A stretch of 64,000 bases of DNA, taken from the NCBI GenBank assembly GCA_963848965.1, contig CAWKFG010000005.1, forward strand, positions 64,686-128,685, given 5' to 3'. The notes beneath the pieces are model-generated. The model saw only the letters and a list, made by a program, of their open reading frames with translations, searched no databases and was not told the DNA's origin. Both the position numbers and the translations under genes were made by a program. Source of the DNA: an uncultured bacterium. Its GTDB lineage: Bacteria > Babelota > Babeliae > Babelales > Babelaceae. How positions within the stretch are numbered: the first letter of the stretch is position 1; each line of letters starts with the position of its first letter. Below, in pieces: positions 1-64,000 of the stretch.

Positions 1-1
1 A

Positions 2-1096
2 TTGGGTAAAAAAGTCGAAAATGTAGTTAAAAATGTAAAAGACAATTATAAGGAAGTTGCAGTAGATGCAGAAGAACGTTACAAACGAATAGAGGCAAGC
101 TTGAAGTGGGCAGCTCTTATAACTGCTACAGTGACAGCAAGTGCCTGGTTTGGCTCACGCTTTTTCTGGAATAGTGTTGAGCGCTATTTTACACAGCCAG
201 AGTTGGTTACAGAGTCATCTTATAAAAATGTGTGGGAACAAGTAACAAATTATTTTTGGCCACAACCGTTAGTATTTAGAGAAATGATTTTCTCTAAAGA
301 GGTTAAGCGAGAATTAGATAATGTTGTTGCAATTACAAAGCATGTTGCACAAGAAAATCAAAAGAACAATCATGCGCAGGTGCGCTATCTTAATGTTCTT
401 TTGTGGGGTCCTCCTGGAACTGGTAAGACCATGTTTGCAAAAGAACTTGCTAAAAAATCAGGACTTGATTATGCAATTACCAGTGGTGCATCATTTTCAA
501 AATTTGATATTGCAGGAGGAATTGCTGCTATCGATAGGCTCTTTAATTGGGCAGAAAAAAGTAAGAAAGGGCTTATCATCTTTATTGATGAAGCAGAAGC
601 CTTTTTAGCAGAACGGGATAGAACGAAGGTTAAAGAAGAAAATCAGCTTGTTACTCATTTTTTAAGCCGTACTGGTGAAGGGAGCAGTAAATTTATGCTT
701 ATTTTTGCTACGAATAAGCCTGAAGTGCTTGATGAAGCAATACGCCGTCGTACACAACGGTCAATAGAGCTGGGTTTACCTGCAAAACCAGAAGCTGCTA
801 AAATATTGCGTTTGTATCGAGATAAAATATTACTTGATAAAGAGCATAATATTCCTGAGCTTATAGACTCAGTAAAAGTAAACTTGAGCGATGAAGCAAT
901 TGAACAGTTAGCAGAAAAACTGAAAGGACTTGCTGCAAGTGAGCTTGAAGATTTTATTAATGACGTAAAAGTTAATGCCGATATCACTGATAATCGCACA
1001 GTAACCAAAGATGTTATTGATTATGTTATAGACTTATCGCGCAGAAAACATGACGAATTTGTAAGTCATTTCCATCATGCTGCTCCAGCAGCATAA
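2..1096 (+). CDS. ATAD3-like membrane-anchored AAA+ ATPase, 5' end outside the window; catalytic motifs intact
   Basis: TM segment WAALITATVTASAWFG, Walker A GPPGTGKT, Walker B IIFIDEAE, sensor-1 ATNKP. Segments SGLDYAI, LFNWAEKSKKGL and FLSRTGEGSSKFML match eukaryotic ATAD3 as recalled. Confidence 0.85.
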   Translation: MGKKVENVVKNVKDNYKEVAVDAEERYKRIEASLKWAALITATVTASAWFGSRFFWNSVERYFTQPELVTESSYKNVWEQVTNYFWPQPLVFREMIFSKEVKRELDNVVAITKHVAQENQKNNHAQVRYLNVLLWGPPGTGKTMFAKELAKKSGLDYAITSGASFSKFDIAGGIAAIDRLFNWAEKSKKGLIIFIDEAEAFLAERDRTKVKEENQLVTHFLSRTGEGSSKFMLIFATNKPEVLDEAIRRRTQRSIELGLPAKPEAAKILRLYRDKILLDKEHNIPELIDSVKVNLSDEAIEQLAEKLKGLAASELEDFINDVKVNADITDNRTVTKDVIDYVIDLSRRKHDEFVSHFHHAAPAA

Positions 1097-1103
1097 AGAA
1101 TTG

Positions 1104-1130
1104 GGCCCTGGAAATACCAGGGCCTTTTTT
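1104..1130 (+). terminator. Rho-independent terminator
   Basis: GGCCCTGG-aaata-CCAGGGCC followed by T6. Confidence 0.85.
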
Positions 1131-1196
1131 AATGCTTGTCTAAACTATTGATTCTCTTTCATTATCCTTACTATATTTTTCATATAAGGGGGCTTT

Positions 1197-1802
1197 ATGA
1201 AAAGAATACGGATACACAGTTTTATGTGTATATTTTTGGTACATACATTGAGAGCTGAAATAGTTGTACGACCTGCTGCAATGGCAGATGTTCCAGAAGT
1301 ATTAGAACTTGATAGGCACGTTACCTATGAGTATTTTAAGCCTTTATATGTAAAAGCATATCCACATTTACCATTAGGACAAGATCCAGACCGCTTTCTT
1401 GAACCCGAGTTACAGCAAGATGAGAAAACGTTCTATGACTGTGTAAAAAATCCTGGTAATACACGCTTACATATAGCGTATGATAGTAACAGTAAACGTA
1501 TAGGAGGATTGATTGTTTTTCATAAAGAACATGAAGATACAATAGAATTGGATCTTTTGCTTGTTGACAAAGACTATCGTAAAATGGGAATAGGCAGAAA
1601 GCTTGTATATAATGCTGTTGCTACGTTTAAATACATAAAAACATGTATTGTATATCCTGTACGACATAAAAATGATGCTACACTCAAATTTTACCAGTCA
1701 CTTGGATTTAAGAATCTCGGTGTATGTCCTTTAGATAAAATGAATCCCTATGGTATAAAGTACTCTGATATGTATTTTTATTTTAGGCTTGACGTTATAT
1801 AG
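1197..1802 (+). CDS. GNAT acetyltransferase with probable signal peptide
   Basis: Motif A LLVDKDYRKMGIGRKL; N..A.KFYQSLGF; hydrophobic N-terminus. Confidence 0.85.
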   Translation: MKRIRIHSFMCIFLVHTLRAEIVVRPAAMADVPEVLELDRHVTYEYFKPLYVKAYPHLPLGQDPDRFLEPELQQDEKTFYDCVKNPGNTRLHIAYDSNSKRIGGLIVFHKEHEDTIELDLLLVDKDYRKMGIGRKLVYNAVATFKYIKTCIVYPVRHKNDATLKFYQSLGFKNLGVCPLDKMNPYGIKYSDMYFYFRLDVI

Positions 1803-2034
1803 GAAAATGAAGCAGAAGGCATTGCTACCGCTCTCTATTTGTAGCCAGTTAGCTCTTAAAGTATGTACAGGCATATCTTTTATTGATTGCTTTTCTTTAG
1901 TTACTTGTCATAATAGTAAAGATACTTTCAACAAAAATTTACATATTGACACAAATACAAAAGCTGCTATCTTGAATTAGAATATATTGTAAAATAATCT
2001 TTAGTGCTATTTCACTTAAGTAAGCAGGAAGTCT

Positions 2035-4443
2035 ATGCATACAATCTTCACTATTCTTTTAAAAAGCTTAACTTTCTCTCTACTCGGTATTTCATGTGCT
2101 CTTAGTATGGAGAAAGAAGGCTCCATTCATCAAAAATTACTTACTGCTTGTGAAAACGGTAAGCAAGAAGAAGTCCTTGGGTTATTAGAACAAGGAGCTG
2201 ATATTAATACTCTTGATAGCGATGCCCCCTTAACATTCGCCCTATACCATAAACATTCTTCACTTGCTCACATGCTTATTGAAAAAGGAGCAGACATCAA
2301 CCTTCCAACTTCCGGGCATGCTTTTAGCCCTCTTATGGTAGCAGCAATAGCAGGCATGCAAGATATAGTACGTTTACTTATTGAGTTACGAGCACAAATA
2401 AATGTACAAAGCTCAGAAGGTACAACTGCATTAATGTATGCCCTGATGTATGGCAATCTAGAAATAGCTCAAATGTTGTTAGACGCGGGCGCAGACATAC
2501 ATCTTAAAAATAAGAAAGGGAATAATGCCCTTACTCATGCAGTTGATTACGCATTTATGTTACTTAATCAATTAACTCTTAAAGAACGTAACGCATTAGT
2601 AGAAAAGCACAATTCACTCAAACAACGGCTTTATATTCTCAAAGCTCAAGATGCTTCGCCCGAACTCTATAAAGCCTACATCTCCTTTATAGATACTTTA
2701 CTTTCTTTGAAGATAGAAATGCAATCTCGAGAGGTACAAAAGCTCTTTTGCATAGCGCTAGCAGGAAACAATCTTCCTATTATTAAAACAATAATTGAAA
2801 CTCCAAAGCTTTTTTCCCAACTAGGAGATCTGTCTTATCTTTACTTCATTCCGGTAATAAAAAATCGATATACAGATATAGTAGACTATCTTATTGGATA
2901 CAAAGCATGTATGCCAACTTTACTGTTCGCAGCTGTCCATGAAAGAGATGAAAACCTAGTAATAAGGCTCTTACAAGCAAAAGTAGACATTAATGATACT
3001 TTATTACTAGCTATAGATCGAAATGACAAGAAACTTGTAACGTTACTTCTTGAAAACAATGCTAACTTGAGTGCATCAAATAATCCAGATGAGCCCCCAC
3101 CCCTTATACATGCTACATTTAAAGGTTATAAAGAAATTACAGAAATTCTCTTAGCACATAGAGCATCTTTAGAAACACAGTGGACGAAATCAGGTCGTAC
3201 CGCTCTTATTTATGCTGTTAGAGAAGGACATGTCGCTCTTGTGCAACTGCTTTTAGATGCGGGTGCTAATCCTAATGTTCAAGATAACTCTGGATTTTGG
3301 CCTCTTACATATGCAGCAAAGCATGGAAATGATAGTATTGTACAAGCTCTGCTTAACGCCGGAGCATCCGTTGACGCACAATCTGGTAATGATAAAAGAA
3401 CTCCTTTATTGTGGTGTAATCATCATACAACGGCTCGATTACTTCTTAAAGCCGGAGCCAATGTTAATGCTCTAAATGCATATAAAGAATCACCACTAAT
3501 AGAAGCCATACGTTATGTAAATCCTTCATTAGAGCTCATAAATCTTTTAATCGAATATGGCGTAGATATACATCATGGAGGAGAAGCACCCTTACGGTGG
3601 GCCCTTATGCTGGATGAGATCGAAATAGCTAAGTTGCTTCTGGAAAAAAAGGCCAATCTTGACAGCGCATTTTTTTATGCCGCTAAGCTTCAAGGCCTTA
3701 TTCTTATGGCAAAATTAGTAAGTCTTGGAGCAGATATATCTACCTATGGTGAGCAAATATTTGAATCAGCACAAGAGAATAATCAGTTTGAAGCTTTGCG
3801 CTTTCTTGAAATTCTTGAGCAACCAGAGTTGTATACGTACCTTAAAGATACCTCTAGGGGTATACCCTATTTAAGAACTTGTAATGGACATGCAGAAGGC
3901 TGGCTCAAGTCAGTAACTTCTATGTTCACACCTTCAAGCACTGCAGCAAGCACATGCTTTCATCAAACAAAACTGATGTGGGCTGTTATGTTTGGCCATA
4001 CTGAAGTTGTTAAATCTATACTTAAACGGCAGCAATCTTACCAAAACAAAGAAGATCAGCATAAATTCCGTTGTTATTTAAATGCTCAAGATAAATACGG
4101 TCGCACTGCGCTTATGTACGCTATCATATTTGATGAATCAAAAATATATCCTTTACCATATCAAGCAGAAATACTATCTTTGCTTCTAGAAGCTTATAAA
4201 AACCTTCCAAACTCAGAGCGTAATGCTATTAATATATCTGATATGCAAGGCAACTCTGCTCTTGCATATGCAGTTAAGCAAAAAAATCTCCCTCTTATTA
4301 CGCACTTGTTAGAAATAGGAGCACGACCTACTATAAAATTACTCAAAGATGCAGCAAAGCAAGGACAACATACTATTCTTGCAAAACTACTTTTCTTTGT
4401 ACTTAGGGATTCTCAAGGGTTAAGATATCCTGCTATTTTGTAA
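2035..4443 (+). CDS. Ankyrin-repeat protein, putative secreted effector
   Basis: Many ANK repeats (GTTALMYA, GRTALIYAV, GFWPLTYAA, LLxxGAxxN); signal peptide ending CALS-ME. Confidence 0.92.
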   Translation: MHTIFTILLKSLTFSLLGISCALSMEKEGSIHQKLLTACENGKQEEVLGLLEQGADINTLDSDAPLTFALYHKHSSLAHMLIEKGADINLPTSGHAFSPLMVAAIAGMQDIVRLLIELRAQINVQSSEGTTALMYALMYGNLEIAQMLLDAGADIHLKNKKGNNALTHAVDYAFMLLNQLTLKERNALVEKHNSLKQRLYILKAQDASPELYKAYISFIDTLLSLKIEMQSREVQKLFCIALAGNNLPIIKTIIETPKLFSQLGDLSYLYFIPVIKNRYTDIVDYLIGYKACMPTLLFAAVHERDENLVIRLLQAKVDINDTLLLAIDRNDKKLVTLLLENNANLSASNNPDEPPPLIHATFKGYKEITEILLAHRASLETQWTKSGRTALIYAVREGHVALVQLLLDAGANPNVQDNSGFWPLTYAAKHGNDSIVQALLNAGASVDAQSGNDKRTPLLWCNHHTTARLLLKAGANVNALNAYKESPLIEAIRYVNPSLELINLLIEYGVDIHHGGEAPLRWALMLDEIEIAKLLLEKKANLDSAFFYAAKLQGLILMAKLVSLGADISTYGEQIFESAQENNQFEALRFLEILEQPELYTYLKDTSRGIPYLRTCNGHAEGWLKSVTSMFTPSSTAASTCFHQTKLMWAVMFGHTEVVKSILKRQQSYQNKEDQHKFRCYLNAQDKYGRTALMYAIIFDESKIYPLPYQAEILSLLLEAYKNLPNSERNAINISDMQGNSALAYAVKQKNLPLITHLLEIGARPTIKLLKDAAKQGQHTILAKLLFFVLRDSQGLRYPAIL

Positions 4444-4457
4444 TACGATAAGCAGTA

Positions 4458-6143
4458 TTACTCTTTTATATTAGATAACATCTTAAGGTATATTCTTTTG
4501 CCCTCAACAGCAATACCATAAGCAAAGATTTGATTAAGACCTCGAGCATGAAGTTCTTGCATATACTGTTTCTCAAGAATTTGATCAATGGCTTTTTGCG
4601 CAGCAATTTCAAGAGTTTCACTAGCAAGAGTCTTCTTAAACTCAATAACTATAGCTGGTTTATTATGCTGCTTTGGTATAAGCATTATATCATAACGACC
4701 AAATCCGCTTTTTTTATTTGATTTAACTTCATACTGATCATGAAGCATAACAAGAAGTCCCAAAACAAAAAGATGATAGCTTTTCTCAGGCTCATTGCTC
4801 GATACATCAAAGAAACTCATACTGTTTAGTATAAAACCTTGCAATAATTCAGCAAAGGATTCAGCCTCCCCTTGGGTAAGAGTTTCAAGCAGATCTTTTA
4901 CCTGACCACCAACAACCGATTCTTGGAAAATATTTCTAATAAGCTCTGAGTAAAGATGCTTTATTTCTTGATTTGGGATCGTAAGAGAGCATATTTTTGT
5001 TCCCTCTTTAAGTTCCCAGTGAGTATATGTCAAATAACCGGTAAATAATAAAAGACTCCACAAAAGCTCGGTGCGGTGATCTAAATCTGGAAATATAATC
5101 GATTCTTGAATTGCTTGATCTACAGATTTATCTTCAAGCAAAAGTTCAAGATCTGATTTCACAGACTTAGGTGCTCGGGCTATAAGCTTTTTTACAAGCG
5201 CGTTATCGCTAGTGTTTGCCCAATACTTTTCCAATAAACCTCTATTTTGAACACATTTTAGCACCGACCAAGGGTTAAAAATACCTTTAACTTCACCAAA
5301 GGTATACCCATCATACCACTCTTGAATTTTTTTAGCATCATCTTGAATACCATAATACTGTAACAGCGTATGAACCTCTTCATACGTAAAACCAAATTTA
5401 TCTGCCATAACAAAACGCGTAAGACTAAATACATCAAGGTTATTAAGCCCTGTAAATATCCCCGCTTTTGCAAGAGTTAAAATACCAGTAATAACCCCTT
5501 TTTCAAGAATATCACTATCTTTAAACACCGCAGTCAAGAGTCCTCTTGCAAACTCAATAGCTTGATCATAAAATCCATTAATATAAGCCGATTGTATAGG
5601 GGTATCATATTCATCAATAAGGATAATAACCTTCTTATTGTATCTTCTATAAAGAAGCTGTGCTAAAAAATGAAGACTATCTTCAAGCTCTGCTTTGGAA
5701 GCAGTTCCTTCAAGAATTCGTTTATACCTATCTTTTTCGTGGTTTTTTAAAGAATCGTGAAAAAGTATTTCCTGATGTCGTGCATATTCTTCATAAATAA
5801 CCAAAGCAAATTTATCATATGTTACATCCCAGGTTGCTTCTTTAATATTCTTAAATGTAACAAATATGACAGGAAATTGTCCTTGAAGAACACGTTGTTC
5901 AGGATAGCTCCAAATAGCTTTATCTTGAAAAAGATGAGCATTGCTTTCTTCGCTTGCTTCAAAAAAGTATTTAAGCATAGATAAGTTGAGCGTTTTACCA
6001 AAGCGTCGAGGACGAGGAGCAAGTATAATCTGACCATGTTCTAAGATATCTTTTATTAAAAGAGTCTTATCAACATAGTAATAGTTATTCTCAATAAGAG
6101 TTTTAAAGTTACTGATACCGATAGGTAATAATTTCTGTGTCAT
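4458..6143 (-). CDS. AAA-ATPase-like + PD-(D/E)XK nuclease (PDDEXK_9 type) protein
   Basis: LPIGISNF, YVDKT, PRPRRFGKT, IDEYDTP, C-terminal GRYD...IEFK; start placed at MTQKLLPIG. Confidence 0.9.
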   Translation of the reverse strand: MTQKLLPIGISNFKTLIENNYYYVDKTLLIKDILEHGQIILAPRPRRFGKTLNLSMLKYFFEASEESNAHLFQDKAIWSYPEQRVLQGQFPVIFVTFKNIKEATWDVTYDKFALVIYEEYARHQEILFHDSLKNHEKDRYKRILEGTASKAELEDSLHFLAQLLYRRYNKKVIILIDEYDTPIQSAYINGFYDQAIEFARGLLTAVFKDSDILEKGVITGILTLAKAGIFTGLNNLDVFSLTRFVMADKFGFTYEEVHTLLQYYGIQDDAKKIQEWYDGYTFGEVKGIFNPWSVLKCVQNRGLLEKYWANTSDNALVKKLIARAPKSVKSDLELLLEDKSVDQAIQESIIFPDLDHRTELLWSLLLFTGYLTYTHWELKEGTKICSLTIPNQEIKHLYSELIRNIFQESVVGGQVKDLLETLTQGEAESFAELLQGFILNSMSFFDVSSNEPEKSYHLFVLGLLVMLHDQYEVKSNKKSGFGRYDIMLIPKQHNKPAIVIEFKKTLASETLEIAAQKAIDQILEKQYMQELHARGLNQIFAYGIAVEGKRIYLKMLSNIKE

Positions 6144-6473
6144 CAATTGCCTCAAAGCATGAGGGAAAGCGTTAATCACAGTATAGTACCCCTTATGCAA
6201 AATTGCAATGCCCCTTGCTTTTACCAAAATAAGCTTACACATGAAAGTTAGCTGGAATATAGTATCAATATTTGATGCCAATGTTAGGAAGAAGAGACTT
6301 TTGTGTTATTGAAACTCTTTGCATTTTCTTTAAACATTTGAAATTTAGCTTTTCTTAGATTCTGCTCTTACATGAGCATTTTATGCCGAACACTTAGGCA
6401 TTTTTCATATAAAAGTTTACCAGGTATACTAGGTAAGAATAGCAGAATGCTATTGTTATTGAGGAGAATTTTT

Positions 6474-7925
6474 ATGAGTTTAAGAATATTATTTTTGTGC
6501 GCACTAACCCTTTCTGTAGGTTCGTATACCTACAGTATGCAATGGGCTAAAGACAAGCTTGGCAAAGCGATAGGTGAGGTAGGTGCAGGAGCAACGAAAG
6601 CATATCTTGAGGATAACAAAACTCATGAGGCTTTTCATACGCATATTGTACAACCTGCTGTTGATAAGATGAATGAAGTGAAAGACCATGCAAAAAAAGC
6701 TGCAGAAGAGATGGTAGAAAATGCCAAGAAGGCAAGCGAAAAAATGAAACAAGAGCTTGAAGAACAAGCAAAAAAAGCAAATGAGGAATTTAAGAAAAAT
6801 ACACACGAAGCTACAGATAAGTTTAAAGAGAGCATATTAAAACCAACAGTTGATGAAGCTCATAAGTTTAAAGATGCAACTGTTAAAGAGGCTGATAGAC
6901 TCTTTGATAGGCTTTCTGAAACTATAAAGACAGGAGCATTATGGACAGTTGGCGGTGCTGCTGCTATATTTTCGATATGGTATGCTTATAAATTTTTATG
7001 GAACCATGTTGAAAAAGCATTGCACAAACCAGCCATTCCTTTACGCTCGGCACATCCGGGTTTTTTTGGTCGTATTAAGAACTTCTTTAGCAGTTCAGAA
7101 AGCTTTACACCTCGTCCACTATTTTTTGCTCCTGAGCTTAAAGACAGGTTACAAGGTATTTTAGATATAGCACTTGATACTGCACGTCGAATTCAAGCAG
7201 GAGATAAAACTGCAACTTATAGTAATCTTTTACTATGGGGCCCTTCAGGTACTGGAAAGCGATCATACGCACAGCAGCTTACTCGTGAGTTAGCACAAGC
7301 TGCAAATATGGACTATGTTTTCCTTGATGGTGCTTTCTTTGCTCCTGTAAAGAATGGTACACCGCTTGAAAGAATAGATACGCTTTTTGAGAAAGTACAA
7401 AATAACTCGCGAAATACTATCATATTTATTGATCAGGCGAAGTTCTTGCTTTCAAAACATCATACTACTGATGTTATTATGGAACGATTCTTAAAATATG
7501 CAAAAGAACATAGTAATAAGTATATGATCATCTTCACGACAGCTCCTATACACATTGCAGAAGAAGTAAAAGGAATAATAGGAGATTCAGTAGAAATTGG
7601 ATTACCTGAATTACCTCAAATAATTGATATACTCAAACATTATCGAGATACATTATTAATTAATAATACAGCTAATCCAAGCTCTTTAGTAGAGTCTGCA
7701 CAAAAAACGCTTGTCGATGAATCAATAGAGAGTTTAGCACAAGAGCTCAAAGGATTCTCTTGTAGAGACCTTGAAAATATTATTAAGGCAATTCAAGATA
7801 AAGCTCGTCGCCAAGATTGTATAATATCTACTGCTGTTGTTAAAGCTGCAGTTGCAGAAGCTACTAAGAAATATCAAGACTTTAAGACGAATCTTCCCCA
7901 TCAGTATGCAGCACAAACTGCATAA
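6474..7925 (+). CDS. ATAD3-like AAA+ paralog 2, with signal peptide, coiled coil, TM and altered Walker motifs
   Basis: RBS GAGGAG at 6461; Walker A GPSGTGKRS, Walker B IIFIDQAK; colinear with ORF 2..1096. Confidence 0.8.
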   Translation: MSLRILFLCALTLSVGSYTYSMQWAKDKLGKAIGEVGAGATKAYLEDNKTHEAFHTHIVQPAVDKMNEVKDHAKKAAEEMVENAKKASEKMKQELEEQAKKANEEFKKNTHEATDKFKESILKPTVDEAHKFKDATVKEADRLFDRLSETIKTGALWTVGGAAAIFSIWYAYKFLWNHVEKALHKPAIPLRSAHPGFFGRIKNFFSSSESFTPRPLFFAPELKDRLQGILDIALDTARRIQAGDKTATYSNLLLWGPSGTGKRSYAQQLTRELAQAANMDYVFLDGAFFAPVKNGTPLERIDTLFEKVQNNSRNTIIFIDQAKFLLSKHHTTDVIMERFLKYAKEHSNKYMIIFTTAPIHIAEEVKGIIGDSVEIGLPELPQIIDILKHYRDTLLINNTANPSSLVESAQKTLVDESIESLAQELKGFSCRDLENIIKAIQDKARRQDCIISTAVVKAAVAEATKKYQDFKTNLPHQYAAQTA

Positions 7926-7934
7926 AGAACTCAT

Positions 7935-7962
7935 AAGCCTCCGGTAAAATGGAGGCTTTTTT
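7935..7962 (+). terminator. Rho-independent terminator
   Basis: AAGCCTCC-ggtaaaat-GGAGGCTT followed by T tract. Confidence 0.8.
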
Positions 7963-8025
7963 CATACAGAGCTTTTACTTTTGCTCTCTTATTACGGTAT
8001 GCTATAAAAAAGGGGGGGAGAGAGC

Positions 8026-8742
8026 ATGCTTGTCGTATTACTAAGCTTTTTTTATGAGTTTGTGCGCTTGTGTTTAACTAGTAAAGTGTTTGCTCTTATA
8101 GTTCTAGGAGCAGTATGTCTACAGTTTTTTACTAATACTTTTGAAAAAGTATATAATAAGCCAGTTCCTCCTGCAGCAATGCTATTACACGCTCCAGCTG
8201 TTTCTCACTCTATAGCTCCTTTGGCATCTCCTGTTTTACAATCGCAGTCTATTCCATTTATAGGTGCTCTCTATGCTTTTGTAAGACAAGGAATGAATTT
8301 TCATGCGCCTGCTTCATCTACAGATGGTGTTCCGCCTTCAGGAGCTATCCCAACTTCTTCTGATAGCGATAAAAAAGATCCTCGTTGGATTTTAGAGAGT
8401 AAAAATACTGTTTTTTTGGGAACAAGCATTACAGCAGGACTTATTGCTTTGTGGGCTGCAGGTAACTACTTACTTCCTGAGTCTCAACACGAAAAGCAAC
8501 CAGTAAGAACACAAGATATGAAGCAAGCTATGCTAGAAAAGCTCCAACATACTGTTACTGTTTTTAACCCAGAAGTAAAGATTTCTGACAGAGAGCTTGA
8601 GCAGCTTTCTACGTTCCTTTTGCATATGCAGCAACAGACCAAGAAACAAAGTATCTCTATCCGTTGTAAAAATTTTATTCAAGCATGGACTAAATACTTT
8701 ATTGCTCGCTATACCCAACACAAAACTTTGCTTTCTTTATAG
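8026..8742 (+). CDS. Membrane protein, possibly an internally deleted ATAD3-like paralog
   Basis: Two hydrophobic segments; VFLGTSITAGLIALWAAGNYLL and ISDRELEQLS resemble the TM and C-terminal helix of neighbouring paralogs. Confidence 0.55.
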   Translation: MLVVLLSFFYEFVRLCLTSKVFALIVLGAVCLQFFTNTFEKVYNKPVPPAAMLLHAPAVSHSIAPLASPVLQSQSIPFIGALYAFVRQGMNFHAPASSTDGVPPSGAIPTSSDSDKKDPRWILESKNTVFLGTSITAGLIALWAAGNYLLPESQHEKQPVRTQDMKQAMLEKLQHTVTVFNPEVKISDRELEQLSTFLLHMQQQTKKQSISIRCKNFIQAWTKYFIARYTQHKTLLSL

Positions 8743-8819
8743 ATATTTTCTATCCTCTGTGGTAAAGAAGAATATATACTTTAAAAAACGTATATCATCT
8801 ATAGAGAAGAGAGAAAACT

Positions 8820-10331
8820 ATGCAGGTTGAGATGTTAATGTTAGCAGGGTCTATAACCTTTATAGCGTGGGCTTTACTGTATCATTTTAATGAGATACTA
8901 TTCTGGAGTGCGCTTGGTCTTTTTGGTGCTGCAGGAACAGTCAGGGTTCATAATTACTTGAATCAGACTGTAAAAGTAGAACAAGGTGCTGCTCCTACCT
9001 CTAGACAGCGTGTTGCTTTACTTGTTAAACATTATGTAAATTCTGTTGTAACTGTTGTAGGTCCTCCTGTAGAGCGTGTTGCTAATTCTGTAGTGGCTAC
9101 TCAAACAGGGCAAGTGTGCTTGCGTATGTGGCAACGTATAAAAAGTTATATACCCTTAAGATTTCTAGCAGCATCAGTATTAGGCGCAGCTCCGAGAGTC
9201 AATGCTGCAGTACCCGGTAATAGAGAGGGAGTGGCAGTTAACATAGCAGAAGAAAGTGGTAGATTTGGTGCCCAAGCTGCTGATAGCTTTATACATAATG
9301 TTATGCAAGCACCACATGTACGTGAAGTTATAGATAGCTTACGACAAGCTGTTGGTGATGGCAGACCACTTGGAGAAGCTGTAAAGAAAATGGCAGAGCC
9401 TATTGCTGAAGAGATAGGCAAAGGTCTGGAAGAAGCTGAAACAAAGATGGAACAAAAGGCTGCAGCTGTAAAAGGAGAATTTAAAGGTGCAATTTTTTGG
9501 GGCACTACTCTTTTAGTAGGGGCAATGGGTGCCTGGTTTTTATTAAAACATCTTCTTGCAAAGCCAAATCAGGATCAAAACAAATCACGCATCCGAGTTC
9601 CAGAATTTGAAAAAAGGCCTATAGAACGACTACGTTCATTATATACAAGAAGCTCTCATACTTCACCAGAATTGTTCTTTGAGTCTTCATTACAAGAACA
9701 TCTAAATGCTGTTAAAGAACTTATTATTTCGGTAAGGAAGAAAAAATACGAAGAAACTGTAGACTGTTCTTATCCTCGAGTGCTGTTGTATGGGCCGCAA
9801 GGAACTGGTAAGCGGTCATTTGCTCAAAGTGTTGCACAAGCTGCTGGTATGAGCTTTATACCTGTTACAGGATCAGCATTCTTTGCTTTTAAAGGAACAG
9901 ATGCATTTAAAGCTGTAGATACCTTATTTGATGAAATTAAACAAAATACAAAGGGTGCAGTACTGTTTATAGAACAAGCAGAACTGTTGCTATCTCAACC
10001 TAAGGATGAGCAACCTACTGATGATCGTGCAGTTTTTATAGCATATTTTGCAGAGCAGATAAAAGATATAAGTAAACTATGCCCTATAGTGTTTGCTCTA
10101 GAGGAGCTTCCTCATCCTTTGCATAAAATATCTAAGGGCTGCATTACTCATCAAATATCATTTACTTTACCAACTGTTAAAGAGCGACTGAGAGTACTTA
10201 AACTTTTTAACACTAGGCTGCAAGAATCACAAAAGAATGTGCTGAATGATCAAGAGATTGAAGCTCTTGCTCATGATCTTGAAGGAGCTACGTATGTAGA
10301 TCTTCAAAAAGCACTTGTAGGCGTTTACTAG
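8820..10331 (+). CDS. ATAD3-like AAA+ paralog 3, degenerate
   Basis: TM IFWGTTLLVGAMGAWFLL; Walker A GPQGTGKRS; Walker B VLFIEQAE; lid helix LNDQEIEALAHDLEG. Confidence 0.78.
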   Translation: MQVEMLMLAGSITFIAWALLYHFNEILFWSALGLFGAAGTVRVHNYLNQTVKVEQGAAPTSRQRVALLVKHYVNSVVTVVGPPVERVANSVVATQTGQVCLRMWQRIKSYIPLRFLAASVLGAAPRVNAAVPGNREGVAVNIAEESGRFGAQAADSFIHNVMQAPHVREVIDSLRQAVGDGRPLGEAVKKMAEPIAEEIGKGLEEAETKMEQKAAAVKGEFKGAIFWGTTLLVGAMGAWFLLKHLLAKPNQDQNKSRIRVPEFEKRPIERLRSLYTRSSHTSPELFFESSLQEHLNAVKELIISVRKKKYEETVDCSYPRVLLYGPQGTGKRSFAQSVAQAAGMSFIPVTGSAFFAFKGTDAFKAVDTLFDEIKQNTKGAVLFIEQAELLLSQPKDEQPTDDRAVFIAYFAEQIKDISKLCPIVFALEELPHPLHKISKGCITHQISFTLPTVKERLRVLKLFNTRLQESQKNVLNDQEIEALAHDLEGATYVDLQKALVGVY

Positions 10332-10394
10332 ATTAACTGTCTTAAAAAAATGTAGTAAACTCTGCACTATACGATTATTCAAAGAGGTGCAGAG

Positions 10395-12239
10395 TTGTGG
10401 ATCATAGTTCTTTTTTTTACCATTACTTTCTTTGCTGAATCTGCTGTACAGTGGACTCAGGATGCGAGTACTTATGAGTTTTCTGTCTATTTTCAACCAG
10501 AAGCAGTGTATGCAAAGAATATCTATTGGTTGAATAATGAAGCATGTGACGAAGTATTATATGCACGCCATTACCTTGACCTTCAATCACTATATACGTA
10601 TCGCGAAGATGTAATGAAAGCTAAGGCTGTCGTACGTTCTCGCACGATCTGGGGTCATACACCAGAAGCACTATGCACAAGTAGGGTCCCTGTTAAAGAG
10701 TTTGGCATAACTTTTGGAGGACATAAGCATGGGCTCTGGTTGAGTGAAGTATGGATACGCGAGCTATGGCTTGAAGGTAGTCTAAACGATTTTTTAGGAT
10801 TGCCTTTTTGCAATCGACATATACTTACTATTGGTGCTTTTTCTTTTGAATTAGGCAGAGGTATCTCATTAGGCTCTGCATATCCGAATTTCCCTCTTTT
10901 AGTAGGTGTGGATATTGATAGTGCAATTGATCAATATGCATTTGGAGCAAAACTGTCAGGAGAACTCTCTAAAAATCATCTTTGGTATGATATTTATGGA
11001 GCTATTTTTAGAGAACGAGCACTTGATATAACTGATGATGATCTTTTTGAGCGAGCTTGTGATCGCGGTACCTATGGTTATAAAGCCCATCCGTTTGAAA
11101 GAACTTTGCACTGTGGACTTCGTGATTTTGCTGTTGCAGCACGACTGAGGTGGGAACCGCTTGATAAAGATGAGAAAAAAAAGGTATATTTTGAACCTTA
11201 TGTGCTCGCGTATCATGCTCCTGACCTAAAAATAGAATTTTCTCATGAAGGGAAAAGTACTTTAGTAACACTGGGGCTTGCTGGAGAGTATACGTTTAAA
11301 AATGTTGAATGTGGTTTTGAGTGGGCTTTTAATAGAGGAGGTCAAGAGGTATTTGGTCTTGATAGAAATAAGCTTATTATGCATGACGATAACGGCGTTC
11401 TTCAAGTAGTTAATGACCAAGTAGTTGTCAGCAGTATAGATCATGATGCTTTAGCGACTCCAAAAAATGAGAAACTTATTCGTTTGTCACCTGCTTGTCA
11501 AAGTAAGAACGGGAAACCACTTTCATCTACTTTAAAGAATAAGCCTTTTAGATTCCAAGATCCTTATTGTGTTCAGTATAGAGGCTTTTTTTTCGTTGCA
11601 GATCTGAGTTTTATTCTTTTAAAAGATACGTGTAAAGTGAGTTGTACCTGGGGCTATGCATCTGGTGATAATGATGTGCATAAAAGGATACTAAAGGAAC
11701 ATATATTAGAAGACTGTAAAAAAGTTGTAGATTTTACAGGGTTTGTAAGCGTTAACGAAACCTATGTTGGCAAGCGGGTGCTGAGTGCACTTTTTCTTAA
11801 TGGTGTTGGTGTTTTTCCTCGTCCTATCACCTTTGGCTCTGTTATAGATTCTTCTGCTTCTTTAGTAGGAGGTTTTACCAACTTAGTGCTTGCCGGTTTT
11901 TCTACCGATTTATGGTATAAATTAGAGCCACATCGATGGCATATTAACCCTAATGTACTCTTTTTTTGGCAAGACCATTCTCCTTGCTGGAAAGACAAAA
12001 AAGTTCCTTCTTACTTAGGAGTGGAGCTCAATTGTATAACTGAGATGCAGCTTTTTAAGGATTTTTCTTTCTATGCTATAGGGTCTGTATTTGTGCCAGG
12101 CTCTTGTTATAAGTTTCTTACAGGAGTGCCTCTTAGCAGTGAACAGGTAGAGAGTTTTGAAGAGCATAAGGTATCTCATGGCTTTCTTGGGCATGATCCT
12201 GCATACCTTATTAACTTTGGATTGAAATATACGTTTTAA
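10395..12239 (+). CDS. Putative outer-membrane beta-barrel protein
   Basis: Signal peptide, aromatic-rich amphipathic strands, C-terminal Phe motif INFGLKYTF. Confidence 0.65.
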   Translation: MWIIVLFFTITFFAESAVQWTQDASTYEFSVYFQPEAVYAKNIYWLNNEACDEVLYARHYLDLQSLYTYREDVMKAKAVVRSRTIWGHTPEALCTSRVPVKEFGITFGGHKHGLWLSEVWIRELWLEGSLNDFLGLPFCNRHILTIGAFSFELGRGISLGSAYPNFPLLVGVDIDSAIDQYAFGAKLSGELSKNHLWYDIYGAIFRERALDITDDDLFERACDRGTYGYKAHPFERTLHCGLRDFAVAARLRWEPLDKDEKKKVYFEPYVLAYHAPDLKIEFSHEGKSTLVTLGLAGEYTFKNVECGFEWAFNRGGQEVFGLDRNKLIMHDDNGVLQVVNDQVVVSSIDHDALATPKNEKLIRLSPACQSKNGKPLSSTLKNKPFRFQDPYCVQYRGFFFVADLSFILLKDTCKVSCTWGYASGDNDVHKRILKEHILEDCKKVVDFTGFVSVNETYVGKRVLSALFLNGVGVFPRPITFGSVIDSSASLVGGFTNLVLAGFSTDLWYKLEPHRWHINPNVLFFWQDHSPCWKDKKVPSYLGVELNCITEMQLFKDFSFYAIGSVFVPGSCYKFLTGVPLSSEQVESFEEHKVSHGFLGHDPAYLINFGLKYTF

Positions 12240-12268
12240 GGGACAAGAAGTGCTTGCCCCTTATAGTA

Positions 12269-12481
12269 TTATTTTTGTACGTCTGCAAGTTTTTTTTCAG
12301 TTGTTTTTAGTTGCTCAACCGCTTTTTCAGCTTCCTTTACTTCTCTTTCAGCCGTTTTAGTATCTTTTTCAACTTCTTTTTTCAGCTCTGCAGTGCGTGT
12401 TTCTTTTGATTTAAACCAATTAGTCGCTTCTAAAGAAAATAAGGTACCAGTGATTAAAAGCGCGAGGACAAAACGTTTCAT
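12269..12481 (-). CDS. Small secreted coiled-coil protein
   Basis: Signal peptide, K/E-rich helix, AGGAG RBS upstream. Confidence 0.7.
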   Translation of the reverse strand: MKRFVLALLITGTLFSLEATNWFKSKETRTAELKKEVEKDTKTAEREVKEAEKAVEQLKTTEKKLADVQK

Positions 12482-12875
12482 ACTCTCTCCTTAGTATTTA
12501 TATAGTGTATAGCCTTTTTGGCTTTGCTCTCTAACAGTAAGTATAGAGTATGCAAAGATCTAAAAGCAATAATTTATATGCAATTATAAATAATTATAAC
12601 TAACTATTTATACTTTTTCATCCGGTTATTAGAGTAAAAAGTTCAAGGGTAAAAACAATTATATATAACAACAATTCTAGCTGTCTGAAAATAAAGGTCT
12701 TTCTTAAGAGAGTGAAAGAGTGCTACTTGAAAAACATACAGTATATGATACAGTAAAAAGGCATTATAGTGAGCTATTATAGCTAGATTCAGAATTATTT
12801 AATATCAAAAATTTGTAGCGCATATGCCCTGATAGCTTACTCTCTACTATTTTAACTATATAACTAGGAGAACCG

Positions 12876-13562
12876 ATGATTGTATTTTTTTGTTTAATGA
12901 TAGTTATAGAACTGGGTCTTGCTAGTAATGTAGTTGCAATGGAACAAGATGTGCAAAACGTTGATACACAACCTTTTCAAACAGCCTTGGCTCAAAAAGA
13001 TTTTACTAGACTGTATGCTACTCTTGACGCATATCCTCAACTACGGCAAGAATATTGGAGAAATTTAATGCAGAGACAAGTTGACACCCCTGTTAACAAA
13101 GAGGATGTAGATGCTCTAAACGTAGAACAGCTTGAAAGATTAGATCGTGAATTGAAGCCGCTGTTAAATCTTATAGCAAGACTCTATGCTTTTGTTGATG
13201 AAGACCAAAAAAGAATTGAGGCAGCAACTTGGACCGGCAAGGATAAGATCTTACTACAAGGAGGTTCAAAAATTGTACCTCTTATTGTAATGTACTCTGC
13301 TTATGTAGCTTATAATTATAGTAATATGAATATAGTATTTTTAGGGTGCATGTTAAGTGTAGAAGCTCTTCTTTTATGTGTTCTTTATGGTGTTATATGT
13401 GACACGTATGTCCCTCGATTACCGCACGATTTTGAATATTCTAAATTGAAAGATATGCTTAAGAGTGCGCAAACTAAAGTAGGGACATTAAATGGATGGG
13501 TTAGCACTGCGCTTGTACAAAAAAAATATGTTAATGGATTCATAAATTTACCAACTGCCTGA
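12876..13562 (+). CDS. Hypothetical protein with signal peptide and two TM segments
   Basis: AGGAG RBS; VVA-ME motif; hydrophobic hairpin. Confidence 0.7.
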   Translation: MIVFFCLMIVIELGLASNVVAMEQDVQNVDTQPFQTALAQKDFTRLYATLDAYPQLRQEYWRNLMQRQVDTPVNKEDVDALNVEQLERLDRELKPLLNLIARLYAFVDEDQKRIEAATWTGKDKILLQGGSKIVPLIVMYSAYVAYNYSNMNIVFLGCMLSVEALLLCVLYGVICDTYVPRLPHDFEYSKLKDMLKSAQTKVGTLNGWVSTALVQKKYVNGFINLPTA

Positions 13563-13626
13563 ATGTTTATTCTATTTTTTGAATAACAGTAGTAACTACT
13601 AGTCGAGTAAGCTCTTTTGAGGAACC

Positions 13627-15390
13627 ATGGAACATTTTGAACGAACGATTGGCTGTGGTGAGATTACACAGCATTTTTTAGGTAAAGTAGTAACGCTTAA
13701 TGGATGGGTACATCGCAGACGTGATCATGGAGGGCTTATCTTTGTTGATCTTCGTGATCGTAGCGGGATAATGCAGGTGGTATTCAGTAAAGATATTTCT
13801 GTTCAATCACAAGAGCTTGCTCAGCAACTTCGATCAGAATTTGTTGTATCAGTACGCGGAAAGGTAGTTGAGCGTGCTTCAGGAACAATAAATACCGAAA
13901 TTCCCACGGGCCGTTATGAGCTTCAAGCTCAAGAGCTTTCTATATTAAATAAGGCAAAGGCTCTTCCTTTTTCGCTTGAACATGCTGATGAGGTTGATGA
14001 AGAGATGCGGCTTAAGTATCGTTACTTAGACTTAAGACGACCTGTTATGCAAGAGCGTATAAAAATGCGCCACAACATTATTTTTGCTATGCGTGAGTTT
14101 TTGGTGCGTGAAGGATTTTATGAAATTGAGACGCCGATACTCACTAAAAATACTGCTGAAGGAGCGCGTGAATTTTTAGTACCATCACGATTACATAAAG
14201 GTTCATTTTATGCCCTTCCTCAATCGCCACAGCTTTATAAGCAGATTCTTATGTGTGCTGGCATGGAAAGGTATTTTCAGGTGGCACGCTGCTTTAGAGA
14301 TGAAGATCTTCGTGCAGACAGGCAGCCTGAGTTTACACAGCTTGATATGGAGATGTCTTTTAGTACGGAGAAGGATATTCAAGGAGTTACTGAGCGGCTG
14401 CTTGCTCATATCTTTAAAAGTATTTTTAATAAAGAAATACAGTTACCTTTACGCCGTATGACGTATGATGAAGCATTCAGCACATATGGTTCAGATAAAC
14501 CAGATTTACGATTTGCTCTTGCCATACACGATGTAAGTGCTCTATTTGAAGATACGCAACTTTCCTTTTTACGTGCAGCTCTCGATAAGGGAGGAAAGAT
14601 AGGAGCTTTAATAGTCAAAGAGCATGCTTTTACGCGCTCTGAGCTAGAGCATTGGGTAGATCAAGCGCTTAAAAATGGTGCTAAAGGGCTTGTGTGGATA
14701 AAGTTTAAAGAAAATGGTGAGTTTGAAGCTCCTATTGCACGTTTCTTGCCACAAGATTTTTATGCACGTATGCGTGCTCTTGTACCAGATCTGGCTCCAG
14801 GAGATACGGCATTTCTTGTTGCAGGTCCTTATAAAGAAAGTTGGGCACAACTTGGTAAGTTGCGTTTGCAGCTTGGAGCTGCTTTACATCTTATACCTCA
14901 AGATGCTCTTGAATTGCTTTGGGTAACGGATTTTCCTTTGCTTGAATATGATGAAGGACGATGGACTTCAGTACATCATCCCTTTACTTCTCCACAACCA
15001 GGGTGGGAACAGCAGGATCCTGCTCAGATAAAAGCTCGAGCATACGATATTGTATTTAATGGTGTTGAGCTTGGAGGAGGTTCTATTCGTATTCATAATC
15101 CTGAAATACAACGTAAGATTTTTGACTTTTTAGGATTAAAGAGAGAAGAAATGGAAGCTCATTTTGGCTTTTTACTTGAAGCGCAAGAATTAGGTTTTCC
15201 TCCTCATGGAGGTATAGCGCTTGGTATAGATCGTTTTGTCATGCTGCTTCTTCATTGTGCTTCTATTCGCGATGTTATAGCATTTCCAAAAACACAAAGT
15301 GGTGCAGATCCTATGATGCAAGCACCAACACCAGTAGATGAAAAAAAATTGGCAGAGTATGGTATTAAAGTTGTTGTAGAAAAGGCATAA
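13627..15390 (+). CDS. aspS: Aspartate--tRNA ligase, probably non-discriminating (Asp/Asn)
   Basis: RRRDHGGLIFVDLRD, ALPQSPQLYKQ, FRDEDLRADRQPEFTQLD, PPHGGIALG; His in RDHGG is typical of ND-AspRS, and gatB is nearby. Confidence 0.97.
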   Translation: MEHFERTIGCGEITQHFLGKVVTLNGWVHRRRDHGGLIFVDLRDRSGIMQVVFSKDISVQSQELAQQLRSEFVVSVRGKVVERASGTINTEIPTGRYELQAQELSILNKAKALPFSLEHADEVDEEMRLKYRYLDLRRPVMQERIKMRHNIIFAMREFLVREGFYEIETPILTKNTAEGAREFLVPSRLHKGSFYALPQSPQLYKQILMCAGMERYFQVARCFRDEDLRADRQPEFTQLDMEMSFSTEKDIQGVTERLLAHIFKSIFNKEIQLPLRRMTYDEAFSTYGSDKPDLRFALAIHDVSALFEDTQLSFLRAALDKGGKIGALIVKEHAFTRSELEHWVDQALKNGAKGLVWIKFKENGEFEAPIARFLPQDFYARMRALVPDLAPGDTAFLVAGPYKESWAQLGKLRLQLGAALHLIPQDALELLWVTDFPLLEYDEGRWTSVHHPFTSPQPGWEQQDPAQIKARAYDIVFNGVELGGGSIRIHNPEIQRKIFDFLGLKREEMEAHFGFLLEAQELGFPPHGGIALGIDRFVMLLLHCASIRDVIAFPKTQSGADPMMQAPTPVDEKKLAEYGIKVVVEKA

Positions 15391-15458
15391 GAGGTATGAG
15401 AACCATACCTCTTACTTAGAACATACTTATATTTATGACTCTGTAGGCGATAGTGATA

Positions 15459-15713
15459 TTAATCAGCAACATCTTGTGTATCTACTGGCGTTTTTGCACC
15501 AGTAGGTTCACAGACGGTTCCTATACCTGTGCAGTATCTTCTGCATTCACTTTCTGACTCATAAACGTCAGTAAATACACTGTCTGCCATATTATCTCGC
15601 GAGCAAATATATTTAATATCAGGTGCTTTTGCTGGAGAAGTTCCTAGATCTCCTCGTTGAGCTATAAGAGAACCTGCTATAAGAGTGAGAAACAGTACTA
15701 CTAGTTTTTTCAT
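15459..15713 (-). CDS. Small secreted 4-Cys protein
   Basis: Signal peptide; C...YESESECRRYC...C. Confidence 0.7.
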   Translation of the reverse strand: MKKLVVLFLTLIAGSLIAQRGDLGTSPAKAPDIKYICSRDNMADSVFTDVYESESECRRYCTGIGTVCEPTGAKTPVDTQDVAD

Positions 15714-16125
15714 AGACTTCCTTCCTTTGTTTATATTCTTTGTATTTAGTATAAAAAATAAAAAATAAAGTTATCAACAATAATGTATATTTTAATAAAA
15801 AATTGATAATTGTAAGTTTTAGGCTAGGCGCTTCAGATAGAGGATCTGAATGCGTTGCCTGAAAAGCAGAACTGCAGCATTTGAAGAGAAGGATTTACCT
15901 TGATACTTCACATGATTGGTTTGAAAAAAAAATCAAGTTTCATGTCTGGAATGACTGTGTCTTAGGCATACCGACTCTCAAACACTCAAATTCACTTAAG
16001 CATTTTGCTAGGTCTTAGTCCTTACTTTAAACGATCTAGAGAAACCAACACTTTCTAGAACTTTTTAGTTTGTATATACTATACTCTAGCAGTACAAGAT
16101 AAAAATACCTTGGCATTAGAGTCTC

Positions 16126-17799
16126 ATGAAAAAGCTACCCATAGGAATTAGTGATTATAAGAAGGTTATAGAAGATAGTTATTACTACGTAGATAAAACT
16201 CTTCTTATAAGAGAAGTGCTAGATATCAACGGCGAAGTAGTTTTACTGCCACGCCCACGTCGGTTTGGCAAAACCTTAAATCTTTCAATGCTTCAATACT
16301 TTTTTGAGCATACTATCACTAAGCATGATTATCTCTTTTATGATACTGCTATTTGGCAAGATGAGTCAAAAAAAAAGCTTCAGGGTTCTTATCCTGTTAT
16401 CTTCTTGACCCTTAAGGATGTTAAAGAAAGCAACTGGGAATATGCTTATGCTCGTATGGCATCAGTAATTACTGATGAGTTTAGGCGCCATGCACCCGTG
16501 CTGCTGCCCACACTTTCTTCTTACTATCTAAAGGATTATACTGCTATTCTTGAAAGAACAGCGGGCTATGTTGATTACGGCCAAAGTCTGTTGCTTTTAT
16601 CAAATCTTTTAAGCGACCATTATCAAGAAAGAGTTATGGTGCTTATTGATGAATATGATACTCCTATTCATGCAGCTTATGTACATGGTTATTATGATAA
16701 AATTATCGATTTCATGCGCTCATTGCTTACTGCTGTTTTGAAAGACAATAAATCACTAAAAAAGGGAATTTTAACAGGAATCTTACGTACAGCGAAGGAA
16801 GGCATATTTTCCGGGCTTAATAATCTGGATGTGTTTACGCTTACCAAATCTACATTTTCAGATAAATTTGGCTTTACTCAAGAAGAAGTGGATCAGTTGT
16901 TAGCTTACTACAACTTATTAGAGACAAAAGACGCCGTCACTCAATGGTACAACGGTTATAAATTTGGCAATACGGTCATTTACAACCCTTGGTCCCTTAT
17001 AAAGTGTGCCTCTGAAAACGGTAGATTACAGCCTTATTGGGTTAATACTAGCGATAACCAGCTTATTAAAAAGCTTATTGCATTATCAGATACTGATACC
17101 AAGTTAGAATTGGAAAAACTTCTTACCAAGCAGCCTATTACTCAAGAAATAGATGAGGCATTTATTTTCCCGGGTATTGAGGACAACCCTCGAGCACTAT
17201 GGAGTCTTTTGCTTTTTACTGGCTATGTAACCTATACTCACTGTGATCTTGTAGAAGGAAAGGAATTCTGCAATCTAACTATTCCCAATAAAGAAATTAA
17301 CTTACTTTATCAAGATCTCATCAAGGCTATATTTGAGCAAGCTCTAGCCCTACCAAAGATACGGCAGCTTATACAAGCCCTTACCCATGGTGACAGCGAA
17401 ACGCTTACAGTACTTCTTCAAGAATTTATACTCAACAGCGCAAGTGTATATGATTTCTCTGACAGAGATCTTGAGAAAAGCTATCATCTTTTTGTCTTAG
17501 GTCTTTTGGTTCTTTTAAGCGACCATTATGAGATAAAATCAAATCGAGAAGCTGGGTATGGTCGCTTTGATATTATACTTATTCCTTACGAAGAACATAA
17601 AGCTGGTATTATTATCGAGCTCAAGAAAGTATTAACCGCAAAAAATGAAACGTTTGAGTCAGCAGCAACAAGAGCACTCGAGCAAATAGAAAGTATGCAT
17701 TATGCTCAAGAACTACGAGGACGCCATCTAACCTCTATTATAGCTTTTGGTATTGTCTTTGAAGGCAAAAAAGTGCTTGTACAATCACGAAGGCTTTAG
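16126..17799 (+). CDS. AAA-ATPase-like + PD-(D/E)XK nuclease protein, paralog of 4458..6143
   Basis: LPIGISDY, PRPRRFGKT, IDEYDTP, SNREAGYGRFD...IIELK. Confidence 0.9.
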   Translation: MKKLPIGISDYKKVIEDSYYYVDKTLLIREVLDINGEVVLLPRPRRFGKTLNLSMLQYFFEHTITKHDYLFYDTAIWQDESKKKLQGSYPVIFLTLKDVKESNWEYAYARMASVITDEFRRHAPVLLPTLSSYYLKDYTAILERTAGYVDYGQSLLLLSNLLSDHYQERVMVLIDEYDTPIHAAYVHGYYDKIIDFMRSLLTAVLKDNKSLKKGILTGILRTAKEGIFSGLNNLDVFTLTKSTFSDKFGFTQEEVDQLLAYYNLLETKDAVTQWYNGYKFGNTVIYNPWSLIKCASENGRLQPYWVNTSDNQLIKKLIALSDTDTKLELEKLLTKQPITQEIDEAFIFPGIEDNPRALWSLLLFTGYVTYTHCDLVEGKEFCNLTIPNKEINLLYQDLIKAIFEQALALPKIRQLIQALTHGDSETLTVLLQEFILNSASVYDFSDRDLEKSYHLFVLGLLVLLSDHYEIKSNREAGYGRFDIILIPYEEHKAGIIIELKKVLTAKNETFESAATRALEQIESMHYAQELRGRHLTSIIAFGIVFEGKKVLVQSRRL

Positions 17800-18021
17800 T
17801 AACTAATCATTCCAATATAAGCTAATTCTTTCAGAGCAATAATATTTTCATTGGCTGCTTTATATTTTGCCATGTCTGGAATGACAATTCCTTCAAACTC
17901 TTATAATTGTTCTTACATTACAGTAAGCTCACTTTCTGTTTTCATTAAATTCGACTATAATCATTATAAAAATTAGACTGTTCTTTGAGTTTTTGCTTGC
18001 GCTGTTTAAATCAAACTCACG

Positions 18022-18129
18022 TTAACTAAGATATTTTCTAAGGAGCTCATTAATCAGTTGAGGATTTCCTTTGCCTTTAGTCTTTTGCATAGCTTGACCT
18101 ACAAAGAATCCAAAGAGCTTTTCTTGGCC
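18022..18129 (-). repeat. Duplicate of the gatB 3' end (35 codons + stop), att-like direct repeat of 20984..21091
   Basis: Encodes [35 protein letters not shown]; 47-bp identical core 18083..18129 = 21045..21091. Confidence 0.95.
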
Positions 18130-18247
18130 CTTTTTATGCTATGTAATCTAAAAAAACAAAAAGAAAAAAGATGCTCTCTCTATTCAAATTGTGATCACTT
18201 TGTTTTTGTGATTTCAAAGGCTCCAATTAAGAGTTCTCTTATAGATG

Positions 18248-18535
18248 TCAAATAATTGCGATCACTGTTATAACACCTTTGCCGGGTCCATAGTGCCAAA
18301 GTATTCTATAGGCATTTGGGGTATTATTTTGTACATAGGCCCCAAAAACTTTTTCTCCATTTTTTCCAGAGAAACCTTCATACTCATGGGTATTAAGTGA
18401 AGGATGGCGTAAATTTGTTTCCATGAGATCTAGTGTTTTATCTATCAGTTTTAGAAGATTAACTTTTGATTTATCATCTTGGATTGCATCATAATCTTCT
18501 TCAGCTATTTCGCCAAATTCAATCCTGAACTTCAT
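18248..18535 (-). CDS. RelE/ParE-superfamily-like toxin, possibly shortened at the C-terminus
   Basis: 95 aa; NLRHPSLNTH, AYRILWHYG...ITVIAI; overlaps the upstream small gene. Confidence 0.65.
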   Translation of the reverse strand: MKFRIEFGEIAEEDYDAIQDDKSKVNLLKLIDKTLDLMETNLRHPSLNTHEYEGFSGKNGEKVFGAYVQNNTPNAYRILWHYGPGKGVITVIAII

Positions 18536-18791
18536 ATTTGCGCTTTATTTCATCCCAACTTTTTGTTTTACCTTGTCCTACTTGTTGCAAAGATGCTTTA
18601 ATTCTATCAACAAGTTCTTTATTTTTGGGATCATAAATCCAAAGTTCTTCTTCAGGAATTTCCTTTATAGTCATATTCTCTATAATAATTTGGGATAATG
18701 ATTTGCCTTGTATAGTGGAGTATATCTTCAGTGTCTTATGCATTCCTGGTGTAACATCTAAAGATATACGAATTGTTTTTTCATCTTCCAT
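18519..18791 (-). CDS. Putative antitoxin (RHH-like N-terminus)
   Basis: RISLDVTPGMHKTLKIYS...SLSQII; C-terminus IPEEELWIY...GKTKSW; GGAGG RBS; coupled to the toxin. Confidence 0.65.
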   Translation of the reverse strand: MEDEKTIRISLDVTPGMHKTLKIYSTIQGKSLSQIIIENMTIKEIPEEELWIYDPKNKELVDRIKASLQQVGQGKTKSWDEIKRKYEVQD

Positions 18792-18924
18792 GTTTTCGTC
18801 CTCCTCTAATCTAGAGCGTACCCTATTTACTTAAAAAAGTAAATAGTTCCTGCCATGTCTGGAATGAATTGTTATATTTTTGTATATTTTAATATACATT
18901 AATAGGCTCTTATTTTATTTATCT

Positions 18925-19142
18925 ACAGAGTAAAGATTTGGCTAGAAGAGACGCTATATTTTGGCATATTTGAGCAACTGCTGTTCTCTCTTTTATGGCT
19001 TTTAATGCCACTTTGCTTTTGAATGAACTGCCGTAGCTTTATATATTCTTGCCATAGATTTCCTCTCTCAATGACACTGGCTTTAATATCATTATACTTC
19101 TTTTCTCCAATTTCACGTATCTAGTTTCTAGGGGTCATTATA
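18925..19142 (-). pseudogene. IS3-family remnant: left inverted repeat plus frameshifted OrfA (HTH) fragment
   Basis: Minus strand TATAATGACCCCTAGAAACTAGATA (19142..19118); after ATG at 19055 a shifted frame reads SYGSSFKSKVALKAIKERTAVAQICQ...YSVSSSQIFT. Confidence 0.7.
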
Positions 19143-19144
19143 AA

Positions 19145-19274
19145 CTAGCAAAACTTGTCTATGCAACAACACAAGTTAGAAAAAAGCTGATTCAGAGACT
19201 GTTAGCGAATCAGCTTTCCATGATCTTTAAGGCATCTTTATGAGGAGCTCCCATCTATGTGCTTTAAATAAGAA
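19145..19274 (-). repeat. Left arm of a ~130-bp inverted repeat (partner 20583..20709)
   Basis: Reverse complement matches 20583..20709 with 7 substitutions and one 3-bp indel. Confidence 0.93.
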
Positions 19275-19385
19275 GAAAATGAAATTAACATTATTTATGA
19301 GTATTCTGAAGGGAATTGACTTAAAGAATAGTTAATTTATTATAGATAGCTGTATGATTAGCTTAAATTTTTAAGGAAGATTCAA

Positions 19386-20630
19386 ATGAAAATTTTTAAA
19401 TACATGCTTTTACTAAGTGCCATTGTACTACCATCTCTCGTCTTTTCTATGGAGCATGATATGATTTTAAAGCCTGTATTGAAAGAAACCTATGAAAGGC
19501 TTCAGCAAATTGCAAAACGTGCTCGTTGGGTTGCTCTTGGAGATATGGAAAGTGAAATAGGAATAAAAAATGCTTTTATAGAAGCAACACAGCTCCTTTT
19601 GCATCCAGATGTTCAAGCACATAAACAGGTAGTGCAAACGTTAAGAGAAGTACGAAAAGAACTATTTAGAGAATTAAAGGAAATATACGGTAATCCACAA
19701 GCAGTACTGAAAGACCTTGGTAGCAATGCTTATGACTTAGGTGACACTCAATTAGAAAAAATTCAAGATCTTCCATCACATTTAATAGAACCTCCTCTAA
19801 AGCATGAGGATACCATTCTTAGATCAGAGAATCTAAGCAAGGAAACTGGAGATGTAGGATTCAAAATATTGGATGAGCGGACTCAAAAAATATTGGCTTT
19901 CTTAAAGGAATATGATGGATTAAATAGGAAGCTTAGTCAAGATACACAAGAACTTAAAAGAGAGCTTGTTGAACTCAGAGCAGATATAGGACGACTTACC
20001 TTTTTACTTGCTACCAAAGAAAACCAATTACAAGAAAAGCATCAAGAGTGGTTAAAGATACAGCAGCAATGGCAGGTACGAGAACAATACTTGCAAGAAA
20101 GCTCTACAACAGCCATTTCAAACCTTCAAAAAATGCAAATACAAGTCTATGAAAAAGCAGTACTAAAAAACCAATTACAAAGTTATTGTTCAGAAGTGTT
20201 TCCTCAGCTGAATGACCTTAAAGCACAGCTGGATTGCTGTAAAGTCCTTTGGACGATAAACGGTTATATGTCAGCCGGTAGGATTGAAACATGGATGGCT
20301 ACAAAAGAAAAAATTTCTAAATTGATTCCTATAGTAGAGCAATTCCAGAAAGCTCTTATAAAACAAAAAGAACTTGTGAAACCACTACTTCACGAAGGAC
20401 AAATATGGGTAGTTGATGCAATAATAGTCCGTTTTCAAAAGCTAAACGAAGCTCTAACAAAGATAGATAGTATGATATTTTATGATACAAAATCAAAAGA
20501 TGTTCATTGTGATCCGCATGGGTTCGACTTTGATGTGAAAAAACTACAGTTGTTCGAGCAAATAACAGACTGGCCAAAAAAGTTCTCATTTAAAGCACAT
20601 AGATGGGAGTTCCTCATAAAGACGTCTTAA
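19386..20630 (+). CDS. Secreted coiled-coil hypothetical protein, putative effector
   Basis: Signal peptide VFS-ME; Q/E/K-rich heptads. Confidence 0.8.
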   Translation: MKIFKYMLLLSAIVLPSLVFSMEHDMILKPVLKETYERLQQIAKRARWVALGDMESEIGIKNAFIEATQLLLHPDVQAHKQVVQTLREVRKELFRELKEIYGNPQAVLKDLGSNAYDLGDTQLEKIQDLPSHLIEPPLKHEDTILRSENLSKETGDVGFKILDERTQKILAFLKEYDGLNRKLSQDTQELKRELVELRADIGRLTFLLATKENQLQEKHQEWLKIQQQWQVREQYLQESSTTAISNLQKMQIQVYEKAVLKNQLQSYCSEVFPQLNDLKAQLDCCKVLWTINGYMSAGRIETWMATKEKISKLIPIVEQFQKALIKQKELVKPLLHEGQIWVVDAIIVRFQKLNEALTKIDSMIFYDTKSKDVHCDPHGFDFDVKKLQLFEQITDWPKKFSFKAHRWEFLIKTS

Positions 20631-20709
20631 AGATCATGGAAAGCTGATTCGCGAACGGTCTCTGAATCAGCTTTTTTCTAACTTGTGTTGCATAGATAAG
20701 TTTTGCTAG
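20583..20709 (+). repeat. Right arm of the inverted repeat; contains the last 15 codons and terminator of ORF 19386..20630
   Basis: Hairpin AAAGCTGATTC...GAATCAGCTTT + T tract. Confidence 0.93.
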
Positions 20710-20763
20710 AGTTTTGATTGTAAGATTTGACTTGTTGGACTAGAATTTTTACTGAAAAACCAA

Positions 20764-20896
20764 GAAAGCCCCAAACTAAAGTATTGTGGATGAATTGATA
20801 AAAAACAGTGTTCAAGGGACGCACTGAACTCTCTACAGAGCTGCCCTACAATGCTGCCAACGCTCGAACCGCAGGGCTTCAGCCCAGCGTTATTCA
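20764..20896 (+). mobile_element. Possible IS200/IS605-family miniature remnant (both end hairpins, no ORF)
   Basis: GAAAGCCCCAAACTAAAGT..GGATGAATTG and GAACCGCAGGGCTTCAGCCCAGCG..TTCA resemble IS605 subterminal hairpins. Confidence 0.45.
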
Positions 20897-20983
20897 GTTA
20901 AGAAGGTTCTTCTTATTGATACCGATGCACAAGGCCATAGCTAGAGAGTTTAGGTATTGTATCCTCTCTGATACGTAAAAGAG

Positions 20984-22486
20984 TTACGATAAATACTTTT
21001 TAAGAAGCTCGTTAATAAGTTGAGGATTGCCTTTACCCTTAGTTTTTTGCATAGCTTGACCTACAAAGAATCCAAAGAGCTTTTCTTGGCCTGCTTTATA
21101 TGCAGCTACTTGTTGTGGGTTCTCTGCTACTATGTGCTGTATAAGAGCCTCCAACTCTTGTATGTTACCCATCTGTTCAAGTCCTCTTTCTTTTACAATA
21201 CCATGAGGTTCTTGACCTGTTTGAGCCATAAGAGCAAATACTTCTTGGGCAGCTCTGTTGTTAATAGTTCCTTTGTCAAGTAAGTCAACAAGCTGAGCAA
21301 GGTGTTTTGGCGAAATCTTTGATTCATGAACTGCTATCTTCTCATCTTTGAGAAGCTTCATAAAGTCCCGCAAAATCCAATTAATAAGCTGCTTGCTTTG
21401 AGTAAGCTGTGCAGCCTGCTCATAAAAATCTCCAACTTCTCGTTCATTTATAAGAATATCAGCTTCATAAGAAGAGAGTCCCTTTTGTATAAAACGTTCA
21501 AATCGTTCATGAGGAAGTTCAGGAAGATTATTTTTAACATTTTGAAACATTTCTGAAGTTATTTCTATAAGAGGAAGATCGGGATCAGTAAAATAACGAT
21601 AATCGGCAGCTTCTTCTTTAGAACGCATGACTTCTGTTTTTCCTTCTTTAACATTCCAGAGGCGAGTTTCTTGTTTTACCGTTCCTCCGGCTTGTAAGGT
21701 AGTAATTTGTCGTTCTATCTCGTATTCTATAGCATCAGAAATGAATTTAAATGAATTGATGTTTTTAAGTTCGCATTTAGTTCCGAGCTTTGTTTCACCC
21801 TTTTTGCGTACTGAGATATTTGTATCTGCTCTAAATGCACCCTCTTCCATATTTCCTGAACAAATACCAAGATACTGTACTATTAAGCGAAGTGTTTTAA
21901 GGTATTCACGTGCTTCATAAGCATTTGCTATATCAGGCAAACTGACTATTTCTAACAGGGGAGTTCCTGCTCTGTTAAGGTCTACATAGCTTTCATTGCT
22001 ATAATTTGAATGGATATTTTTTCCTGCATCTTCTTCCATATGAATACGAATAAGGTTTATTTTTTTGGTACTGCCATCTTCTAAACGAATAGGCACAAAA
22101 CCGTTGCTACAAATAGGATTATCACTTTGAGTAATTTGGTAGTTTTTAGGAAGATCTGGATAAAAATAATGTTTTCGAGCAAATGTGCTGATTGGTGTTA
22201 TAGTTGAGTGGGTTGCAAGTCCTGCTTTAATAGCACATGTAATTACTTCTTTATTAAGTACCGGTAATACTCCAGGATGTCCTGTACAAATAGGACAAAT
22301 ATTGACATTAGGAGTATGTTCTATACTATTGGCACATGTACAGAAGATTTTGCTTTTCGTGGTTAACTGTACATGGACCTCAATGCCAATAGTGGCTTCA
22401 TATTCTGGGTAGCGAGAAAGAACGGATACTTCACTTTTCACGAGCGTTTCCTTCTTAATAATTTGATTTCTTTTATACAATACCAT
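20984..22486 (-). CDS. gatB: Asp/Glu-tRNA amidotransferase subunit B
   Basis: IGIEVHVQL, KHYFYPDLPKNYQITQ, HMEEDAGK, DLNRAGTPLLEIV, DYRYFTDPDL; true start probably slightly downstream. Confidence 0.97.
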   Translation of the reverse strand: MVLYKRNQIIKKETLVKSEVSVLSRYPEYEATIGIEVHVQLTTKSKIFCTCANSIEHTPNVNICPICTGHPGVLPVLNKEVITCAIKAGLATHSTITPISTFARKHYFYPDLPKNYQITQSDNPICSNGFVPIRLEDGSTKKINLIRIHMEEDAGKNIHSNYSNESYVDLNRAGTPLLEIVSLPDIANAYEAREYLKTLRLIVQYLGICSGNMEEGAFRADTNISVRKKGETKLGTKCELKNINSFKFISDAIEYEIERQITTLQAGGTVKQETRLWNVKEGKTEVMRSKEEAADYRYFTDPDLPLIEITSEMFQNVKNNLPELPHERFERFIQKGLSSYEADILINEREVGDFYEQAAQLTQSKQLINWILRDFMKLLKDEKIAVHESKISPKHLAQLVDLLDKGTINNRAAQEVFALMAQTGQEPHGIVKERGLEQMGNIQELEALIQHIVAENPQQVAAYKAGQEKLFGFFVGQAMQKTKGKGNPQLINELLKKYLS

Positions 22487-22598
22487 AAAAATCGTAAAAC
22501 GTATACGGACAGACTCTTGAAATTTAAAGCACCAGTATTCTATTCTAGTACATATATATTTAAAAATTAGGAAAATAGTATTTAATAAGGAGCATCCT

Positions 22599-22838
22599 AT
22601 GAAAAGAGAAAGAAATTTAAGCCCAGTGCAATTTTTTTTGGGCTTGGGTATGTTAACCTTTCTATCGTTCCCTTTTTTACAGGCAGCCTGTTGTGGTGAT
22701 CAACAGCGAAAAGATAGTGGTTGCCCTCATATCAACTGTAATTGGGAGCGTACTGATCGTAAATGTAATAATGATAGTGACTGTTGTCCTGGTAAAGAGT
22801 GTAGCGCATTTGGTTTCTGCGAATTGTGTAGAAGATAA
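22599..22838 (+). CDS. Small secreted 10-Cys protein
   Basis: AAGGAG RBS, signal peptide, CNNDSDCCPGKEC. Confidence 0.75.
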   Translation: MKRERNLSPVQFFLGLGMLTFLSFPFLQAACCGDQQRKDSGCPHINCNWERTDRKCNNDSDCCPGKECSAFGFCELCRR

Positions 22839-23023
22839 ATTTTAAGACATACATTTTAAATGCCTTTAAGTCTTGCTTAAGGGCTCTTTTTTTATTTAAT
22901 TTTTGCTTTTCTGTTGAAGGTTTTCTACGTACTTTACATTATTTTTAATTCGTGATAGATAAAGAGGGTAATTTACTACAGTTCTTGATATTCATTATTA
23001 ACCTTTCTTAAGAAGGAGCCTTT

Positions 23024-23710
23024 ATGAAAACTACTTTTAAGCATATGTTTTTGTCTTTGTTTTTGCTTATGCCATGGATGATGTGTGCTGAAACAGAAGT
23101 ACGAGGAGATCAAGTTACCGCTGTTGAAGAATCTGACATAGTTGATTTCTTAAGTGCGGATGAACTTGATATAGTTCTTAGAAACCACAAAACTACTTAT
23201 GCATATATGCCAGAAGAAGTAGTAACAAGCCTCCGTTCAGTCTCTAAAGATTCTCAATTATTGCAAGCATTATCAGAGTTATTAGAGCATATATCAACCC
23301 CTACTTCTCATATTGCTCCGTATGATGTAGCAACAGAAGCTCTTGATGCAGCAGTTAAGCTTGAGTTACCAGCAGATGTAAAATCAGTTTTAGAGGGGTA
23401 TAAGGCTTCTTTAGATTCGGGTGATGCAGCTATTTTGCTTGCACAAGATCGTAGCAGAAGACAAAAAATTGTATGCAGTCTTATTGTAAAGCAGTGCTTT
23501 AAAGCTAGTAGCATTTCAGTTTCTGGTAATGCTGCATTTGGGGCAAATGTTTCTATTAACGGAGAGCTTGATGCAGGTGTAATAAGATCAACAGGAACTG
23601 CAACAGTAAATGGAGACTTAACAGTTACTGGTGTTATACGCGGAGAACTAGCGCCTGAAGTACTGCAACAAATCATTAAAGCTTTAAACAATAATGTTAC
23701 AATTAACTAA
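23024..23710 (+). CDS. Secreted protein sharing its N-terminal domain with 28532..31297; short beta-repeat tail
   Basis: AAGGAG RBS; LSADEL...IVCSLIVKQC versus LSSEEL...VACNLLVKNC. Confidence 0.75.
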   Translation: MKTTFKHMFLSLFLLMPWMMCAETEVRGDQVTAVEESDIVDFLSADELDIVLRNHKTTYAYMPEEVVTSLRSVSKDSQLLQALSELLEHISTPTSHIAPYDVATEALDAAVKLELPADVKSVLEGYKASLDSGDAAILLAQDRSRRQKIVCSLIVKQCFKASSISVSGNAAFGANVSINGELDAGVIRSTGTATVNGDLTVTGVIRGELAPEVLQQIIKALNNNVTIN

Positions 23711-23765
23711 TAGTACGTCTACACCCGTTGAGTAAAACAGGTGTATGATACCTATAAAGTTCTTT

Positions 23766-23797
23766 AGAAAAGGCTCCTATTGATAGGAGCTTTTTCT
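23766..23797 (+). terminator. Rho-independent terminator
   Basis: AGAAAAGGCTCCTAT-tg-ATAGGAGCTTTTTCT. Confidence 0.75.
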
Positions 23798-23799
23798 AC

Positions 23800-24960
23800 T
23801 TTTTAGGCCTTTAACGGTATTTCAATTAATACCACTTATGGGGTCAATAGTTCTGTTTGTTACATGAGCATAATAACTGCTTAAGACATAGTATCTGCTT
23901 TTTTACAATATGAGCATAAAAGCTCTCTATACTGGTAATGATTCTCTAGAGGTATAGGGCGTTTATGTAGGTAATAGCATATGTTGAGGATATTATCATA
24001 AGAGTAGGAAATGTTGTTTATTACCACGTTTACTCTGATGGCATACAAGATGTTTATGTCGTTTATAGGTAAAAATGATGTTATAGAGGTTATGTGCATA
24101 AAGTATGTATATACCTGTTTCTCTCGTTTTTTACTCCGATTAAAGGTTTTATGGTTATACTGTTAATAGATATAAATAGGGCTTGTTTAAGAGATTATCT
24201 GAATTGCTGTTTATCCTGTTTACCTCTGTATTTTTGCTCTTACGAGTATTTGTGATTATGCTGTTTAGAGCAGAATTAGTGTTCTTTTATGCTGTTATCA
24301 TAAAAACTGCTTACCGCTCTTTTGCTTCCTTTTACCTCTGATTATTACATAACATACGTTTATGAATAGGTAAAAAATAAAGAGTATAAACAGCATTTAT
24401 GTCATAGATGATTATAAGGTAAACGACTTCTTTTACTATGTTAACTTCCTTTACAGTAAAAGCAGATAGGTACTCAACAGTCTTTATTACAGACGTTGTA
24501 ATAAAAGAGATAAATGTTTGTAACCCGTGAGATACCCTTCTTTTATGCTGTTAACACTCTCGTGGTAAATACTGTTTATCAGAGAGATTAAGGAGGTTAA
24601 CAACGTTTATGTTTATACCTTTAATAGGTATATACCCCTTACAAGCGGGTATAGCGTCCTTTGTCATAAAATGCTCTATCATTGCTTTTGAGGCTCTAAC
24701 AGTATAGGTATACCTATGCACATAAGGCCTTTATAATGCTTATTTATGCTGTTTGTGCATATGACGTTAAGTATTCATTTAAAGACTTTTTAAGGTATTT
24801 AAGTAAATACTAAAAACGTATACGTTTTGTGGTATTGGCGTTATATATGATAAAAGCTTCATTGGGTATATACCTCCTTATTAAAGATATTTCATAAAAT
24901 ATTGTTTATGCCAGTTTGGGTGTGATATGTTCTCATGCAAGTAATGTATGTATTGAAGAA
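23800..24960. repeat. Non-coding region with degenerate short repeats upstream of parA (candidate centromere/operator)
   Basis: TTATGCTGTT x4 (24256, 24287, 24543, 24744); TTTACCTCTG x2; GGTATATACC x2 (24627, 24865); palindromes at 24704..24717 and 24813..24828. Confidence 0.55.
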
Positions 24961-24971
24961 AAAGGAGTTAT

Positions 24972-25775
24972 ATGAGAAAGATTGCTATTATTAATCAAAA
25001 AGGTGGTAGTGGAAAAACGACTACGACAGTTAACTTAGCTTCTGCGTTAGCAGAGAAAAATAAAAAAGTACTTATTATAGACATAGATCCTCAGGCATCT
25101 ACATCAATGTGGTTTGGTTGTACAACGCTCGAAAAAGGACTTATGCGAGTGTTTGTAGATGGTATAGCGCTTCCTTCTGTAGTAATGTCAACACAGGTTG
25201 AAAAAATAAGTATTATTCCCTCTTCATCATGGTTAATCGGACTTGAAAAAGCACTTGCTAATGAAGTAGGAGCAGAAACAATCTTAAAACAACGCATGCA
25301 GGCGTTATCTCAAGACTCCTATGACTATGTTCTTATTGATTGTCCTCCTACATTAGGAATATTAACTATTAATGCTTTGACTGCATGCAGTGAAGTAATA
25401 GTTCCTGTTGAAGCGCGTATTATGGCAGTTAATGGCTTGGTACAGCTTTTACAAACAATAGATATTGTAAAAAATCGACTTAATAGTGCACTGAAGATTG
25501 CAGGTATACTCTTATGCCGAGTGGACATTCGTACACGACATTCAAAAGAGGTTATGGATGAGCTGCGTAATAAATTCAGTTCACTTGTCTATGCAGCACA
25601 TATTCGTGAAAATATACGTCTATCTGAAGCACCATCATTTGCGCAACCAATACTTCAATATGATCCTGAAAGTAATGGGGCAAAAGACTATAGAGCACTG
25701 GCTCAAGAAGTAATAGAGCAAGAGCGGCTCTCTTCATTTACCAGTACACAAAAAAGTGCGCAACTCTCCCTTTAA
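24972..25775 (+). CDS. parA: ParA/Soj-family partition ATPase
   Basis: NQKGGSGKTTT, DIDPQA, IDCPP, IRENIRLSEAPS. Confidence 0.93.
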   Translation: MRKIAIINQKGGSGKTTTTVNLASALAEKNKKVLIIDIDPQASTSMWFGCTTLEKGLMRVFVDGIALPSVVMSTQVEKISIIPSSSWLIGLEKALANEVGAETILKQRMQALSQDSYDYVLIDCPPTLGILTINALTACSEVIVPVEARIMAVNGLVQLLQTIDIVKNRLNSALKIAGILLCRVDIRTRHSKEVMDELRNKFSSLVYAAHIRENIRLSEAPSFAQPILQYDPESNGAKDYRALAQEVIEQERLSSFTSTQKSAQLSL

Positions 25776-25791
25776 TAATTAAGGATATACT

Positions 25792-26115
25792 ATGAAAGCA
25801 ACAATAAAGCAAAAGACTATTGGATTTAATCCTTTAGAAGATTATCTTTCTTTAGGTAAAGAAACTCAAGAACCAGTATATGTGCCAGAGCAGGAGATAC
25901 AGCAGACTGTAAAAAAGCAACGAGTTACTATCCACATACCAGAAGATCTTATAGATAGAGTGAAAAATGCTGTCTATTGGGAGCCAGGACTAACATTAGC
26001 AGGATTTGCAGAGATGGCACTTGCAAAAGCTCTGGAAGATTTAGAGCTTGAGCGTGGTGCTCCCTTTCCAAATAGGAGAGATCGGCAGCTCAGAGGTGGC
26101 AGACCTATAAAATAG
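25792..26115 (+). CDS. Small ribbon-helix-helix protein (type Ib ParB/ParG-like partner)
   Basis: RVTIHIPEDLIDRVKNAVY...LAGFAEMAL; flexible N-terminus; 16 bp after parA. Confidence 0.7.
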   Translation: MKATIKQKTIGFNPLEDYLSLGKETQEPVYVPEQEIQQTVKKQRVTIHIPEDLIDRVKNAVYWEPGLTLAGFAEMALAKALEDLELERGAPFPNRRDRQLRGGRPIK

Positions 26116-26136
26116 AAGGTGAGGTTGCCCTCACCC

Positions 26137-27672
26137 TTATCTTTTCGTCCAGGCTTGATCGACTTTGTATACTCCAACAAGGCAATTATCCTTGCTTACA
26201 AGGGTAATCTTACATTTATATATTTTTTCTAGATATAAGATAGCATTATATTCAGTGCTTGTAATGTAATTAAAAACGTTTGGATGTACTGCGAGCGTTA
26301 TTTGGGCACCGGGTTTTTTGGCAGTTTCAAGTTCATGTTTGAGCTTGCGTAAAATTGTATACGCTTCATTAGGAAGCGATTTTATAAAGCCAAGACCGTG
26401 GCAGGTAGGGCATTGGTGAGTAAGCTGCTGTATAAGCGTTTTACCAGATCGCTTACGTGTCATCTGTACAAGGCCAAATTCAGAGACTTTTAAGACGACT
26501 GATTGAAATTTATCGCGCTCTTTGAGTGTTTTTTCAAAGGCACGAAAAAGCTTTTGTCTATTATTACTACTTGCCATATCAATAAAGTCGATGACAATAA
26601 GTCCTCCAATATTGCGTAACCGAAGCTGCCGTGTAATTTCTTCTGCTGCTTCGAGATTAGTTTTGAGTATGGTATCTTCAAGGTTACTTTGTCCTATATA
26701 CCTACCTGTGTTTACGTCAATGACAGTCATTGCTTCAGTAGTCTCAATAACGATAGAGCCACCAGACTTGAGATATACTTTTCTTTGCAGTGCCTGCTCA
26801 ATTTGACTTTCAATGTTAAATTTTTCAAAAATACTTGGTGGCCCTTCGTAAAATCGTATTTTATGAGTATGCTCTGGAGCAATATTTTTTACGAACTTAT
26901 AGATTCTTGCTTGTGTTTCTTTGTCATCAGTTATAACCATTTCTACATCATCATCAAGATGATCGCGGACAGCTTGGAGAGGCAGATCGATATCCTCATA
27001 AATTTTTTCTTTAGGATTTGCTTCTTTATAGCGCCTTTGGATAGTATTCCATGTATCTACAAGATAGTTCAAATCTTGAAGAATTTCTCGTGCTCCTTGA
27101 AATTCAGAAGTAGTTCTAATAATCGCGCCCATTCCTGGTGGCAAGTTTTGGCTCAAGAGCTCTTTAAGGCGCTGGCGTTCTTCTTTAGACTCAATTTTTT
27201 TAGATATTCCAATACGAGGAATATTGGTCATCAGTACTAAAAATCTTCCTGGTAGGGTAAAACAGGTAGTAAGTTTAGCGCCTTTTTCATAGACAGGCTC
27301 TTTACTTACTTGTACAAGGATAGTCTCACCCTCTTTAAGTATTTTACTAATATCAAGTTGACTTCTGGTAAATCCTTCAGGTTTTTGTCGATCTTCATCT
27401 TCAATATCCTCTATTTGACCACTAGCAGCCATACGATGTATAGCAAGTTCTCGGTCTATTTCAGAAATGTGAAGAAACCCTGCTCGTTCCTGTCCAATAT
27501 CGACAAATGCCGTCTGAATACCTGGCAGAATCTTGGTTATAACTCCTTTATAAAAAGACCGTTCAAGATTTTCTGTTGTATGAGACGAAAAATAAACGTT
27601 TTGTAAATCTCCATCCCGTGTAATGGCAACTCGTGTTTGCCAGGGAGTTTCATTAATTAAAATTTTTTTCAT
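26137..27672 (-). CDS. rng: Ribonuclease G / RNase E-G family
   Basis: S1 domain AFVDIG..GFLH, VIDVNTG, TNLEAAEEI, RNIGGLIVIDFIDM, CPTCHG. Confidence 0.93.
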   Translation of the reverse strand: MKKILINETPWQTRVAITRDGDLQNVYFSSHTTENLERSFYKGVITKILPGIQTAFVDIGQERAGFLHISEIDRELAIHRMAASGQIEDIEDEDRQKPEGFTRSQLDISKILKEGETILVQVSKEPVYEKGAKLTTCFTLPGRFLVLMTNIPRIGISKKIESKEERQRLKELLSQNLPPGMGAIIRTTSEFQGAREILQDLNYLVDTWNTIQRRYKEANPKEKIYEDIDLPLQAVRDHLDDDVEMVITDDKETQARIYKFVKNIAPEHTHKIRFYEGPPSIFEKFNIESQIEQALQRKVYLKSGGSIVIETTEAMTVIDVNTGRYIGQSNLEDTILKTNLEAAEEITRQLRLRNIGGLIVIDFIDMASSNNRQKLFRAFEKTLKERDKFQSVVLKVSEFGLVQMTRKRSGKTLIQQLTHQCPTCHGLGFIKSLPNEAYTILRKLKHELETAKKPGAQITLAVHPNVFNYITSTEYNAILYLEKIYKCKITLVSKDNCLVGVYKVDQAWTKR

Positions 27673-27838
27673 ATATCACTTTTTATTCTATGAAGCATTA
27701 AAAGTTAGGCTGACATATTCTTATAGTATAATTATACCACAGATTAACCTTTTCGTGTAACAAACTAGAAAAATCTTAAATATTGTGGTACATTGCTCCC
27801 GACACCAGTAATTTAGCTCTATCCTCAAGGAGGGGAAC

Positions 27839-28504
27839 ATGTTTAAAAAGTGTCTTGTATTTTCTTTAGTATTGTTATTGGTTCCAGCATGTAAGAATAG
27901 ATCACGTTTTGGTCGTTCGCAACCGGCTTATGGAACTCCTGTAGAAACCGTAGTTCCAGTGGAAGGAGCTCAATCGGTACAAGCGCCAGCAGAAGATGTA
28001 GAAGCATTTGTACTTGATGAAGATGAAAATCCATTTACTACAAAAGCTGCTGCTAATGCTCAAAATGGAGAAGAAATAGCACTTGAAAATGCAGAATCTT
28101 CAACAGGCGATCTTTATTCAGACAGCTCAAAACACGGATTGAAAACAATCTATTATAGTTATAACCAAGCTGACACACGTCCAGATCAAAGAGCAGCTCT
28201 TGAGCAAAATCTTAAAGCTGCACAAGATCTTGTAAATAAAGGATATGATCTTACTCTAGAAGGTCATGCATGCAGTGCAGGTAAAGTCAATAATAGAGAG
28301 TATAATATAATGCTTTCAGAAAAACGGGCTGAAGGGATTAAAACCTTCTTTGTGGAAAACGGAATTGATGAACATAGTATTCGCACTGTTGGTTGGGGTT
28401 ATGAAAGACCTGTTGTACCATCTGGTAATACCGAACAACAGGCCCCAAATAGACGGGTAGAAGTCTATGCTTATCCTCATGACAAAAATGCTCCTAAAGC
28501 ATAA
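27839..28504 (+). CDS. OmpA/Pal-like peptidoglycan-associated lipoprotein
   Basis: Lipobox VPAC; EGHA, YNIMLSEKRA, GYERP, NRRVE. Confidence 0.88.
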   Translation: MFKKCLVFSLVLLLVPACKNRSRFGRSQPAYGTPVETVVPVEGAQSVQAPAEDVEAFVLDEDENPFTTKAAANAQNGEEIALENAESSTGDLYSDSSKHGLKTIYYSYNQADTRPDQRAALEQNLKAAQDLVNKGYDLTLEGHACSAGKVNNREYNIMLSEKRAEGIKTFFVENGIDEHSIRTVGWGYERPVVPSGNTEQQAPNRRVEVYAYPHDKNAPKA

Positions 28505-28533
28505 AAAGAGCCCCGAGAAATCGGGGCTTTCTT
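28504..28533. terminator. Bidirectional terminator
   Basis: AGCCCCGA-gaaa-TCGGGGCT with A/T flanks between convergent genes. Confidence 0.8.
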
Positions 28534-31297
28534 ATTTTGTTTCCAAGCGTACACGCAACTGTTCAATCTCTTTTTGCTGCTTTTGTACTTGTTTGAGCAA
28601 TAGAGCAATAAGAAGGGTATAATTTACAGAATGAGCTTTTTTGTTTTTTGTGTGTACAACAAGTGTTGGATCTACTTGCTCTACTTCTTTTGCAAGCAGG
28701 CCATAATGAGTTCCCTGTTTTGTAGTATAACGTACAGGGCGTAATTTCATGAGAGTATCTGTTAGTTGTATGTCTTGAACATTTTCCTTTGGCTCTTCTG
28801 GCGTTTCAACAACTCCTAACTGAGCAGTATTCGGGTTTATATAAACAGGTACGGCTTCATTTTGATCAAGTGGAGTAAAGATGATTCCTGCAATAAAGCA
28901 GTTTTGTTGCGAGGGAGTACCAAGATTGCCATCAGTGCCAATTCGTATAGTGCCTTGCTCGTTTGCACTTCCAGCATTACTTTGAATATAAATATTATTG
29001 CTTCCGGTTGTGAGCCCTGTACCAGCTGAACCACCTAAAGCAGTATTGTTACTTCCTGTAGTGAGATTTGTAAAAGTAGAAGCTCCATAAGCGCAGTTGT
29101 TACTTCCTGAGATATTGGCTTTTAAAGCAAACATTCCATGTGCACTATTGAGGCTTCCCTCTTGATTTGCTTGAAGACAATTTGCACCTGTTGCTGTATT
29201 TTGTGTACCTGTAGTATTTGCTTGAAGAGCAGAAGCTCCTTCTGCTGTATTAAAAAAGCCGGTAGTGTTAGCAGTAAGTGCTAGAGTACCAGTGCCAGTA
29301 TTACCTATACCATTGCCTGTAGTGTTTATTAATACATTGTATCCAATGCCTGTATTGTTAGATGTATTATTTTTAGAGCCTGCAGATAGTCCTACAAATG
29401 TATTTGTATTATCGGAGCCTTTATTGTGAATAAATGATATACCCCCTTTTGAAATAATACCTGTATTAGTAGATAAAAAGGATTCCTTAAGATTAATGTT
29501 TCCTTCGGTATTAATATCTTTAGCTATAAAGCTACCAGTATTATCACGTCGTATTATGGTATTTGGAGTATTAGTAGAAACAGCATTGCTGACAGTAGTT
29601 GCCGTTTGAGGTCCTGTTACTTCTCCTTGTAATTGACTACTAAAGCTACTAGCAGTAGTTGCTGTTGTGGCATTACCAAGCAGGTTACCTGTGATAGTTG
29701 TTACTGTAATGGAACCAGATGAGTCCCGTTTAACGATAGTATTAGGAGTGTTAGTAGAAACAGCATTGCTGACAACGGTTGCTGTTTGAGGTCCTGTTAC
29801 TTCTCCTTGTAATTGGCCGCTAAAGCTACTAGCAGTAGTTGCCGTTGTAGCATTACCAAGAAGATCGCCTTTAACATTTGTTACTGTAATAGCGCCAAAG
29901 GGGTCTCGTTTAACTATGCTATTAAAAACGTTATCTGGAGTTGGTGTATTTTCAAATTTATCATCTCCAACTGTCTTATTTATAATTTTTGATCCGCTTA
30001 TACTACTGTCTGCAACATCATCATTGCTAAGAAGTTGAGTTGCAAGAAGCCCATTTTGTGCATGAACAAGTCCATTCAATTGACCAGCAGTAAGGTTTCC
30101 GGTAATAGTAAGATGCCGTACGTTTTCATCTTTTACAAGAACTTTGCCAATAATGGCTCCGTTAACCTCGATATTACCGCCAACTTGTATATTTTGAGCT
30201 TGCACATCTTGAGTTGTCAGATGACCAAGCGAGGTCGTTCCTTTTACTTGTAGATTTTGTGTTTGAACGTCTTGAATTTCCAGAGTAGTAAGTGACGTTT
30301 TACCTTTAACAGAAAGATCATGGTTTATAAGTGTGTTGCCACTCACAGTAAGCTTTTTTAGTTGTCCGTTGTTGGCGGTAATAGTATTTAAAGAAGCACT
30401 GCGCCCTTTAATATTTTTTGCTGTAACATCTGAAAGTGCTGTCTTACCTTTAACAGAAAGACCATTGCGTACTTGGGCGTTGCCAGTAACAGAAAGTTTG
30501 TTTACTTGTTCTTCTGTGGAAGTAACTTTTTTAAAAGATGCATTTTTGCCGTCAATTTCTTGTGTCTGGATAGTATGTGCTGTAACGTCTGAGAGTGATG
30601 TTTTACCGGTAACACCAAGGCCAGCGTTTATCTGAGTAGTCCCAGTAACAGAGAGATTTTTGATGCTACCTTGAGAGGTGTTAAGAGTATTAAAAGAAGC
30701 ATCTTGTCCTTCTATGCTGTGAGTACCCTTGATAGTAGTTGCTTGTATACTATCTACTAAAGCAGTTGAGAGTATGGTATTGCCTTTTACTTCAAGGCCT
30801 TTGTCTATAAACGTATTAGCACAAAGGAGTATTTTTCCATTAACACGGAGACAGTTTTTAACTAAAAGATTACAAGCAACTTCTGAAGATCCGCGTGTGG
30901 TTACGAAAGCTTCTTGAGAAGTTAACTGCTTCTTATATTCGATAAATGCATGTTCATACTGTTCACGCTCAGTCTCAGAGGCAATGTTTTTCGTAAGTGT
31001 CAAAGCAGCATCTGTTGCTTTACTTGCTGTATCAAAGAGGGCGAATGCACCGCCTCTACGAATATGGTGGCACAACTCAAGTAGTTCTACAGAATTGTCT
31101 AAAGAAAGCTTTTCTTGTAATGTAAGAAACAAAGGAGCCACTTCATCATCTATATAGACAAACTGCTCATGAGGATTATCAATAATTGCTGAAAGTTCTT
31201 CTGAAGAGAGTGTAAGATATGTTTCAGGTGTTGTGTCCTGTTCTGCTTGTATGACAGCTGTAAAAAAAAGTAATGCACCTATACTTCTATACTTCAC
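28532..31297 (-). CDS. Secreted tail-fibre/adhesin-like protein with C-terminal S74-type intramolecular chaperone
   Basis: Signal peptide, beta-rich repeats, N-x-A-x-G-x-x-A-L repeats, C-terminus LRPVRY..YGLLAKEV..VNY + coiled coil. Confidence 0.82.
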   Translation of the reverse strand: MKYRSIGALLFFTAVIQAEQDTTPETYLTLSSEELSAIIDNPHEQFVYIDDEVAPLFLTLQEKLSLDNSVELLELCHHIRRGGAFALFDTASKATDAALTLTKNIASETEREQYEHAFIEYKKQLTSQEAFVTTRGSSEVACNLLVKNCLRVNGKILLCANTFIDKGLEVKGNTILSTALVDSIQATTIKGTHSIEGQDASFNTLNTSQGSIKNLSVTGTTQINAGLGVTGKTSLSDVTAHTIQTQEIDGKNASFKKVTSTEEQVNKLSVTGNAQVRNGLSVKGKTALSDVTAKNIKGRSASLNTITANNGQLKKLTVSGNTLINHDLSVKGKTSLTTLEIQDVQTQNLQVKGTTSLGHLTTQDVQAQNIQVGGNIEVNGAIIGKVLVKDENVRHLTITGNLTAGQLNGLVHAQNGLLATQLLSNDDVADSSISGSKIINKTVGDDKFENTPTPDNVFNSIVKRDPFGAITVTNVKGDLLGNATTATTASSFSGQLQGEVTGPQTATVVSNAVSTNTPNTIVKRDSSGSITVTTITGNLLGNATTATTASSFSSQLQGEVTGPQTATTVSNAVSTNTPNTIIRRDNTGSFIAKDINTEGNINLKESFLSTNTGIISKGGISFIHNKGSDNTNTFVGLSAGSKNNTSNNTGIGYNVLINTTGNGIGNTGTGTLALTANTTGFFNTAEGASALQANTTGTQNTATGANCLQANQEGSLNSAHGMFALKANISGSNNCAYGASTFTNLTTGSNNTALGGSAGTGLTTGSNNIYIQSNAGSANEQGTIRIGTDGNLGTPSQQNCFIAGIIFTPLDQNEAVPVYINPNTAQLGVVETPEEPKENVQDIQLTDTLMKLRPVRYTTKQGTHYGLLAKEVEQVDPTLVVHTKNKKAHSVNYTLLIALLLKQVQKQQKEIEQLRVRLETK
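29545..29920 (-). repeat. Intragenic tandem repeat, 180-bp (60-aa) period, about 2 copies
   Basis: LLGNATTATTASSFSxQLQGEVTGPQTATxVSNAVSTNTPNTI twice; DNA matches at 29571 and 29751. Confidence 0.9.
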
Positions 31298-31420
31298 AAA
31301 ATACCTCCTTAGCTGAAGCTCTGACTATTTGATTGAGCGTAGTTTAGAGAATCGCAAGGAAGTAAATCAAGATTTTGTTTGAATTGAGAGCACACATGCT
31401 CTCAAAAGTGAGTACTGGTA

Positions 31421-33100
31421 TTATGTAGTACCATTTTTTTTGAGTAACGATTGTAAAAGAGTAAAAAGAGTACTTTTGTCGTTGTCTTCAACATCTGGTG
31501 GTGTAGCACTATCAGGAGCATCTAAAATAGTATATTCTTTTTGGAGGCCCTCTTTTATATATTGAGGTAATTTTCTAAATATTCGAGCTCTATTTTCAGA
31601 TAATAGTATTGGTTTGTTGCTTATTGATTTTTTGTATTGTAAGTACCATATAAGTATAACTTTATCTAAGTCTAAGAAGCTGTTAAGAGCAAAAAGGTCA
31701 TAAAGCCGTACTGTTCTATCAACTGAAGCAGTAGCAATGTATCTTCCATTGGGTGAAACTGCTATACTAGTAATTGCTCCTCTATGAAGAGCGATTTCAA
31801 GGCAATCAAAGTTGCTTAAATTCCAGATTTTTAACACACCTGTACTTGTGCCAGTAGCAGCAAAAACTCCTATAGGGCTAATTGCTACAGCAGTCACTCT
31901 TTGTGATCGATGTTCTAATTCTGTTTGTCGACTAGTTTTAAGATCGAGTATATAGCACTTATGGGTATCCTTAGCAGTATAAATAAGCTTTTTGGTAGTA
32001 CTAACATCCAGGAGCTGTATTTGTTGACGTAAGGAACTTTTAGTATCAAGCCTATTCGCATCTAAGCTATAAAGCTTTGCTGTTCCACCTTTTGAGCTAA
32101 AAAGTATATAGTTATTTTGAGAGGTAGGCAGAATTGGGATGTCCTGTTCAGTAACACCCCGAAGAACAACTGAGTGATTAAATTTATCGACAGGAATAAA
32201 GTTTTGTGCAATATCGCCAAAAAACAATTTATCGGTATCGCGTGTTTGTACTAAAAACATTGTTCCAGAAGGATAAAAATTTATTTTCACAAGAGGTGAT
32301 GTAAGTGAGGTAACTTGAAGAGACTCTTGTTTAATAAGATTCCACAGACAGATTCTCCCATCTGCGGATCCTGCTAAAACAATATTTTGGTTATTTACGG
32401 CGATGCTTGTTATTGTGTCCTGAGGTCCAATAAGACGAGATTGAGGTGCTACAACATCTTGAGTAATCTTCCATACAACAGCTTCTTGATCTGCAGATCC
32501 TGTAATAAGAAGATTGCTAGTGGGGTTAAAGGTAATTGCAGTAACTTTATCTCCATGCCCTTTAAAAAGCAGCGTTCCTCCATCGGCTTCAATTATTTCT
32601 TGAGGAGTAGTTGGTACGCTCTTGAGAAGTTGTTTGTTAATTTCGATAGCTTCTTCAGGTGCTGGAACTGCTGATAGTATACTATCAAATGATTTCCCAT
32701 ATAAAATAGAAAGGCGCCATAAAAGGCAAGCATTATGGTCAAATATAGCGTTTTTTGCTACCGAAATGTCATCTTTTTTATCTTCTTTATCTGCATACCA
32801 TGTAGGCAGTAACCGTCTCATAAAAGATTCGCTGGATTTTTCAGGAAATATTTCTTTCATAAGTGCTCGATGGGTTTCAGAAGTGTCACAAGGATTTTGT
32901 AAAAGGAGCACACTGCTCTGGATACTACTAACGTTAGCTGATGACTTCACTGAAGGTGGCGCCGTCATTATCGACTCAGAAATTATTTCTTGTTGAGTAG
33001 CTACTGTTATGCTTGATTCTTCAGGAGGTGCTTCCATACCACATACATAGGAAGATGCTACATAAGTACTAATGGAAAAGATAAGCACTCTTATTTTCAT
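31421..33100 (-). CDS. WD40-repeat protein, putative effector
   Basis: GHGDKVTAITF...GSADQEAVVW, HRGAITSIAVSPNG...ASVDRTVRLYD; signal peptide VCG-ME. Confidence 0.88.
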   Translation of the reverse strand: MKIRVLIFSISTYVASSYVCGMEAPPEESSITVATQQEIISESIMTAPPSVKSSANVSSIQSSVLLLQNPCDTSETHRALMKEIFPEKSSESFMRRLLPTWYADKEDKKDDISVAKNAIFDHNACLLWRLSILYGKSFDSILSAVPAPEEAIEINKQLLKSVPTTPQEIIEADGGTLLFKGHGDKVTAITFNPTSNLLITGSADQEAVVWKITQDVVAPQSRLIGPQDTITSIAVNNQNIVLAGSADGRICLWNLIKQESLQVTSLTSPLVKINFYPSGTMFLVQTRDTDKLFFGDIAQNFIPVDKFNHSVVLRGVTEQDIPILPTSQNNYILFSSKGGTAKLYSLDANRLDTKSSLRQQIQLLDVSTTKKLIYTAKDTHKCYILDLKTSRQTELEHRSQRVTAVAISPIGVFAATGTSTGVLKIWNLSNFDCLEIALHRGAITSIAVSPNGRYIATASVDRTVRLYDLFALNSFLDLDKVILIWYLQYKKSISNKPILLSENRARIFRKLPQYIKEGLQKEYTILDAPDSATPPDVEDNDKSTLFTLLQSLLKKNGTT

Positions 33101-33251
33101 AGATACCCCCCTTATATTTACTTGCAATTTTATAGCATTGTGAGGAAGTCTTAGCAACACATAACTGCTTAGTAGTTAAGAAAGAAAATAGTACTCTAGA
33201 CTCTTATTTTTTCATTGTAACAGAAAGTGCTCGAGGGTCAAATACAAACAC

Positions 33252-34619
33252 CTATTTACCGACACAAAACTCTTTAAATACCATATCCATGCCAGCTTCG
33301 CTTACTGATCTACCTGTAAGTTCGCTTATATGTTCAAGAGCATCCTTTAAGTGATAGGAGACAATCTCATATTGTATAACTCCAGTAAGCAGCTCAAGGA
33401 TAGTATAAAGCTTTTTTTCAAGGCCAAGCAAAAGCGTGTGCTGGCGCTTATTAAGCAGAAAAGGAGAATCGAGCGAAGAAAAAAACTCTTGGATCTTATT
33501 TTCAAGAGCACCTTCAAGCTGTGCATTGTGCTCTTGTAGTATCGTTGAAAACGGTATATGTGCTTGATCTTTTAAGACATGTTCTTGTAGTAATAGGTCT
33601 GCTTTATTACGTACTAAGATAATTTTATGCTTATACATGTTCATAAGCTCTTGGTAAACGTTCTGTTCTTCATCTGAAAGAGATCGCGACCCATCAAAAA
33701 CAAGAAGTATAATATCAGCTTTATGAGCTTCTTCAAAAGAGCGCTTTATGCCCTCTTGTTCAATGATATCTGCCGTCTGACGAAGACCGGCAGTATCAAT
33801 GAGTGTCCAGTAGTTGCCATTGCGATAGACTCCGGCTTCGATAACATCACGTGTTGTTCCTGCAATATTTGTTACAATAGCTCGCCGGTGTCCTAGCAAT
33901 GCGTTAAAAATAGAGGATTTACCAGCATTTACAGAGCCAATAAGAGCTATTCTAATACCTTGCCGAATCTGTTGCTGTGCATCAAACGTTTTTTTAAGCT
34001 CTGTAATTTTTTCAAGAACGGTCATTATTTGTTCTTTAATCTGAGGACCAAATTCAGCTTCTTCATCCAAAAATTCAAAGCTTGCTTCACACCAGGCAAG
34101 TGCACGAATAAGCTCCCGTTCAAGGATGCTTATCCAATGCGAAAAGCTTCCTTCAAGTTGAGAAAGTGATTTTTTTAAAGCAAGTTGGGTATTAGCACTA
34201 ATAAGCTCATTAATAGCCTCTGCTTGAATAAGGTCTATTTTACCATGCAAAAAGGCCCGCCTGGTAAATTCTCCCTCTTGAGCTATCCGGGCACCGTGCT
34301 TTATCCCTTGAGTAATAAGAGCTTCAATAAGAAACGGATTGTTATGACAGGTAATTTCTATAGTATCTTGTCCAGTAAATGTTTTAGGGCCGTCCATAAC
34401 AATAATCATAACATGATCAATAGAAACTTCTTGATCATGTATATGGCCGTAGTGTATTGTGTGAGAAGGAACTTCCTCAATCTTTTTGCCTGAAGCAAGG
34501 CGTGCAAAAGATCCCACGAGTATGCGCACTTGTGGGCCACTTACACGAATAAGAGCAAGTGCTCCTTTTCCCTGCGGCGTACATTGAGCAATAATAATTT
34601 CTTCATCACGTGTAACCAC
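33252..34619 (-). CDS. mnmE: tRNA modification GTPase MnmE
   Basis: FTGQDTIEI, GEFTRRAF, GSVNAGKSS, AGTTRD, DTAG, NKAD, FCVGK. Confidence 0.96.
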   Translation of the reverse strand: MVTRDEEIIIAQCTPQGKGALALIRVSGPQVRILVGSFARLASGKKIEEVPSHTIHYGHIHDQEVSIDHVMIIVMDGPKTFTGQDTIEITCHNNPFLIEALITQGIKHGARIAQEGEFTRRAFLHGKIDLIQAEAINELISANTQLALKKSLSQLEGSFSHWISILERELIRALAWCEASFEFLDEEAEFGPQIKEQIMTVLEKITELKKTFDAQQQIRQGIRIALIGSVNAGKSSIFNALLGHRRAIVTNIAGTTRDVIEAGVYRNGNYWTLIDTAGLRQTADIIEQEGIKRSFEEAHKADIILLVFDGSRSLSDEEQNVYQELMNMYKHKIILVRNKADLLLQEHVLKDQAHIPFSTILQEHNAQLEGALENKIQEFFSSLDSPFLLNKRQHTLLLGLEKKLYTILELLTGVIQYEIVSYHLKDALEHISELTGRSVSEAGMDMVFKEFCVGK

Positions 34620-35275
34620 TAGGCAGCTCCTATGAAAACAATTTTGTATCCTTTAAGTGGTCTTTTATATCTATTTTTAAGCATTTGTAGAAAGAGCGTA
34701 GAGAGGCTAGAAAACAGATGTTTTTCACGAGCTTTATCTTCAAAAATAGGATTTGTAAAGTTAAGTCGTAAATAAAAATGTTGAGGTTCAATCGTAAATT
34801 GCACAGAGCTTGCATTCAGTTGTGCGAGTGTATCGTGCATCCACTGAGTTACGTCTGAGATCATAGCGTCTGTCCATACCGGTTGCTGTGCAGGTGCAGC
34901 TTCTTGAACTGGTTCTGATTGGACTGTATGTACCTCTTGTACTTGCTTAGCTTGCTCTTTTGGAGCACGAGGAGTTCGAGGTTTTAACTCTCTTTGTTTG
35001 TGCCGTGGCTTAGATGGTTCTTTAGATGCAGGAGCTTGCTTTGGAGCTGACGGCTTTTGACGTATTTGTGACTCTTCTTGTGGTTTTGCTACATGCTCAT
35101 CACTAAAAAAGATACCAATTTTGGCAGAACGAACAGTAAGGCCAATAAAATTTCTTTGTGGCTCTTCAAGAATTTTTACCGTAAATTCTTTTGGTTGTCC
35201 TGCACTTATCCAGCCTTTCTCTATGGCTTTTATAATAGAGGAAGCTTCTTCCATAACAGATTTCATAAAAAACAC
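34619..35275 (-). CDS. jag: Jag/KhpB-like protein (Jag_N domain, reduced C-terminus)
   Basis: SIIKAIEKG...VKILEEPQRNFIGL; sits next to mnmE as in many bacteria. Confidence 0.65.
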   Translation of the reverse strand: MFFMKSVMEEASSIIKAIEKGWISAGQPKEFTVKILEEPQRNFIGLTVRSAKIGIFFSDEHVAKPQEESQIRQKPSAPKQAPASKEPSKPRHKQRELKPRTPRAPKEQAKQVQEVHTVQSEPVQEAAPAQQPVWTDAMISDVTQWMHDTLAQLNASSVQFTIEPQHFYLRLNFTNPIFEDKAREKHLFSSLSTLFLQMLKNRYKRPLKGYKIVFIGAA

Positions 35276-35336
35276 CTTTTATTGAGGGTATATACTACAG
35301 AGTTATAAGAAAAGAGCAGAAGGGAGAGTGTAATTT

Positions 35337-35412
35337 TGGAGCGGGAAACGGGATTCGAACCCGCGACCTTTGCCATGGCAAGGCAACGCTCTACCAGCTG
35401 AGCTATTCCCGC
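35337..35412 (-). tRNA. tRNA-Gly(GCC)
   Basis: GCGGGAATAGCTCAGCTGGTAGAGCG-TTGCC-TTGCCAT-GGCAA-AGGTCGCGGGTTCGAATCCCGTTTCCCGCTCCA. Confidence 0.97.
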
Positions 35413-35590
35413 ACACTACTTATAATAAAAGTACCACTATTTATCACAATTGTCAACTTACTATAGCTCGATTTTAAGGGGTCTTTGAGAACATTTGCTT
35501 TTCTTCTTAAAGAGCTTATGAAGTTCAAATTAACGAATAGAAAAAAAATTGTTATACTTTTTCTATACGCTGGATTTTATAGGAAGTTTT

Positions 35591-36193
35591 ATGATCGCAT
35601 CATTACATGGAATTATTAGACATACGGCTACTCAGCTTATTACTGTTGAGGTGGCTGGAGTGGGATTTGTTGTAGGAGTACCTGATGAGCGGATATACTC
35701 TGTAGGAGATACTGCTCGTCTTGAAATTTACTTTCATTGGAATGCAGAAAATGGACCACAACTATTTGGTTTTAGTTCTGATGTTGCTAAAACAACGTTT
35801 TCCCTCATTTTGAGTGTTTCTGGCTTGGGGCCTAAGATAGGTCTTGCTGTACTCTCTTCTTTAACGCCTGAACAGTTTTTGCAGGCAATTGCTCTTGCTG
35901 ATATAAAAACGTTAAGCAGTGTCAGTGGTATTGGTGCTAAAAAAGCAGAGCTTATTATTATGCAGTTGCGTGATAAAGCTGCAAAGGTGACAATGCCTGG
36001 AGGTTCTAGTTCTCAGGAAGGAGCAACTCTTACGAAAATAAAAGAGATTTCAGATGCTCTTTCTTCTTTAAACTACTCTCGAGCAGAAGTTACAATGGCT
36101 CTTGATTATATAAAAAAGAATTTTGCTCTACAAGAAACTTCGTTTGATGAACTTTTGCGTAAATCGCTCACTTTTTTATCAAGGCGTGGTTAG
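35591..36193 (+). CDS. ruvA: Holliday junction branch migration protein RuvA
   Basis: MIASLHG, VAGVGF, LFGF, VSGLGPK, VSGIGAKKAE, ALSSLNY. Confidence 0.93.
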   Translation: MIASLHGIIRHTATQLITVEVAGVGFVVGVPDERIYSVGDTARLEIYFHWNAENGPQLFGFSSDVAKTTFSLILSVSGLGPKIGLAVLSSLTPEQFLQAIALADIKTLSSVSGIGAKKAELIIMQLRDKAAKVTMPGGSSSQEGATLTKIKEISDALSSLNYSRAEVTMALDYIKKNFALQETSFDELLRKSLTFLSRRG

Positions 36194-36304
36194 AGGGATA
36201 TATATGCTATGGATTTATACATGGTCTGCCACGGTTGCTCGACCATATCAGAGATGTCGTGCATCTTTGTGGTAACTATTCTAACCTTTTACGTGTGAGT
36301 AACT

Positions 36305-37633
36305 ATGGACTTTTTACATTCATGTTATAACTTTGTTTTTTCTTTTAACGCACTTCTTGCACTACCTTCACTTCTTTTATTTGTAGGTACTGGTATATTT
36401 TTAACTTTTAAGACGCGCTTTATGCAGATTCGAGGATTTCCTCGATTTATAAAACTCGTTACACAAGGAGTTGCTGAATCCCATAAGGAAGGAGTAAAGA
36501 CAATTAATCCATTCCATGCGCTTTTTAGTGCTATGGCTACAACAATTGGAATGGGTAATATCGTGGGGCCTTCTATGGCAATTAGTATTGGGGGACCGGG
36601 TGCATTATTTTGGCTTCTTTTATATATCTTTTTTGGCTCTGTAACAAAATTTACCGAAGTTACGTTTGCAGTCTACTCTCGTACAACCAGTGCTAAAGGT
36701 GATATTATAGGCGGTCCTACACAATACCTTAAACTTGTTACTCCCTCATTAGGTACGTGGTATGCTCTGCTTACGATGGTTCTTTTTACTGTATGGTCGA
36801 GTATTCAAGTCAATACTTTATCTTGTATTTGGGCACAAGAAGGAATTCCGCAATGGTTTACAGGTCTCCTTGCTGTAAGTATTCTTCTTGGTGTTGTTTT
36901 AGGGGGAGTACAGCGTATTGGGTTTTTTGCAAGCCGTATTGTTCCTCTAAAGTTTGTTTTGTATATTAGTTTTGCATTGCTTATTTTAGCGCAAAATCCA
37001 TTGGGTGTTTTACAAGCTTTAAAGCTTATGATTACCTGTGCTTTTGCTCCACAAGCTGCATGTGGGGGCATTACAGGAATTACCGTATTTACAGCGTTGC
37101 GTGAAGGTATTTATAAAAGTATTTTTATTACAGAAGCAGGAGTTGGAACATCTTCTATATCTCATGCTCTTGCTGATGTAAAAAGGCCTTCAGATCAGGG
37201 ACTTCTTGCATTATTTTCTGGTATTGCAGATTTTTGCTTATGTTTACTTTCAGGGCTATTAACGTTAGTAACAGGAGTATGGGCCTCTGGTAAATTAAGT
37301 AATACGCTCATTTATGAAGCATTTAAAATGCATTCACCTCTAGCAGGAGGGCAGTATATTCTTATTGTGAGTGTTCTTTTGTTTGTTATTACTGCTCTTA
37401 TTGGTAATACCTATAACGGAAGCCAAAGCTTTGCTGCGCTTACACGGTACAAGTATGTGAAAGCGTATTATATTGTAGCAGCACTTATAGCATTTTCAGG
37501 AGCACTTGTTGCTGTACCATTTATTTGGAATCTAATGGATATTATTCTTGTATTCGTGGCATTACCTAACTTGGTAGGTCTTATCTTTCTTTCTTATAAA
37601 TACGCTCATTTGTTGGAGATACAAAAACAGTAA
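36305..37633 (+). CDS. Alanine/glycine:cation symporter (AGCS family)
   Basis: IGMGNIVG, GGPGALFW, TKFTEV, GGP, EAGVG, ALPNL. Confidence 0.92.
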   Translation: MDFLHSCYNFVFSFNALLALPSLLLFVGTGIFLTFKTRFMQIRGFPRFIKLVTQGVAESHKEGVKTINPFHALFSAMATTIGMGNIVGPSMAISIGGPGALFWLLLYIFFGSVTKFTEVTFAVYSRTTSAKGDIIGGPTQYLKLVTPSLGTWYALLTMVLFTVWSSIQVNTLSCIWAQEGIPQWFTGLLAVSILLGVVLGGVQRIGFFASRIVPLKFVLYISFALLILAQNPLGVLQALKLMITCAFAPQAACGGITGITVFTALREGIYKSIFITEAGVGTSSISHALADVKRPSDQGLLALFSGIADFCLCLLSGLLTLVTGVWASGKLSNTLIYEAFKMHSPLAGGQYILIVSVLLFVITALIGNTYNGSQSFAALTRYKYVKAYYIVAALIAFSGALVAVPFIWNLMDIILVFVALPNLVGLIFLSYKYAHLLEIQKQ

Positions 37634-37718
37634 TATAGTACTCTTTGGTACAATACGAGTAATGATAAAGCCTTAAGCAAAAGGGGTAAAGAAGAAGGGA
37701 GACAGCTGTCTCCCTTAA

Positions 37719-38402
37719 TTATCTACGTCCGTAATTGCGAGGAGAAGGCGGAGCTCCAGGTGTTACCTGTGGTGGTTTGTAAAAAATCTCAACAAACTTT
37801 GCTAGTGCAAGAAGTATATTGCCAATATCCCAATTAAAGTTAGTATTGAATATTTTCATCGTCATAACATCTTTATTTGTGATATCTCTATACTTGTCAG
37901 GAAAATGATTATAAACTGCGGACTTTACAGCGCGCATAGTATCTGCAGCTTCTTCTTCAAAATCTGATGAATCATTTTGATGATGTTTATAAAGATTGTC
38001 TAAAAGAGTTTGCAGTTCATAAGGTGTTTGTGCTTTTTTTTCTGGCCATGCAGCTATAAATTTTTTCATTATTCTTTTTTCTATTGCACGGCGTGAAAGC
38101 TCTGTAACAAGTGCATACGTAAGTGCAGCAGAAGCTCCTCCTGCTACTGTTGGTATAACAGGCACATGTATCTTAGGAATATCGAGTGTGGTATATCCCA
38201 TATAATTGCAGAAACTTTTTGTACCAAAAAAACCTCCAAGTCCCCCGAGACCAGTTGCACTCCATCGTAGAGCTCTGTTCATAAAGCTTGAAAGCTCTTT
38301 ATCGGGCTTTGTTATGAAGATATCTTCTACAAGCTCCCAGGAAGCAGTAAGTGCTATGCTCGGTACAAGCATACTAAACATTAAAAATAGTCGTGTAACC
38401 AT
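37719..38402 (-). CDS. Hypothetical membrane/secreted protein
   Basis: Signal peptide plus two Gly-rich hydrophobic segments. Confidence 0.7.
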   Translation of the reverse strand: MVTRLFLMFSMLVPSIALTASWELVEDIFITKPDKELSSFMNRALRWSATGLGGLGGFFGTKSFCNYMGYTTLDIPKIHVPVIPTVAGGASAALTYALVTELSRRAIEKRIMKKFIAAWPEKKAQTPYELQTLLDNLYKHHQNDSSDFEEEAADTMRAVKSAVYNHFPDKYRDITNKDVMTMKIFNTNFNWDIGNILLALAKFVEIFYKPPQVTPGAPPSPRNYGRR

Positions 38403-38587
38403 ATGGTACCTCTTTTTCTAAGATTCTAAACTCTCCCCATAGTTTTATCCTACCATTATGTTATATATATCTCAAATGGTTCTGAAAATGCGAGGGTTTA
38501 ATAGGGGTATTTACAAATGTTGCAAAATGTGTAAAATTATATAAATAAGAATGTCTAAGTAAAATTACTAAACATGGGGCATACGGT

Positions 38588-39106
38588 ATGCAAGTAAAAG
38601 GATTATTGTTTTCTTTTGCCATTATCTCAGCATTTTTTGCTTATAATACTCTCTGTAAACCAGTTGAAAATACTGGGACATATACCCCTCTTCTTATTCA
38701 AATGGCTCGTAACTTGAGTAATCAAAAGGCTTTGCTTGGTGACAAAACCGGGCATGAAATAGTAGATCCATTCAGTACTATTTCTTTAGAGCCTGGCCTC
38801 AAGATTCCTTTTGTTTCTATTAAGAGATATATGAATCAGTATGTGAAAAATAAGCCCTATGCTCCGGCAAATGCTTTAAAGATTAAAACACAGCAGGGTC
38901 TTTTTTATATTTGGGAAAGCGAAGCTGGAGTAGTATGTGCTCCAGATCCAAAGCGCTTAAACATTGGCTTAGAGTGGGAAGCAAATACACTTCTTAAAGT
39001 AAACAGCGATGGACCAGAGAACAGACTTTCTGCAGCTGTTTTGCGCCTTTTAATTCTTATTAATAAGCAAGGTGAAATAAGGCTTGAACGACTTCAAAGA
39101 CCTTAA
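38588..39106 (+). CDS. Hypothetical secreted protein
   Basis: Signal peptide; 172-aa ORF. Confidence 0.7.
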   Translation: MQVKGLLFSFAIISAFFAYNTLCKPVENTGTYTPLLIQMARNLSNQKALLGDKTGHEIVDPFSTISLEPGLKIPFVSIKRYMNQYVKNKPYAPANALKIKTQQGLFYIWESEAGVVCAPDPKRLNIGLEWEANTLLKVNSDGPENRLSAAVLRLLILINKQGEIRLERLQRP

Positions 39107-39214
39107 AAGAGCATTTCTAACGAATGCTGGCATTCAAAACTGGTATTTTCGATACCATGAGCTATTCAAAGTCCAAAATACGAATAAGTGACGTACTAAA
39201 AGGTACTATTACTG

Positions 39215-41437
39215 CTATGATTCTATAGTCTTTATAGTATTTTCAAACTTCTTTAAAAGAGCTATTGTTTGACTATGCTCTTCAAAGCCAAGCTTAATAA
39301 TGAGGTCTATAAATTCCATGGGTCTTATGCCAGTCTCTGCAGCTTGATGAAAAATACAGGTAGCGGGTGTCAGTCCTGGAAGAGTATTAAACTCAAGAAT
39401 AACAACGCGCTCTTTTCCTGTAGGACTTTGCTGTGCATTTTGATAGAAGCAGTCAACACGAGCATAGCCCTTACAGTTAATTTCTTTATAAGCAGCTTCT
39501 ATTGTGTGTTTAACAAATTCTAAAGTAGCTTCAGGCAATGGTGCAGGTGTTTGATTTTCTCCTGCTCCTGGTAAAAACTTTTCTTCGATGGTAAGAATAC
39601 CACTTGCAGCAACAGCCTGACTTGGTGGTAATGCTTGAGGGCTATGATTTCCAATAACTCCTACAGTAAGTTCCATACCTTTTACAAACTCTTCAATAAA
39701 AGCATATTTTTTGCCATCAGCAAAAATTGCATCGATTGCTTCAATAAGCTCTTTCTCATTTTTAGCTTTTGCAACAAGGATACTACAACCATCATCATGT
39801 GGTTTTACAATAAGTGGAAATGGCCCTACAGCATGTATTTTAGCTAAACTTTCTTCTTGATTATGCTGCCATTCTTGAACAGAGAGTAAATGACTTTGAG
39901 GAACATCAAATCCTTGGTTCTTTAAAAATTCTGCAGTTTTAAACTTATCCATACATAAAGCACTTGCAAGGATAGAGGATCCATTATAAGGAACGCCCAG
40001 CATCTCTAACGTGCCTTGCACACAGCCGTTTTCTCCTTCGCCACCATGCAATGCGATAAACACAAAATCTGCAATGTTAGAGAGGTCATTCCAGCTAATT
40101 TTCATAGAAGGTTCAAGGCCAAGAGAGATCTCTTTTGTAGAGTTACACACTAAAAGTCGTTGATTAAGATGGTATAATTCCATGGTGGTATCTACAAAAA
40201 GCGGAATAGGAATATACTTGTGAGGAGATATTTTATAAAAAACATTTCTCCCTGACTCAAGTGATATCTCTCTTTCATGTGAGCGGCCACCCATTAAGAC
40301 TGCTATACGTTTTTTTGATTCAGTAGTCATAGATCTCTTCTCTTTTTTTTCTGTTTCACACAAATTAGTGAGCATTCCATAGCGATAAAGCTCAGTTTCA
40401 ATAAGGTGATTAATAAGACCTGTATGGCTCATATTCATTTCAGCTGCTTGCTTAAATAGAAAACTTGAAGGAGCAATACCAGAAAAGGTATTAGGATCAA
40501 TGATAACGATTGAACCGTCTTCTCGTACAATACCATCAATACGCGCAAGGTTTTCTATTTCTAAGATGTGTATTACTTTCTGAGCTGTCTGCTGTATTTT
40601 TTGTATCATTTCTGCACTACAACGAGCAGGAGTAAATTTGGTAGCACGACCAGGCATATACTTTTGTTCATAATCATAAAAGTCGGTTTCTGGAACAACT
40701 TCTGTAGGAGGAAGTGGAATAAAAGTACCAGTTTTATAATCGGTAATAATAATACACGAAAATTCCATGCCCTTTATATACTCTTCAATGAGTACTGTTT
40801 GAGTAACTTTACCATCAACCGTTGCTGCTTTTATAAGCGCAGGAATAAGCTTATTTTTGGTATGTACTACACTGACACCTAAGCTTGATCCTTCTTTATG
40901 TGGCTTTACAACCCAGGGTAAAGGCAAAGCAGCTGTTTCTAGTTGTTTATACAACTGTTCTGGCTCTTGTATATACTGCTCAAGTATATGAGGCGTTACA
41001 GTAACATCACGAGGAACATATATACCTCCTGCTTTTAAAAGCTTTTTCTGGGCAACTTTATCCATACCTGCTGCACTTGCCATAACTTTAGAGCCAAGAT
41101 AGGGGATACCAAGTACTTCAAGTATACCTTGCATAGTGCCATCTTCGGCATATTTGCCGTGCATAGCAATGTAGATGAACTCTACAAGATTCTTGAGATC
41201 GTCCCACTTGATTTTTTGTGCTTCACTTTCTAATCTATGTTCAAAATCACTAATTTTACCGCGATGCAAAAACCGCCATGGTAAAATATAAAGATCTCCA
41301 TTAGACCTTTGAAAGAGAGGAATAATGTCATATCGAAAAGTATCTAAATGGTCACATACAGTACGACCTGAATTAAAAGAAACTTCTTTTTCAATAGACT
41401 TTCCCCCCATGAGAACGCCTACACGTAGTTTACTCAT
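39215..41437 (-). CDS. ddl: Tandem two-domain D-Ala--D-Ala ligase
   Basis: Two full ATP-grasp units: GGKSIEKEVS/HGKYAEDG/KPHKEGSS/RIDG/DPNTFSG and GGRSHEREIS/HGGEGENG/KPHDDGCS/RVD/EFNTLPG. Confidence 0.9.
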   Translation of the reverse strand: MSKLRVGVLMGGKSIEKEVSFNSGRTVCDHLDTFRYDIIPLFQRSNGDLYILPWRFLHRGKISDFEHRLESEAQKIKWDDLKNLVEFIYIAMHGKYAEDGTMQGILEVLGIPYLGSKVMASAAGMDKVAQKKLLKAGGIYVPRDVTVTPHILEQYIQEPEQLYKQLETAALPLPWVVKPHKEGSSLGVSVVHTKNKLIPALIKAATVDGKVTQTVLIEEYIKGMEFSCIIITDYKTGTFIPLPPTEVVPETDFYDYEQKYMPGRATKFTPARCSAEMIQKIQQTAQKVIHILEIENLARIDGIVREDGSIVIIDPNTFSGIAPSSFLFKQAAEMNMSHTGLINHLIETELYRYGMLTNLCETEKKEKRSMTTESKKRIAVLMGGRSHEREISLESGRNVFYKISPHKYIPIPLFVDTTMELYHLNQRLLVCNSTKEISLGLEPSMKISWNDLSNIADFVFIALHGGEGENGCVQGTLEMLGVPYNGSSILASALCMDKFKTAEFLKNQGFDVPQSHLLSVQEWQHNQEESLAKIHAVGPFPLIVKPHDDGCSILVAKAKNEKELIEAIDAIFADGKKYAFIEEFVKGMELTVGVIGNHSPQALPPSQAVAASGILTIEEKFLPGAGENQTPAPLPEATLEFVKHTIEAAYKEINCKGYARVDCFYQNAQQSPTGKERVVILEFNTLPGLTPATCIFHQAAETGIRPMEFIDLIIKLGFEEHSQTIALLKKFENTIKTIES

Positions 41438-41639
41438 AATGTCCCTGCTCCTAGTAATAAAGAAAGAGCCTACTATAATACTTAGTGTATCATAGCAGAA
41501 TATTAATGCCACAGTTCAACTGTTGATCAAAGAAGTATAAAGTATACGGCTTTATATTTCTGCTTGATGAGCTTTGCGCACTCTTATGCTTTATGGTAAC
41601 CTAGAAGCTAACCAAGGTAAAATAACAAACGGGAAACTC

Positions 41640-42188
41640 ATGGATCGTTATAAAAGCCCCTTAGTCTGGATAGATTTAGAGATGTCGGGATTGAACCCGC
41701 AAGTAGATTCAATTTTAGAAATAGCAACAGTAGTTACTAATAATGACTTAGAAATTATAGCAGAAGGACCTAATATAGTTATTCATCAACCAAACGAGAT
41801 ATTAGAAGCAATGGATGACTGGAACACAACACAGCATAATGGTTCAGGCCTTGTAAAAGCAGTACGCGAGTCTACCATTTCAGTTATAGAAGCAGAGACA
41901 CAAACACTCGCGTTTCTTCAACAGTTTACTAAGAAGCGTATGTCGCCACTCTGCGGTAACTCAGTGTGGCAAGATCGCCTTTTTATTCAGCGTTATATGC
42001 GGCGCCTTGATGAATATCTTCATTACCGTATTGTCGATGTAAGCTCCGTAAAGGAAATTGTGCGCCGTTGGTATTCAGGGAACCCCGAAGAAAAGTTTAT
42101 TAAGCCAGAAAATCATCGAGCATTGGAAGATATTCTTTATTCAATAGCAGAGCTCAGGCACTATAGAACCTATTTCTTTATACCTTAA
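41640..42188 (+). CDS. orn: Oligoribonuclease
   Basis: LVWIDLEMSGL, LCGNSV.QDR.F, HYRIVDVSSVKE, HRALEDI. Confidence 0.95.
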   Translation: MDRYKSPLVWIDLEMSGLNPQVDSILEIATVVTNNDLEIIAEGPNIVIHQPNEILEAMDDWNTTQHNGSGLVKAVRESTISVIEAETQTLAFLQQFTKKRMSPLCGNSVWQDRLFIQRYMRRLDEYLHYRIVDVSSVKEIVRRWYSGNPEEKFIKPENHRALEDILYSIAELRHYRTYFFIP

Positions 42189-43177
42189 TGATTACACTAT
42201 TTCTTTCTTTTGCTTTTTTAGCAAGTGCTATCTCTGCAAATAAGATTATTCTTTATGCATTATCACCTACACTCCTTGTAGGGATCCGTATGCTTTTAGG
42301 AGGATTTCTTCTCTTCCTTTATACTCTTTTTCATAGAAGGCATCGTCTTAAGCTATCATCCATTAAACAGAATTTCTTTACTTTACTTCTCATTACTCTT
42401 ATCACTACTCTTATCCCTTCGCAGCTTAAGGCATATGCTCTACAAAATATGATCTCTTCTAAAATGGCCTTCTTTGGTACTCTTGATCCTTTTATTACAG
42501 CGCTCTATGCCTACTTTTTTTTTGCAGAAAAGCTTACGTCCAAAAAGCTTCTTGGTATTATCATTGGATTTCTTGGTGCTTCCATTCTTATAGTTTCTTC
42601 GTCGCCCTTAGAAGAGCATCTTAAAGCACTCGCATTTCTTTCATATCCTGAACTTGCAGCTTTTGGTTCAATTGCCATAAGTCGCTTAGGATGGCTCTTA
42701 ATTCAAAAGCTTATGAAAGCAAATACCTATACGCCGCCACAAATTAACGTTATAACTATGACACTCAGCGGTATCATCTCTCTTTCCTTTGCTTTTATTA
42801 CTCATGCTACTACCATTGGTGCTTTAACGCATCAAGTGCCCATTTTTTCTTATCCATTTTTCCAGTGGCTGGGCCCTTCAGGAATTCTTCTTTTTTTTGT
42901 GCTTTATACAAGTATCATCGGCAATGTCTTTGGCTATACTCTCTATGCTTCTATCTTAAAGCACTATAGTGCTACCTTTATTTCTCTTGCAGGTTTTTCT
43001 ATCCCGCTTTTAGTCTCTTTTTACGGCTGGCTTTTCTTAGGTGAAAGTTTATCTCTTGCATTCTTTGTCTCGTGCACTATTACCTTTATAGGACTTTGGA
43101 TTTTCTTTCTTGATGAGCGTAGCACACGTGTAGAGGAGCAACTACAATCAGCGCCAGTACGCGAAACTGTTGAGTAA
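42188..43177 (+). CDS. DMT/EamA-family transporter
   Basis: About 10 TM segments in two repeats ending FFAEK and FLGES. Confidence 0.88.
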   Translation: MITLFLSFAFLASAISANKIILYALSPTLLVGIRMLLGGFLLFLYTLFHRRHRLKLSSIKQNFFTLLLITLITTLIPSQLKAYALQNMISSKMAFFGTLDPFITALYAYFFFAEKLTSKKLLGIIIGFLGASILIVSSSPLEEHLKALAFLSYPELAAFGSIAISRLGWLLIQKLMKANTYTPPQINVITMTLSGIISLSFAFITHATTIGALTHQVPIFSYPFFQWLGPSGILLFFVLYTSIIGNVFGYTLYASILKHYSATFISLAGFSIPLLVSFYGWLFLGESLSLAFFVSCTITFIGLWIFFLDERSTRVEEQLQSAPVRETVE

Positions 43178-43230
43178 ATGACCTATGACGACTAAAATTT
43201 GCTCTATTTGTAAACTTAGGTGGCGATAGC

Positions 43231-44406
43231 TCAAGTGTCTGTGATAAGAGTTCCTACTGATCGCCAACTCATAATGTTACCGCGCGTTCGCTGTTGATTT
43301 TCAGAACCTGCGTAGATAACAAATCCCTTATCGGGTCTGCTACCAGTGAGTTCATTCCAATAGTCTAACGTGTCAAAATAGTCAGAGCTTATTGTTTTTC
43401 CAGATTTAATTTCAACAGGTATAAGCTGATTTGCTTCTTCAATAATACAGTCAACTTCATGACCATGATTATCTCTCCAGAAATAAAGACGTGGTGTTCT
43501 TGCAGCATTATAGTAAGCTTTATACATCTCGGCTAATACTAAACATTCTACAAGGCCTCCTCTTAAATAATGTGAGTATACTTGATCGGCAGATTCGATA
43601 GCCAAAAGTGTACATGCCAATCCTGTATCAAAAAAATATAATTTGGGGCTCTTTACTAAACGTCTACTGAAATTTTTGTAATGTGGATATAATAAGAAAA
43701 TAATATAACTTGCTTCTAAAATAGAGAGCCATGATTGTGCGGTATTAGAAGAAATACCACAATCGTTAGCTAAGGAATTTAAGTTCAGTAGCTGTCCAAT
43801 GCGCCCAGCACATAGTTGCATAAAGAGCTTAAAAGTACTTAAATTAGTTATGTTTTTTATCTGGCGTACATCTCGCTCTATATACGTTAAAAGATAACCT
43901 GCATACCAGATAGGTACCGGAATATCATATGCATAAACTGGTGGATAAGATCCTTTAAATATAGTGTTTTCAATAGTATCTGGTAGTACCTGTGCAGTTT
44001 CAAGCTCACTTAAAGAAAGTGGTAATAGTGTTAGAATTGCTATACGTCCTGCAAGTGTTTGGGAGACTGCTTCATTAATTAAAAAATTTTGAGATCCTGT
44101 AAGAATAAAGTAACCAGGAATACGTTCTACATCAACTGACGTCTGAATATAGGATAAAATTGTAGGAACATGCTGAATTTCATCTAGGATGATACCGTAT
44201 GGATTACGATACCGTTCAAGAAAACTACGCGGATCTTTAAGAGCAAATTCTCGTACATCAAGATCTTCGAGTGAAACATACTGATGCTTATTAAAAGTAG
44301 TCTTTGCTAAAGTAGTTTTACCTGACTGACGAGGCCCTAAAATAGCTACTACAGGAAAATAGGTAGCTACTTCTTGCAATTTAGGTGTTATTTTTCTACT
44401 TATCAT
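43231..44406 (-). CDS. AAA_14 ATPase with DUF4143 domain
   Basis: GPRQSGKTT, LDEIQ, LTGSQ, KSPKLYFFDTG, EVD...VEIKS; start placed at MISRKI. Confidence 0.92.
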   Translation of the reverse strand: MISRKITPKLQEVATYFPVVAILGPRQSGKTTLAKTTFNKHQYVSLEDLDVREFALKDPRSFLERYRNPYGIILDEIQHVPTILSYIQTSVDVERIPGYFILTGSQNFLINEAVSQTLAGRIAILTLLPLSLSELETAQVLPDTIENTIFKGSYPPVYAYDIPVPIWYAGYLLTYIERDVRQIKNITNLSTFKLFMQLCAGRIGQLLNLNSLANDCGISSNTAQSWLSILEASYIIFLLYPHYKNFSRRLVKSPKLYFFDTGLACTLLAIESADQVYSHYLRGGLVECLVLAEMYKAYYNAARTPRLYFWRDNHGHEVDCIIEEANQLIPVEIKSGKTISSDYFDTLDYWNELTGSRPDKGFVIYAGSENQQRTRGNIMSWRSVGTLITDT

Positions 44407-44596
44407 AAGGCTCCTTAGCTTCCTTAAACGCTGTAGTTCTGTACAAATTTTAAATCGGATTGCAAAATTGTACAAGAGTTCTCTTAAAAAGCTTTTATTT
44501 GTTTATTTTAAAAGAGTTTAATTAAAAAACTGGTTGGTATAATTATTTATCCTGTGCTTTGAAGAGTAGCTCTTAACTGTTAATTTTTCTCACTAA

Positions 44597-44644
44597 TCGG
44601 AGTATATTCCGAATAATTTAGTGTTATCTCGGAATATACTCCGA
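44597..44644. repeat. 16-bp perfect inverted repeat
   Basis: TCGGAGTATATTCCGA ... TCGGAATATACTCCGA. Confidence 0.85.
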
Positions 44645-44868
44645 GAAAATGAACATTTCTATACTTAAAGATATTATTATCGAACAAAATCCTCAAAAAA
44701 AATTCTTTTCAGGAATACTGGTCAAGTAATAGATGATGCTACCTGTTTAACTTTATAGGCCAAGAGAAAGCAACGACAGCCAAGAGAAATCTCACTTCAG
44801 TAAGTTCTGTCAAAATATAGACTCTACAATAACAGAAAGCGTATACTAAAATAAAGTAGGGGGACGGT

Positions 44869-45726
44869 ATGAAAAAGTGTATATACAGTATAGTAGTAAG
44901 TATTCTATGGCTAGCTAATGTGCAGGCTCAAGCGGATGAGCAAGCGTCAAAAGGTGCTCGTGTTGAAGCTTCTTTTATCTTGCAGAGTAAGCATAATGCT
45001 CTTTTAGAACATATGCAAAAGGTAAAGAAAAAACTTGAAGAAGCACAACTTATAACCAAAAAGTTAGCAGAAGAAAGAGAGTTAATTGCCCAAAAATTAG
45101 ATAAGGTTGAAAAAGAGTATCAGAAACTTGTACAGCAACCACAGAGGCGTAGAAGAACTGGTATAGTAAAAGAAGAAAGAGCACGATTAGCTACTCTGCT
45201 TGCAGTACTTGATATAGAGTTAAAATATGCTTGTTTGATAGAGAAAGTATATCCACAATATAGTAGAGAGCTTGATATGCTCTCACTTGGATTAAGTAAG
45301 TTTATTGCAGAGCTTTCTGAACAAGAGCCGATACTGTATGTAAAAATACGGAGTGAGATAGAGCGTGGATTCACTATTAAAAATAAAGTAGAGACAGAAG
45401 CGCGAATAATGGAACTTATTCTTGATATCGAAAAACGAAAAGTGCATGTAGATCATAGACAAAAACAGATAGCAGAAAAACAAGATAAACTCAAGATGAT
45501 TGAAGATGAAATTTCTCGCTATGGCATATCAAAAAAGCGCAGTGACTATCAAAGTTCATTGAAAAAGCAAATTGATTATCTAAAAAAGCTTATTCCAAGA
45601 CTACACAGCCGTCTACAAACAAAAAAGCAGGAGCTAGAAAGCCTTAAAGAACAAGCCCTTAAACTTAACAAAGAGATCTACAAAGAGAAGCAGGAATCAT
45701 ACTTTGTACAAAGACTAAACGAATAA
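44869..45726 (+). CDS. Secreted coiled-coil protein
   Basis: Signal peptide (AQA), K/E/Q heptads. Confidence 0.75.
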   Translation: MKKCIYSIVVSILWLANVQAQADEQASKGARVEASFILQSKHNALLEHMQKVKKKLEEAQLITKKLAEERELIAQKLDKVEKEYQKLVQQPQRRRRTGIVKEERARLATLLAVLDIELKYACLIEKVYPQYSRELDMLSLGLSKFIAELSEQEPILYVKIRSEIERGFTIKNKVETEARIMELILDIEKRKVHVDHRQKQIAEKQDKLKMIEDEISRYGISKKRSDYQSSLKKQIDYLKKLIPRLHSRLQTKKQELESLKEQALKLNKEIYKEKQESYFVQRLNE

Positions 45727-45729
45727 AGC

Positions 45730-47709
45730 TTAGCTTAATGGATTTGGGGTAAAGAACAGTGCACTTGAGTAGTGTTCTTTATTAATAGTTCTATAAAGCG
45801 AAACAAGCTCTGCAATTGAAGGAGACTTAAGATATATTTTGCGTGAATAGATATTTTTAATTTTATGTACAGGTGGCTGTGCAGGTCCTAAAAGAGCTAC
45901 AGAGAGTTTTTGTTCTTTGATGGTATGAGAGAGTGACTGAGCAATAGTAATAGATTCATGTTCTATAAGCTTTTCGTTTTCATGTTTGAGTTCAATTTCT
46001 GCAAGACGCATTGACGGTGGATAAGATAGTGCTGTACGATGCTCAATTTCATACTCATAAAAACGAGGGTACTCTAATTCTTGAAGATAATTAAAAAGTT
46101 TATGTTCAATCATTGTTTGCACAATAACAAGGCTTTCAGCCGATTGTCTTCCTGCTCTGCCTGCTACTTGAATAAGCTGCTGTAAGGTAGTTTCACTTGC
46201 ATTATAAAAGGGAATGCTAAGGTTAATATCTGCCCAGAGAATACCTACAAGTGTAACACGAGGAAAATGATACCCTTTCGTAATCGTTTGAGTACCTACA
46301 AGAATGTCGATAGCACCAGATTCAAAGTTGTGCATCGTTTGTTGCCACTTCTTTTTGTTAATAGTAGTATCTAAATCTGCTCGCTCTATACGAGCTTGTG
46401 GAAATAATTTCTCTAAAATAGAGACAATCTGCTGCGTTCCTATCCCCTTTTTAAGTAAAGCTGTTTCTCGCGCTTTACAGTTTGTGCAGAAAGAGGAGAT
46501 GCTGCTTGTGTAGCTGCAGTAATGACAGAGAAGGTGTATATTATAATGTACAGTAAGACTCACTGAACACTGTGGACAATGAGGAATAAAACCACACTCT
46601 TTACATTGCAAAAAGAAACTATAGCCACGTCTATTTAAGAAGATAATAATTTGCTCTTTCTTTGCAAGTCGATCGGCAATTGCTACTTCAAGCTCCTGAG
46701 AAATCCAAAAGTTTTTCCGTTTTTGTTTATTTTGCTTTTGTGAAAGCTTTACTACAGTCAGCGAAGGAAATGCACCAGCAAATCTCTTTTTCAGTTCAAA
46801 CAAGTGCCATCCTCGATGCTTAACATTATACAAAGATGAGAGCGAAGGGGTAGCAGAGCCAAGAACGATCGGTATTTGATACAGCTGTGCTCTCATGAGT
46901 GCAGCCTCTTTTGTGTTCATTTTCGGATGCTTTTTCTCTTGATATCCTACCTCATGCTCTTCATCTATGATAATAAGGCCAAGATTTGCAAGAGGAAGCA
47001 TAACAGGCAAATGAACTCCTACAATAAGAAGCGGCTGTTTGTGTAAAAGCTGGGACCACAAAGCACGCTTTTCTTTTATGCTTGTAGCAGAGTGAAAGCT
47101 GTAGATAGAAAGTGAAGGAAGAGACTTCTTAAATATTGAGGTAAATTGTACTGCAAGAGATACTTCAGGAGAAAGAAAGAGAACACTTTTCCCTTGGGCA
47201 TGTGCTTCTAAAATAAGCTTTTTGTATACTTCTGTTTTGCCAGAGCCCGTTACTCCATGAATAAGAGCAGGATAATAAGTCGGTTGTTGTATAATAGGTA
47301 CAAGCGAGTCTACAATTCGTTGTTGCTCGTGTGTTAAAGTAAGTTCTGTGGTTTCTGTATGTTCATGGGCGCTGATAACAGGTGTTTCATTTTCCTTTTC
47401 TTTTAAAAAAAGATGAACCCGTTTATAGAAATGGAGCGAATCTACTACATAGTAGGCACTCACTTTAGAGATAAACTGAAAATAAAGCGTATCATCAGGC
47501 AATGTTTCACGTGCATGAGCAGGTCTGATAGTAAATGAAACTGATTCAGTGAGATTCTTAAACACTTTTTGAACGACTGCAAATTCAATACGCTTTTGCA
47601 GTGGTACTTGTACAAGAGATCCTACTAAATTATCTAAAGACCAGTTATCAGGTACCTGGTAGGTAAGCGTATGAGAATAACCGTTAAGCAGCTTTACATG
47701 CATGAACAT
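45730..47709 (-). CDS. priA: Primosomal protein N'
   Basis: GVTGSGKTEVY, DEEHE, SATPS, LNRRGY, four CxxC, GTQ..TKG, QVAGRAGR. Confidence 0.96.
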   Translation of the reverse strand: MFMHVKLLNGYSHTLTYQVPDNWSLDNLVGSLVQVPLQKRIEFAVVQKVFKNLTESVSFTIRPAHARETLPDDTLYFQFISKVSAYYVVDSLHFYKRVHLFLKEKENETPVISAHEHTETTELTLTHEQQRIVDSLVPIIQQPTYYPALIHGVTGSGKTEVYKKLILEAHAQGKSVLFLSPEVSLAVQFTSIFKKSLPSLSIYSFHSATSIKEKRALWSQLLHKQPLLIVGVHLPVMLPLANLGLIIIDEEHEVGYQEKKHPKMNTKEAALMRAQLYQIPIVLGSATPSLSSLYNVKHRGWHLFELKKRFAGAFPSLTVVKLSQKQNKQKRKNFWISQELEVAIADRLAKKEQIIIFLNRRGYSFFLQCKECGFIPHCPQCSVSLTVHYNIHLLCHYCSYTSSISSFCTNCKARETALLKKGIGTQQIVSILEKLFPQARIERADLDTTINKKKWQQTMHNFESGAIDILVGTQTITKGYHFPRVTLVGILWADINLSIPFYNASETTLQQLIQVAGRAGRQSAESLVIVQTMIEHKLFNYLQELEYPRFYEYEIEHRTALSYPPSMRLAEIELKHENEKLIEHESITIAQSLSHTIKEQKLSVALLGPAQPPVHKIKNIYSRKIYLKSPSIAELVSLYRTINKEHYSSALFFTPNPLS

Positions 47710-47803
47710 AGAAGTATTGTTTTGTTAACGGATTGGTTGTTTTATGTTATACTTAGTATAAGGGATAATGAGCGAGTAGAGAAGAAAAATTATAAATACG
47801 ATT

Positions 47804-50503
47804 GTGACTGTAATGGATGTAAAAAATTCTGTTTTTATTATTGACGGATCTTCATTTTTATATAGAGCATACTATAGCATTCGGCCTTTGCATACAAGGC
47901 AAGGAGTACCAGTAAATGCAGTATACGGTTTTTGCCGTATGATAAAAAAGATGCTCGACATGTATCAACCGAGCTCTATGGTTCTTGTCTGGGACAGCCC
48001 AGGTAAAACGGTACGCCATGAGCTGTATGGAGCATATAAAGATTCACGCCAAGCGGCTCCTAGTGATCTCTATAGTCAAAAAAAGCTTATACAAGAATTT
48101 GCAGAGATTATTGGACTCCGTCAATTAGAGATGCCTGGTATTGAAGCAGATGATTTAATGTTTTCACTTGCACAGCAGTTACGAGCAGAGCATACAGATG
48201 CAATTATAGTCTCTTCTGATAAAGATATGGGCCAGGTGCTCGGTGACCATGTGTTTATTTTAGACCCTTTTAAAGAACTATTTATTACTAAAGAAGATCT
48301 TGAAAAAAAGCTTGAGTTTCCAATTGAAAAGCTCCCTTTCTATTATGCTCTTATAGGTGATAGTTCAGATAATATTCCTGGAGTAAAGGGGATCGGTCCA
48401 AAGGGTGCCCAACAGCTTGTTAAGCAATTTACTTCTCTTGAAGAGCTCTATAATAATCTCGATAAAGTTCCGTCAGAACGTATTCGAAAGCTTTTAGAAG
48501 AGTCTCGTGAGAATGCTTTTTTAAGTGAATTGCTCTTTAAATTACGATTTTATGAAACGTATGTAACCAAAGAAAGCACAGCTTTCTCTGTTGAAAATTG
48601 GGATAAAGCCTGTTCATTTTTTGAGCAGCTGGAGTTTAAATCATTTCTTAAAAAAGACGATAAAAAAGAGACAGTTTGTGAACCTGGAGTTTTAGCGTCA
48701 AAGTACACGTTTGTTTTAGTAAATACCCCAGAAGAGCTTAACGAAGTATATAACGAAATTAAAAAACAAAAGCGCTGTGCTATAGATACCGAAAGTACAG
48801 GAACACATCCACTAGCTGGAGATATGGTAGGCCTCTCTGTATGTTCAAAAGAAGGTAAAGCATATTACATTCCTTTTGGGCATAAAACTGGAGAAGTGCA
48901 GCTTACAAAAGATCAAGTGCTTTCTACCTTAAAGCCGCTCTTTGAAGATGAGACTATAGAAAAATATCTTCATCATGCAAAGTATGATGCCTTACAACTG
49001 TTTAGTGCAGGAATTGAGCTCAAGGGTATTGTGTTTGATACTTTACTAGCAGCAAGCTTGTTAGTTGGCGATGGCCAGCGTATTGGACTTAAATATCTTT
49101 CAGACTACTATTTACAAGAACCAATGTTGTTTTTTAACGATGTTGTTAAAAAGAATAAATATAAAGATTTTTCTTATGTTCCTCTAGCTTTGGCAACAGA
49201 ATATGCAGCAGCAGATGCTCACCAAACATTGCGCTTACATGCTCTCTTTGAACAGGGTATTCATGAGCAAGGTATGACAGATCTCTTTCATAAGCTTGAG
49301 ATGCCGTTTATGCATGTTCTTATAAAAATAGAAAAAGATGGTATTTTACTTGATACTACGATTTTGCGAACGATTGATGTACAGGTAACTGAAGAGCTCT
49401 CTCGTTTGCGTATACAGATTATTGATCTTATTGGTCATGAGTATGCCGATATTAATCTTAATTCGCCTAAGCAGCTTGAAGAGTTACTTTTTGAAAAACT
49501 ACAGCTTCCGCCACTCAAAAAGACTGCAGGACGAACGTCATACTCTACAGATCAACAAGTACTACGGGATCTTGCTAAATTACATCCAGTACCTGCACTT
49601 ATTATGAAATACCGCGAGCTTTTTAAACTGAAAAGCACGTACCTTGATTCACTTGGTGAGTATATTAATGCTTATACAGGGCGTATACATACCACGTTTA
49701 GTCAAACAGGGGTAGCAACCGGTAGGCTTTCAAGCTCAGAGCCTAATTTACAGAATATACCAGTACATGGCTTTGGTATGCGTGCAGCATTCAAACCTGC
49801 AGAAAATCATGTTTTCCTCTCTGCAGATTATTCTCAAATTGAGCTCCGTATTCTTGCTTATTTTTCTCAAGATGAAACACTGCTTAAAGCATTTAAAGAG
49901 GATCTTGATATTCATGCACTTACAGCAGCAGGGCTCTTTGATGTTCATTCAAGTCAAGTAACACACGAGCAGCGTCAAATTGGTAAACGTATCAACTTTA
50001 GCATTTTATATGGTCTTACTGCTCATGGCCTAGCACAAGATCTTGAGATACCACATGGTCTTGCAAAAAAGTATATTGAAAAATATATGGCACAGTATCC
50101 TGGCGTTGTTGCATGGATGGATAAAGTAGTAGAAGAGACAAAGCAAAAAGGTTATGTAGAAACTGCGTGGGGCCGCCGTAGATATGTGCCAGGCATCTAT
50201 GAAAAAAATAAAACGCTTTATGATCTTGCAAAACGAGTTACCATTAATATGGTGCCGCAAGGAACTGCAGCAGAAATTATGAAGTGGGGTATGTTACAAC
50301 TTGATAAAGTGCTTACTGAGTATGGTTTACATGCCAAAATGATTTTACAAATTCATGATGAACTATTACTTGAAGTACCTCAAGAAGAGATAGAAAAAAC
50401 AGAACAAGTAGTAAAAGCAGTACTCCAGGGTGTTGTTAATTGGAATGTGCCACTTGTAGTAACAACACGTACTGGTAAAAATTGGCAAGAAGTTACAAAG
50501 TAG
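47804..50503 (+). CDS. polA: DNA polymerase I (5'-3' exo, 3'-5' exo, polymerase)
   Basis: IDGSS..YRAY, EADD, GDSSDNIPGV, IDTES, TGRLSS..PNLQN, ADYSQIELR, QIHDEL. Confidence 0.97.
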   Translation: MTVMDVKNSVFIIDGSSFLYRAYYSIRPLHTRQGVPVNAVYGFCRMIKKMLDMYQPSSMVLVWDSPGKTVRHELYGAYKDSRQAAPSDLYSQKKLIQEFAEIIGLRQLEMPGIEADDLMFSLAQQLRAEHTDAIIVSSDKDMGQVLGDHVFILDPFKELFITKEDLEKKLEFPIEKLPFYYALIGDSSDNIPGVKGIGPKGAQQLVKQFTSLEELYNNLDKVPSERIRKLLEESRENAFLSELLFKLRFYETYVTKESTAFSVENWDKACSFFEQLEFKSFLKKDDKKETVCEPGVLASKYTFVLVNTPEELNEVYNEIKKQKRCAIDTESTGTHPLAGDMVGLSVCSKEGKAYYIPFGHKTGEVQLTKDQVLSTLKPLFEDETIEKYLHHAKYDALQLFSAGIELKGIVFDTLLAASLLVGDGQRIGLKYLSDYYLQEPMLFFNDVVKKNKYKDFSYVPLALATEYAAADAHQTLRLHALFEQGIHEQGMTDLFHKLEMPFMHVLIKIEKDGILLDTTILRTIDVQVTEELSRLRIQIIDLIGHEYADINLNSPKQLEELLFEKLQLPPLKKTAGRTSYSTDQQVLRDLAKLHPVPALIMKYRELFKLKSTYLDSLGEYINAYTGRIHTTFSQTGVATGRLSSSEPNLQNIPVHGFGMRAAFKPAENHVFLSADYSQIELRILAYFSQDETLLKAFKEDLDIHALTAAGLFDVHSSQVTHEQRQIGKRINFSILYGLTAHGLAQDLEIPHGLAKKYIEKYMAQYPGVVAWMDKVVEETKQKGYVETAWGRRRYVPGIYEKNKTLYDLAKRVTINMVPQGTAAEIMKWGMLQLDKVLTEYGLHAKMILQIHDELLLEVPQEEIEKTEQVVKAVLQGVVNWNVPLVVTTRTGKNWQEVTK

Positions 50504-51083
50504 TTTTGAGCCAATCGGCAAATTGTCGTGCTGCTTTTACTCTGCCAAAGTATTTCCATGCAGTTGGATCGTTCCACAATTGTGCGTAGGTAAGTGAAAG
50601 TCCTTCTGGTTGAAAATATCTATAAAAACCAAAAGAATAAGGTGCAGGCACGTCAGGTTTAGAAACATAGTATCCCTGTGTTGATCCACGAAAATAGTGC
50701 ATTGCTCCTTGCTCATCTACATAGACCATACCTACATAAAATTCTACTCGATTATCTTCAGCTGCAAGTTTATACAGTCCTTCATGTCCGAGGGAATCAA
50801 AAACAGGCTTTGAAATAGTACCAGGAAATCTGGGATATGCATGAAAGTAACATCCTGCATCGTCAATTAACAGAGGTTTTTGCAGCTTACACCATGCTTG
50901 TTCTGCTTTATGGCGTAATACTTCTTTTTCATCAAGTGATTGCAGCTCATCAAGCTCTAATTTATGATGATGTAGTTTGATAAAAGGGGCATATTCATTA
51001 AGAAAACGCGTAACTTCAAAAAATTTGCCTTCATTGCTACTTACGTAATAAATTTCATGAATATGAGAAGATTTGTTTTTCAT
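50493..51083 (-). CDS. Ham1/ITPase-family non-canonical purine NTP pyrophosphatase
   Basis: SSNEGK, ELQ, KA, IDDAG, FPG, FGF..F.P...TYAQL. Confidence 0.85.
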   Translation of the reverse strand: MKNKSSHIHEIYYVSSNEGKFFEVTRFLNEYAPFIKLHHHKLELDELQSLDEKEVLRHKAEQAWCKLQKPLLIDDAGCYFHAYPRFPGTISKPVFDSLGHEGLYKLAAEDNRVEFYVGMVYVDEQGAMHYFRGSTQGYYVSKPDVPAPYSFGFYRYFQPEGLSLTYAQLWNDPTAWKYFGRVKAARQFADWLKTTL

Positions 51084-51246
51084 AATAGTATCTGTTTAAA
51101 AATTTACATGTATTACTTAATTAACGCAAAATTATATCATAAGTGCTTACACAAATAAAGAACAAAGTAAAAAAAGATTGAAATTTTTTTTATATTTGGC
51201 AAACTAATATAAGTAGAACTTATAAAATTTAAAATTAGAGTTGGTT

Positions 51247-53016
51247 ATGGTACAAAAAATTACTTTTTTCTTTATTCTTTTGTTCTTCAGTATAAGCATT
51301 CTAGGTAATCAAGCTGATCTGAATCGTTTTAGAATACGGTTATCAGGTCTTTCACAACGTATGATAAAGCCGAAAGAAGCTGCAAAACTAGAAGTTCCAA
51401 AAAATGCTGTTCAAGAAAAACCTGAAGCTCCTAAAAGTTTTCTTGATGAAATTAAGCAGAAAAAAGAGTTAAAGCACGTAGATGTGCAGGCTCCTCGCGA
51501 ATTTGATTTAGTAGATGAGCTACATAAACAAGCAGGGGAAAAAAAGAGCATTTTAGGCTTAGTAGATGCTGTAAAAACAGAAGATAAACAAGTAAAAGAG
51601 CTTGTAGAAACAGTAGATGCAAAACTCAAATGTGCAGCTCCTCTCTCACAGCCAGAAAAAGAGTTTATAGAAAAAGAAGCGGCAGTAAAAAAAGCAGAGC
51701 TTGAAAAAGCAAAAGAATATGCGCTTACTCTTGACGCTAACAAAGTTATTGAGAATATACGCTCTCTTGATAGCAAATTAGAAGCTCAAATTAAATCTAT
51801 TCAAGAAATAAAAGCTTGTAAAAATCATGAGAAACTCAATACAATTTTAGAACACTGGCCACTACAAAAATTAAAAGGGTTTTCTTCAACACAAGATCTT
51901 CAAGATATAACTGAGATAGATATTGAGCCTATAAAAGTACAGCTTACCAAGATTCTTGACTGTAAAAATGTACTTGTAAAAACGCTTAAAAGTGCATTTA
52001 GTAAACACACAAAAGATGAGCTTACACAGTCACTCGCCGATATCCAAGAAGCAAAAACAGCGTTAAGTGCTGTCTTTAATGGTATTGAACAGTATTCTAA
52101 AAGCAGAGAATTTAGAGAAGCAGAAGCTCTTCTTTTAACGAGAACTCAAGGTAAACAACCGTCTGCTATCAATTATAAGATATTGCCAAAAGTGCTTCCG
52201 CACTTCTTTATACTTATTGATGCTTCTTTGTGTATGCATAAAGATCTTCAGGATGTTCTGCAAGGGCTGCTTGCTAAAATAAAAAATTTTGAACGAGTTC
52301 GTGTAAAACTATCAGAAGAGATTGAAAAAGATACAATCGATACACTTATAAGAGATTATATGCTCTGTTCCTGTTCACAAAAGAATGAACATCTGTATGG
52401 AATATTGCTCAAAAATGTTCCAGCAGATCGTTGGCATGCAATTAAAGCTCTACGAGAAAAGTACCTTAAAGAGCTTTTTAAGCTTCTTGAATTGTATGCA
52501 CATAATCATTTTAAAGATGCCTTTGAGCATGCAGTAAAAGAATATAAGGTTATTGATGAACGATATAAGAAACTTGAAAAAGAATGTGCTACAAAAATTG
52601 AACAAGCTCGAGATCTTTGTGAAAAAGAGCTTAAAGCGCTTGATATAGAGCGAAGCGCAATAAGAATAAAACTACAGGGTACTCTTGTAAGAGAAACAGC
52701 TTCACAAGAACTCCTTACGGAAAAAATAAAGCAAGCACAAAAGTTTTTTGAAGACACAATAAAACAAGCTTCTCTACCTGAGTTTTCAAAGCAGTTGTGG
52801 AGCTCTTCAATTGCACGCTATGTAGGAGATATCTTGAAAAGCTATAATAAGTTAGATAGAATACAGCTTTATGAAACTGTTTTGCCTCCTGTAATTGAAG
52901 TACAAGATATTTTCCAAACAATGCGCAATAGGTTGCAGACATTTACTCCTGTACTACCTATAAAAAAGAACAACTCGCCTGAGCACGATGACGACCAAGA
53001 TAATAAGTGGAATTAA
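51247..53016 (+). CDS. Secreted coiled-coil protein with a WH2-like segment
   Basis: Signal peptide; SFLDEIKQKKELKHV resembles the WH2 consensus LLxxIxxGxxLKKV. Confidence 0.7.
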   Translation: MVQKITFFFILLFFSISILGNQADLNRFRIRLSGLSQRMIKPKEAAKLEVPKNAVQEKPEAPKSFLDEIKQKKELKHVDVQAPREFDLVDELHKQAGEKKSILGLVDAVKTEDKQVKELVETVDAKLKCAAPLSQPEKEFIEKEAAVKKAELEKAKEYALTLDANKVIENIRSLDSKLEAQIKSIQEIKACKNHEKLNTILEHWPLQKLKGFSSTQDLQDITEIDIEPIKVQLTKILDCKNVLVKTLKSAFSKHTKDELTQSLADIQEAKTALSAVFNGIEQYSKSREFREAEALLLTRTQGKQPSAINYKILPKVLPHFFILIDASLCMHKDLQDVLQGLLAKIKNFERVRVKLSEEIEKDTIDTLIRDYMLCSCSQKNEHLYGILLKNVPADRWHAIKALREKYLKELFKLLELYAHNHFKDAFEHAVKEYKVIDERYKKLEKECATKIEQARDLCEKELKALDIERSAIRIKLQGTLVRETASQELLTEKIKQAQKFFEDTIKQASLPEFSKQLWSSSIARYVGDILKSYNKLDRIQLYETVLPPVIEVQDIFQTMRNRLQTFTPVLPIKKNNSPEHDDDQDNKWN

Positions 53017-53122
53017 ATTGCTTTCTAGAAAATAAAAATAATTTTTATTCTTATTATTGAAATTTGTTGAAATTAGAGTATGCTTAAAACATGATAATAA
53101 GTAACCTTTAATTTCAACTTTT

Positions 53123-53674
53123 ATGACTCGACGATTAGCAATTATTTTTTTTATACCACTTCTTTATAGCTTTCTCGCTTATAGTATGGCGATTCCTCAA
53201 GTTGTTAAAGAAGATCCTCTTAATAAATGTGTATCCTTCTTATATAAAGAAGGGTACCTCTCTAAAGAAGTCTATGAGCTTTATCTTTTATGTGATGAGG
53301 ATTTCATCCTTTTTCATATGATTGCACGGGGCTATAAAGGCTTTTTATTCAGCAAAGCTTCGCACTATTGGTATACAAAAAGCTCTTCTCATTTTATTAA
53401 AGATCTAAAAAACCTTCTTTTGCTTTTTTTTGAATATTCTTTTAATAAGCAGTACTATAAAAGAGTTCTCGCTTTATATTTCAAAACGCTACACACTTTA
53501 CCTGGTTATAGTGCTATAACTGATCAGGAAATACGTTATATAATTAACTGGTGTAAGCATTATCGAATAAGCTTAGCTCCTTTTGTCAAAGCTCTGCTTA
53601 TAGAAGTATATGAACCTCCAATAAAGCTTTTAAGGTCCCTGCTTCTCTTGAAAAATACACGGTATATACTATAG
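53123..53674 (+). CDS. Hypothetical secreted protein
   Basis: Signal peptide AYS-MA. Confidence 0.65.
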   Translation: MTRRLAIIFFIPLLYSFLAYSMAIPQVVKEDPLNKCVSFLYKEGYLSKEVYELYLLCDEDFILFHMIARGYKGFLFSKASHYWYTKSSSHFIKDLKNLLLLFFEYSFNKQYYKRVLALYFKTLHTLPGYSAITDQEIRYIINWCKHYRISLAPFVKALLIEVYEPPIKLLRSLLLLKNTRYIL

Positions 53675-53718
53675 ATTTTACAGTACTGATTAGGGGACAT
53701 GGAGGTCTACCTGGGGGC

Positions 53719-54612
53719 TTATTTTAAGCCCCCTAAAATAATGTCTCTTGTTCCTCGTCCATATCTTTTAAACGATTTCCAAGGATCCTGTACAAGCCGA
53801 GGAGCTATATTTTTAATGGTATATGTTTGTGAAGAGAGCTTTTTATTAGTAAGCTCATCCCAGTACAAAGGGGTAGCTACAGGAGCTCCAGGATGAGCGC
53901 GTACTGCATAAGGAGCTACAGCCGTAGAGCCATATTGGTTACGTAATGTATCAATAAATACTCTTCCATGTCGTTTATCTTTTCGAATCTCTACGGTAAC
54001 ATGCTCAGGCTCTTTTTCAAGAAGCGCGTGAGCGCAGCGCAATGCAAAAGCCTTTACCTCTTCAAATGTGCAAGTGCTATCTAAGGGCACTGTTACATGA
54101 ATTCCATGAGAGCCTGTGGTCATAACATACGGGTGTAACTTAAAGCTTTCTAGTAATTCTTTAAGCCGTAATGCTATATGACACACTAATTGAAAATCGT
54201 GACTCGATGGATCAAGATCAAAAATCATTTTATCAGGATAATGAAGATTATCGATTCTTGAAAGCCATACATGAGGAGTAATACATGCTTGGTTTGCAAG
54301 ATACACAAGCGTTGCTTTGTTCTGGCATACAACATAATTGTTGTAACCACCTTCTTTTGGGATAAGCACTTGTTTTATCCAGCGAGGAAAATAGGCAGAA
54401 GCATCTTTTTGATAAAATGATTCTCCTAAAATACCATCAGGAAACCGATGCATCATAAGTGCTCTCTCTTTAAGATAGGGAATCATAAGAGGAGCAACAG
54501 TAGCGTAGTACTCAATAAGATCGCCCTTAGTAATACCATCAGGAAAAAGTAGTTTATCCGGATTGGTAATGGTAACACAGTACTTTCCAAAACAAAACTT
54601 TGCCATAGTCAT
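53719..54612 (-). CDS. LigD primase-polymerase domain, stand-alone
   Basis: TNPDKLLFP, TKGDLIEYY, RFPDG..FYQK, FDLDP, TTGSHGIHV, VFIDTLRN, APYAVRA. Confidence 0.92.
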   Translation of the reverse strand: MTMAKFCFGKYCVTITNPDKLLFPDGITKGDLIEYYATVAPLMIPYLKERALMMHRFPDGILGESFYQKDASAYFPRWIKQVLIPKEGGYNNYVVCQNKATLVYLANQACITPHVWLSRIDNLHYPDKMIFDLDPSSHDFQLVCHIALRLKELLESFKLHPYVMTTGSHGIHVTVPLDSTCTFEEVKAFALRCAHALLEKEPEHVTVEIRKDKRHGRVFIDTLRNQYGSTAVAPYAVRAHPGAPVATPLYWDELTNKKLSSQTYTIKNIAPRLVQDPWKSFKRYGRGTRDIILGGLK

Positions 54613-55169
54613 TCAATCTCTTCTATAGTTTTTTTACTGAGCACTGATTCAGGACGCTCTTCTGTGATATTTCCAGGATGAGCCTCTTCATCTTTCATTT
54701 TGAAAAATAACCAGCCATTTCGTTGTAAGTGTGTTTTAATAAGTGCATAAGCACCATGCAATTTTTTGCCTTCAAGCCAAATTTCTACTTTACCATCGTC
54801 AATAGATTCAGTTATGTTCAGTTCTCGTAAATTTTTAAATGTTCCTAAGTCCCAGACAAGTACTTGTCCTGCTCCATAGTTTCCTTCGGGAATAACTCCT
54901 TCAAAGTGAGCATAGTCAAGAGGGTGATCTTCGGTCATAAGAGCTAAACGCTTATCATGCGGATCTGTTGAGGGTCCTTTAGGAATAGCCCAGGATTTTA
55001 GGACACCTGCTTCTTCTAAGCGAAAATCATAGTGCAAACTAGTAGCATCATGCTTTTGAATAACAAAAAGAGGACGCTTATGTGCGCGTACTCTGGTACC
55101 TTGTGGTTCTGGAGTGCGAGAGAAATCACGCTTTTTTTTGTATTTTTGTAAGTTATTTTTCTTATTCAT
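54609..55169 (-). CDS. LigD 3'-phosphoesterase domain, stand-alone
   Basis: KRDFSRTPEP, FVIQKHDA..LHYDFRLE, LKSWAIPKGPS, EDHPLDY..FEG.IP. Confidence 0.93.
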   Translation of the reverse strand: MNKKNNLQKYKKKRDFSRTPEPQGTRVRAHKRPLFVIQKHDATSLHYDFRLEEAGVLKSWAIPKGPSTDPHDKRLALMTEDHPLDYAHFEGVIPEGNYGAGQVLVWDLGTFKNLRELNITESIDDGKVEIWLEGKKLHGAYALIKTHLQRNGWLFFKMKDEEAHPGNITEERPESVLSKKTIEEIE

Positions 55170-55222
55170 AAATCAACATATCTTCCAACTTATAATCTAC
55201 TATTAGTATAACTACATCTCTT

Positions 55223-56020
55223 TTATTGAGATGTGTTAAATAGAGTAGTAACTCTATCTTGTAATGGGCCTAGCGGTTGAGCAGGTACCCTATCTTTATC
55301 AGTAAGAAATGCTTTTAGTTTGTTCTTTAATGGTACTTCGTTAAAATAGTCATAGTCTCTATAGGCAACATCAAACCAGTCATCACCATAATATGCATTA
55401 AGATAAGGTCGTGCATTGTGTGGTCCATTTACCACAATGGCGCCAAATTTATACTCTTTTAATGGATAAAGCTCCTCTTTTTTAATGTGCATATTATACG
55501 TTGTTCTTTTTCTTCGCATCGATTTTGCTTTTTCTCTTTCATAATATATTTTATCGTTAACTTCTTGTGTAATAAAAATGTCTAAAGAAGGATATTTAAA
55601 GAGTAGACGAGGGCGTACTATTCCGTCTTTTGGATAAATCTTATAACCAAAAAACATCTCAATCATTCCATATCCTAATTGCTCAAACAAAGGTTTTATA
55701 GTTAAAAGCCTTTGTTCATCAGTTTTATCAACGCATATATCTAAGTCCTCATCCCAAGTAATAATTCCTTGATGTCTTTCTGCACCAATAAGAGTTCCTG
55801 AATCAATCCAGTAGGGAATCTCGTTTTTTACAAATAACTCGTGAACGTCTTTCATCATTTGGTAAAGTTTTAAGATAGTCATTCCATTTGTCTTTCCTAA
55901 GAGGCTAGTATCTTTAAGCAGTATCGTAGGAACTTCATACTTTTTTGTATGAGCTCGTATAATATGGCAGCCTAGTAAAGTAATAAATACAATACCAAGG
56001 CTATATAATTTATAGTTCAT
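55223..56020 (-). CDS. LicD-family phosphotransferase
   Basis: YWIDSGTLIGAERHQGIITWDEDLDI, LDIF, YLNAYYGDDW. Confidence 0.88.
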   Translation of the reverse strand: MNYKLYSLGIVFITLLGCHIIRAHTKKYEVPTILLKDTSLLGKTNGMTILKLYQMMKDVHELFVKNEIPYWIDSGTLIGAERHQGIITWDEDLDICVDKTDEQRLLTIKPLFEQLGYGMIEMFFGYKIYPKDGIVRPRLLFKYPSLDIFITQEVNDKIYYEREKAKSMRRKRTTYNMHIKKEELYPLKEYKFGAIVVNGPHNARPYLNAYYGDDWFDVAYRDYDYFNEVPLKNKLKAFLTDKDRVPAQPLGPLQDRVTTLFNTSQ

Positions 56021-56285
56021 AAGGTTCTCTATAGAGTAAAAATAAATTTAAAGTATCTTAGTAAAACACTATAACTCTTTGTCAACTGTTTGCATACTAT
56101 GTTTAGTTAAACTGACTTCTTTTAGTAGAAATGAAATGAAAGCCTTCTTTAAAGATTATATTACTTACAGCTCATTGCGTTTCTAAATAAGAGCTGGCAT
56201 AGAGTTTGTTGACAAGTCTTTAGTATACATATTATGTTATTTACACTTGTTTGGAAAATGGTCTCAAAAGCTAAAAAGGAGAAAA

Positions 56286-56924
56286 ATGAATACTGTTTTA
56301 ATAAGATTAGGTATTACTTTATTATTTATCTCAGCCCAAGTAGTTTGTATTTCAGCTAAAACTCCCATTAGTTCATCTGGTTACTGGATAGGAGAATCAG
56401 CAAAAGAAGAGCATATTTTTGATGAATTGTTAGCGTCAGGTCTTGTTAAGTTTTTTAAGAAGGAAAGGGCTAACTCTATAGTAGATTTTGGTTGTGGTCT
56501 TGCTCAGTATGTACGTGTATTATTAGAGAATGGTTTACAGTGCGAAGGATATGATGGAAATCCAGCAACTCCTTCTCTTACTAATAATTTAGCAAAGGTT
56601 ATAGATTTAAGTATTCCATTTAATTTAGAAACTAAATTTGATTGGGTAGTAAGTTTAGAAGTAGGGGAGCACTTACCGCCACAGTTTGAGACAGTTTTTA
56701 TTGAAAATTTAATACGCCACTGTTCAAAAGGTATTATATTAAGCTGGGCTGTAAAAGGCCAAGGTGGTCATGGACACTTTAATGAGCAAAATAATAACTA
56801 TATTAAATCAATTTTTGTTGATAAATACGGCTTTACTAATGATGTGACTGTTGAAAAAGAGTTAAGAAAACAAGCGAAACTTGTTCACTTTAAAAGAACT
56901 ATTATGGTATTTCGTAAACAATAA
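56286..56924 (+). CDS. Class I SAM-dependent methyltransferase
   Basis: VDFGCG, GYDGN, SLEVGEH, GQGGHGHFNE. Confidence 0.85.
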   Translation: MNTVLIRLGITLLFISAQVVCISAKTPISSSGYWIGESAKEEHIFDELLASGLVKFFKKERANSIVDFGCGLAQYVRVLLENGLQCEGYDGNPATPSLTNNLAKVIDLSIPFNLETKFDWVVSLEVGEHLPPQFETVFIENLIRHCSKGIILSWAVKGQGGHGHFNEQNNNYIKSIFVDKYGFTNDVTVEKELRKQAKLVHFKRTIMVFRKQ

Positions 56925-56940
56925 GCTACAACTATTGAAA

Positions 56941-56972
56941 AACACCTAACAGCGTTAACGCTGTTAGGTGTT
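56941..56972. terminator. Perfect 32-bp palindrome between convergent genes
   Basis: AACACCTAACAGCGTT|AACGCTGTTAGGTGTT. Confidence 0.7.
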
Positions 56973-56986
56973 GCAGAGTTTCCTAT

Positions 56987-57125
56987 TTATTTAGGCACTT
57001 CTTTAAATACTGTTAAATTAATATCCTCATTAAAAATATCTAACTTAACCTTGTTGATCTCAAGGTAATTGATTAAGTATGGATTCATTGATATCCCTTC
57101 GTCACCAATATGTATCACTCTATTA
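56987..57125 (-). pseudogene. 3' remnant of an AT-rich gene cut at the GC junction
   Basis: NRVIHIGDEGISMNPYLINYLEINKVKLDIF...VPK*; upstream part replaced by GC-rich DNA. Confidence 0.6.
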
Positions 57126-57131
57126 ACGACG

Positions 57132-58129
57132 CACGTTCGGCAGGTATGGCATGCCCGGCGTATTGCCGGAAAAGACGTGGATGTCGGAGATCGTGTCCGG
57201 CCCGCAGCCGCCCGCGATCGCCACCTCCGCCACCGTGAAATCAAAACTGCCGCCGCCATGCCCGACGTCGAACATCACGCCGCGCTGCTTGGCGGCAAGC
57301 GCTGCCGGCAGCAGCTTGCCATCCTGCACGATGTTGGTGAAGACGCCGCCGATGTTCGGCGCGCCGGAATAGGCATGGGTCAATACGTCGCCGGGCCGCA
57401 GCAGATCGAGAATCTCCGACATCAACTCCCTGGTCTCGACGCCGCCGATATGCACCATCATCTTGGCCGGCCAGCCGCACATCTCGCAGGCTTTTATCGC
57501 TCGCTTCAGCGGTTCGAGGCCATGCTTGGCAATGACGTTCTCCGACATCCGGACTTTGACGCCGAGCAGGAAATCCGGATTCTCGGCCAGCGCCATGGCG
57601 CAGGCGTCGATTTGCGCGTGGTCGATGTTGTAGAGTTCGGCGACCGGGAAGCCCGACAAGCCGTTATTGGCGATATGGACGAAGGCGTAAATCCGTGCCC
57701 GCGATTGCGCCACGATGTAGCGGCGCAGCGCCGCGATATTGTTGACGCCGGCGTCGCCCGCCGAAACGACCGTGGTGGTGGCCTGCGCCTGCACCAATTC
57801 GTCGGCGGGAATACCGATCGCTGAGCCATAGGGGTAGACGTGGGAATGCAGGTCGATCAGGCCCGGCGTCACCAGTCGGCCCGCAGCGTCGATGGTCCTC
57901 GCGGCGCGCGCCGCCGGAATTTCGTCCTCCACCGCCTCGATCACACCCCAGCGAATGCCGATATCACGTTTTCCCCGGAGCGACTGGCTCGGGTCGAGCA
58001 CGTCGCCGCCCTTGATCACGAGGTCGAACTTGTCGTTCGGACCCATCGCGGCATTGGCGGGGCGGACATCGCAGCGACCGCGGCCGATCCAGACACGCTC
58101 AGAAAATCACGGCGTGAAAACCCGCTCAT
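57132..58129 (-). CDS. Amidohydrolase (dihydroorotase/deacetylase-like) with Tat signal; frameshifted and 3'-truncated
   Basis: SRRDFL Tat leader in a different frame from PGLIDLHSH, MVHIG, GDVLTH, FDVGHG; ends at PYLPNV. Confidence 0.85.
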
Positions 58130-58441
58130 GGCATCGCTCCCCCATATGATTTTTATGGCGCGATGATGCGCCGGGCACAGGCTTAACGCAAGCGGGCGTG
58201 CATCGCCCACGCAAAGTCAATGCCGGGCGGCCGGCGGTCCGTCGGGGCACGCGGTAACGCAGCGAATCAAGTCCGACCGCGGAGGTGATGGTATAGCTGG
58301 GCTCAACCCGTGCACGGAAAGCCAAACGCACGGCATCCGCAACCTAGTGGCTGAACAGACATTCAGAATTCTCTTCAAGTTTCGTCGGAACGTTCCCGGC
58401 GATGCGCTGTTCTATCCTCGCTCAATTGAGGAGGACAAGTA

Positions 58442-58670
58442 ATGAAGAAGTTTGGATAAGTTTTCGCTGCGCTTGGCGCGATCATCATCGGGCGCCGTCG
58501 ATTGCAAGCGCACAGACTGTCGTGATCAAGCGTGGCGGCGTTATCATGGGCATCATCACCATCATGGTGCACGCGCCGAATACGCGGGCATCGTGACCGC
58601 GGCTACCATCGCGGATCGCGGTCACGGTCACCACAACAAGGTCGTGATCATCAAGAAGCATCGTTACTGA
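58442..58670 (+). CDS. Small His-rich secreted protein, frameshifted
   Basis: MKKFG..., SIASAQTVVIKRGG, HGHHHHHGARAE, KVVIIKKHRY spread across frames. Confidence 0.6.
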
Positions 58671-58690
58671 GGCCGACTTAGGCCTCAACG

Positions 58691-58720
58691 GAAAATGGCT
58701 CCTCGCGGAGCCATTTTCTT
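58691..58720. terminator. Terminator hairpin
   Basis: GAAAATGGCTCC-tcgc-GGAGCCATTTTC. Confidence 0.8.
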
Positions 58721-58754
58721 TGTTGCCATCCGCTGTCGCTGATAGCGCGAAAGC

Positions 58755-59927
<1,173 letters not shown>

Positions 59928-60026
59928 TTTCTAGACCTCCCTTTGATGCGACCCAGTATGGACTGGACCTCAGCCCGTGTGTAGCAAAAACCCGAATTCC
60001 GGCGGACGGAAAAGGAGGAATCGCCT

Positions 60027-60858
60027 TCAATCCCACGCCGGCCCGAAGGCGGGATTTACACAACGTTTGTCCTTCGGCAAGGCCGCGATTGCCTTTCGAT
60101 CGTCGTCATCGAGCTGCAGCTTCAGCGCGTCGAGATTGGCTTTTTGGCTTTCGGCGCGCGAAGCTTTCGGGATCGCGGCGACGCCGTCCTGGTCGAGCAA
60201 CCATTTCAGCGCCACCTGTGCGGCGCTGGCATTATGTTTCCGCCCGATCGCGGTAAGAGTCGCGTCGGAGGCCACGCGGCCCTGCGCCAGCGGGCAATAA
60301 GCAACCAGCGGAATCGATTTCGCGCTGAGAAATTGGCGCAGCTTGGTCTGATCCAGCATCGCGTGGTATTCGACCTGGTTGCAGGCAATCGGAGCCTTGA
60401 TCTCCTCGACCACGGTTTTCAAGAGCGCGATGTTGAAATTGGCGACGCCGATGGCGCGGGTGCGGCCTTCCTGCTTCAGCTTCATCAACGTCTCGAACAT
60501 CGCCGGCAGGTTCATGTTCGGCGACGGCCAGTGCACCAGATAGAGATCGACCTGATCGAGCCGGAGCTTCTTCAGGGAAGCATCGAACGCCCGGCGGATC
60601 GCGTCCGGCGCCAGGTTTTCGTTCCAGACCTTGGTGGTGACATGCAGGTCCTTGCGGGCGATGCCGGAGGCGGCGATCGCGGCGCCAATCGGCTCCTCAT
60701 TGCCGTACATCTCCGCGGTGTCGAGATGCCGGTAGCCCAGCGCAATCGCGCTTTCAACCGCGGCGCGGCAGCCATCGCCCTGCATGCGGAAGGTGCCGAG
60801 CCCAAGCCTGGGCAGGGTAATGCCACCAGCTGCAGATCTGCGTTTGCAGATTTTCCAT
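60027..60858 (-). CDS. Aldo/keto reductase (DkgB-like); indel near the start
   Basis: GLGT, DTAEMY, TTKVW, DLYLVHWP, IGVANF, IPKAS. Confidence 0.9.
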
Positions 60859-61145
60859 TGATGCTCCAGGCGAAAAAAGTCCCGCGGGGAAGACGAAAGC
60901 CGCATGGACGGCATTTCATTGAGTGGGATAGGTCGCTATTGAATAGACTGCCCGACAGGGCGCTGGGCAAATCAAGATCAGGTCAGGGGCGATGGGCAAC
61001 GCGTTGCAACGATGGCTGGATACCCATCAATTGCCGGCGATCACCGCCGCCGTGCTCGGCGTGGTCATGACGATTTCGGTGCTGATCGTGCTGATCGGTT
61101 ATCTCGTGACGAGGCCCTGAGCCGACTTGATGCGGCGCATGACCC

Positions 61146-62140
61146 TCATTTCGCCGTTCCGGCCGCGGCAAGAATCGGTGACCAGCGTGCGATCTCGGAC
61201 CGGACAAAGCGATCGAAGATAGAAGGGTTGCGTTCGTCCTTTGCCGGTATCGAACCGCCGAGCTGGGCAATCCGCTCGCGCACGACATCCTCATTCAGCG
61301 TCCGGTCGAGCGCATCGGAAAGCCTGGCGATAATTTCTGGCGAAACGCCTTTCGGCGCAAACAGCCCTGCCCACACGCTCATTTCGTAGTTGATGCCGGC
61401 CTCCTTCGCGGTCGGAACGTTCGGCAGCGTCTCGAGGCGTTTCGCAGCAGAGACCGCGAAGGCCTTGACGAGCCGGCCAAAACCGACTCCGCCACGCTGA
61501 CCGACTGCTCGCACATGAAATCGTCTCGCCCCCGACCAGATCGTTCAAGGCCGGGCCTGAACCGCGGTAGGCGACCAGCGCCGGCTTCGCGCCGACTTCC
61601 GCGGTGAATAAAAGACACGCCATATGCGAGGACGCGCCGATACCGCCATGGGCCTGCTTCACTGCGTCGCCCCGTTGCCGCAGCGCCGCGACGAATTCCT
61701 TCAGATCCTGCGCCGGAAAATCCTTCCGCGCGATCACGACCGCCGGGGAATGGGCGGTGAAGCCGATCGGCTCGAAATCCGCCACGGGATCGTATTTGAG
61801 GTTCGGCGTCAGTACGGGCGCCGCGACATGCGAGCCCATTGCCGCGGCAAGCAACGTATAGCCGTCGGGTGCCCGCCGCGACGCGAGCGCTGCCGACCGT
61901 GCCGCCGGCGCCGCTGACGTTCTCGATGATGATCGATTGGCCGAGGATCCTCGACATCTGGTTGGTGACGATGCGCGCAACGACGTCGCTGGCGCCGCCG
62001 GGAGGGAACGGCACGACCACCGTGATCGCCCGGGACGGATAGTCCTGCGCGGCGACCTCCCCGGCGAAGCCGGCCAATACCATCGCAACCGCGAAAGCTT
62101 TCCAGATACACATGCCAGGTTTCATAACGCGCGCTCCCAT
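61146..62140 (-). CDS. Bug/TctC tripartite tricarboxylate transporter binding protein, frameshifted
   Basis: YPSRAITVVVPFPPGGASD, APDGYTL, YRGSGPALNDL, LPNVPT..EAG in three frames. Confidence 0.88.
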
Positions 62141-62162
62141 CCTTAGCTCTGCGCCGTCACAT

Positions 62163-63170
62163 TTATCCGTCACCGTTCAATATCCGGGCGACCTCGACCG
62201 CACGCCCCTCGCGCGCCGAGAGAATGCCGGCGCGTACCACCGCGAGCGATCGCGTCGGCCTCGCCCCCGACCTCATGCTGGCCCTGCCCGCGCGCCGCCG
62301 CGGCAAACTCCTCGAGCTCCTCGACCAGCGTATCGTTGACAGCGCACGACACCGCGACCGGCTGGCTTTCACCGCGCTTGAGCAGCCGCAGCCCGTTGTG
62401 CAGATCGTAAAACGCCGTCATGTCCTTGCCGTAGACATTCATCAGGTAATACCGGACGCCGAGGCGTAGCTTGCGTTCAGCGTCGAGAGCGCGCCGTTCT
62501 CATGCTGCAGGATCAGGCTTGCGACATCAGGATTGTCGCCAGGCAGCACCAGTTGCACCGACTGCGCCCGTACCGCATGGACCGGCCCGAGCAGATAGGC
62601 GAGCACGTCGATATAGTGGATCCCGATCTGCAGCATCACCCCGCCCGGCATGCCCGCGGCCTGGTAGCGCCAGGAGGTGAGATCGACCTTGCCGAGGCGG
62701 TCGCGAGAGATATTCGCCTCGGCGTTGACGAGCTTGCCGAACCTGCCGGCGTCGATCTGCTGCCTGACATGGCGGAAATGGCTCTCGCGCCGCCGCTGGT
62801 AGCCGAGCGCCAGCACCACGCCGGCCTTGCGGCAGGCCTCGGTGATGGCGCGGCCGTCCGAAATGCTGTTGGCGATCGGCTTGTCCAGAAAGACGTGCTT
62901 GCCGGCCGCTGCCGCCGCGCGGGTGGTCGCCAGATGCACATCGTTCGGCGTCGTGTTGATGATCGCCTCGATCTCGCCATCGGCCAGCAGCGCCTCGTAG
63001 CTCGCGGCCGGCCGGCAGCGGTATTTTGCAGCGAAGTTTTTGCGTTTTTCCTCTGATCGGGTGTAGCAGCCGCGGATCTCGAGCTTGCCCGAGCGCTGGA
63101 TGGCATCCGCCAGAACGTCGGACCACCATCCCATCCCGATACAAGCTACGCGGAGCGGATCGGCACCCAT
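62163..63170 (-). CDS. Gfo/Idh/MocA oxidoreductase, frameshifted
   Basis: IGMGWW, TTPNDVH, GKHVFLDKP, GGVMLQIGIHYID. Confidence 0.88.
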
Positions 63171-63204
63171 GACTTTGCCCCCTCCCAGGGCGGAACTGGC
63201 TATC

Positions 63205-63613
63205 TCATTCCCGCTTCGCGCCGATCGACTCGACCGCCGACTTGGCGATCCGCAAATCGGTCTCCCAATCGCCGCCGCTGACGCCGACGCCGCCGATGAT
63301 TCGCGGTCGACCAGCACCGGCACGCCGCCTTCCATCGCCGTCCACCGTTCCGGACCTGCCGCGAGCGCCAGTCCGATCGCATGGTTGACGTCGAGGTCCT
63401 GCGGTTTGGCCGCGGCGCAAACCGCCTTGGTGGTGCAGGAGTGCACGGTATGGAAGCGGCCGCCGTCCATTCGTTCGATCAGGATCGCATGACCGCCGGC
63501 ATCCACGATGGCGCAGGAAATCGCGATGTTGGCCTGGCCGGCCAATTCCACCGCGTCGCCATGATCTTTTTCGCGCCCTGATGCGTCAGGCGCTTGCTCT
63601 CGGCGACAAACAT
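63205..63613 (-). CDS. GlcG/HbpS-family heme-binding protein, frameshifted
   Basis: AIVDAGGH..IERMDG, TKAVCA, GGVPV, IIGGVGVSGG. Confidence 0.85.
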
Positions 63614-63805
63614 GGCGGGGCTCCGGTTGGGAGGGACAGGCGAATTGTGCGCCACCGCTGCGCCTCCTTCAAGAATTATTGCGCAACTTCCAGATGCGAC
63701 TTTGCGCCCTGCTCGCCGCAGGGCGGTGAAACCTATCCAGACTATGCGGCGCGAACATGGAAGGTTACGAGGGATTCCGTGCCGACGATCCCGCGATCGA
63801 AGGCG

Positions 63806-64000
63806 TCAGATATGCTGCGCCATGATCTGGCCGGGCCGCGCATCCGGACGGGGCTCGATATCGACCGACCAGAGGTCGCGGTTGTCGACGTCCTTCAGCG
63901 TCACCGTCATCACTTCGGTCTTGCCGTCGATGTCGACACGGCCGAAAAACTGCAGGCCGAAACAGGGCGCGAGATTCTTCACCACTGCAGCCCTTCTGGA
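63806..64000 (-). CDS. C-terminal end of a PhoD-like alkaline phosphatase
   Basis: NLAPCFGLQFFGRVDIDGKTEVMTVTLKDVDNRDLWSVDIEP. Confidence 0.7.
   Translation of the reverse strand, partial: SRRAAVVKNLAPCFGLQFFGRVDIDGKTEVMTVTLKDVDNRDLWSVDIEPRPDARPGQIMAQHI

Follow-up and report, generated by a model that had tools for sequence, protein, structure and literature searches.

The window, by which we mean the whole 64,000-nucleotide stretch analysed, carries three genes for ATAD3-like AAA ATPases on its plus strand, P1 (2..1096), P2 (6474..7925) and P3 (8820..10331). All three open reading frames lie where the initial annotation had placed them, and its description of paralogs sharing one layout held: P1 matched P2 at E 3.2e-47 and P3 at 5.3e-19. 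P1 also matched P4, a 518-aa fourth paralog on another contig (C4, L003:1450-3006), at 1.7e-33, compared with 6.7e-16 for the next-best AAA gene of the same genome. The existence of P4, and the catalytic death of P2 and P3, are additions to that annotation.

The P1 reading frame is open at the window start. The gene begins about 0.9 kb before it (full gene L001:604-2595), and the window holds the last 364 of its 663 aa, with the membrane helix, the linker, the AAA module (Pfam AAA, E 1.9e-25) and an Ala-rich tail. P1 is the active copy: its catalytic set is intact (Walker A GKT, Walker B DEA, sensor-1 Asn, Arg residues), and in the AAA-module tree it falls in a P1-type Dependentiae clade (SH-aLRT 100). 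In P2 (Pfam AAA, E 7.8e-09), the frame is open from 6372, and the Met at 6474 starts a signal-peptide-like segment. Its Walker A reads GKR and its Walker B IDQ. In P3 (E 1.6e-11), which stops short of the last helices and so leaves the lid domain incomplete, they read GKR and IEQ, and neither protein has the sensor-1 Asn or the Arg finger. P3 is sister to P2 (SH-aLRT 99) on a long branch (2.0). Of 10 degenerate copies, nine group in a single clade (SH-aLRT 99) with P2 and P3 both inside; this lineage of inactive paralogs is old and conserved.

Three genes recognised by Pfam lie between P1 and P2, encoding a GNAT acetyltransferase (1197..1802, plus strand), an 802-aa ankyrin-repeat protein (2035..4443, plus strand) and an AAA-ATPase_like protein with a PD-(D/E)XK domain (4458..6281, minus strand). 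This insert was found at the same position in none of 10 related loci. There the pair of ATPase genes stands side by side or at most about 0.8 kb apart, with an ORF of 124-227 aa between them in three loci (L171, L174, L175). The three genes are an insertion and do not belong to the conserved module. Between P2 and P3, a 238-aa ORF with hydrophobic N-terminal segments (8026..8742, plus strand) had no match in Pfam or NCBIfam, and no significant likeness to the protein encoded beside P4 (E 0.40). It stands where those three related loci have their ORFs of 124-227 aa.

Downstream of P3 lies a gene for a 614-aa protein (10395..12239, plus strand) that its model and Foldseek designate an outer-membrane beta-barrel of AlgE-like fold. 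The AlphaFold model, of moderate confidence (pLDDT 66.7), consists mainly of long strands, and its best Foldseek match was AlgE (E 8.1e-16), followed by MOMP, OprP and OmpF. The protein ends in G-L-x-Y-x-F, as do 15 relatives, and is a paralog of the 709-aa product of the gene directly upstream of P1 (32% identity, E 1e-25). Next comes a 228-aa ORF (12876..13562, plus strand) with a signal-like and one more hydrophobic segment (2-20, 153-171) and no Pfam match, whose place in the module is uncertain. The gene at 13627..15390 (plus strand), which we read from its sequence as aspS for aspartyl-tRNA synthetase, marks a conserved end of the module on the downstream side.

In relatives, the P1-type order is nfo, an AlgE-like barrel, the active ATPase, a dead ATPase, sometimes a second barrel, and aspS. 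The window genome has the second barrel and a doubled dead partner, P2 and P3. Among the related loci, a barrel gene directly precedes the ATPase in 10 of 10, as in the window's own genome, putative aspS homologs follow the module in all 10, the active and dead pair is present in seven and the second barrel in four. The P4-type locus is an operon of different order: a gene for a signal-peptide/membrane partner, the active ATPase, an acylphosphatase-like gene and bamA. Of 21 stretches, 12 have the partner gene immediately ahead of the ATPase (16 pairs), and in seven BamA comes after it. The loci compared were picked by similarity to P4 or P2, mostly within the family to which the window belongs and neighbouring ones, so that these counts do not come from a random sample, and relatives may share gene order simply by descent.

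The layout common to P1 to P4 is a signal peptide, then long helices, a single membrane helix and an AAA module. Nearly all bacterial family members carry a signal peptide; the P3 N-terminus has two hydrophobic segments and no typical one. In the AlphaFold model of P4 (pLDDT 86.4), an N-terminal signal helix is followed by helices 33-76 and 80-166, by a helix at 168-202, which we read as the membrane anchor, and by the AAA module (217-506). The membrane helix is weakly hydrophobic, and a Kyte-Doolittle scan at 1.6 overlooked it in P4. On this layout, the helical region of about 140 to 320 residues after the Sec-type signal peptide would be periplasmic. The Gly/Ala-rich membrane helix would then lead through a PxLVRE[ST]S stretch to a classic AAA module on the cytoplasmic side.

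A phmmer search with P4 against 1.84 billion representative proteins returned 386 at E <= 1e-30. The named nearest relatives are labelled Dependentiae/Babeliales, the group to which the window's bacterium also belongs, and beyond these the single-AAA matches are mostly eukaryotic ATAD3, in clusters with named members from Solanum, Macleaya, Trichinella, Phytophthora, a millipede and a marine protist transcript (MMETSP). Pfam was scanned over 63 of the 150 matches listed. ATAD3_N occurred in none of the 17 scanned matches ranked above P0211 and in 29 of the 46 from P0211 onward, and the sole other family-specific domain was one MYRF_ICA. In the reverse direction, a protist ATAD3 (P0218) matched P1 at 3.4e-36 and, over residues 122-568, P4 at 2.9e-51, and in a protein atlas six of the 10 nearest clusters shown were eukaryotic ATAD3_N clusters.

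Pfam and NCBIfam detect only a generic AAA domain in these proteins, with NCBIfam scores far under the family cut-offs, and the top solved-structure matches are Rix7, p97 and FtsH. The likeness to ATAD3 might accordingly be superficial, with an ordinary bacterial membrane AAA protein (FtsH-like without protease, SpoVK/CbbX-like or Cdc48-like) having converged on the layout. However, the PDB searches returned no ATAD3 structure, so that PDB matches could not point to one, and Rix7 gave per-domain scores of 44 and 70 bits, against approximately 160-182 bits when P4 was compared with proteins that carry ATAD3_N. Further, in the AAA-module tree all 95 family rows formed one clade (SH-aLRT 100) with a long stem (1.21), and the 35 outgroup domains fell outside it; by length and tree position these were labelled FtsH-like, PAN-like, Cdc48 D1 and D2, with other AAA genes of the genome among them. 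A 64-row tree gave the same joint clade. Finally, the derived motifs extend past the AAA module into the membrane helix and linker: the membrane helix, PxLVRE[ST]S, LF-WA..S.kGL and FL.RTG..S..F are common to the bacterial family and eukaryotic ATAD3 and occur in none of the 35 outgroup domains. For this comparison, which the initial annotation had made with human ATAD3, the eukaryotic sequences came from Solanum, Macleaya, Trichinella and a marine protist transcript. The kinship that the annotation proposed survived the test it had named, namely whether best matches or the tree lead to generic AAA families (FtsH, proteasomal, Cdc48 or SpoVK-type). We consider convergence highly improbable, and are confident that the family is kin to ATAD3.

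Eukaryotic ATAD3 (ATAD3A/B, ATAD-3) is a mitochondrial inner-membrane AAA ATPase found at contact sites between inner and outer membranes. The bacterial proteins resemble it in the helical N-terminal region, the Gly/Ala-rich membrane helix, the linker and the single classic AAA module, and within this module in the lost aromatic pore loop, DEA[DE]A replacing DEIDA, FL.RTG, GFSGREI and an insert of about 18 residues ahead of the lid. The predicted topology would also agree, if periplasm is equated with intermembrane space and cytoplasm with matrix. Where eukaryotic ATAD3 has its N-terminal region, they begin with a signal peptide that looks cleavable. Pfam ATAD3_N matched none of the genome's four proteins (E <= 1 for P1 and P4, E <= 0.01 for P2 and P3), and of the 62 bacterial rows in alignment A2 it matched four. 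The Ala-rich C-terminal tail is present in 20 of 75 bacterial rows and in none of 20 eukaryotic rows, and conserved dead paralogs and genes adjoining outer-membrane barrels, BamA or the partner are likewise bacterial features. FtsH too is a membrane-anchored classic AAA protein, but the family has neither its M41 protease domain, AAA being the sole domain that Pfam detects, nor an aromatic pore loop, and FtsH-like domains fall outside the family clade. No paper on bacterial ATAD3 relatives was found in our literature search. As the closest bacterial relatives of ATAD3, the Dependentiae ATPases offer a model in bacteria of a mitochondrial machine about which little is understood.

This is a real bacterial gene family, widespread in Dependentiae. 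Its genes lie on long contigs among housekeeping genes, and 76 of 261 genomes of the phylum had matches at E <= 1e-30. The family is the bacterial sister group of the mitochondrial protein, or possibly its stem group, and may be related to the origin of ATAD3. Alternatively, ATAD3 would be a eukaryotic invention that an early Dependentiae ancestor took from its host, with envelope adaptation and duplication following. Dependentiae are described in PMC4378268 as obligate intracellular protist parasites with other eukaryote-like genes, and all bacterial members of settled origin belong to this one phylum. Genomes sampled from two other groups agree with such a transfer: P0218 had no match at E <= 1e-20 among 401 genomes from the class to which a MAG titled Alphaproteobacteria belongs, and only AAA-core matches near 1e-21, in nine of 301 genomes, in the phylum of a Hodarchaeota MAG. 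Yet the eukaryotic sequences form one clade (support 99-100) with the bacterial rows outside rather than nested within it, and the bacterial rows make at least three deep clades spanning many families of the phylum. Forcing them into a single clade cost 12.2 log-likelihood units and was rejected with all rows (p-AU 0.023). Once three basal rows were omitted, one bacterial clade with the eukaryotes as its sister was no longer rejected (p-AU 0.49), but one of these three belongs genuinely to the Dependentiae, with 91% identity to a G109 gene. We therefore hold transfer from a eukaryote to be a serious prospect, at somewhat less than even chances.

Regarding function, the initial annotation had offered effectors that mimic or disturb host ATAD3, or an envelope machine. 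We lean towards the second rather than the first, because of the signal peptide with a stop-transfer helix, the synteny with barrels and BamA, and the conserved active/inactive pair. Secreted or host-directed effectors that bind host mitochondria or insert into them might help to recruit or reshape the organelle. PMC6561590 describes Chromulinavorax destructans as replicating wrapped by a host mitochondrion, so that at least one cultivated phylum member reorganises it, and the relatives include a protein (P0071) whose name is that of a Chromulinivorax MAG. The signal peptides of nearly all bacterial members would fit this view. Tandem expansion, here across the phylum, dead copies and neighbouring ankyrin genes are typical of effector families as well; the dead copies could serve as dominant negatives, and an ankyrin-repeat gene lies within the window cluster. 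This gene, however, is an insertion peculiar to the window genome. A signal peptide plus one membrane helix is a signature of inner-membrane retention with a cytoplasmic AAA module, and at the loci examined neither a secretion-system signal nor neighbouring secretion genes were seen. The setting is a stable, housekeeping one (nfo, aspS, bamA) with conserved partners and barrels, and the bacterial proteins show no greater closeness to any sampled host lineage than to other eukaryotes (eukaryotic clade 99-100). An effector role thus seems unlikely.

Our overall explanation, which we think probable, is that these are inner-membrane ATAD3-kin ATPases, encoded at two types of locus, which would link the membranes of the envelope; that they form an envelope-spanning machine of the bacterium is a proposition we find evenly balanced. 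In such a machine, AAA modules would form a ring on the cytoplasmic face of the inner membrane, mixing active and dead subunits in the P1 type. Helical stalks would span the periplasm to outer-membrane barrels or BamA, and ATP turnover would maintain or remodel the link. As the aromatic pore loop, an unfoldase feature, is absent, scaffolding or remodelling would be expected rather than substrate threading. TolQ/ExbB-like and TonB_C genes are present in the genome, so the family fills no obvious gap in envelope energisation.

Export systems of the Wzc-Wza/AlgE type combine an inner-membrane P-loop protein, a periplasmic helical domain and an outer-membrane channel. The envelope machine would differ from these in its classic AAA module instead of a BY-kinase, in having no polysaccharide synthesis genes beside the module at the loci examined, and in a window barrel that gave no Pfam match at the sequence level. 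By functional analogy, with no homology claimed, it may resemble them in an inner-membrane nucleotide-binding protein with long periplasmic helices and an adjoining outer-membrane channel gene, the window barrel having AlgE as its top fold match. Active and catalytically dead paralogs are also combined in the chloroplast Ycf2-FtsHi motor, a membrane-anchored classic AAA ring, as they are paired in the bacterial family.

The window covers the final 64 kb of contig C5; the genome, 88.7% complete, measures 1.73 Mb and comprises five contigs. The window start cuts the gene for P1, whose ORF (2..1096, + strand) is open at the window edge and encodes the C-terminal 364 aa of a 663-aa protein. By Pfam, this is followed by a GNAT acetyltransferase (1197..1802, +), an 802-aa ankyrin-repeat protein (2035..4443, +) and, on the opposite strand, a 607-aa protein with AAA-ATPase_like (PF09820) and PD-(D/E)XK (PF08011) domains (4458..6281, -). 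The AAA genes P2 (6372/6474..7925, +) and P3 (8820..10331, +), recognized as ORFs with a Pfam AAA match, are separated by a 238-aa ORF of no family (8026..8742, +). Then come a 614-aa ORF without Pfam family, which a fold model marks as a barrel gene (10395..12239, +), a 228-aa ORF of no family (12876..13562, +), and, at 13627..15390, a gene which we take from its sequence to be aspS, encoding aspartyl-tRNA synthetase. In related genomes nothing lies at the place of the GNAT, ankyrin and PD-(D/E)XK genes between P1 and P2, and the 4458..6281 gene looks inserted. A fourth paralog, P4 (518 aa), was found on contig C4 (L003:1450-3006). When P1 was used as a query on its own genome, P2 (E 3.2e-47), P4 (1.7e-33) and P3 (5.3e-19) were retrieved, the next AAA gene scoring 6.7e-16. 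The three ATAD3-like paralogs described in the initial annotation are therefore present as homologous ORFs.

Pfam and NCBIfam recognized only a generic AAA domain in the window paralogs, and all NCBIfam scores were far below their cut-offs (in bits, cut-off in brackets: FtsH 71 (600), CDC48 73 (803), PAN 72 (500), SpoVK 21 (423)). An FtsH identity was rejected on this score, and also on the missing M41 protease domain, the missing aromatic pore loop, and the position of FtsH outside the family clade. Cdc48/p97 and PAN/Rpt were likewise discarded, their scores being below cut-off and the Cdc48 and PAN domains forming separate clades; SpoVK is set apart by its score, the trees having no SpoVK row. 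The best solved structures in a PDB search were Rix7 (44 and 70 bits per domain), Afg2 and p97. A fold search with the P4 model returned generic classic AAA structures only, and no ATAD3 entry appeared in either PDB search.

Protein searches led to ATAD3. With the P1 fragment as query, a word-indexed search retrieved 389 proteins at E <= 1e-10. At the top (E-109 to about E-55) were unnamed proteins or AAA ATPases of Dependentiae, Babeliales or Chromulinivorax, and from about E-45 proteins with Pfam ATAD3_N and AAA domains. P4 was then compared exhaustively by phmmer with 1.84 billion representatives, of which 386 proteins passed E <= 1e-30. The Pfam scan covered 63 of the best 150 of these, taken from P0185 on and having one or two matched stretches; its scope thus lies below the higher-ranked single-AAA hits and beside 27 multi-stretch proteins of the list (three to six stretches each, 780 to 2124 aa), none of which served as a tree outgroup. 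Among the scanned hits ATAD3_N was found in 0/17 before P0211 and in 29/46 from P0211 on, and protease, Cdc48_N or other family-specific domains were absent from the 63, with the exception of one MYRF_ICA. Where members of the strong ATAD3_N clusters bear a name, the source is Solanum, Macleaya, Trichinella, Phytophthora, a millipede or a marine protist transcriptome. By a different method, the protein atlas, six eukaryotic ATAD3_N clusters were within the ten nearest shown; two nearby bacterial clusters bear the labels Bdellovibrionota and Chlamydiota. In the reverse direction, a protist ATAD3 (P0218) as query picked up P1 (3.4e-36) and P4 (2.9e-51, over residues 122-568). The same query found nothing at E <= 1e-20 among 401 sampled genomes from the class of a MAG titled Alphaproteobacteria, and AAA-core stretches only, near 1e-21, in 9 of 301 genomes from the phylum of a Hodarchaeota MAG.

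ATAD3 carries an N-terminal ATAD3_N domain (PF12037), whereas P1 to P4 give no match to PF12037 and have, in the P4 model, long helices instead: P1 and P4 are unmatched at E <= 1, P2 and P3 at E <= 0.01. PF12037 matches 4 of the 62 bacterial rows of protein alignment A2, and also the relatives P0103, P0104, P0111 and P0115. We compared alignment columns between 93 family rows (P2 and P3 left out) and 35 outgroup rows. Several traits unite the Dependentiae proteins with the eukaryotic ones and are lacking in the outgroups: the aromatic pore loop is lost, DEA[DE]A replaces DEIDA, GFSGREI replaces G.SGADL, the motif FL.RTG..S..F is present, and ~18 residues are inserted before the lid. These traits of the AAA module are present in P1 and P4, with substitutions in GFSGREI, and partial in P2 and P3. 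Further upstream, a Gly/Ala-rich membrane helix and a PxLVRE[ST]S linker of P1, P4 and Dependentiae relatives could be aligned with those of six eukaryotic ATAD3 proteins. As judged from this alignment, homology to ATAD3 reaches upstream of the AAA module.

Trees were built from the AAA modules of 95 family proteins (4 from the genome itself, 43 Dependentiae-like, 30 intermediate and 18 strong ATAD3_N) and 35 outgroup domains, over 269 columns (IQ-TREE quick search, PMSF). The outgroups were FtsH-like, PAN-like, Cdc48 D1/D2 and further AAA genes, taken from named genomes and from the window's genome, their labels being assigned from length and tree position and not from a family scan. Some of them came from a locus search with the whole protein alignment A1 (601 pattern-matching stretches, 550 past the tblastn check, 80 loci kept), which followed generic Walker A/B patterns and yielded ordinary AAA genes only, not family members. 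In the 130-row tree the 95 family rows make up a single clade (SH-aLRT 100), whose stem has a length of 1.21 changes per site. Within it, eukaryotic ATAD3 is a clade of 18 rows plus P0211 (support 100). Among the bacterial clades, P4 falls in one of 30 rows (96), P1, P2 and P3 fall in one of 15 rows (100), and a third group has 27 rows (81). P2 and P3, both long-branched, pair as sisters (99), and four rows, P0220, P0221, P0238 and P0244, lie near the family base. A 64-row subset tree agrees (family 100, eukaryotes 99). Searches, trees and membrane/linker alignment thus bear out the view of the initial annotation that these proteins are kin to ATAD3; the refutation it had named, best hits and tree placing them with generic bacterial AAA families, was put to the test and came out negative.

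The nearest single outgroup is L050, a 388-aa archaeal AAA protein from a MAG titled Hodarchaeota (SH-aLRT 85-89, and 99 in a 59-row tree); its branch is long (1.2-1.3), and its position may reflect long-branch attraction. Two AAA genes of the window's genome that lie outside the window, G000:C4:141321-141956 and G000:C5:27250-27885, are paralogous and large, with open frames of 1177 and 1085 aa; like a 756-aa AAA protein of this genome (G000:C1:93472-93981), they take a place in the trees between the ATAD3-like clade and the FtsH-like domains.

Since eukaryotic ATAD3 is monophyletic and the bacterial rows lie outside it, a recent capture from any sampled host lineage is argued against. The direction of an older transfer depends on a few rows. 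With all rows of the 64-row set, forcing 37 bacterial rows, a group chosen after the tree was seen, into one bacterial clade cost 12.2 log-likelihood units (p-AU 0.023). With P0220, P0221, P0238, P2 and one long outgroup removed (59 rows), the constraint cost 0.25 units (p-AU 0.49). One of the rows near the base, P0221, shares 91% identity with a gene of G109, a single-contig Dependentiae genome. Whether eukaryotes nest within the bacterial radiation therefore hinges on where a long stem is placed and on three basal rows, and we favour neither direction of transfer. A tentative possibility is that ATAD3 descends from a Dependentiae-like trans-envelope machine by transfer to the eukaryotic stem, or that the reverse transfer occurred comparably early.

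The AlphaFold model of P4 (68-row alignment, mean pLDDT 86.4) comprises a signal helix, long helices at residues 33-76 and 80-166, and the AAA module at 217-506; the modeled helix at 168-202 we read as the membrane anchor. A signal-peptide-like N-terminal segment is found in nearly every bacterial relative, with few exceptions. In P1 and P4, the Walker A GKT, the Walker B DEA, the sensor-1 Asn and the Arg residues are all intact. In P2 and P3, Walker A is GKR and Walker B is DQ or EQ, and both the sensor-1 Asn and the Arg finger are missing; P3 is moreover truncated, the end of its lid domain being lost. By these motifs, P1 and P4 are predicted to be active, and P2 and P3 to be catalytically dead copies. 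P1 (window 1076..1093), P2 (7905..7922) and P4 end in Ala-rich tails. Defined as 3 or more Ala among the last six residues, such tails occur in 20 of 75 bacterial family members, in three clades, in 0/20 eukaryotic ATAD3 rows, and in 9 of the genome's 1002 ORFs that are at least 200 aa long. The tail of the bacterial members recalls, by analogy, ssrA-type degrons.

For the P1-type locus we surveyed 10 loci of the window's family, chosen by similarity to P2. In all of them, and in the genome itself, the order is a gene that we read as endonuclease IV (nfo), a gene of 640-775 aa, the ATPase gene or genes, and aspS. An active copy is followed by a degenerate copy in 7/10 loci, one locus has a degenerate copy only and two an active copy only. 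The degenerate copies of these loci have GKR or GKQ (GKS in one locus) and a lost Walker B. Nine of ten degenerate copies, P2 and P3 among them, share one clade (SH-aLRT 99), the tenth being a recent duplicate of its active neighbour; the dead paralog is therefore old and retained, not decaying. In the window genome the module is stretched by the inserted GNAT, ankyrin and PD-(D/E)XK genes and by a second dead copy.

A second copy of this large upstream gene lies downstream in 4 of the 10 loci and in the window, where the 614-aa ORF is paralogous to the 709-aa gene upstream of P1 (E 1e-25). All 16 members of this family end in an aromatic residue (Y/F) after a G-x-x-Y/F pattern. The model of the 614-aa protein consists mostly of long strands, about 25-30 (pLDDT 66.7), and its best Foldseek match is the alginate exporter AlgE (E 8.1e-16, TM-score 0.67 on target), followed by MOMP, OprP/OprO and OmpF. 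With a signal peptide, this fold and a C-terminal beta-signal, the product of 10395..12239 is predicted to be an AlgE-like outer-membrane beta-barrel.

The P4-type locus was surveyed in 20 fetched stretches and in the genome itself. Directly before the ATPase, a gene of about 360-580 aa is present in 12 of the 21 stretches (16 pairs), and in three stretches the pair is duplicated as a unit. The partner protein belongs to no Pfam family; its features are a signal peptide and a C-terminal membrane helix, an acidic helical stretch and the conserved motifs QNTLL and GH. The genome itself has the order three small membrane proteins, partner, P4, a 92-aa acylphosphatase-like protein, and a 969-aa Omp85/POTRA protein, which we read as BamA; BamA follows the ATPase in 7 stretches. 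BamA is a relative of mitochondrial Sam50. A complex prediction of P4 residues 25-215 with the partner protein scored 0.00, which gives no verdict and counts neither for nor against contact. As for the 238-aa ORF between P2 and P3, its likeness to the partner protein was not significant (E 0.40), and it was rejected as a copy. Upstream of the partner-P4 operon are tandem arrays of 160-240-aa proteins of no Pfam family, which carry hydrophobic segments besides a signal peptide. The genome itself has three to four copies (L142:12279-13437), and relatives have up to about ten (L145, L147, L148, L150).

What the data show is kinship with ATAD3, the order of parts, the pairing of active with dead copies, and the conserved adjacency to barrel, BamA and partner genes. 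A signal peptide followed by a single stop-transfer helix points to a helical region in the periplasm and an AAA module in the cytoplasm. This topology would be the equivalent of that of ATAD3, as described in the available part of PMC13249166. The AAA modules may form a ring, in which active and dead subunits would be mixed in the P1 type; the stalks would extend to outer-membrane barrels or to BamA, and ATP turnover may keep or remodel the link between the two membranes. The missing aromatic pore loop argues against a threading unfoldase. Could the bacterial ATAD3-like proteins instead be effectors directed at the host? Signal peptides, expansion and dead copies fit this reading, as does the host mitochondrial remodelling described for Chromulinavorax in the part of PMC6561590 at hand, but the stop-transfer layout and the housekeeping synteny suit it less well, and we consider it improbable. 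That the family might stand in for Tol or TonB was also considered; this idea was given up, since the genome has a MotA/ExbB-family gene (E 1.2e-32) as well as a TonB_C gene (E 8.4e-21).

Copies across Babelota, which the initial annotation had proposed to count, were scanned with P4 as query, the five best candidates per genome being scored. The family is present at E <= 1e-30 in 76 of 261 genomes of the phylum, and tandem copies are common. By family code, 30/35 genomes match in f17, 11/12 in f18, 14/40 in f1 (the window's family) and 10/80 in f21. A scan of the genome collection for F[IV]DEA[DE]AFL, a probe that detects one motif variant only, gave 68 stretches, 13 of them with family members (202-333 bits with the family profile). 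Eleven of these 13 are tied to Dependentiae, three of them, which bear other titles, through match coordinates shared with genomes of the phylum scan; the other two are in genomes of 0.9 and 1.1 Mb. MAGs titled Epsilonproteobacteria or Pseudomonadota (P0116, L209, L218, L226 and others) carry family members too; the titles look outdated, as the match coordinates equal those of genomes of the window's phylum set.

Animals, plants and apicomplexans cannot do without ATAD3, which is also mutated in human neurological disease. Full-text searches, with supplements outside their scope, returned no paper linking ATAD3 to Dependentiae or describing bacterial ATAD3 relatives. In the portions available, PMC3790746 and PMC13249166 treat ATAD3 as a eukaryotic protein, present in animals, plants, algae and protists but missing from fungi, and the words 'bacteria' and 'prokaryot' do not occur in those of the latter. 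Within the accessible text of each, the Babela paper (PMC4378268) treats a different family, an AAA-Ulp1 fusion; 'AAA' and 'ATPase' are absent from the Chromulinavorax paper (PMC6561590), 'AAA' and 'ATAD' from the TM6 comparative paper (PMC4776705), and 'Dependentiae' and 'ATAD' from PMC13468126. The similarity as such is already visible in databases, since automatic JGI names label some members ATAD3A/B. What we rate as new is a bacterial ATAD3 branch with its own partners and a conserved dead subunit.

The family gives a comparison for judging which features of ATAD3 are ancestral, the candidates being membrane helix, linker and an AAA module that lacks the pore loop. It offers testable candidates for ancestral partners (outer-membrane barrels, BamA, the membrane partner protein) and a natural pairing of active and dead subunits for comparison with ATAD3. 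It also marks a putative envelope module not described before, in a phylum whose cell biology is nearly unstudied. If the bacterial-descent reading is true, the ATPase of mitochondrial inner-outer membrane contact sites would have begun as a bacterial, ATP-driven inner-membrane ring with a periplasmic stalk to barrels and Omp85/BamA. The Dependentiae modules (barrel with active and dead ATPase; partner with ATPase and BamA) would then preserve the ancestral partners and give a tractable route to the mechanics of ATAD3.

At the other end of the window the base composition shifts: near 57,200, over a span of 200 bases, G+C climbs from some 30-39% to 56-69%, and it remains at this high level until the contig ends. 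The genes of this part (57200..64000), a thiolase, an aldo/keto reductase, a TctC-type receptor, a GFO/IDH/MocA oxidoreductase and an amidohydrolase fragment, are unlike the remaining window, and the segment is probably a chimeric contig end or foreign DNA.

Follow-up and report, generated by a model that had tools for sequence, protein, structure and literature searches.

Catalytically degenerate ATAD3-type AAA paralogs, probably retained pseudo-ATPases, in a Dependentiae bacterium

Analysis of a 64 000-nucleotide stretch of DNA (hereafter the window) from a protist-dependent Dependentiae (Babeliales-type) bacterium (genome G000) identified two AAA genes, P2 and P3, whose products keep the AAA fold but have lost the Mg-binding Thr, the catalytic Glu, the sensor-1 Asn and the trans-acting Arg finger. 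We consider it very likely that both are retained pseudo-ATPases, as the original prediction had proposed; orthologs in a sister genome, a uniformly dead clade that keeps its P-loop and a dN/dS of 0.12 in a member of that clade all support this. It is probable that the two proteins serve not as motors but as scaffolds or non-catalytic partners. We favour a role as non-catalytic partners of live paralogs in the bacterial envelope, and assign a probability of about 0.5 to the whole statement that P2 and P3 are retained pseudo-ATPases which co-assemble with live paralogs as non-catalytic subunits.

Both genes are on the forward strand and run uninterrupted from ATG to stop, P2 at 6474..7925 (483 aa) and P3 at 8820..10331 (503 aa), so that the earlier description of both ORFs as full length was borne out. 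Their assignment as dead ATAD3-type AAA paralogs draws on PF00004 matches (36.5 bits for P2 and 45.2 bits for P3, both above the Pfam gathering cutoff of 21.2 bits), on motifs and on the sister-genome orthologs P0003 and P0005, respectively, and for P2 also on an AF2 model. That model displayed pLDDT > 90 over the AAA part (residues ~210–470), and its best Foldseek matches were classical-clade AAA proteins, namely Ycf2-FtsHi, i-AAA, Rpt and FtsH (E 1e-12 to 1e-14). The start Met of P2 is common to the recorded gene call and the sister ortholog, with GAGGAG located ~8 nt upstream of the ATG at 6474. P2 comprises a signal-peptide-like N-terminus, a helical K/E-rich N-domain, a TM-like segment at ~residue 153, an AAA domain (216–441) and a C-tail ending AAQTA. 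P3 has a hydrophobic N-terminus, an N-domain, a TM segment at ~224–242 and an AAA domain; these TM calls derive from hydropathy and alignment only, with the strict threshold reached by P3 alone. The C-tail is absent from P3, which ends ~45 residues before P1 and P2, and this is not a truncation artefact because the sister ortholog stops at the same place.

The Walker motifs of both proteins were as originally predicted. In P2, Walker A reads GPSGTGKRS (7239..7265, +), with T/S replaced by R, and Walker B reads FIDQAK (7425..7442, +), with the catalytic E replaced by Q; the P3 equivalents are GPQGTGKRS (9792..9818, +) and FIEQAE (9966..9983, +). The prediction understated the degeneration, as the sensor-1 Asn is also gone (FTTA-P in P2, with A at the site, and FALEEL in P3, with E at the site), as is the Arg finger (EVKGII in P2 and ISKGCI in P3). 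The four features of an active ATPase that we scored, GK[T/S], D-E, sensor-1 Asn and Arg finger, are therefore absent from both P2 (GKR/DQ) and P3 (GKR/EQ). In the AAA proteins studied, a Walker B E-to-Q change is by itself enough to stop hydrolysis. The change is present here, but the substrate-trap analogy built upon it proved too narrow: four catalytic elements including the Arg finger have been lost, and P2 and P3 are therefore not simply ATP-locked traps. From these residues we infer that both proteins would still bind nucleotide or phosphate, and would be able neither to hydrolyse ATP nor to activate a neighbouring site.

Two further paralogs in the genome appear live. The C-terminal 364 residues of P1, a canonical ATAD3-type AAA paralog, are encoded at 2..1096 (+; PF00004, 90.3 bits); the gene is cut at its 5' end by the window edge and in whole (G000:C5:63853-65781) encodes 642 aa. 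Translation confirmed the GKT and DE attributed to P1, in GPPGTGKT (Walker A, nt 407–430) and FIDEAE (Walker B, nt 581–598), and also located the sensor-1 N in FATNKP and the Arg finger in AIRRRT. The fourth paralog, P4, is likewise canonical (PF00004, 90.7 bits) and is carried on a separate contig (G000:C4:258245-259801, minus strand).

Phylogenetic analysis placed P2 and P3 with other degenerate proteins. In a FastTree phylogeny of 298 rows, both fell within a 29-leaf clade (support 85) nested in a 32-leaf clade (support 96), and every leaf was degenerate in the inner (29/29) and the wider (32/32) clade. A quick IQ-TREE analysis of 99 rows under LG+C20, run after removal of the 34 motif columns, recovered the core clade with an SH-aLRT of 93 and the P2 and P3 subclades with 97 and 93, respectively. 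A lineage-specific clade of P1, P2, P3 and their sister orthologs was not rejected by an AU test (lnL 24.0 lower, p-AU 0.213); membership of P2 and P3 in an old dead clade is the favoured, though not proven, interpretation of these trees. Amongst 28 unique core-clade proteins the P-loop G-x-x-G-x-G-K was invariant (28/28), and the catalytic E was found in none (0/28), with N (21), Q (4) or H (3) in its place. The T/S position held R in 18 rows, H in three and T in two, with Q, Y, W, K and G occurring once each, whilst sensor-1 N was present in 3/28 and the Arg finger in 0/28. Of the 209 family rows outside the dead clade, 207 had T/S, 200 had E, 205 had N and 202 had R; the 298 rows were collected by a profile of dead sequences plus P1, and these counts are not natural frequencies.

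Orthologs in the sister genome, which the original prediction had named as a check on motif conservation, kept GKR and Q, so that the refuting outcome set by that prediction, canonical motifs in orthologs, did not occur. The P2 ortholog (P0003) carries GPSGTGKRS and FIDQAK and is 83 % identical to P2 across 483 residues, with 0 gap columns, above the 72 % overall identity between live P1 and its ortholog P0023; within the AAA part, identity was 85 % for dead P2 versus 90 % for P1. The P3 ortholog (P0005; GPHGTGKRS and FIKQAE) keeps GKRS and Q at 53 % identity with 30 gap columns (N-domain 32 %), and the Walker B Asp position is variable, being E in G000 and K in the sister genome. At 53 % identity P3 is fast-evolving, which could mean relaxed constraint. 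Selection, also suggested as a check, was estimated by NG86 from one congeneric pair (G053 vs G047) representing a dead-clade member from another genus, not P2 or P3, and there the dead AAA gene displayed a dN/dS of 0.121 (dS 0.151), far from 1. The same pair gave 0.111 for the live AAA neighbour, 0.040 for OMP1 and 0.051 for aspS.

The predicted topology of P2 and P3 has a signal-peptide-like N-terminus, a periplasmic helical N-domain, one inner-membrane TM segment and a cytoplasmic AAA domain, a bacterial equivalent of the ATAD3 topology in mitochondria. In the co-assembly reading, P2 and P3 would join P1, encoded at the same locus, or P4; the dead subunits could lower or gate ring activity and contribute a different periplasmic N-domain, and would thus serve an envelope-spanning AAA machine as intrinsic partners, whether regulatory or structural. 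Counting against this, a dead subunit without an Arg finger would disable the adjacent live site, and a mixed ring would therefore be a poor motor.

The gene order in G000 is nfo, OMP1, P1, an insertion, P2, orf238, P3, OMP2, orf228 and aspS, and six genomes of genus g11 carry nfo, OMP1, a live AAA gene, a dead AAA gene and OMP2 or aspS. P3 directly precedes OMP2, a placement shared by the dead genes in G052, G051, G048 and G010, and P2 is located between P1 and P3. Both nfo and aspS are housekeeping genes, and the conserved order may reflect the shared backbone of small genomes instead of marking a functional unit. OMP2 (10395..12239, +), a predicted outer-membrane beta-barrel, is a paralog (37 % identity) of OMP1, which lies upstream of P1 outside the window. 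It had no Pfam match, its AF2 model was mostly beta (pLDDT 68, pTM 0.67), and its best Foldseek matches were AlgE alginate-export barrels (E 1e-13, TM 0.46/0.65); OMP2 is a neighbour through conserved gene order. The orphan orf238 (8026..8742, +), located between P2 and P3 and containing two hydrophobic segments, had no Pfam match, and no relative was found among the fetched loci or in the rest of the genome. P1 and P2 are separated by 5.3 kb containing three unrelated genes, one on the opposite strand, and a consensus scan alone placed terminator-like hairpins 3' of P1 (1103..1125, +; 9-pair stem with 7 GC, then a T-run) and of P2 (7935..7958, +; 9-pair stem with 5 GC, then a T-run). The two genes therefore do not form one operon here.

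Such separation is consistent with a possible but rather unlikely alternative, whereby the dead paralogs remain unmixed and form their own static, nucleotide-stabilised inner-membrane oligomers, the helical N-domain organizing periplasmic or outer-membrane contacts. P2 is distant from P1 and has its own terminator-like hairpin, and in G010 and G024 the dead gene stands alone at the locus, with P4-type live paralogs elsewhere in the genome, so a live neighbour is not obligatory. The N-domain of P2 is also better conserved between the sister genomes than that of P1 (88 % vs 57 %), which suggests a function of P2's own, and the clade-wide P-loop would suit a nucleotide-stabilised scaffold. However, dead copies were born by tandem duplication beside a live copy at least twice, the live–dead pair is adjacent in the six g11 genomes, and live paralogs were present in every examined genome with a dead copy. 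In genus g15, a tandem copy has become degenerate independently (FIDKAD) and grouped with live proteins in the trees.

The description of these proteins as ATAD3-like was upheld by search, alignment and hhalign, with ATAD3 as the nearest named family. Searches with P1 ranked bacterial relatives first, then PF12037-bearing ATAD3 (151 bits) and then CDC48 (137 bits), a modest margin; Atlas neighbours, taken as a lead only, include ATAD3 clusters at 0.91–0.94, and the best 60 of the 260 PDB sequences matched by P1 included no ATAD3 entry. P4 and oyster ATAD3 aligned across 335 residues at 31 % identity (E 2e-51), spanning the TM segment, linker (P.L..ETS), AAA domain and C-tail, and an hhalign comparison between the P4 clade and ATAD3 returned a probability of 100 (E 1.7e-59, 316 columns), aligning only columns 180–511 versus 243–570. 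P2 was collinear with animal ATAD3 over the same span, from the TM-like segment, at 23 % identity (E 4e-18). The ATAD3-type C-tail (..AYASEDGVLT..) is clear in P4 (AYATESGALT), of weak identity in P2 and absent from P3. ATAD3_N (PF12037) was not detected in P1–P4 at E up to 0.01, nor by hhalign of the P4 clade; the N-domain is helical in the P2 AF2 model, with homology to ATAD3_N not detected. In an AU test, a tree that grouped every bacterial row was as good or better (p-AU 0.754), and the analysis fixed no order of branching between eukaryotic ATAD3 and the bacterial family. On these comparisons, P1–P4 are members of a bacterial family with a predicted layout of signal peptide, helical N-domain, TM segment and AAA domain, the nearest named relative of which is eukaryotic ATAD3.

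Given that ATAD3 is the closest named family, P2 and P3 might be exported to host mitochondria, there to insert into ATAD3 oligomers of the host or compete with them, changing the architecture of the mitochondrion, although we consider this improbable. A dead AAA subunit is a textbook dominant negative, and the N-termini of P2 and P3 resemble Sec signals. The cultured Dependentiae Chromulinavorax destructans is described as remodelling and expanding the host mitochondrion and as having signal peptides on 44 % of CDS (PMC6561590). In its boldest form, which we likewise doubt, exported mimics would poison or re-wire host ATAD3 oligomers and so cause the mitochondrial expansion and wrapping around replicating Chromulinavorax, with the bacterial family and eukaryotic ATAD3 then linked through ancient protist–parasite gene exchange. 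Several observations argue otherwise: ATAD3_N, said to mediate ATAD3 oligomerization, was not detected; P2 shares just 23 % identity with animal ATAD3; the internal TM segment would be a stop-transfer during Sec export; and no mitochondrial targeting feature was seen, the N-terminus being Sec-like rather than mitochondrial-like. Patescibacteria and Oligoflexales MAGs are further named sources of relatives, and at least some of these organisms lack a mitochondria-bearing host, as described for Patescibacteria (PMC12102498). The layout is native to the family because live paralogs have the same architecture, and a native bacterial topology is the simpler explanation.

It is more doubtful still that P2 and P3 remain enzymes, with Arg, His or Lys after GK and Asn, Gln or His in Walker B supporting some other phosphotransfer chemistry or a non-canonical NTPase that is perhaps very slow or independent of Mg. 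The replacements are non-random, those of T/S being mostly cationic (R18, H3 and K1 of 28) and those in Walker B always polar and hydrogen-bonding, beside the invariant Gly and Lys of the P-loop; yet the clade has also largely lost sensor-1 and wholly lost the Arg finger, and E-to-Q by itself is enough to kill hydrolysis in the AAA proteins studied. Decay towards pseudogenes is very improbable, the divergence, variable Walker B Asp position and lost C-tail of P3 being outweighed by ORFs intact in two genomes, a P2 identity above that of live P1 with 0 indels, the clade-wide P-loop and the low dN/dS of a clade member.

A clade that is under selection and dead throughout, yet retains its P-loop whilst its Mg-binding Thr has become cationic, represents a natural experiment on the purpose of non-hydrolysing AAA subunits. 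The small, tractable members of this bacterial sister family may also open a new route to understanding how proteins of the ATAD3 type bridge two membranes, and as Dependentiae depend on and remodel host cells, the dead-clade locus is a candidate envelope or host-interface system.

Comparison with known systems begins with ATAD3 itself (ATAD3A; Drosophila bor; C. elegans ATAD-3). This AAA protein of the mitochondrial inner membrane has its N-domain between two membranes, with the N-terminus reaching the outer one, and its AAA domain inside, an arrangement to which the topology proposed here would be equivalent. P2 and P3 differ in being bacterial, in their signal-peptide-like N-terminus and in lacking all four catalytic elements, which ATAD3 has. 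A review describes ATAD3 as restricted to eukaryotes (PMC7663417), and our literature search found no account of bacterial ATAD3-type proteins or of their dead clade; proteins of the same family as P1–P4 are automatically named 'AAA family ATPase' in Candidatus Dependentiae, Babeliales and Chromulinivorax MAGs (P0048, P0063, P0064, P0073). According to the same review, primate ATAD3B, a paralog encoded beside the main gene, is reported to join ATAD3A oligomers as a dominant negative, a precedent for the co-assembly proposed here; unlike P2 and P3, the ATAD3A-modulating paralogs ATAD3B and ATAD3C are described as differing mainly at their termini and not by loss of Walker, sensor or Arg-finger residues (PMC7663417). 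They also stem from a recent primate duplication, unlike the old dead clade. Heteromeric AAA assemblies, namely the Ycf2-FtsHi motor, Pex1/Pex6 D1 and NSF D2, have classical-clade folds like that of P2, without sequence-level orthology, and co-assembly has been demonstrated for them, whereas for P2 and P3 it is a proposal. We know of none of these assemblies that pairs a GK[R/H/K] P-loop with N/Q/H in place of the catalytic Glu. In such assemblies, which contain diverged or non-catalytic modules, non-hydrolysing, nucleotide-binding modules are structural parts of a ring.

Two AAA paralogs in the window, P2 (6474-7925, plus strand; 483 aa) and P3 (8820-10331, plus strand; 503 aa), are well supported as retained pseudo-ATPases, as the original prediction had proposed: the fold is intact, the P-loop conserved, the catalytic residues lost and the genes kept across genomes. 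Both are intact ORFs with an AAA domain (PF00004; 36.5 and 45.2 bits, respectively). A live-looking ATAD3-type paralog, P1, lies at window 2-1096, where it is clipped by the window edge, and is entire in the source genome (G000:C5:63853-65781; 642 aa), whilst a fourth, live paralog, P4, is found on contig C4. P1 and P4 carry Walker A GPPGTGKT, Walker B (F/I)IDEAE, sensor-1 ATN or TN and an Arg finger. The corresponding regions read GPSGTGKRS, FIDQAK, FTTA-P and EVKGII in P2, and GPQGTGKRS, FIEQAE, FALEEL and ISKGCI in P3. The translated motifs confirm the Walker A T-to-R and Walker B E-to-Q changes and the full-length ORFs that had been claimed, and the original prediction understated the loss, because four catalytic elements are gone rather than two. 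Judged from sequence, P2 and P3 have lost every residue for hydrolysis and trans-activation. The P2 start at 6474 is supported by GAGGAG preceding the ATG and by its sister-genome ortholog P0003, which begins at the same Met.

All four paralogs share a layout of an N-terminus that is hydrophobic and resembles a signal peptide (P3 has two such hydrophobic segments), long helical N-domain, TM-like segment and AAA domain, followed by a C-tail in P1, P2 and P4 that P3 lacks. Short Ala-rich C-termini (AAPAA, AAQTA, AAAAA, APAAA, AVAA), which recall C-terminal degradation tags, were observed in many family members, including P1 (window 1076-1093), P2 (window 7902-7922), P4 (G000:C4) and live orthologs at syntenic loci L063, L065, L067 and L071; P3 and most proteins of the dead clade (a group of the family tree in which every member lacks canonical Walker A or B) have no such tail. 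An AF2 model of P2 built on a 45-row alignment had a mean pLDDT of 77.7, exceeding 90 in the AAA part and falling at 40-65 in the helical N-domain, and a Foldseek search with it returned classical-clade AAA proteins as top matches, Ycf2-FtsHi motor chains first. As modelled, the AAA fold of P2 is intact. An NCBIfam scan gave only sub-threshold matches for P1, P3 and P4 (CDC48, FtsH, PAN and CdvC models) and none for P2.

Word-indexed searches identified one close relative each for P2 and P3, encoded together on a 69.5-kb contig from a different assembly. The P2 relative, P0003, shares 83 % identity with it and keeps GPSGTGKRS and FIDQAK; the P3 relative, P0005, shares 51 % identity in BLASTP (53 % by global alignment), with motifs GPHGTGKRS and FIKQAE. 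Checked for canonical motifs, both orthologs thus displayed GKR and Q instead. P1 and its sister ortholog (P0023, from that 69.5-kb contig as well) were 72 % identical overall with 48 gap columns (AAA part 90 %, N-domain 57 %), compared with 83 % and 0 gap columns for P2 (85 %, 88 %) and 53 % and 30 gap columns for P3 (66 %, 32 %). These identities between two genomes indicate that P2 is constrained at least as much as live P1; P3 appears clearly less constrained than either. A profile of P2, P3, P0003 and P0005 run against 1.84 billion representatives scored P0005 at 849 bits, P0003 at 614 and the next match at just 211, so the P2 and P3 lineages are rare. When metagenome contigs were searched with P0003, 0 of 318 pattern matches were confirmed. 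Among sequencing runs searched for window 6300-10400 no RNA run was listed; one DNA run matched at a 0.06 share of words and contained two short identical contigs (8212-8367 and 10135-10308).

Selection was estimated by NG86 between genomes G053 and G047 (dS 0.15-0.20). The dead AAA gene had a dN/dS of 0.121 versus 0.111 for its live neighbour, indicating that this dead clade member is under similar purifying selection; values were 0.040 for OMP1 (a predicted outer-membrane beta-barrel), 0.041 for nfo, 0.051 for aspS and 0.364 for a small ORF between the AAA genes. The ratio of 0.121, rather than one near 1, was obtained in a genus other than that of P2 and P3. Ratios for G052 versus G051 were discarded owing to saturated dS (pS 0.74-0.80), and the dead genes of G010 and G024, reciprocal best hits at 38 % identity, were too distant for dN/dS.

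AAA domains were aligned to the family HMM (298 rows by 228 columns). FastTree placed P2 and P3 in a 29-leaf clade (support 85) within a 32-leaf clade (support 96), all members of which lack canonical Walker A or B, compared with 9 of 209 family rows outside the wider clade. A quick IQ-TREE analysis (LG+C20, PMSF; 89 picked rows of the 298 plus 10 syntenic-locus proteins), with 34 motif columns removed, recovered the core clade at SH-aLRT 93. Here P2 and P0003 grouped with two GKT / ID-H-A proteins (SH-aLRT 97) and P3 and P0005 with GSGK[R/H/Q..] / IDNA proteins (SH-aLRT 93), and the g11 dead genes fell within the core. A census covered the 28 unique core rows; its counts are not natural frequencies, because dead sequences and P1 served as the queries that gathered the sample. 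Within it, the P-loop G, G, G and K were kept in 28/28 core rows and the Walker B Asp in 21/28. The residue after GK was T in 2 core rows, R in 18, H in 3 and Q, Y, W, K or G in one each (T/S in 207/209 outside rows). The catalytic Glu was present in 0/28 (N in 21, Q in 4, H in 3) versus 200/209 outside, sensor-1 Asn in 3/28 versus 205/209 and the Arg finger in 0/28 versus 202/209. A single clade of P1, P2, P3 and their sister orthologs was not rejected by the AU test (lnL 24.0 lower, p 0.213). A tandem copy in G014 (L071:8755-10179), beside a live ATAD3-type gene, reads GPPGTGKS and FIDKAD and has lost the Arg finger; it groups with live proteins and not the dead clade, and has turned degenerate independently. 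Separately, among the matches to the four-protein profile, giant proteins of 1558-2124 aa with 4-6 AAA stretches (P0147, P0197, P0207, P0216, P0234, P0242 and P0253), which were excluded from the trees, contain one similarly degenerate AAA module (GYPGNGK[R/K/E/H/A]; Walker B [D/R][N/H/Y]A).

Six g11 genomes carry nfo, OMP1, live AAA, dead AAA and OMP2 or aspS in that order, and the source genome carries nfo, OMP1, P1, a GNAT gene, an ankyrin protein gene, a PF09820/PF08011 gene, P2, orf238, P3, OMP2, orf228 and aspS. Since nfo and aspS both have housekeeping roles, the shared arrangement may reflect nothing more than synteny, and we treat the link to the barrels as context. Only loci of G053, G047 and G010 matched a five-row dead-clade alignment. 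OMP2 (window 10395-12239) is modelled as a beta-barrel nearest AlgE and OMP1 (G000:C5:61551-63680; L070:6552-8681) is a predicted AlgE-like barrel, both without a Pfam match; these paralogs (37 % identical) flank the AAA genes and are conserved across genera (OMP1 58-66 % identical). Between P2 and P3, orf238 (window 8026-8742) encodes an orphan of 238 aa with two hydrophobic segments and no Pfam match, and no relatives were found in any syntenic locus compared or elsewhere in the source genome. A derivation of orf238 from a duplicated N-domain was considered and rejected, as it resembles no family protein. In g11 genomes, by contrast, the small ORF in the analogous position duplicates part of the N-terminus of the dead gene (34-38 % identity). 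The insertion between P1 and P2 (window 1197-6281), missing from syntenic loci of other genera, comprises genes for a GNAT acetyltransferase, an 802 aa ankyrin-repeat protein with a hydrophobic N-terminus (repeats read from the sequence) and a PF09820 (AAA-ATPase_like) plus PF08011 (PD-(D/E)XK) protein, a second copy of which lies at window 16126-17799.

As retained pseudo-ATPases, P2 and P3 would bind nucleotide without turnover, anchor in the inner membrane with a cytoplasmic AAA domain and join the live paralogs as subunits that lack catalysis and probably limit activity. Separate action is a possible alternative. Against co-assembly count the gap that separates P1 from P2, the terminator-like hairpins within it and the dead gene standing alone at the locus in G010 and G024; the live gene stands alone in G008 and G003. 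A predicted complex of P1 345-642 with P2 185-483 reached a score of 0.00 where the mark was 0.32; run without controls, it speaks neither for nor against binding. Less probably, P2 and P3 may serve as host decoys. The idea draws its appeal from Chromulinavorax, which is reported to remodel mitochondria in a paper whose main text has 0 occurrences of 'AAA' (PMC6561590).

The source genome (1.73 Mb, 5 contigs) encodes in this window AspRS, GatB, RNase G, MnmE, PolA and PriA alongside ankyrin and WD40 proteins, at a GC content of ~37 %. Other features include a eukaryote-like WD40 beta-propeller protein (31421-33160, minus strand; 579 aa) and a tandem D-Ala-D-Ala ligase ORF with two N and C modules (39215-41512, minus strand; 765 aa). 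At the end of contig C5 (window 57150-64000) GC leaps abruptly from ~33 % to 60-68 %, with genes for a thiolase, an aldo-keto reductase, a TctC-type receptor and a GFO/IDH oxidoreductase. Such a pattern suggests that the contig end is either chimerically joined to sequence from a high-GC bacterium or contaminated with it.

The relatives of P1 that bear a name are annotated as 'AAA family ATPase' in MAGs of Candidatus Dependentiae, Babeliales and Chromulinivorax. A search with the C-terminal 313 residues of P1 scored 7998 proteins, 2314 at E 1e-10; among the best 120 of these, bacterial relatives came top, followed by eukaryotic PF12037+PF00004 ATAD3 (~151 bits) and CDC48-type proteins (~137 bits). 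Oyster ATAD3 aligned to P4 from the TM region through the C-tail (31 % identical across 335 residues, E 2e-51), and ATAD3 aligned to P2 over the same span (23 %, E 4e-18). Profile-profile comparison of the P4 clade with ATAD3 gave a probability of 100 (E 1.7e-59, 316 columns); neither it nor Pfam scans found an ATAD3_N domain in the paralogs. FastTree and quick IQ-TREE nested eukaryotic ATAD3 within the bacterial family, a placement dropped after the AU test favoured a tree that keeps all 87 bacterial rows in one group (lnL 20.4 higher, p-AU 0.754). We therefore limit our claim, on these alignments, to eukaryotic ATAD3 and the bacterial family being nearest relatives, without a branching order. 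Among the matches listed in a literature search outside supplements and subscription journals, no paper joined ATAD3 with Dependentiae names or concerned bacterial ATAD3. Judged by this search, the bacterial ATAD3-type family that houses P2 and P3 is undescribed, and dead AAA paralogs as such are of a known kind.
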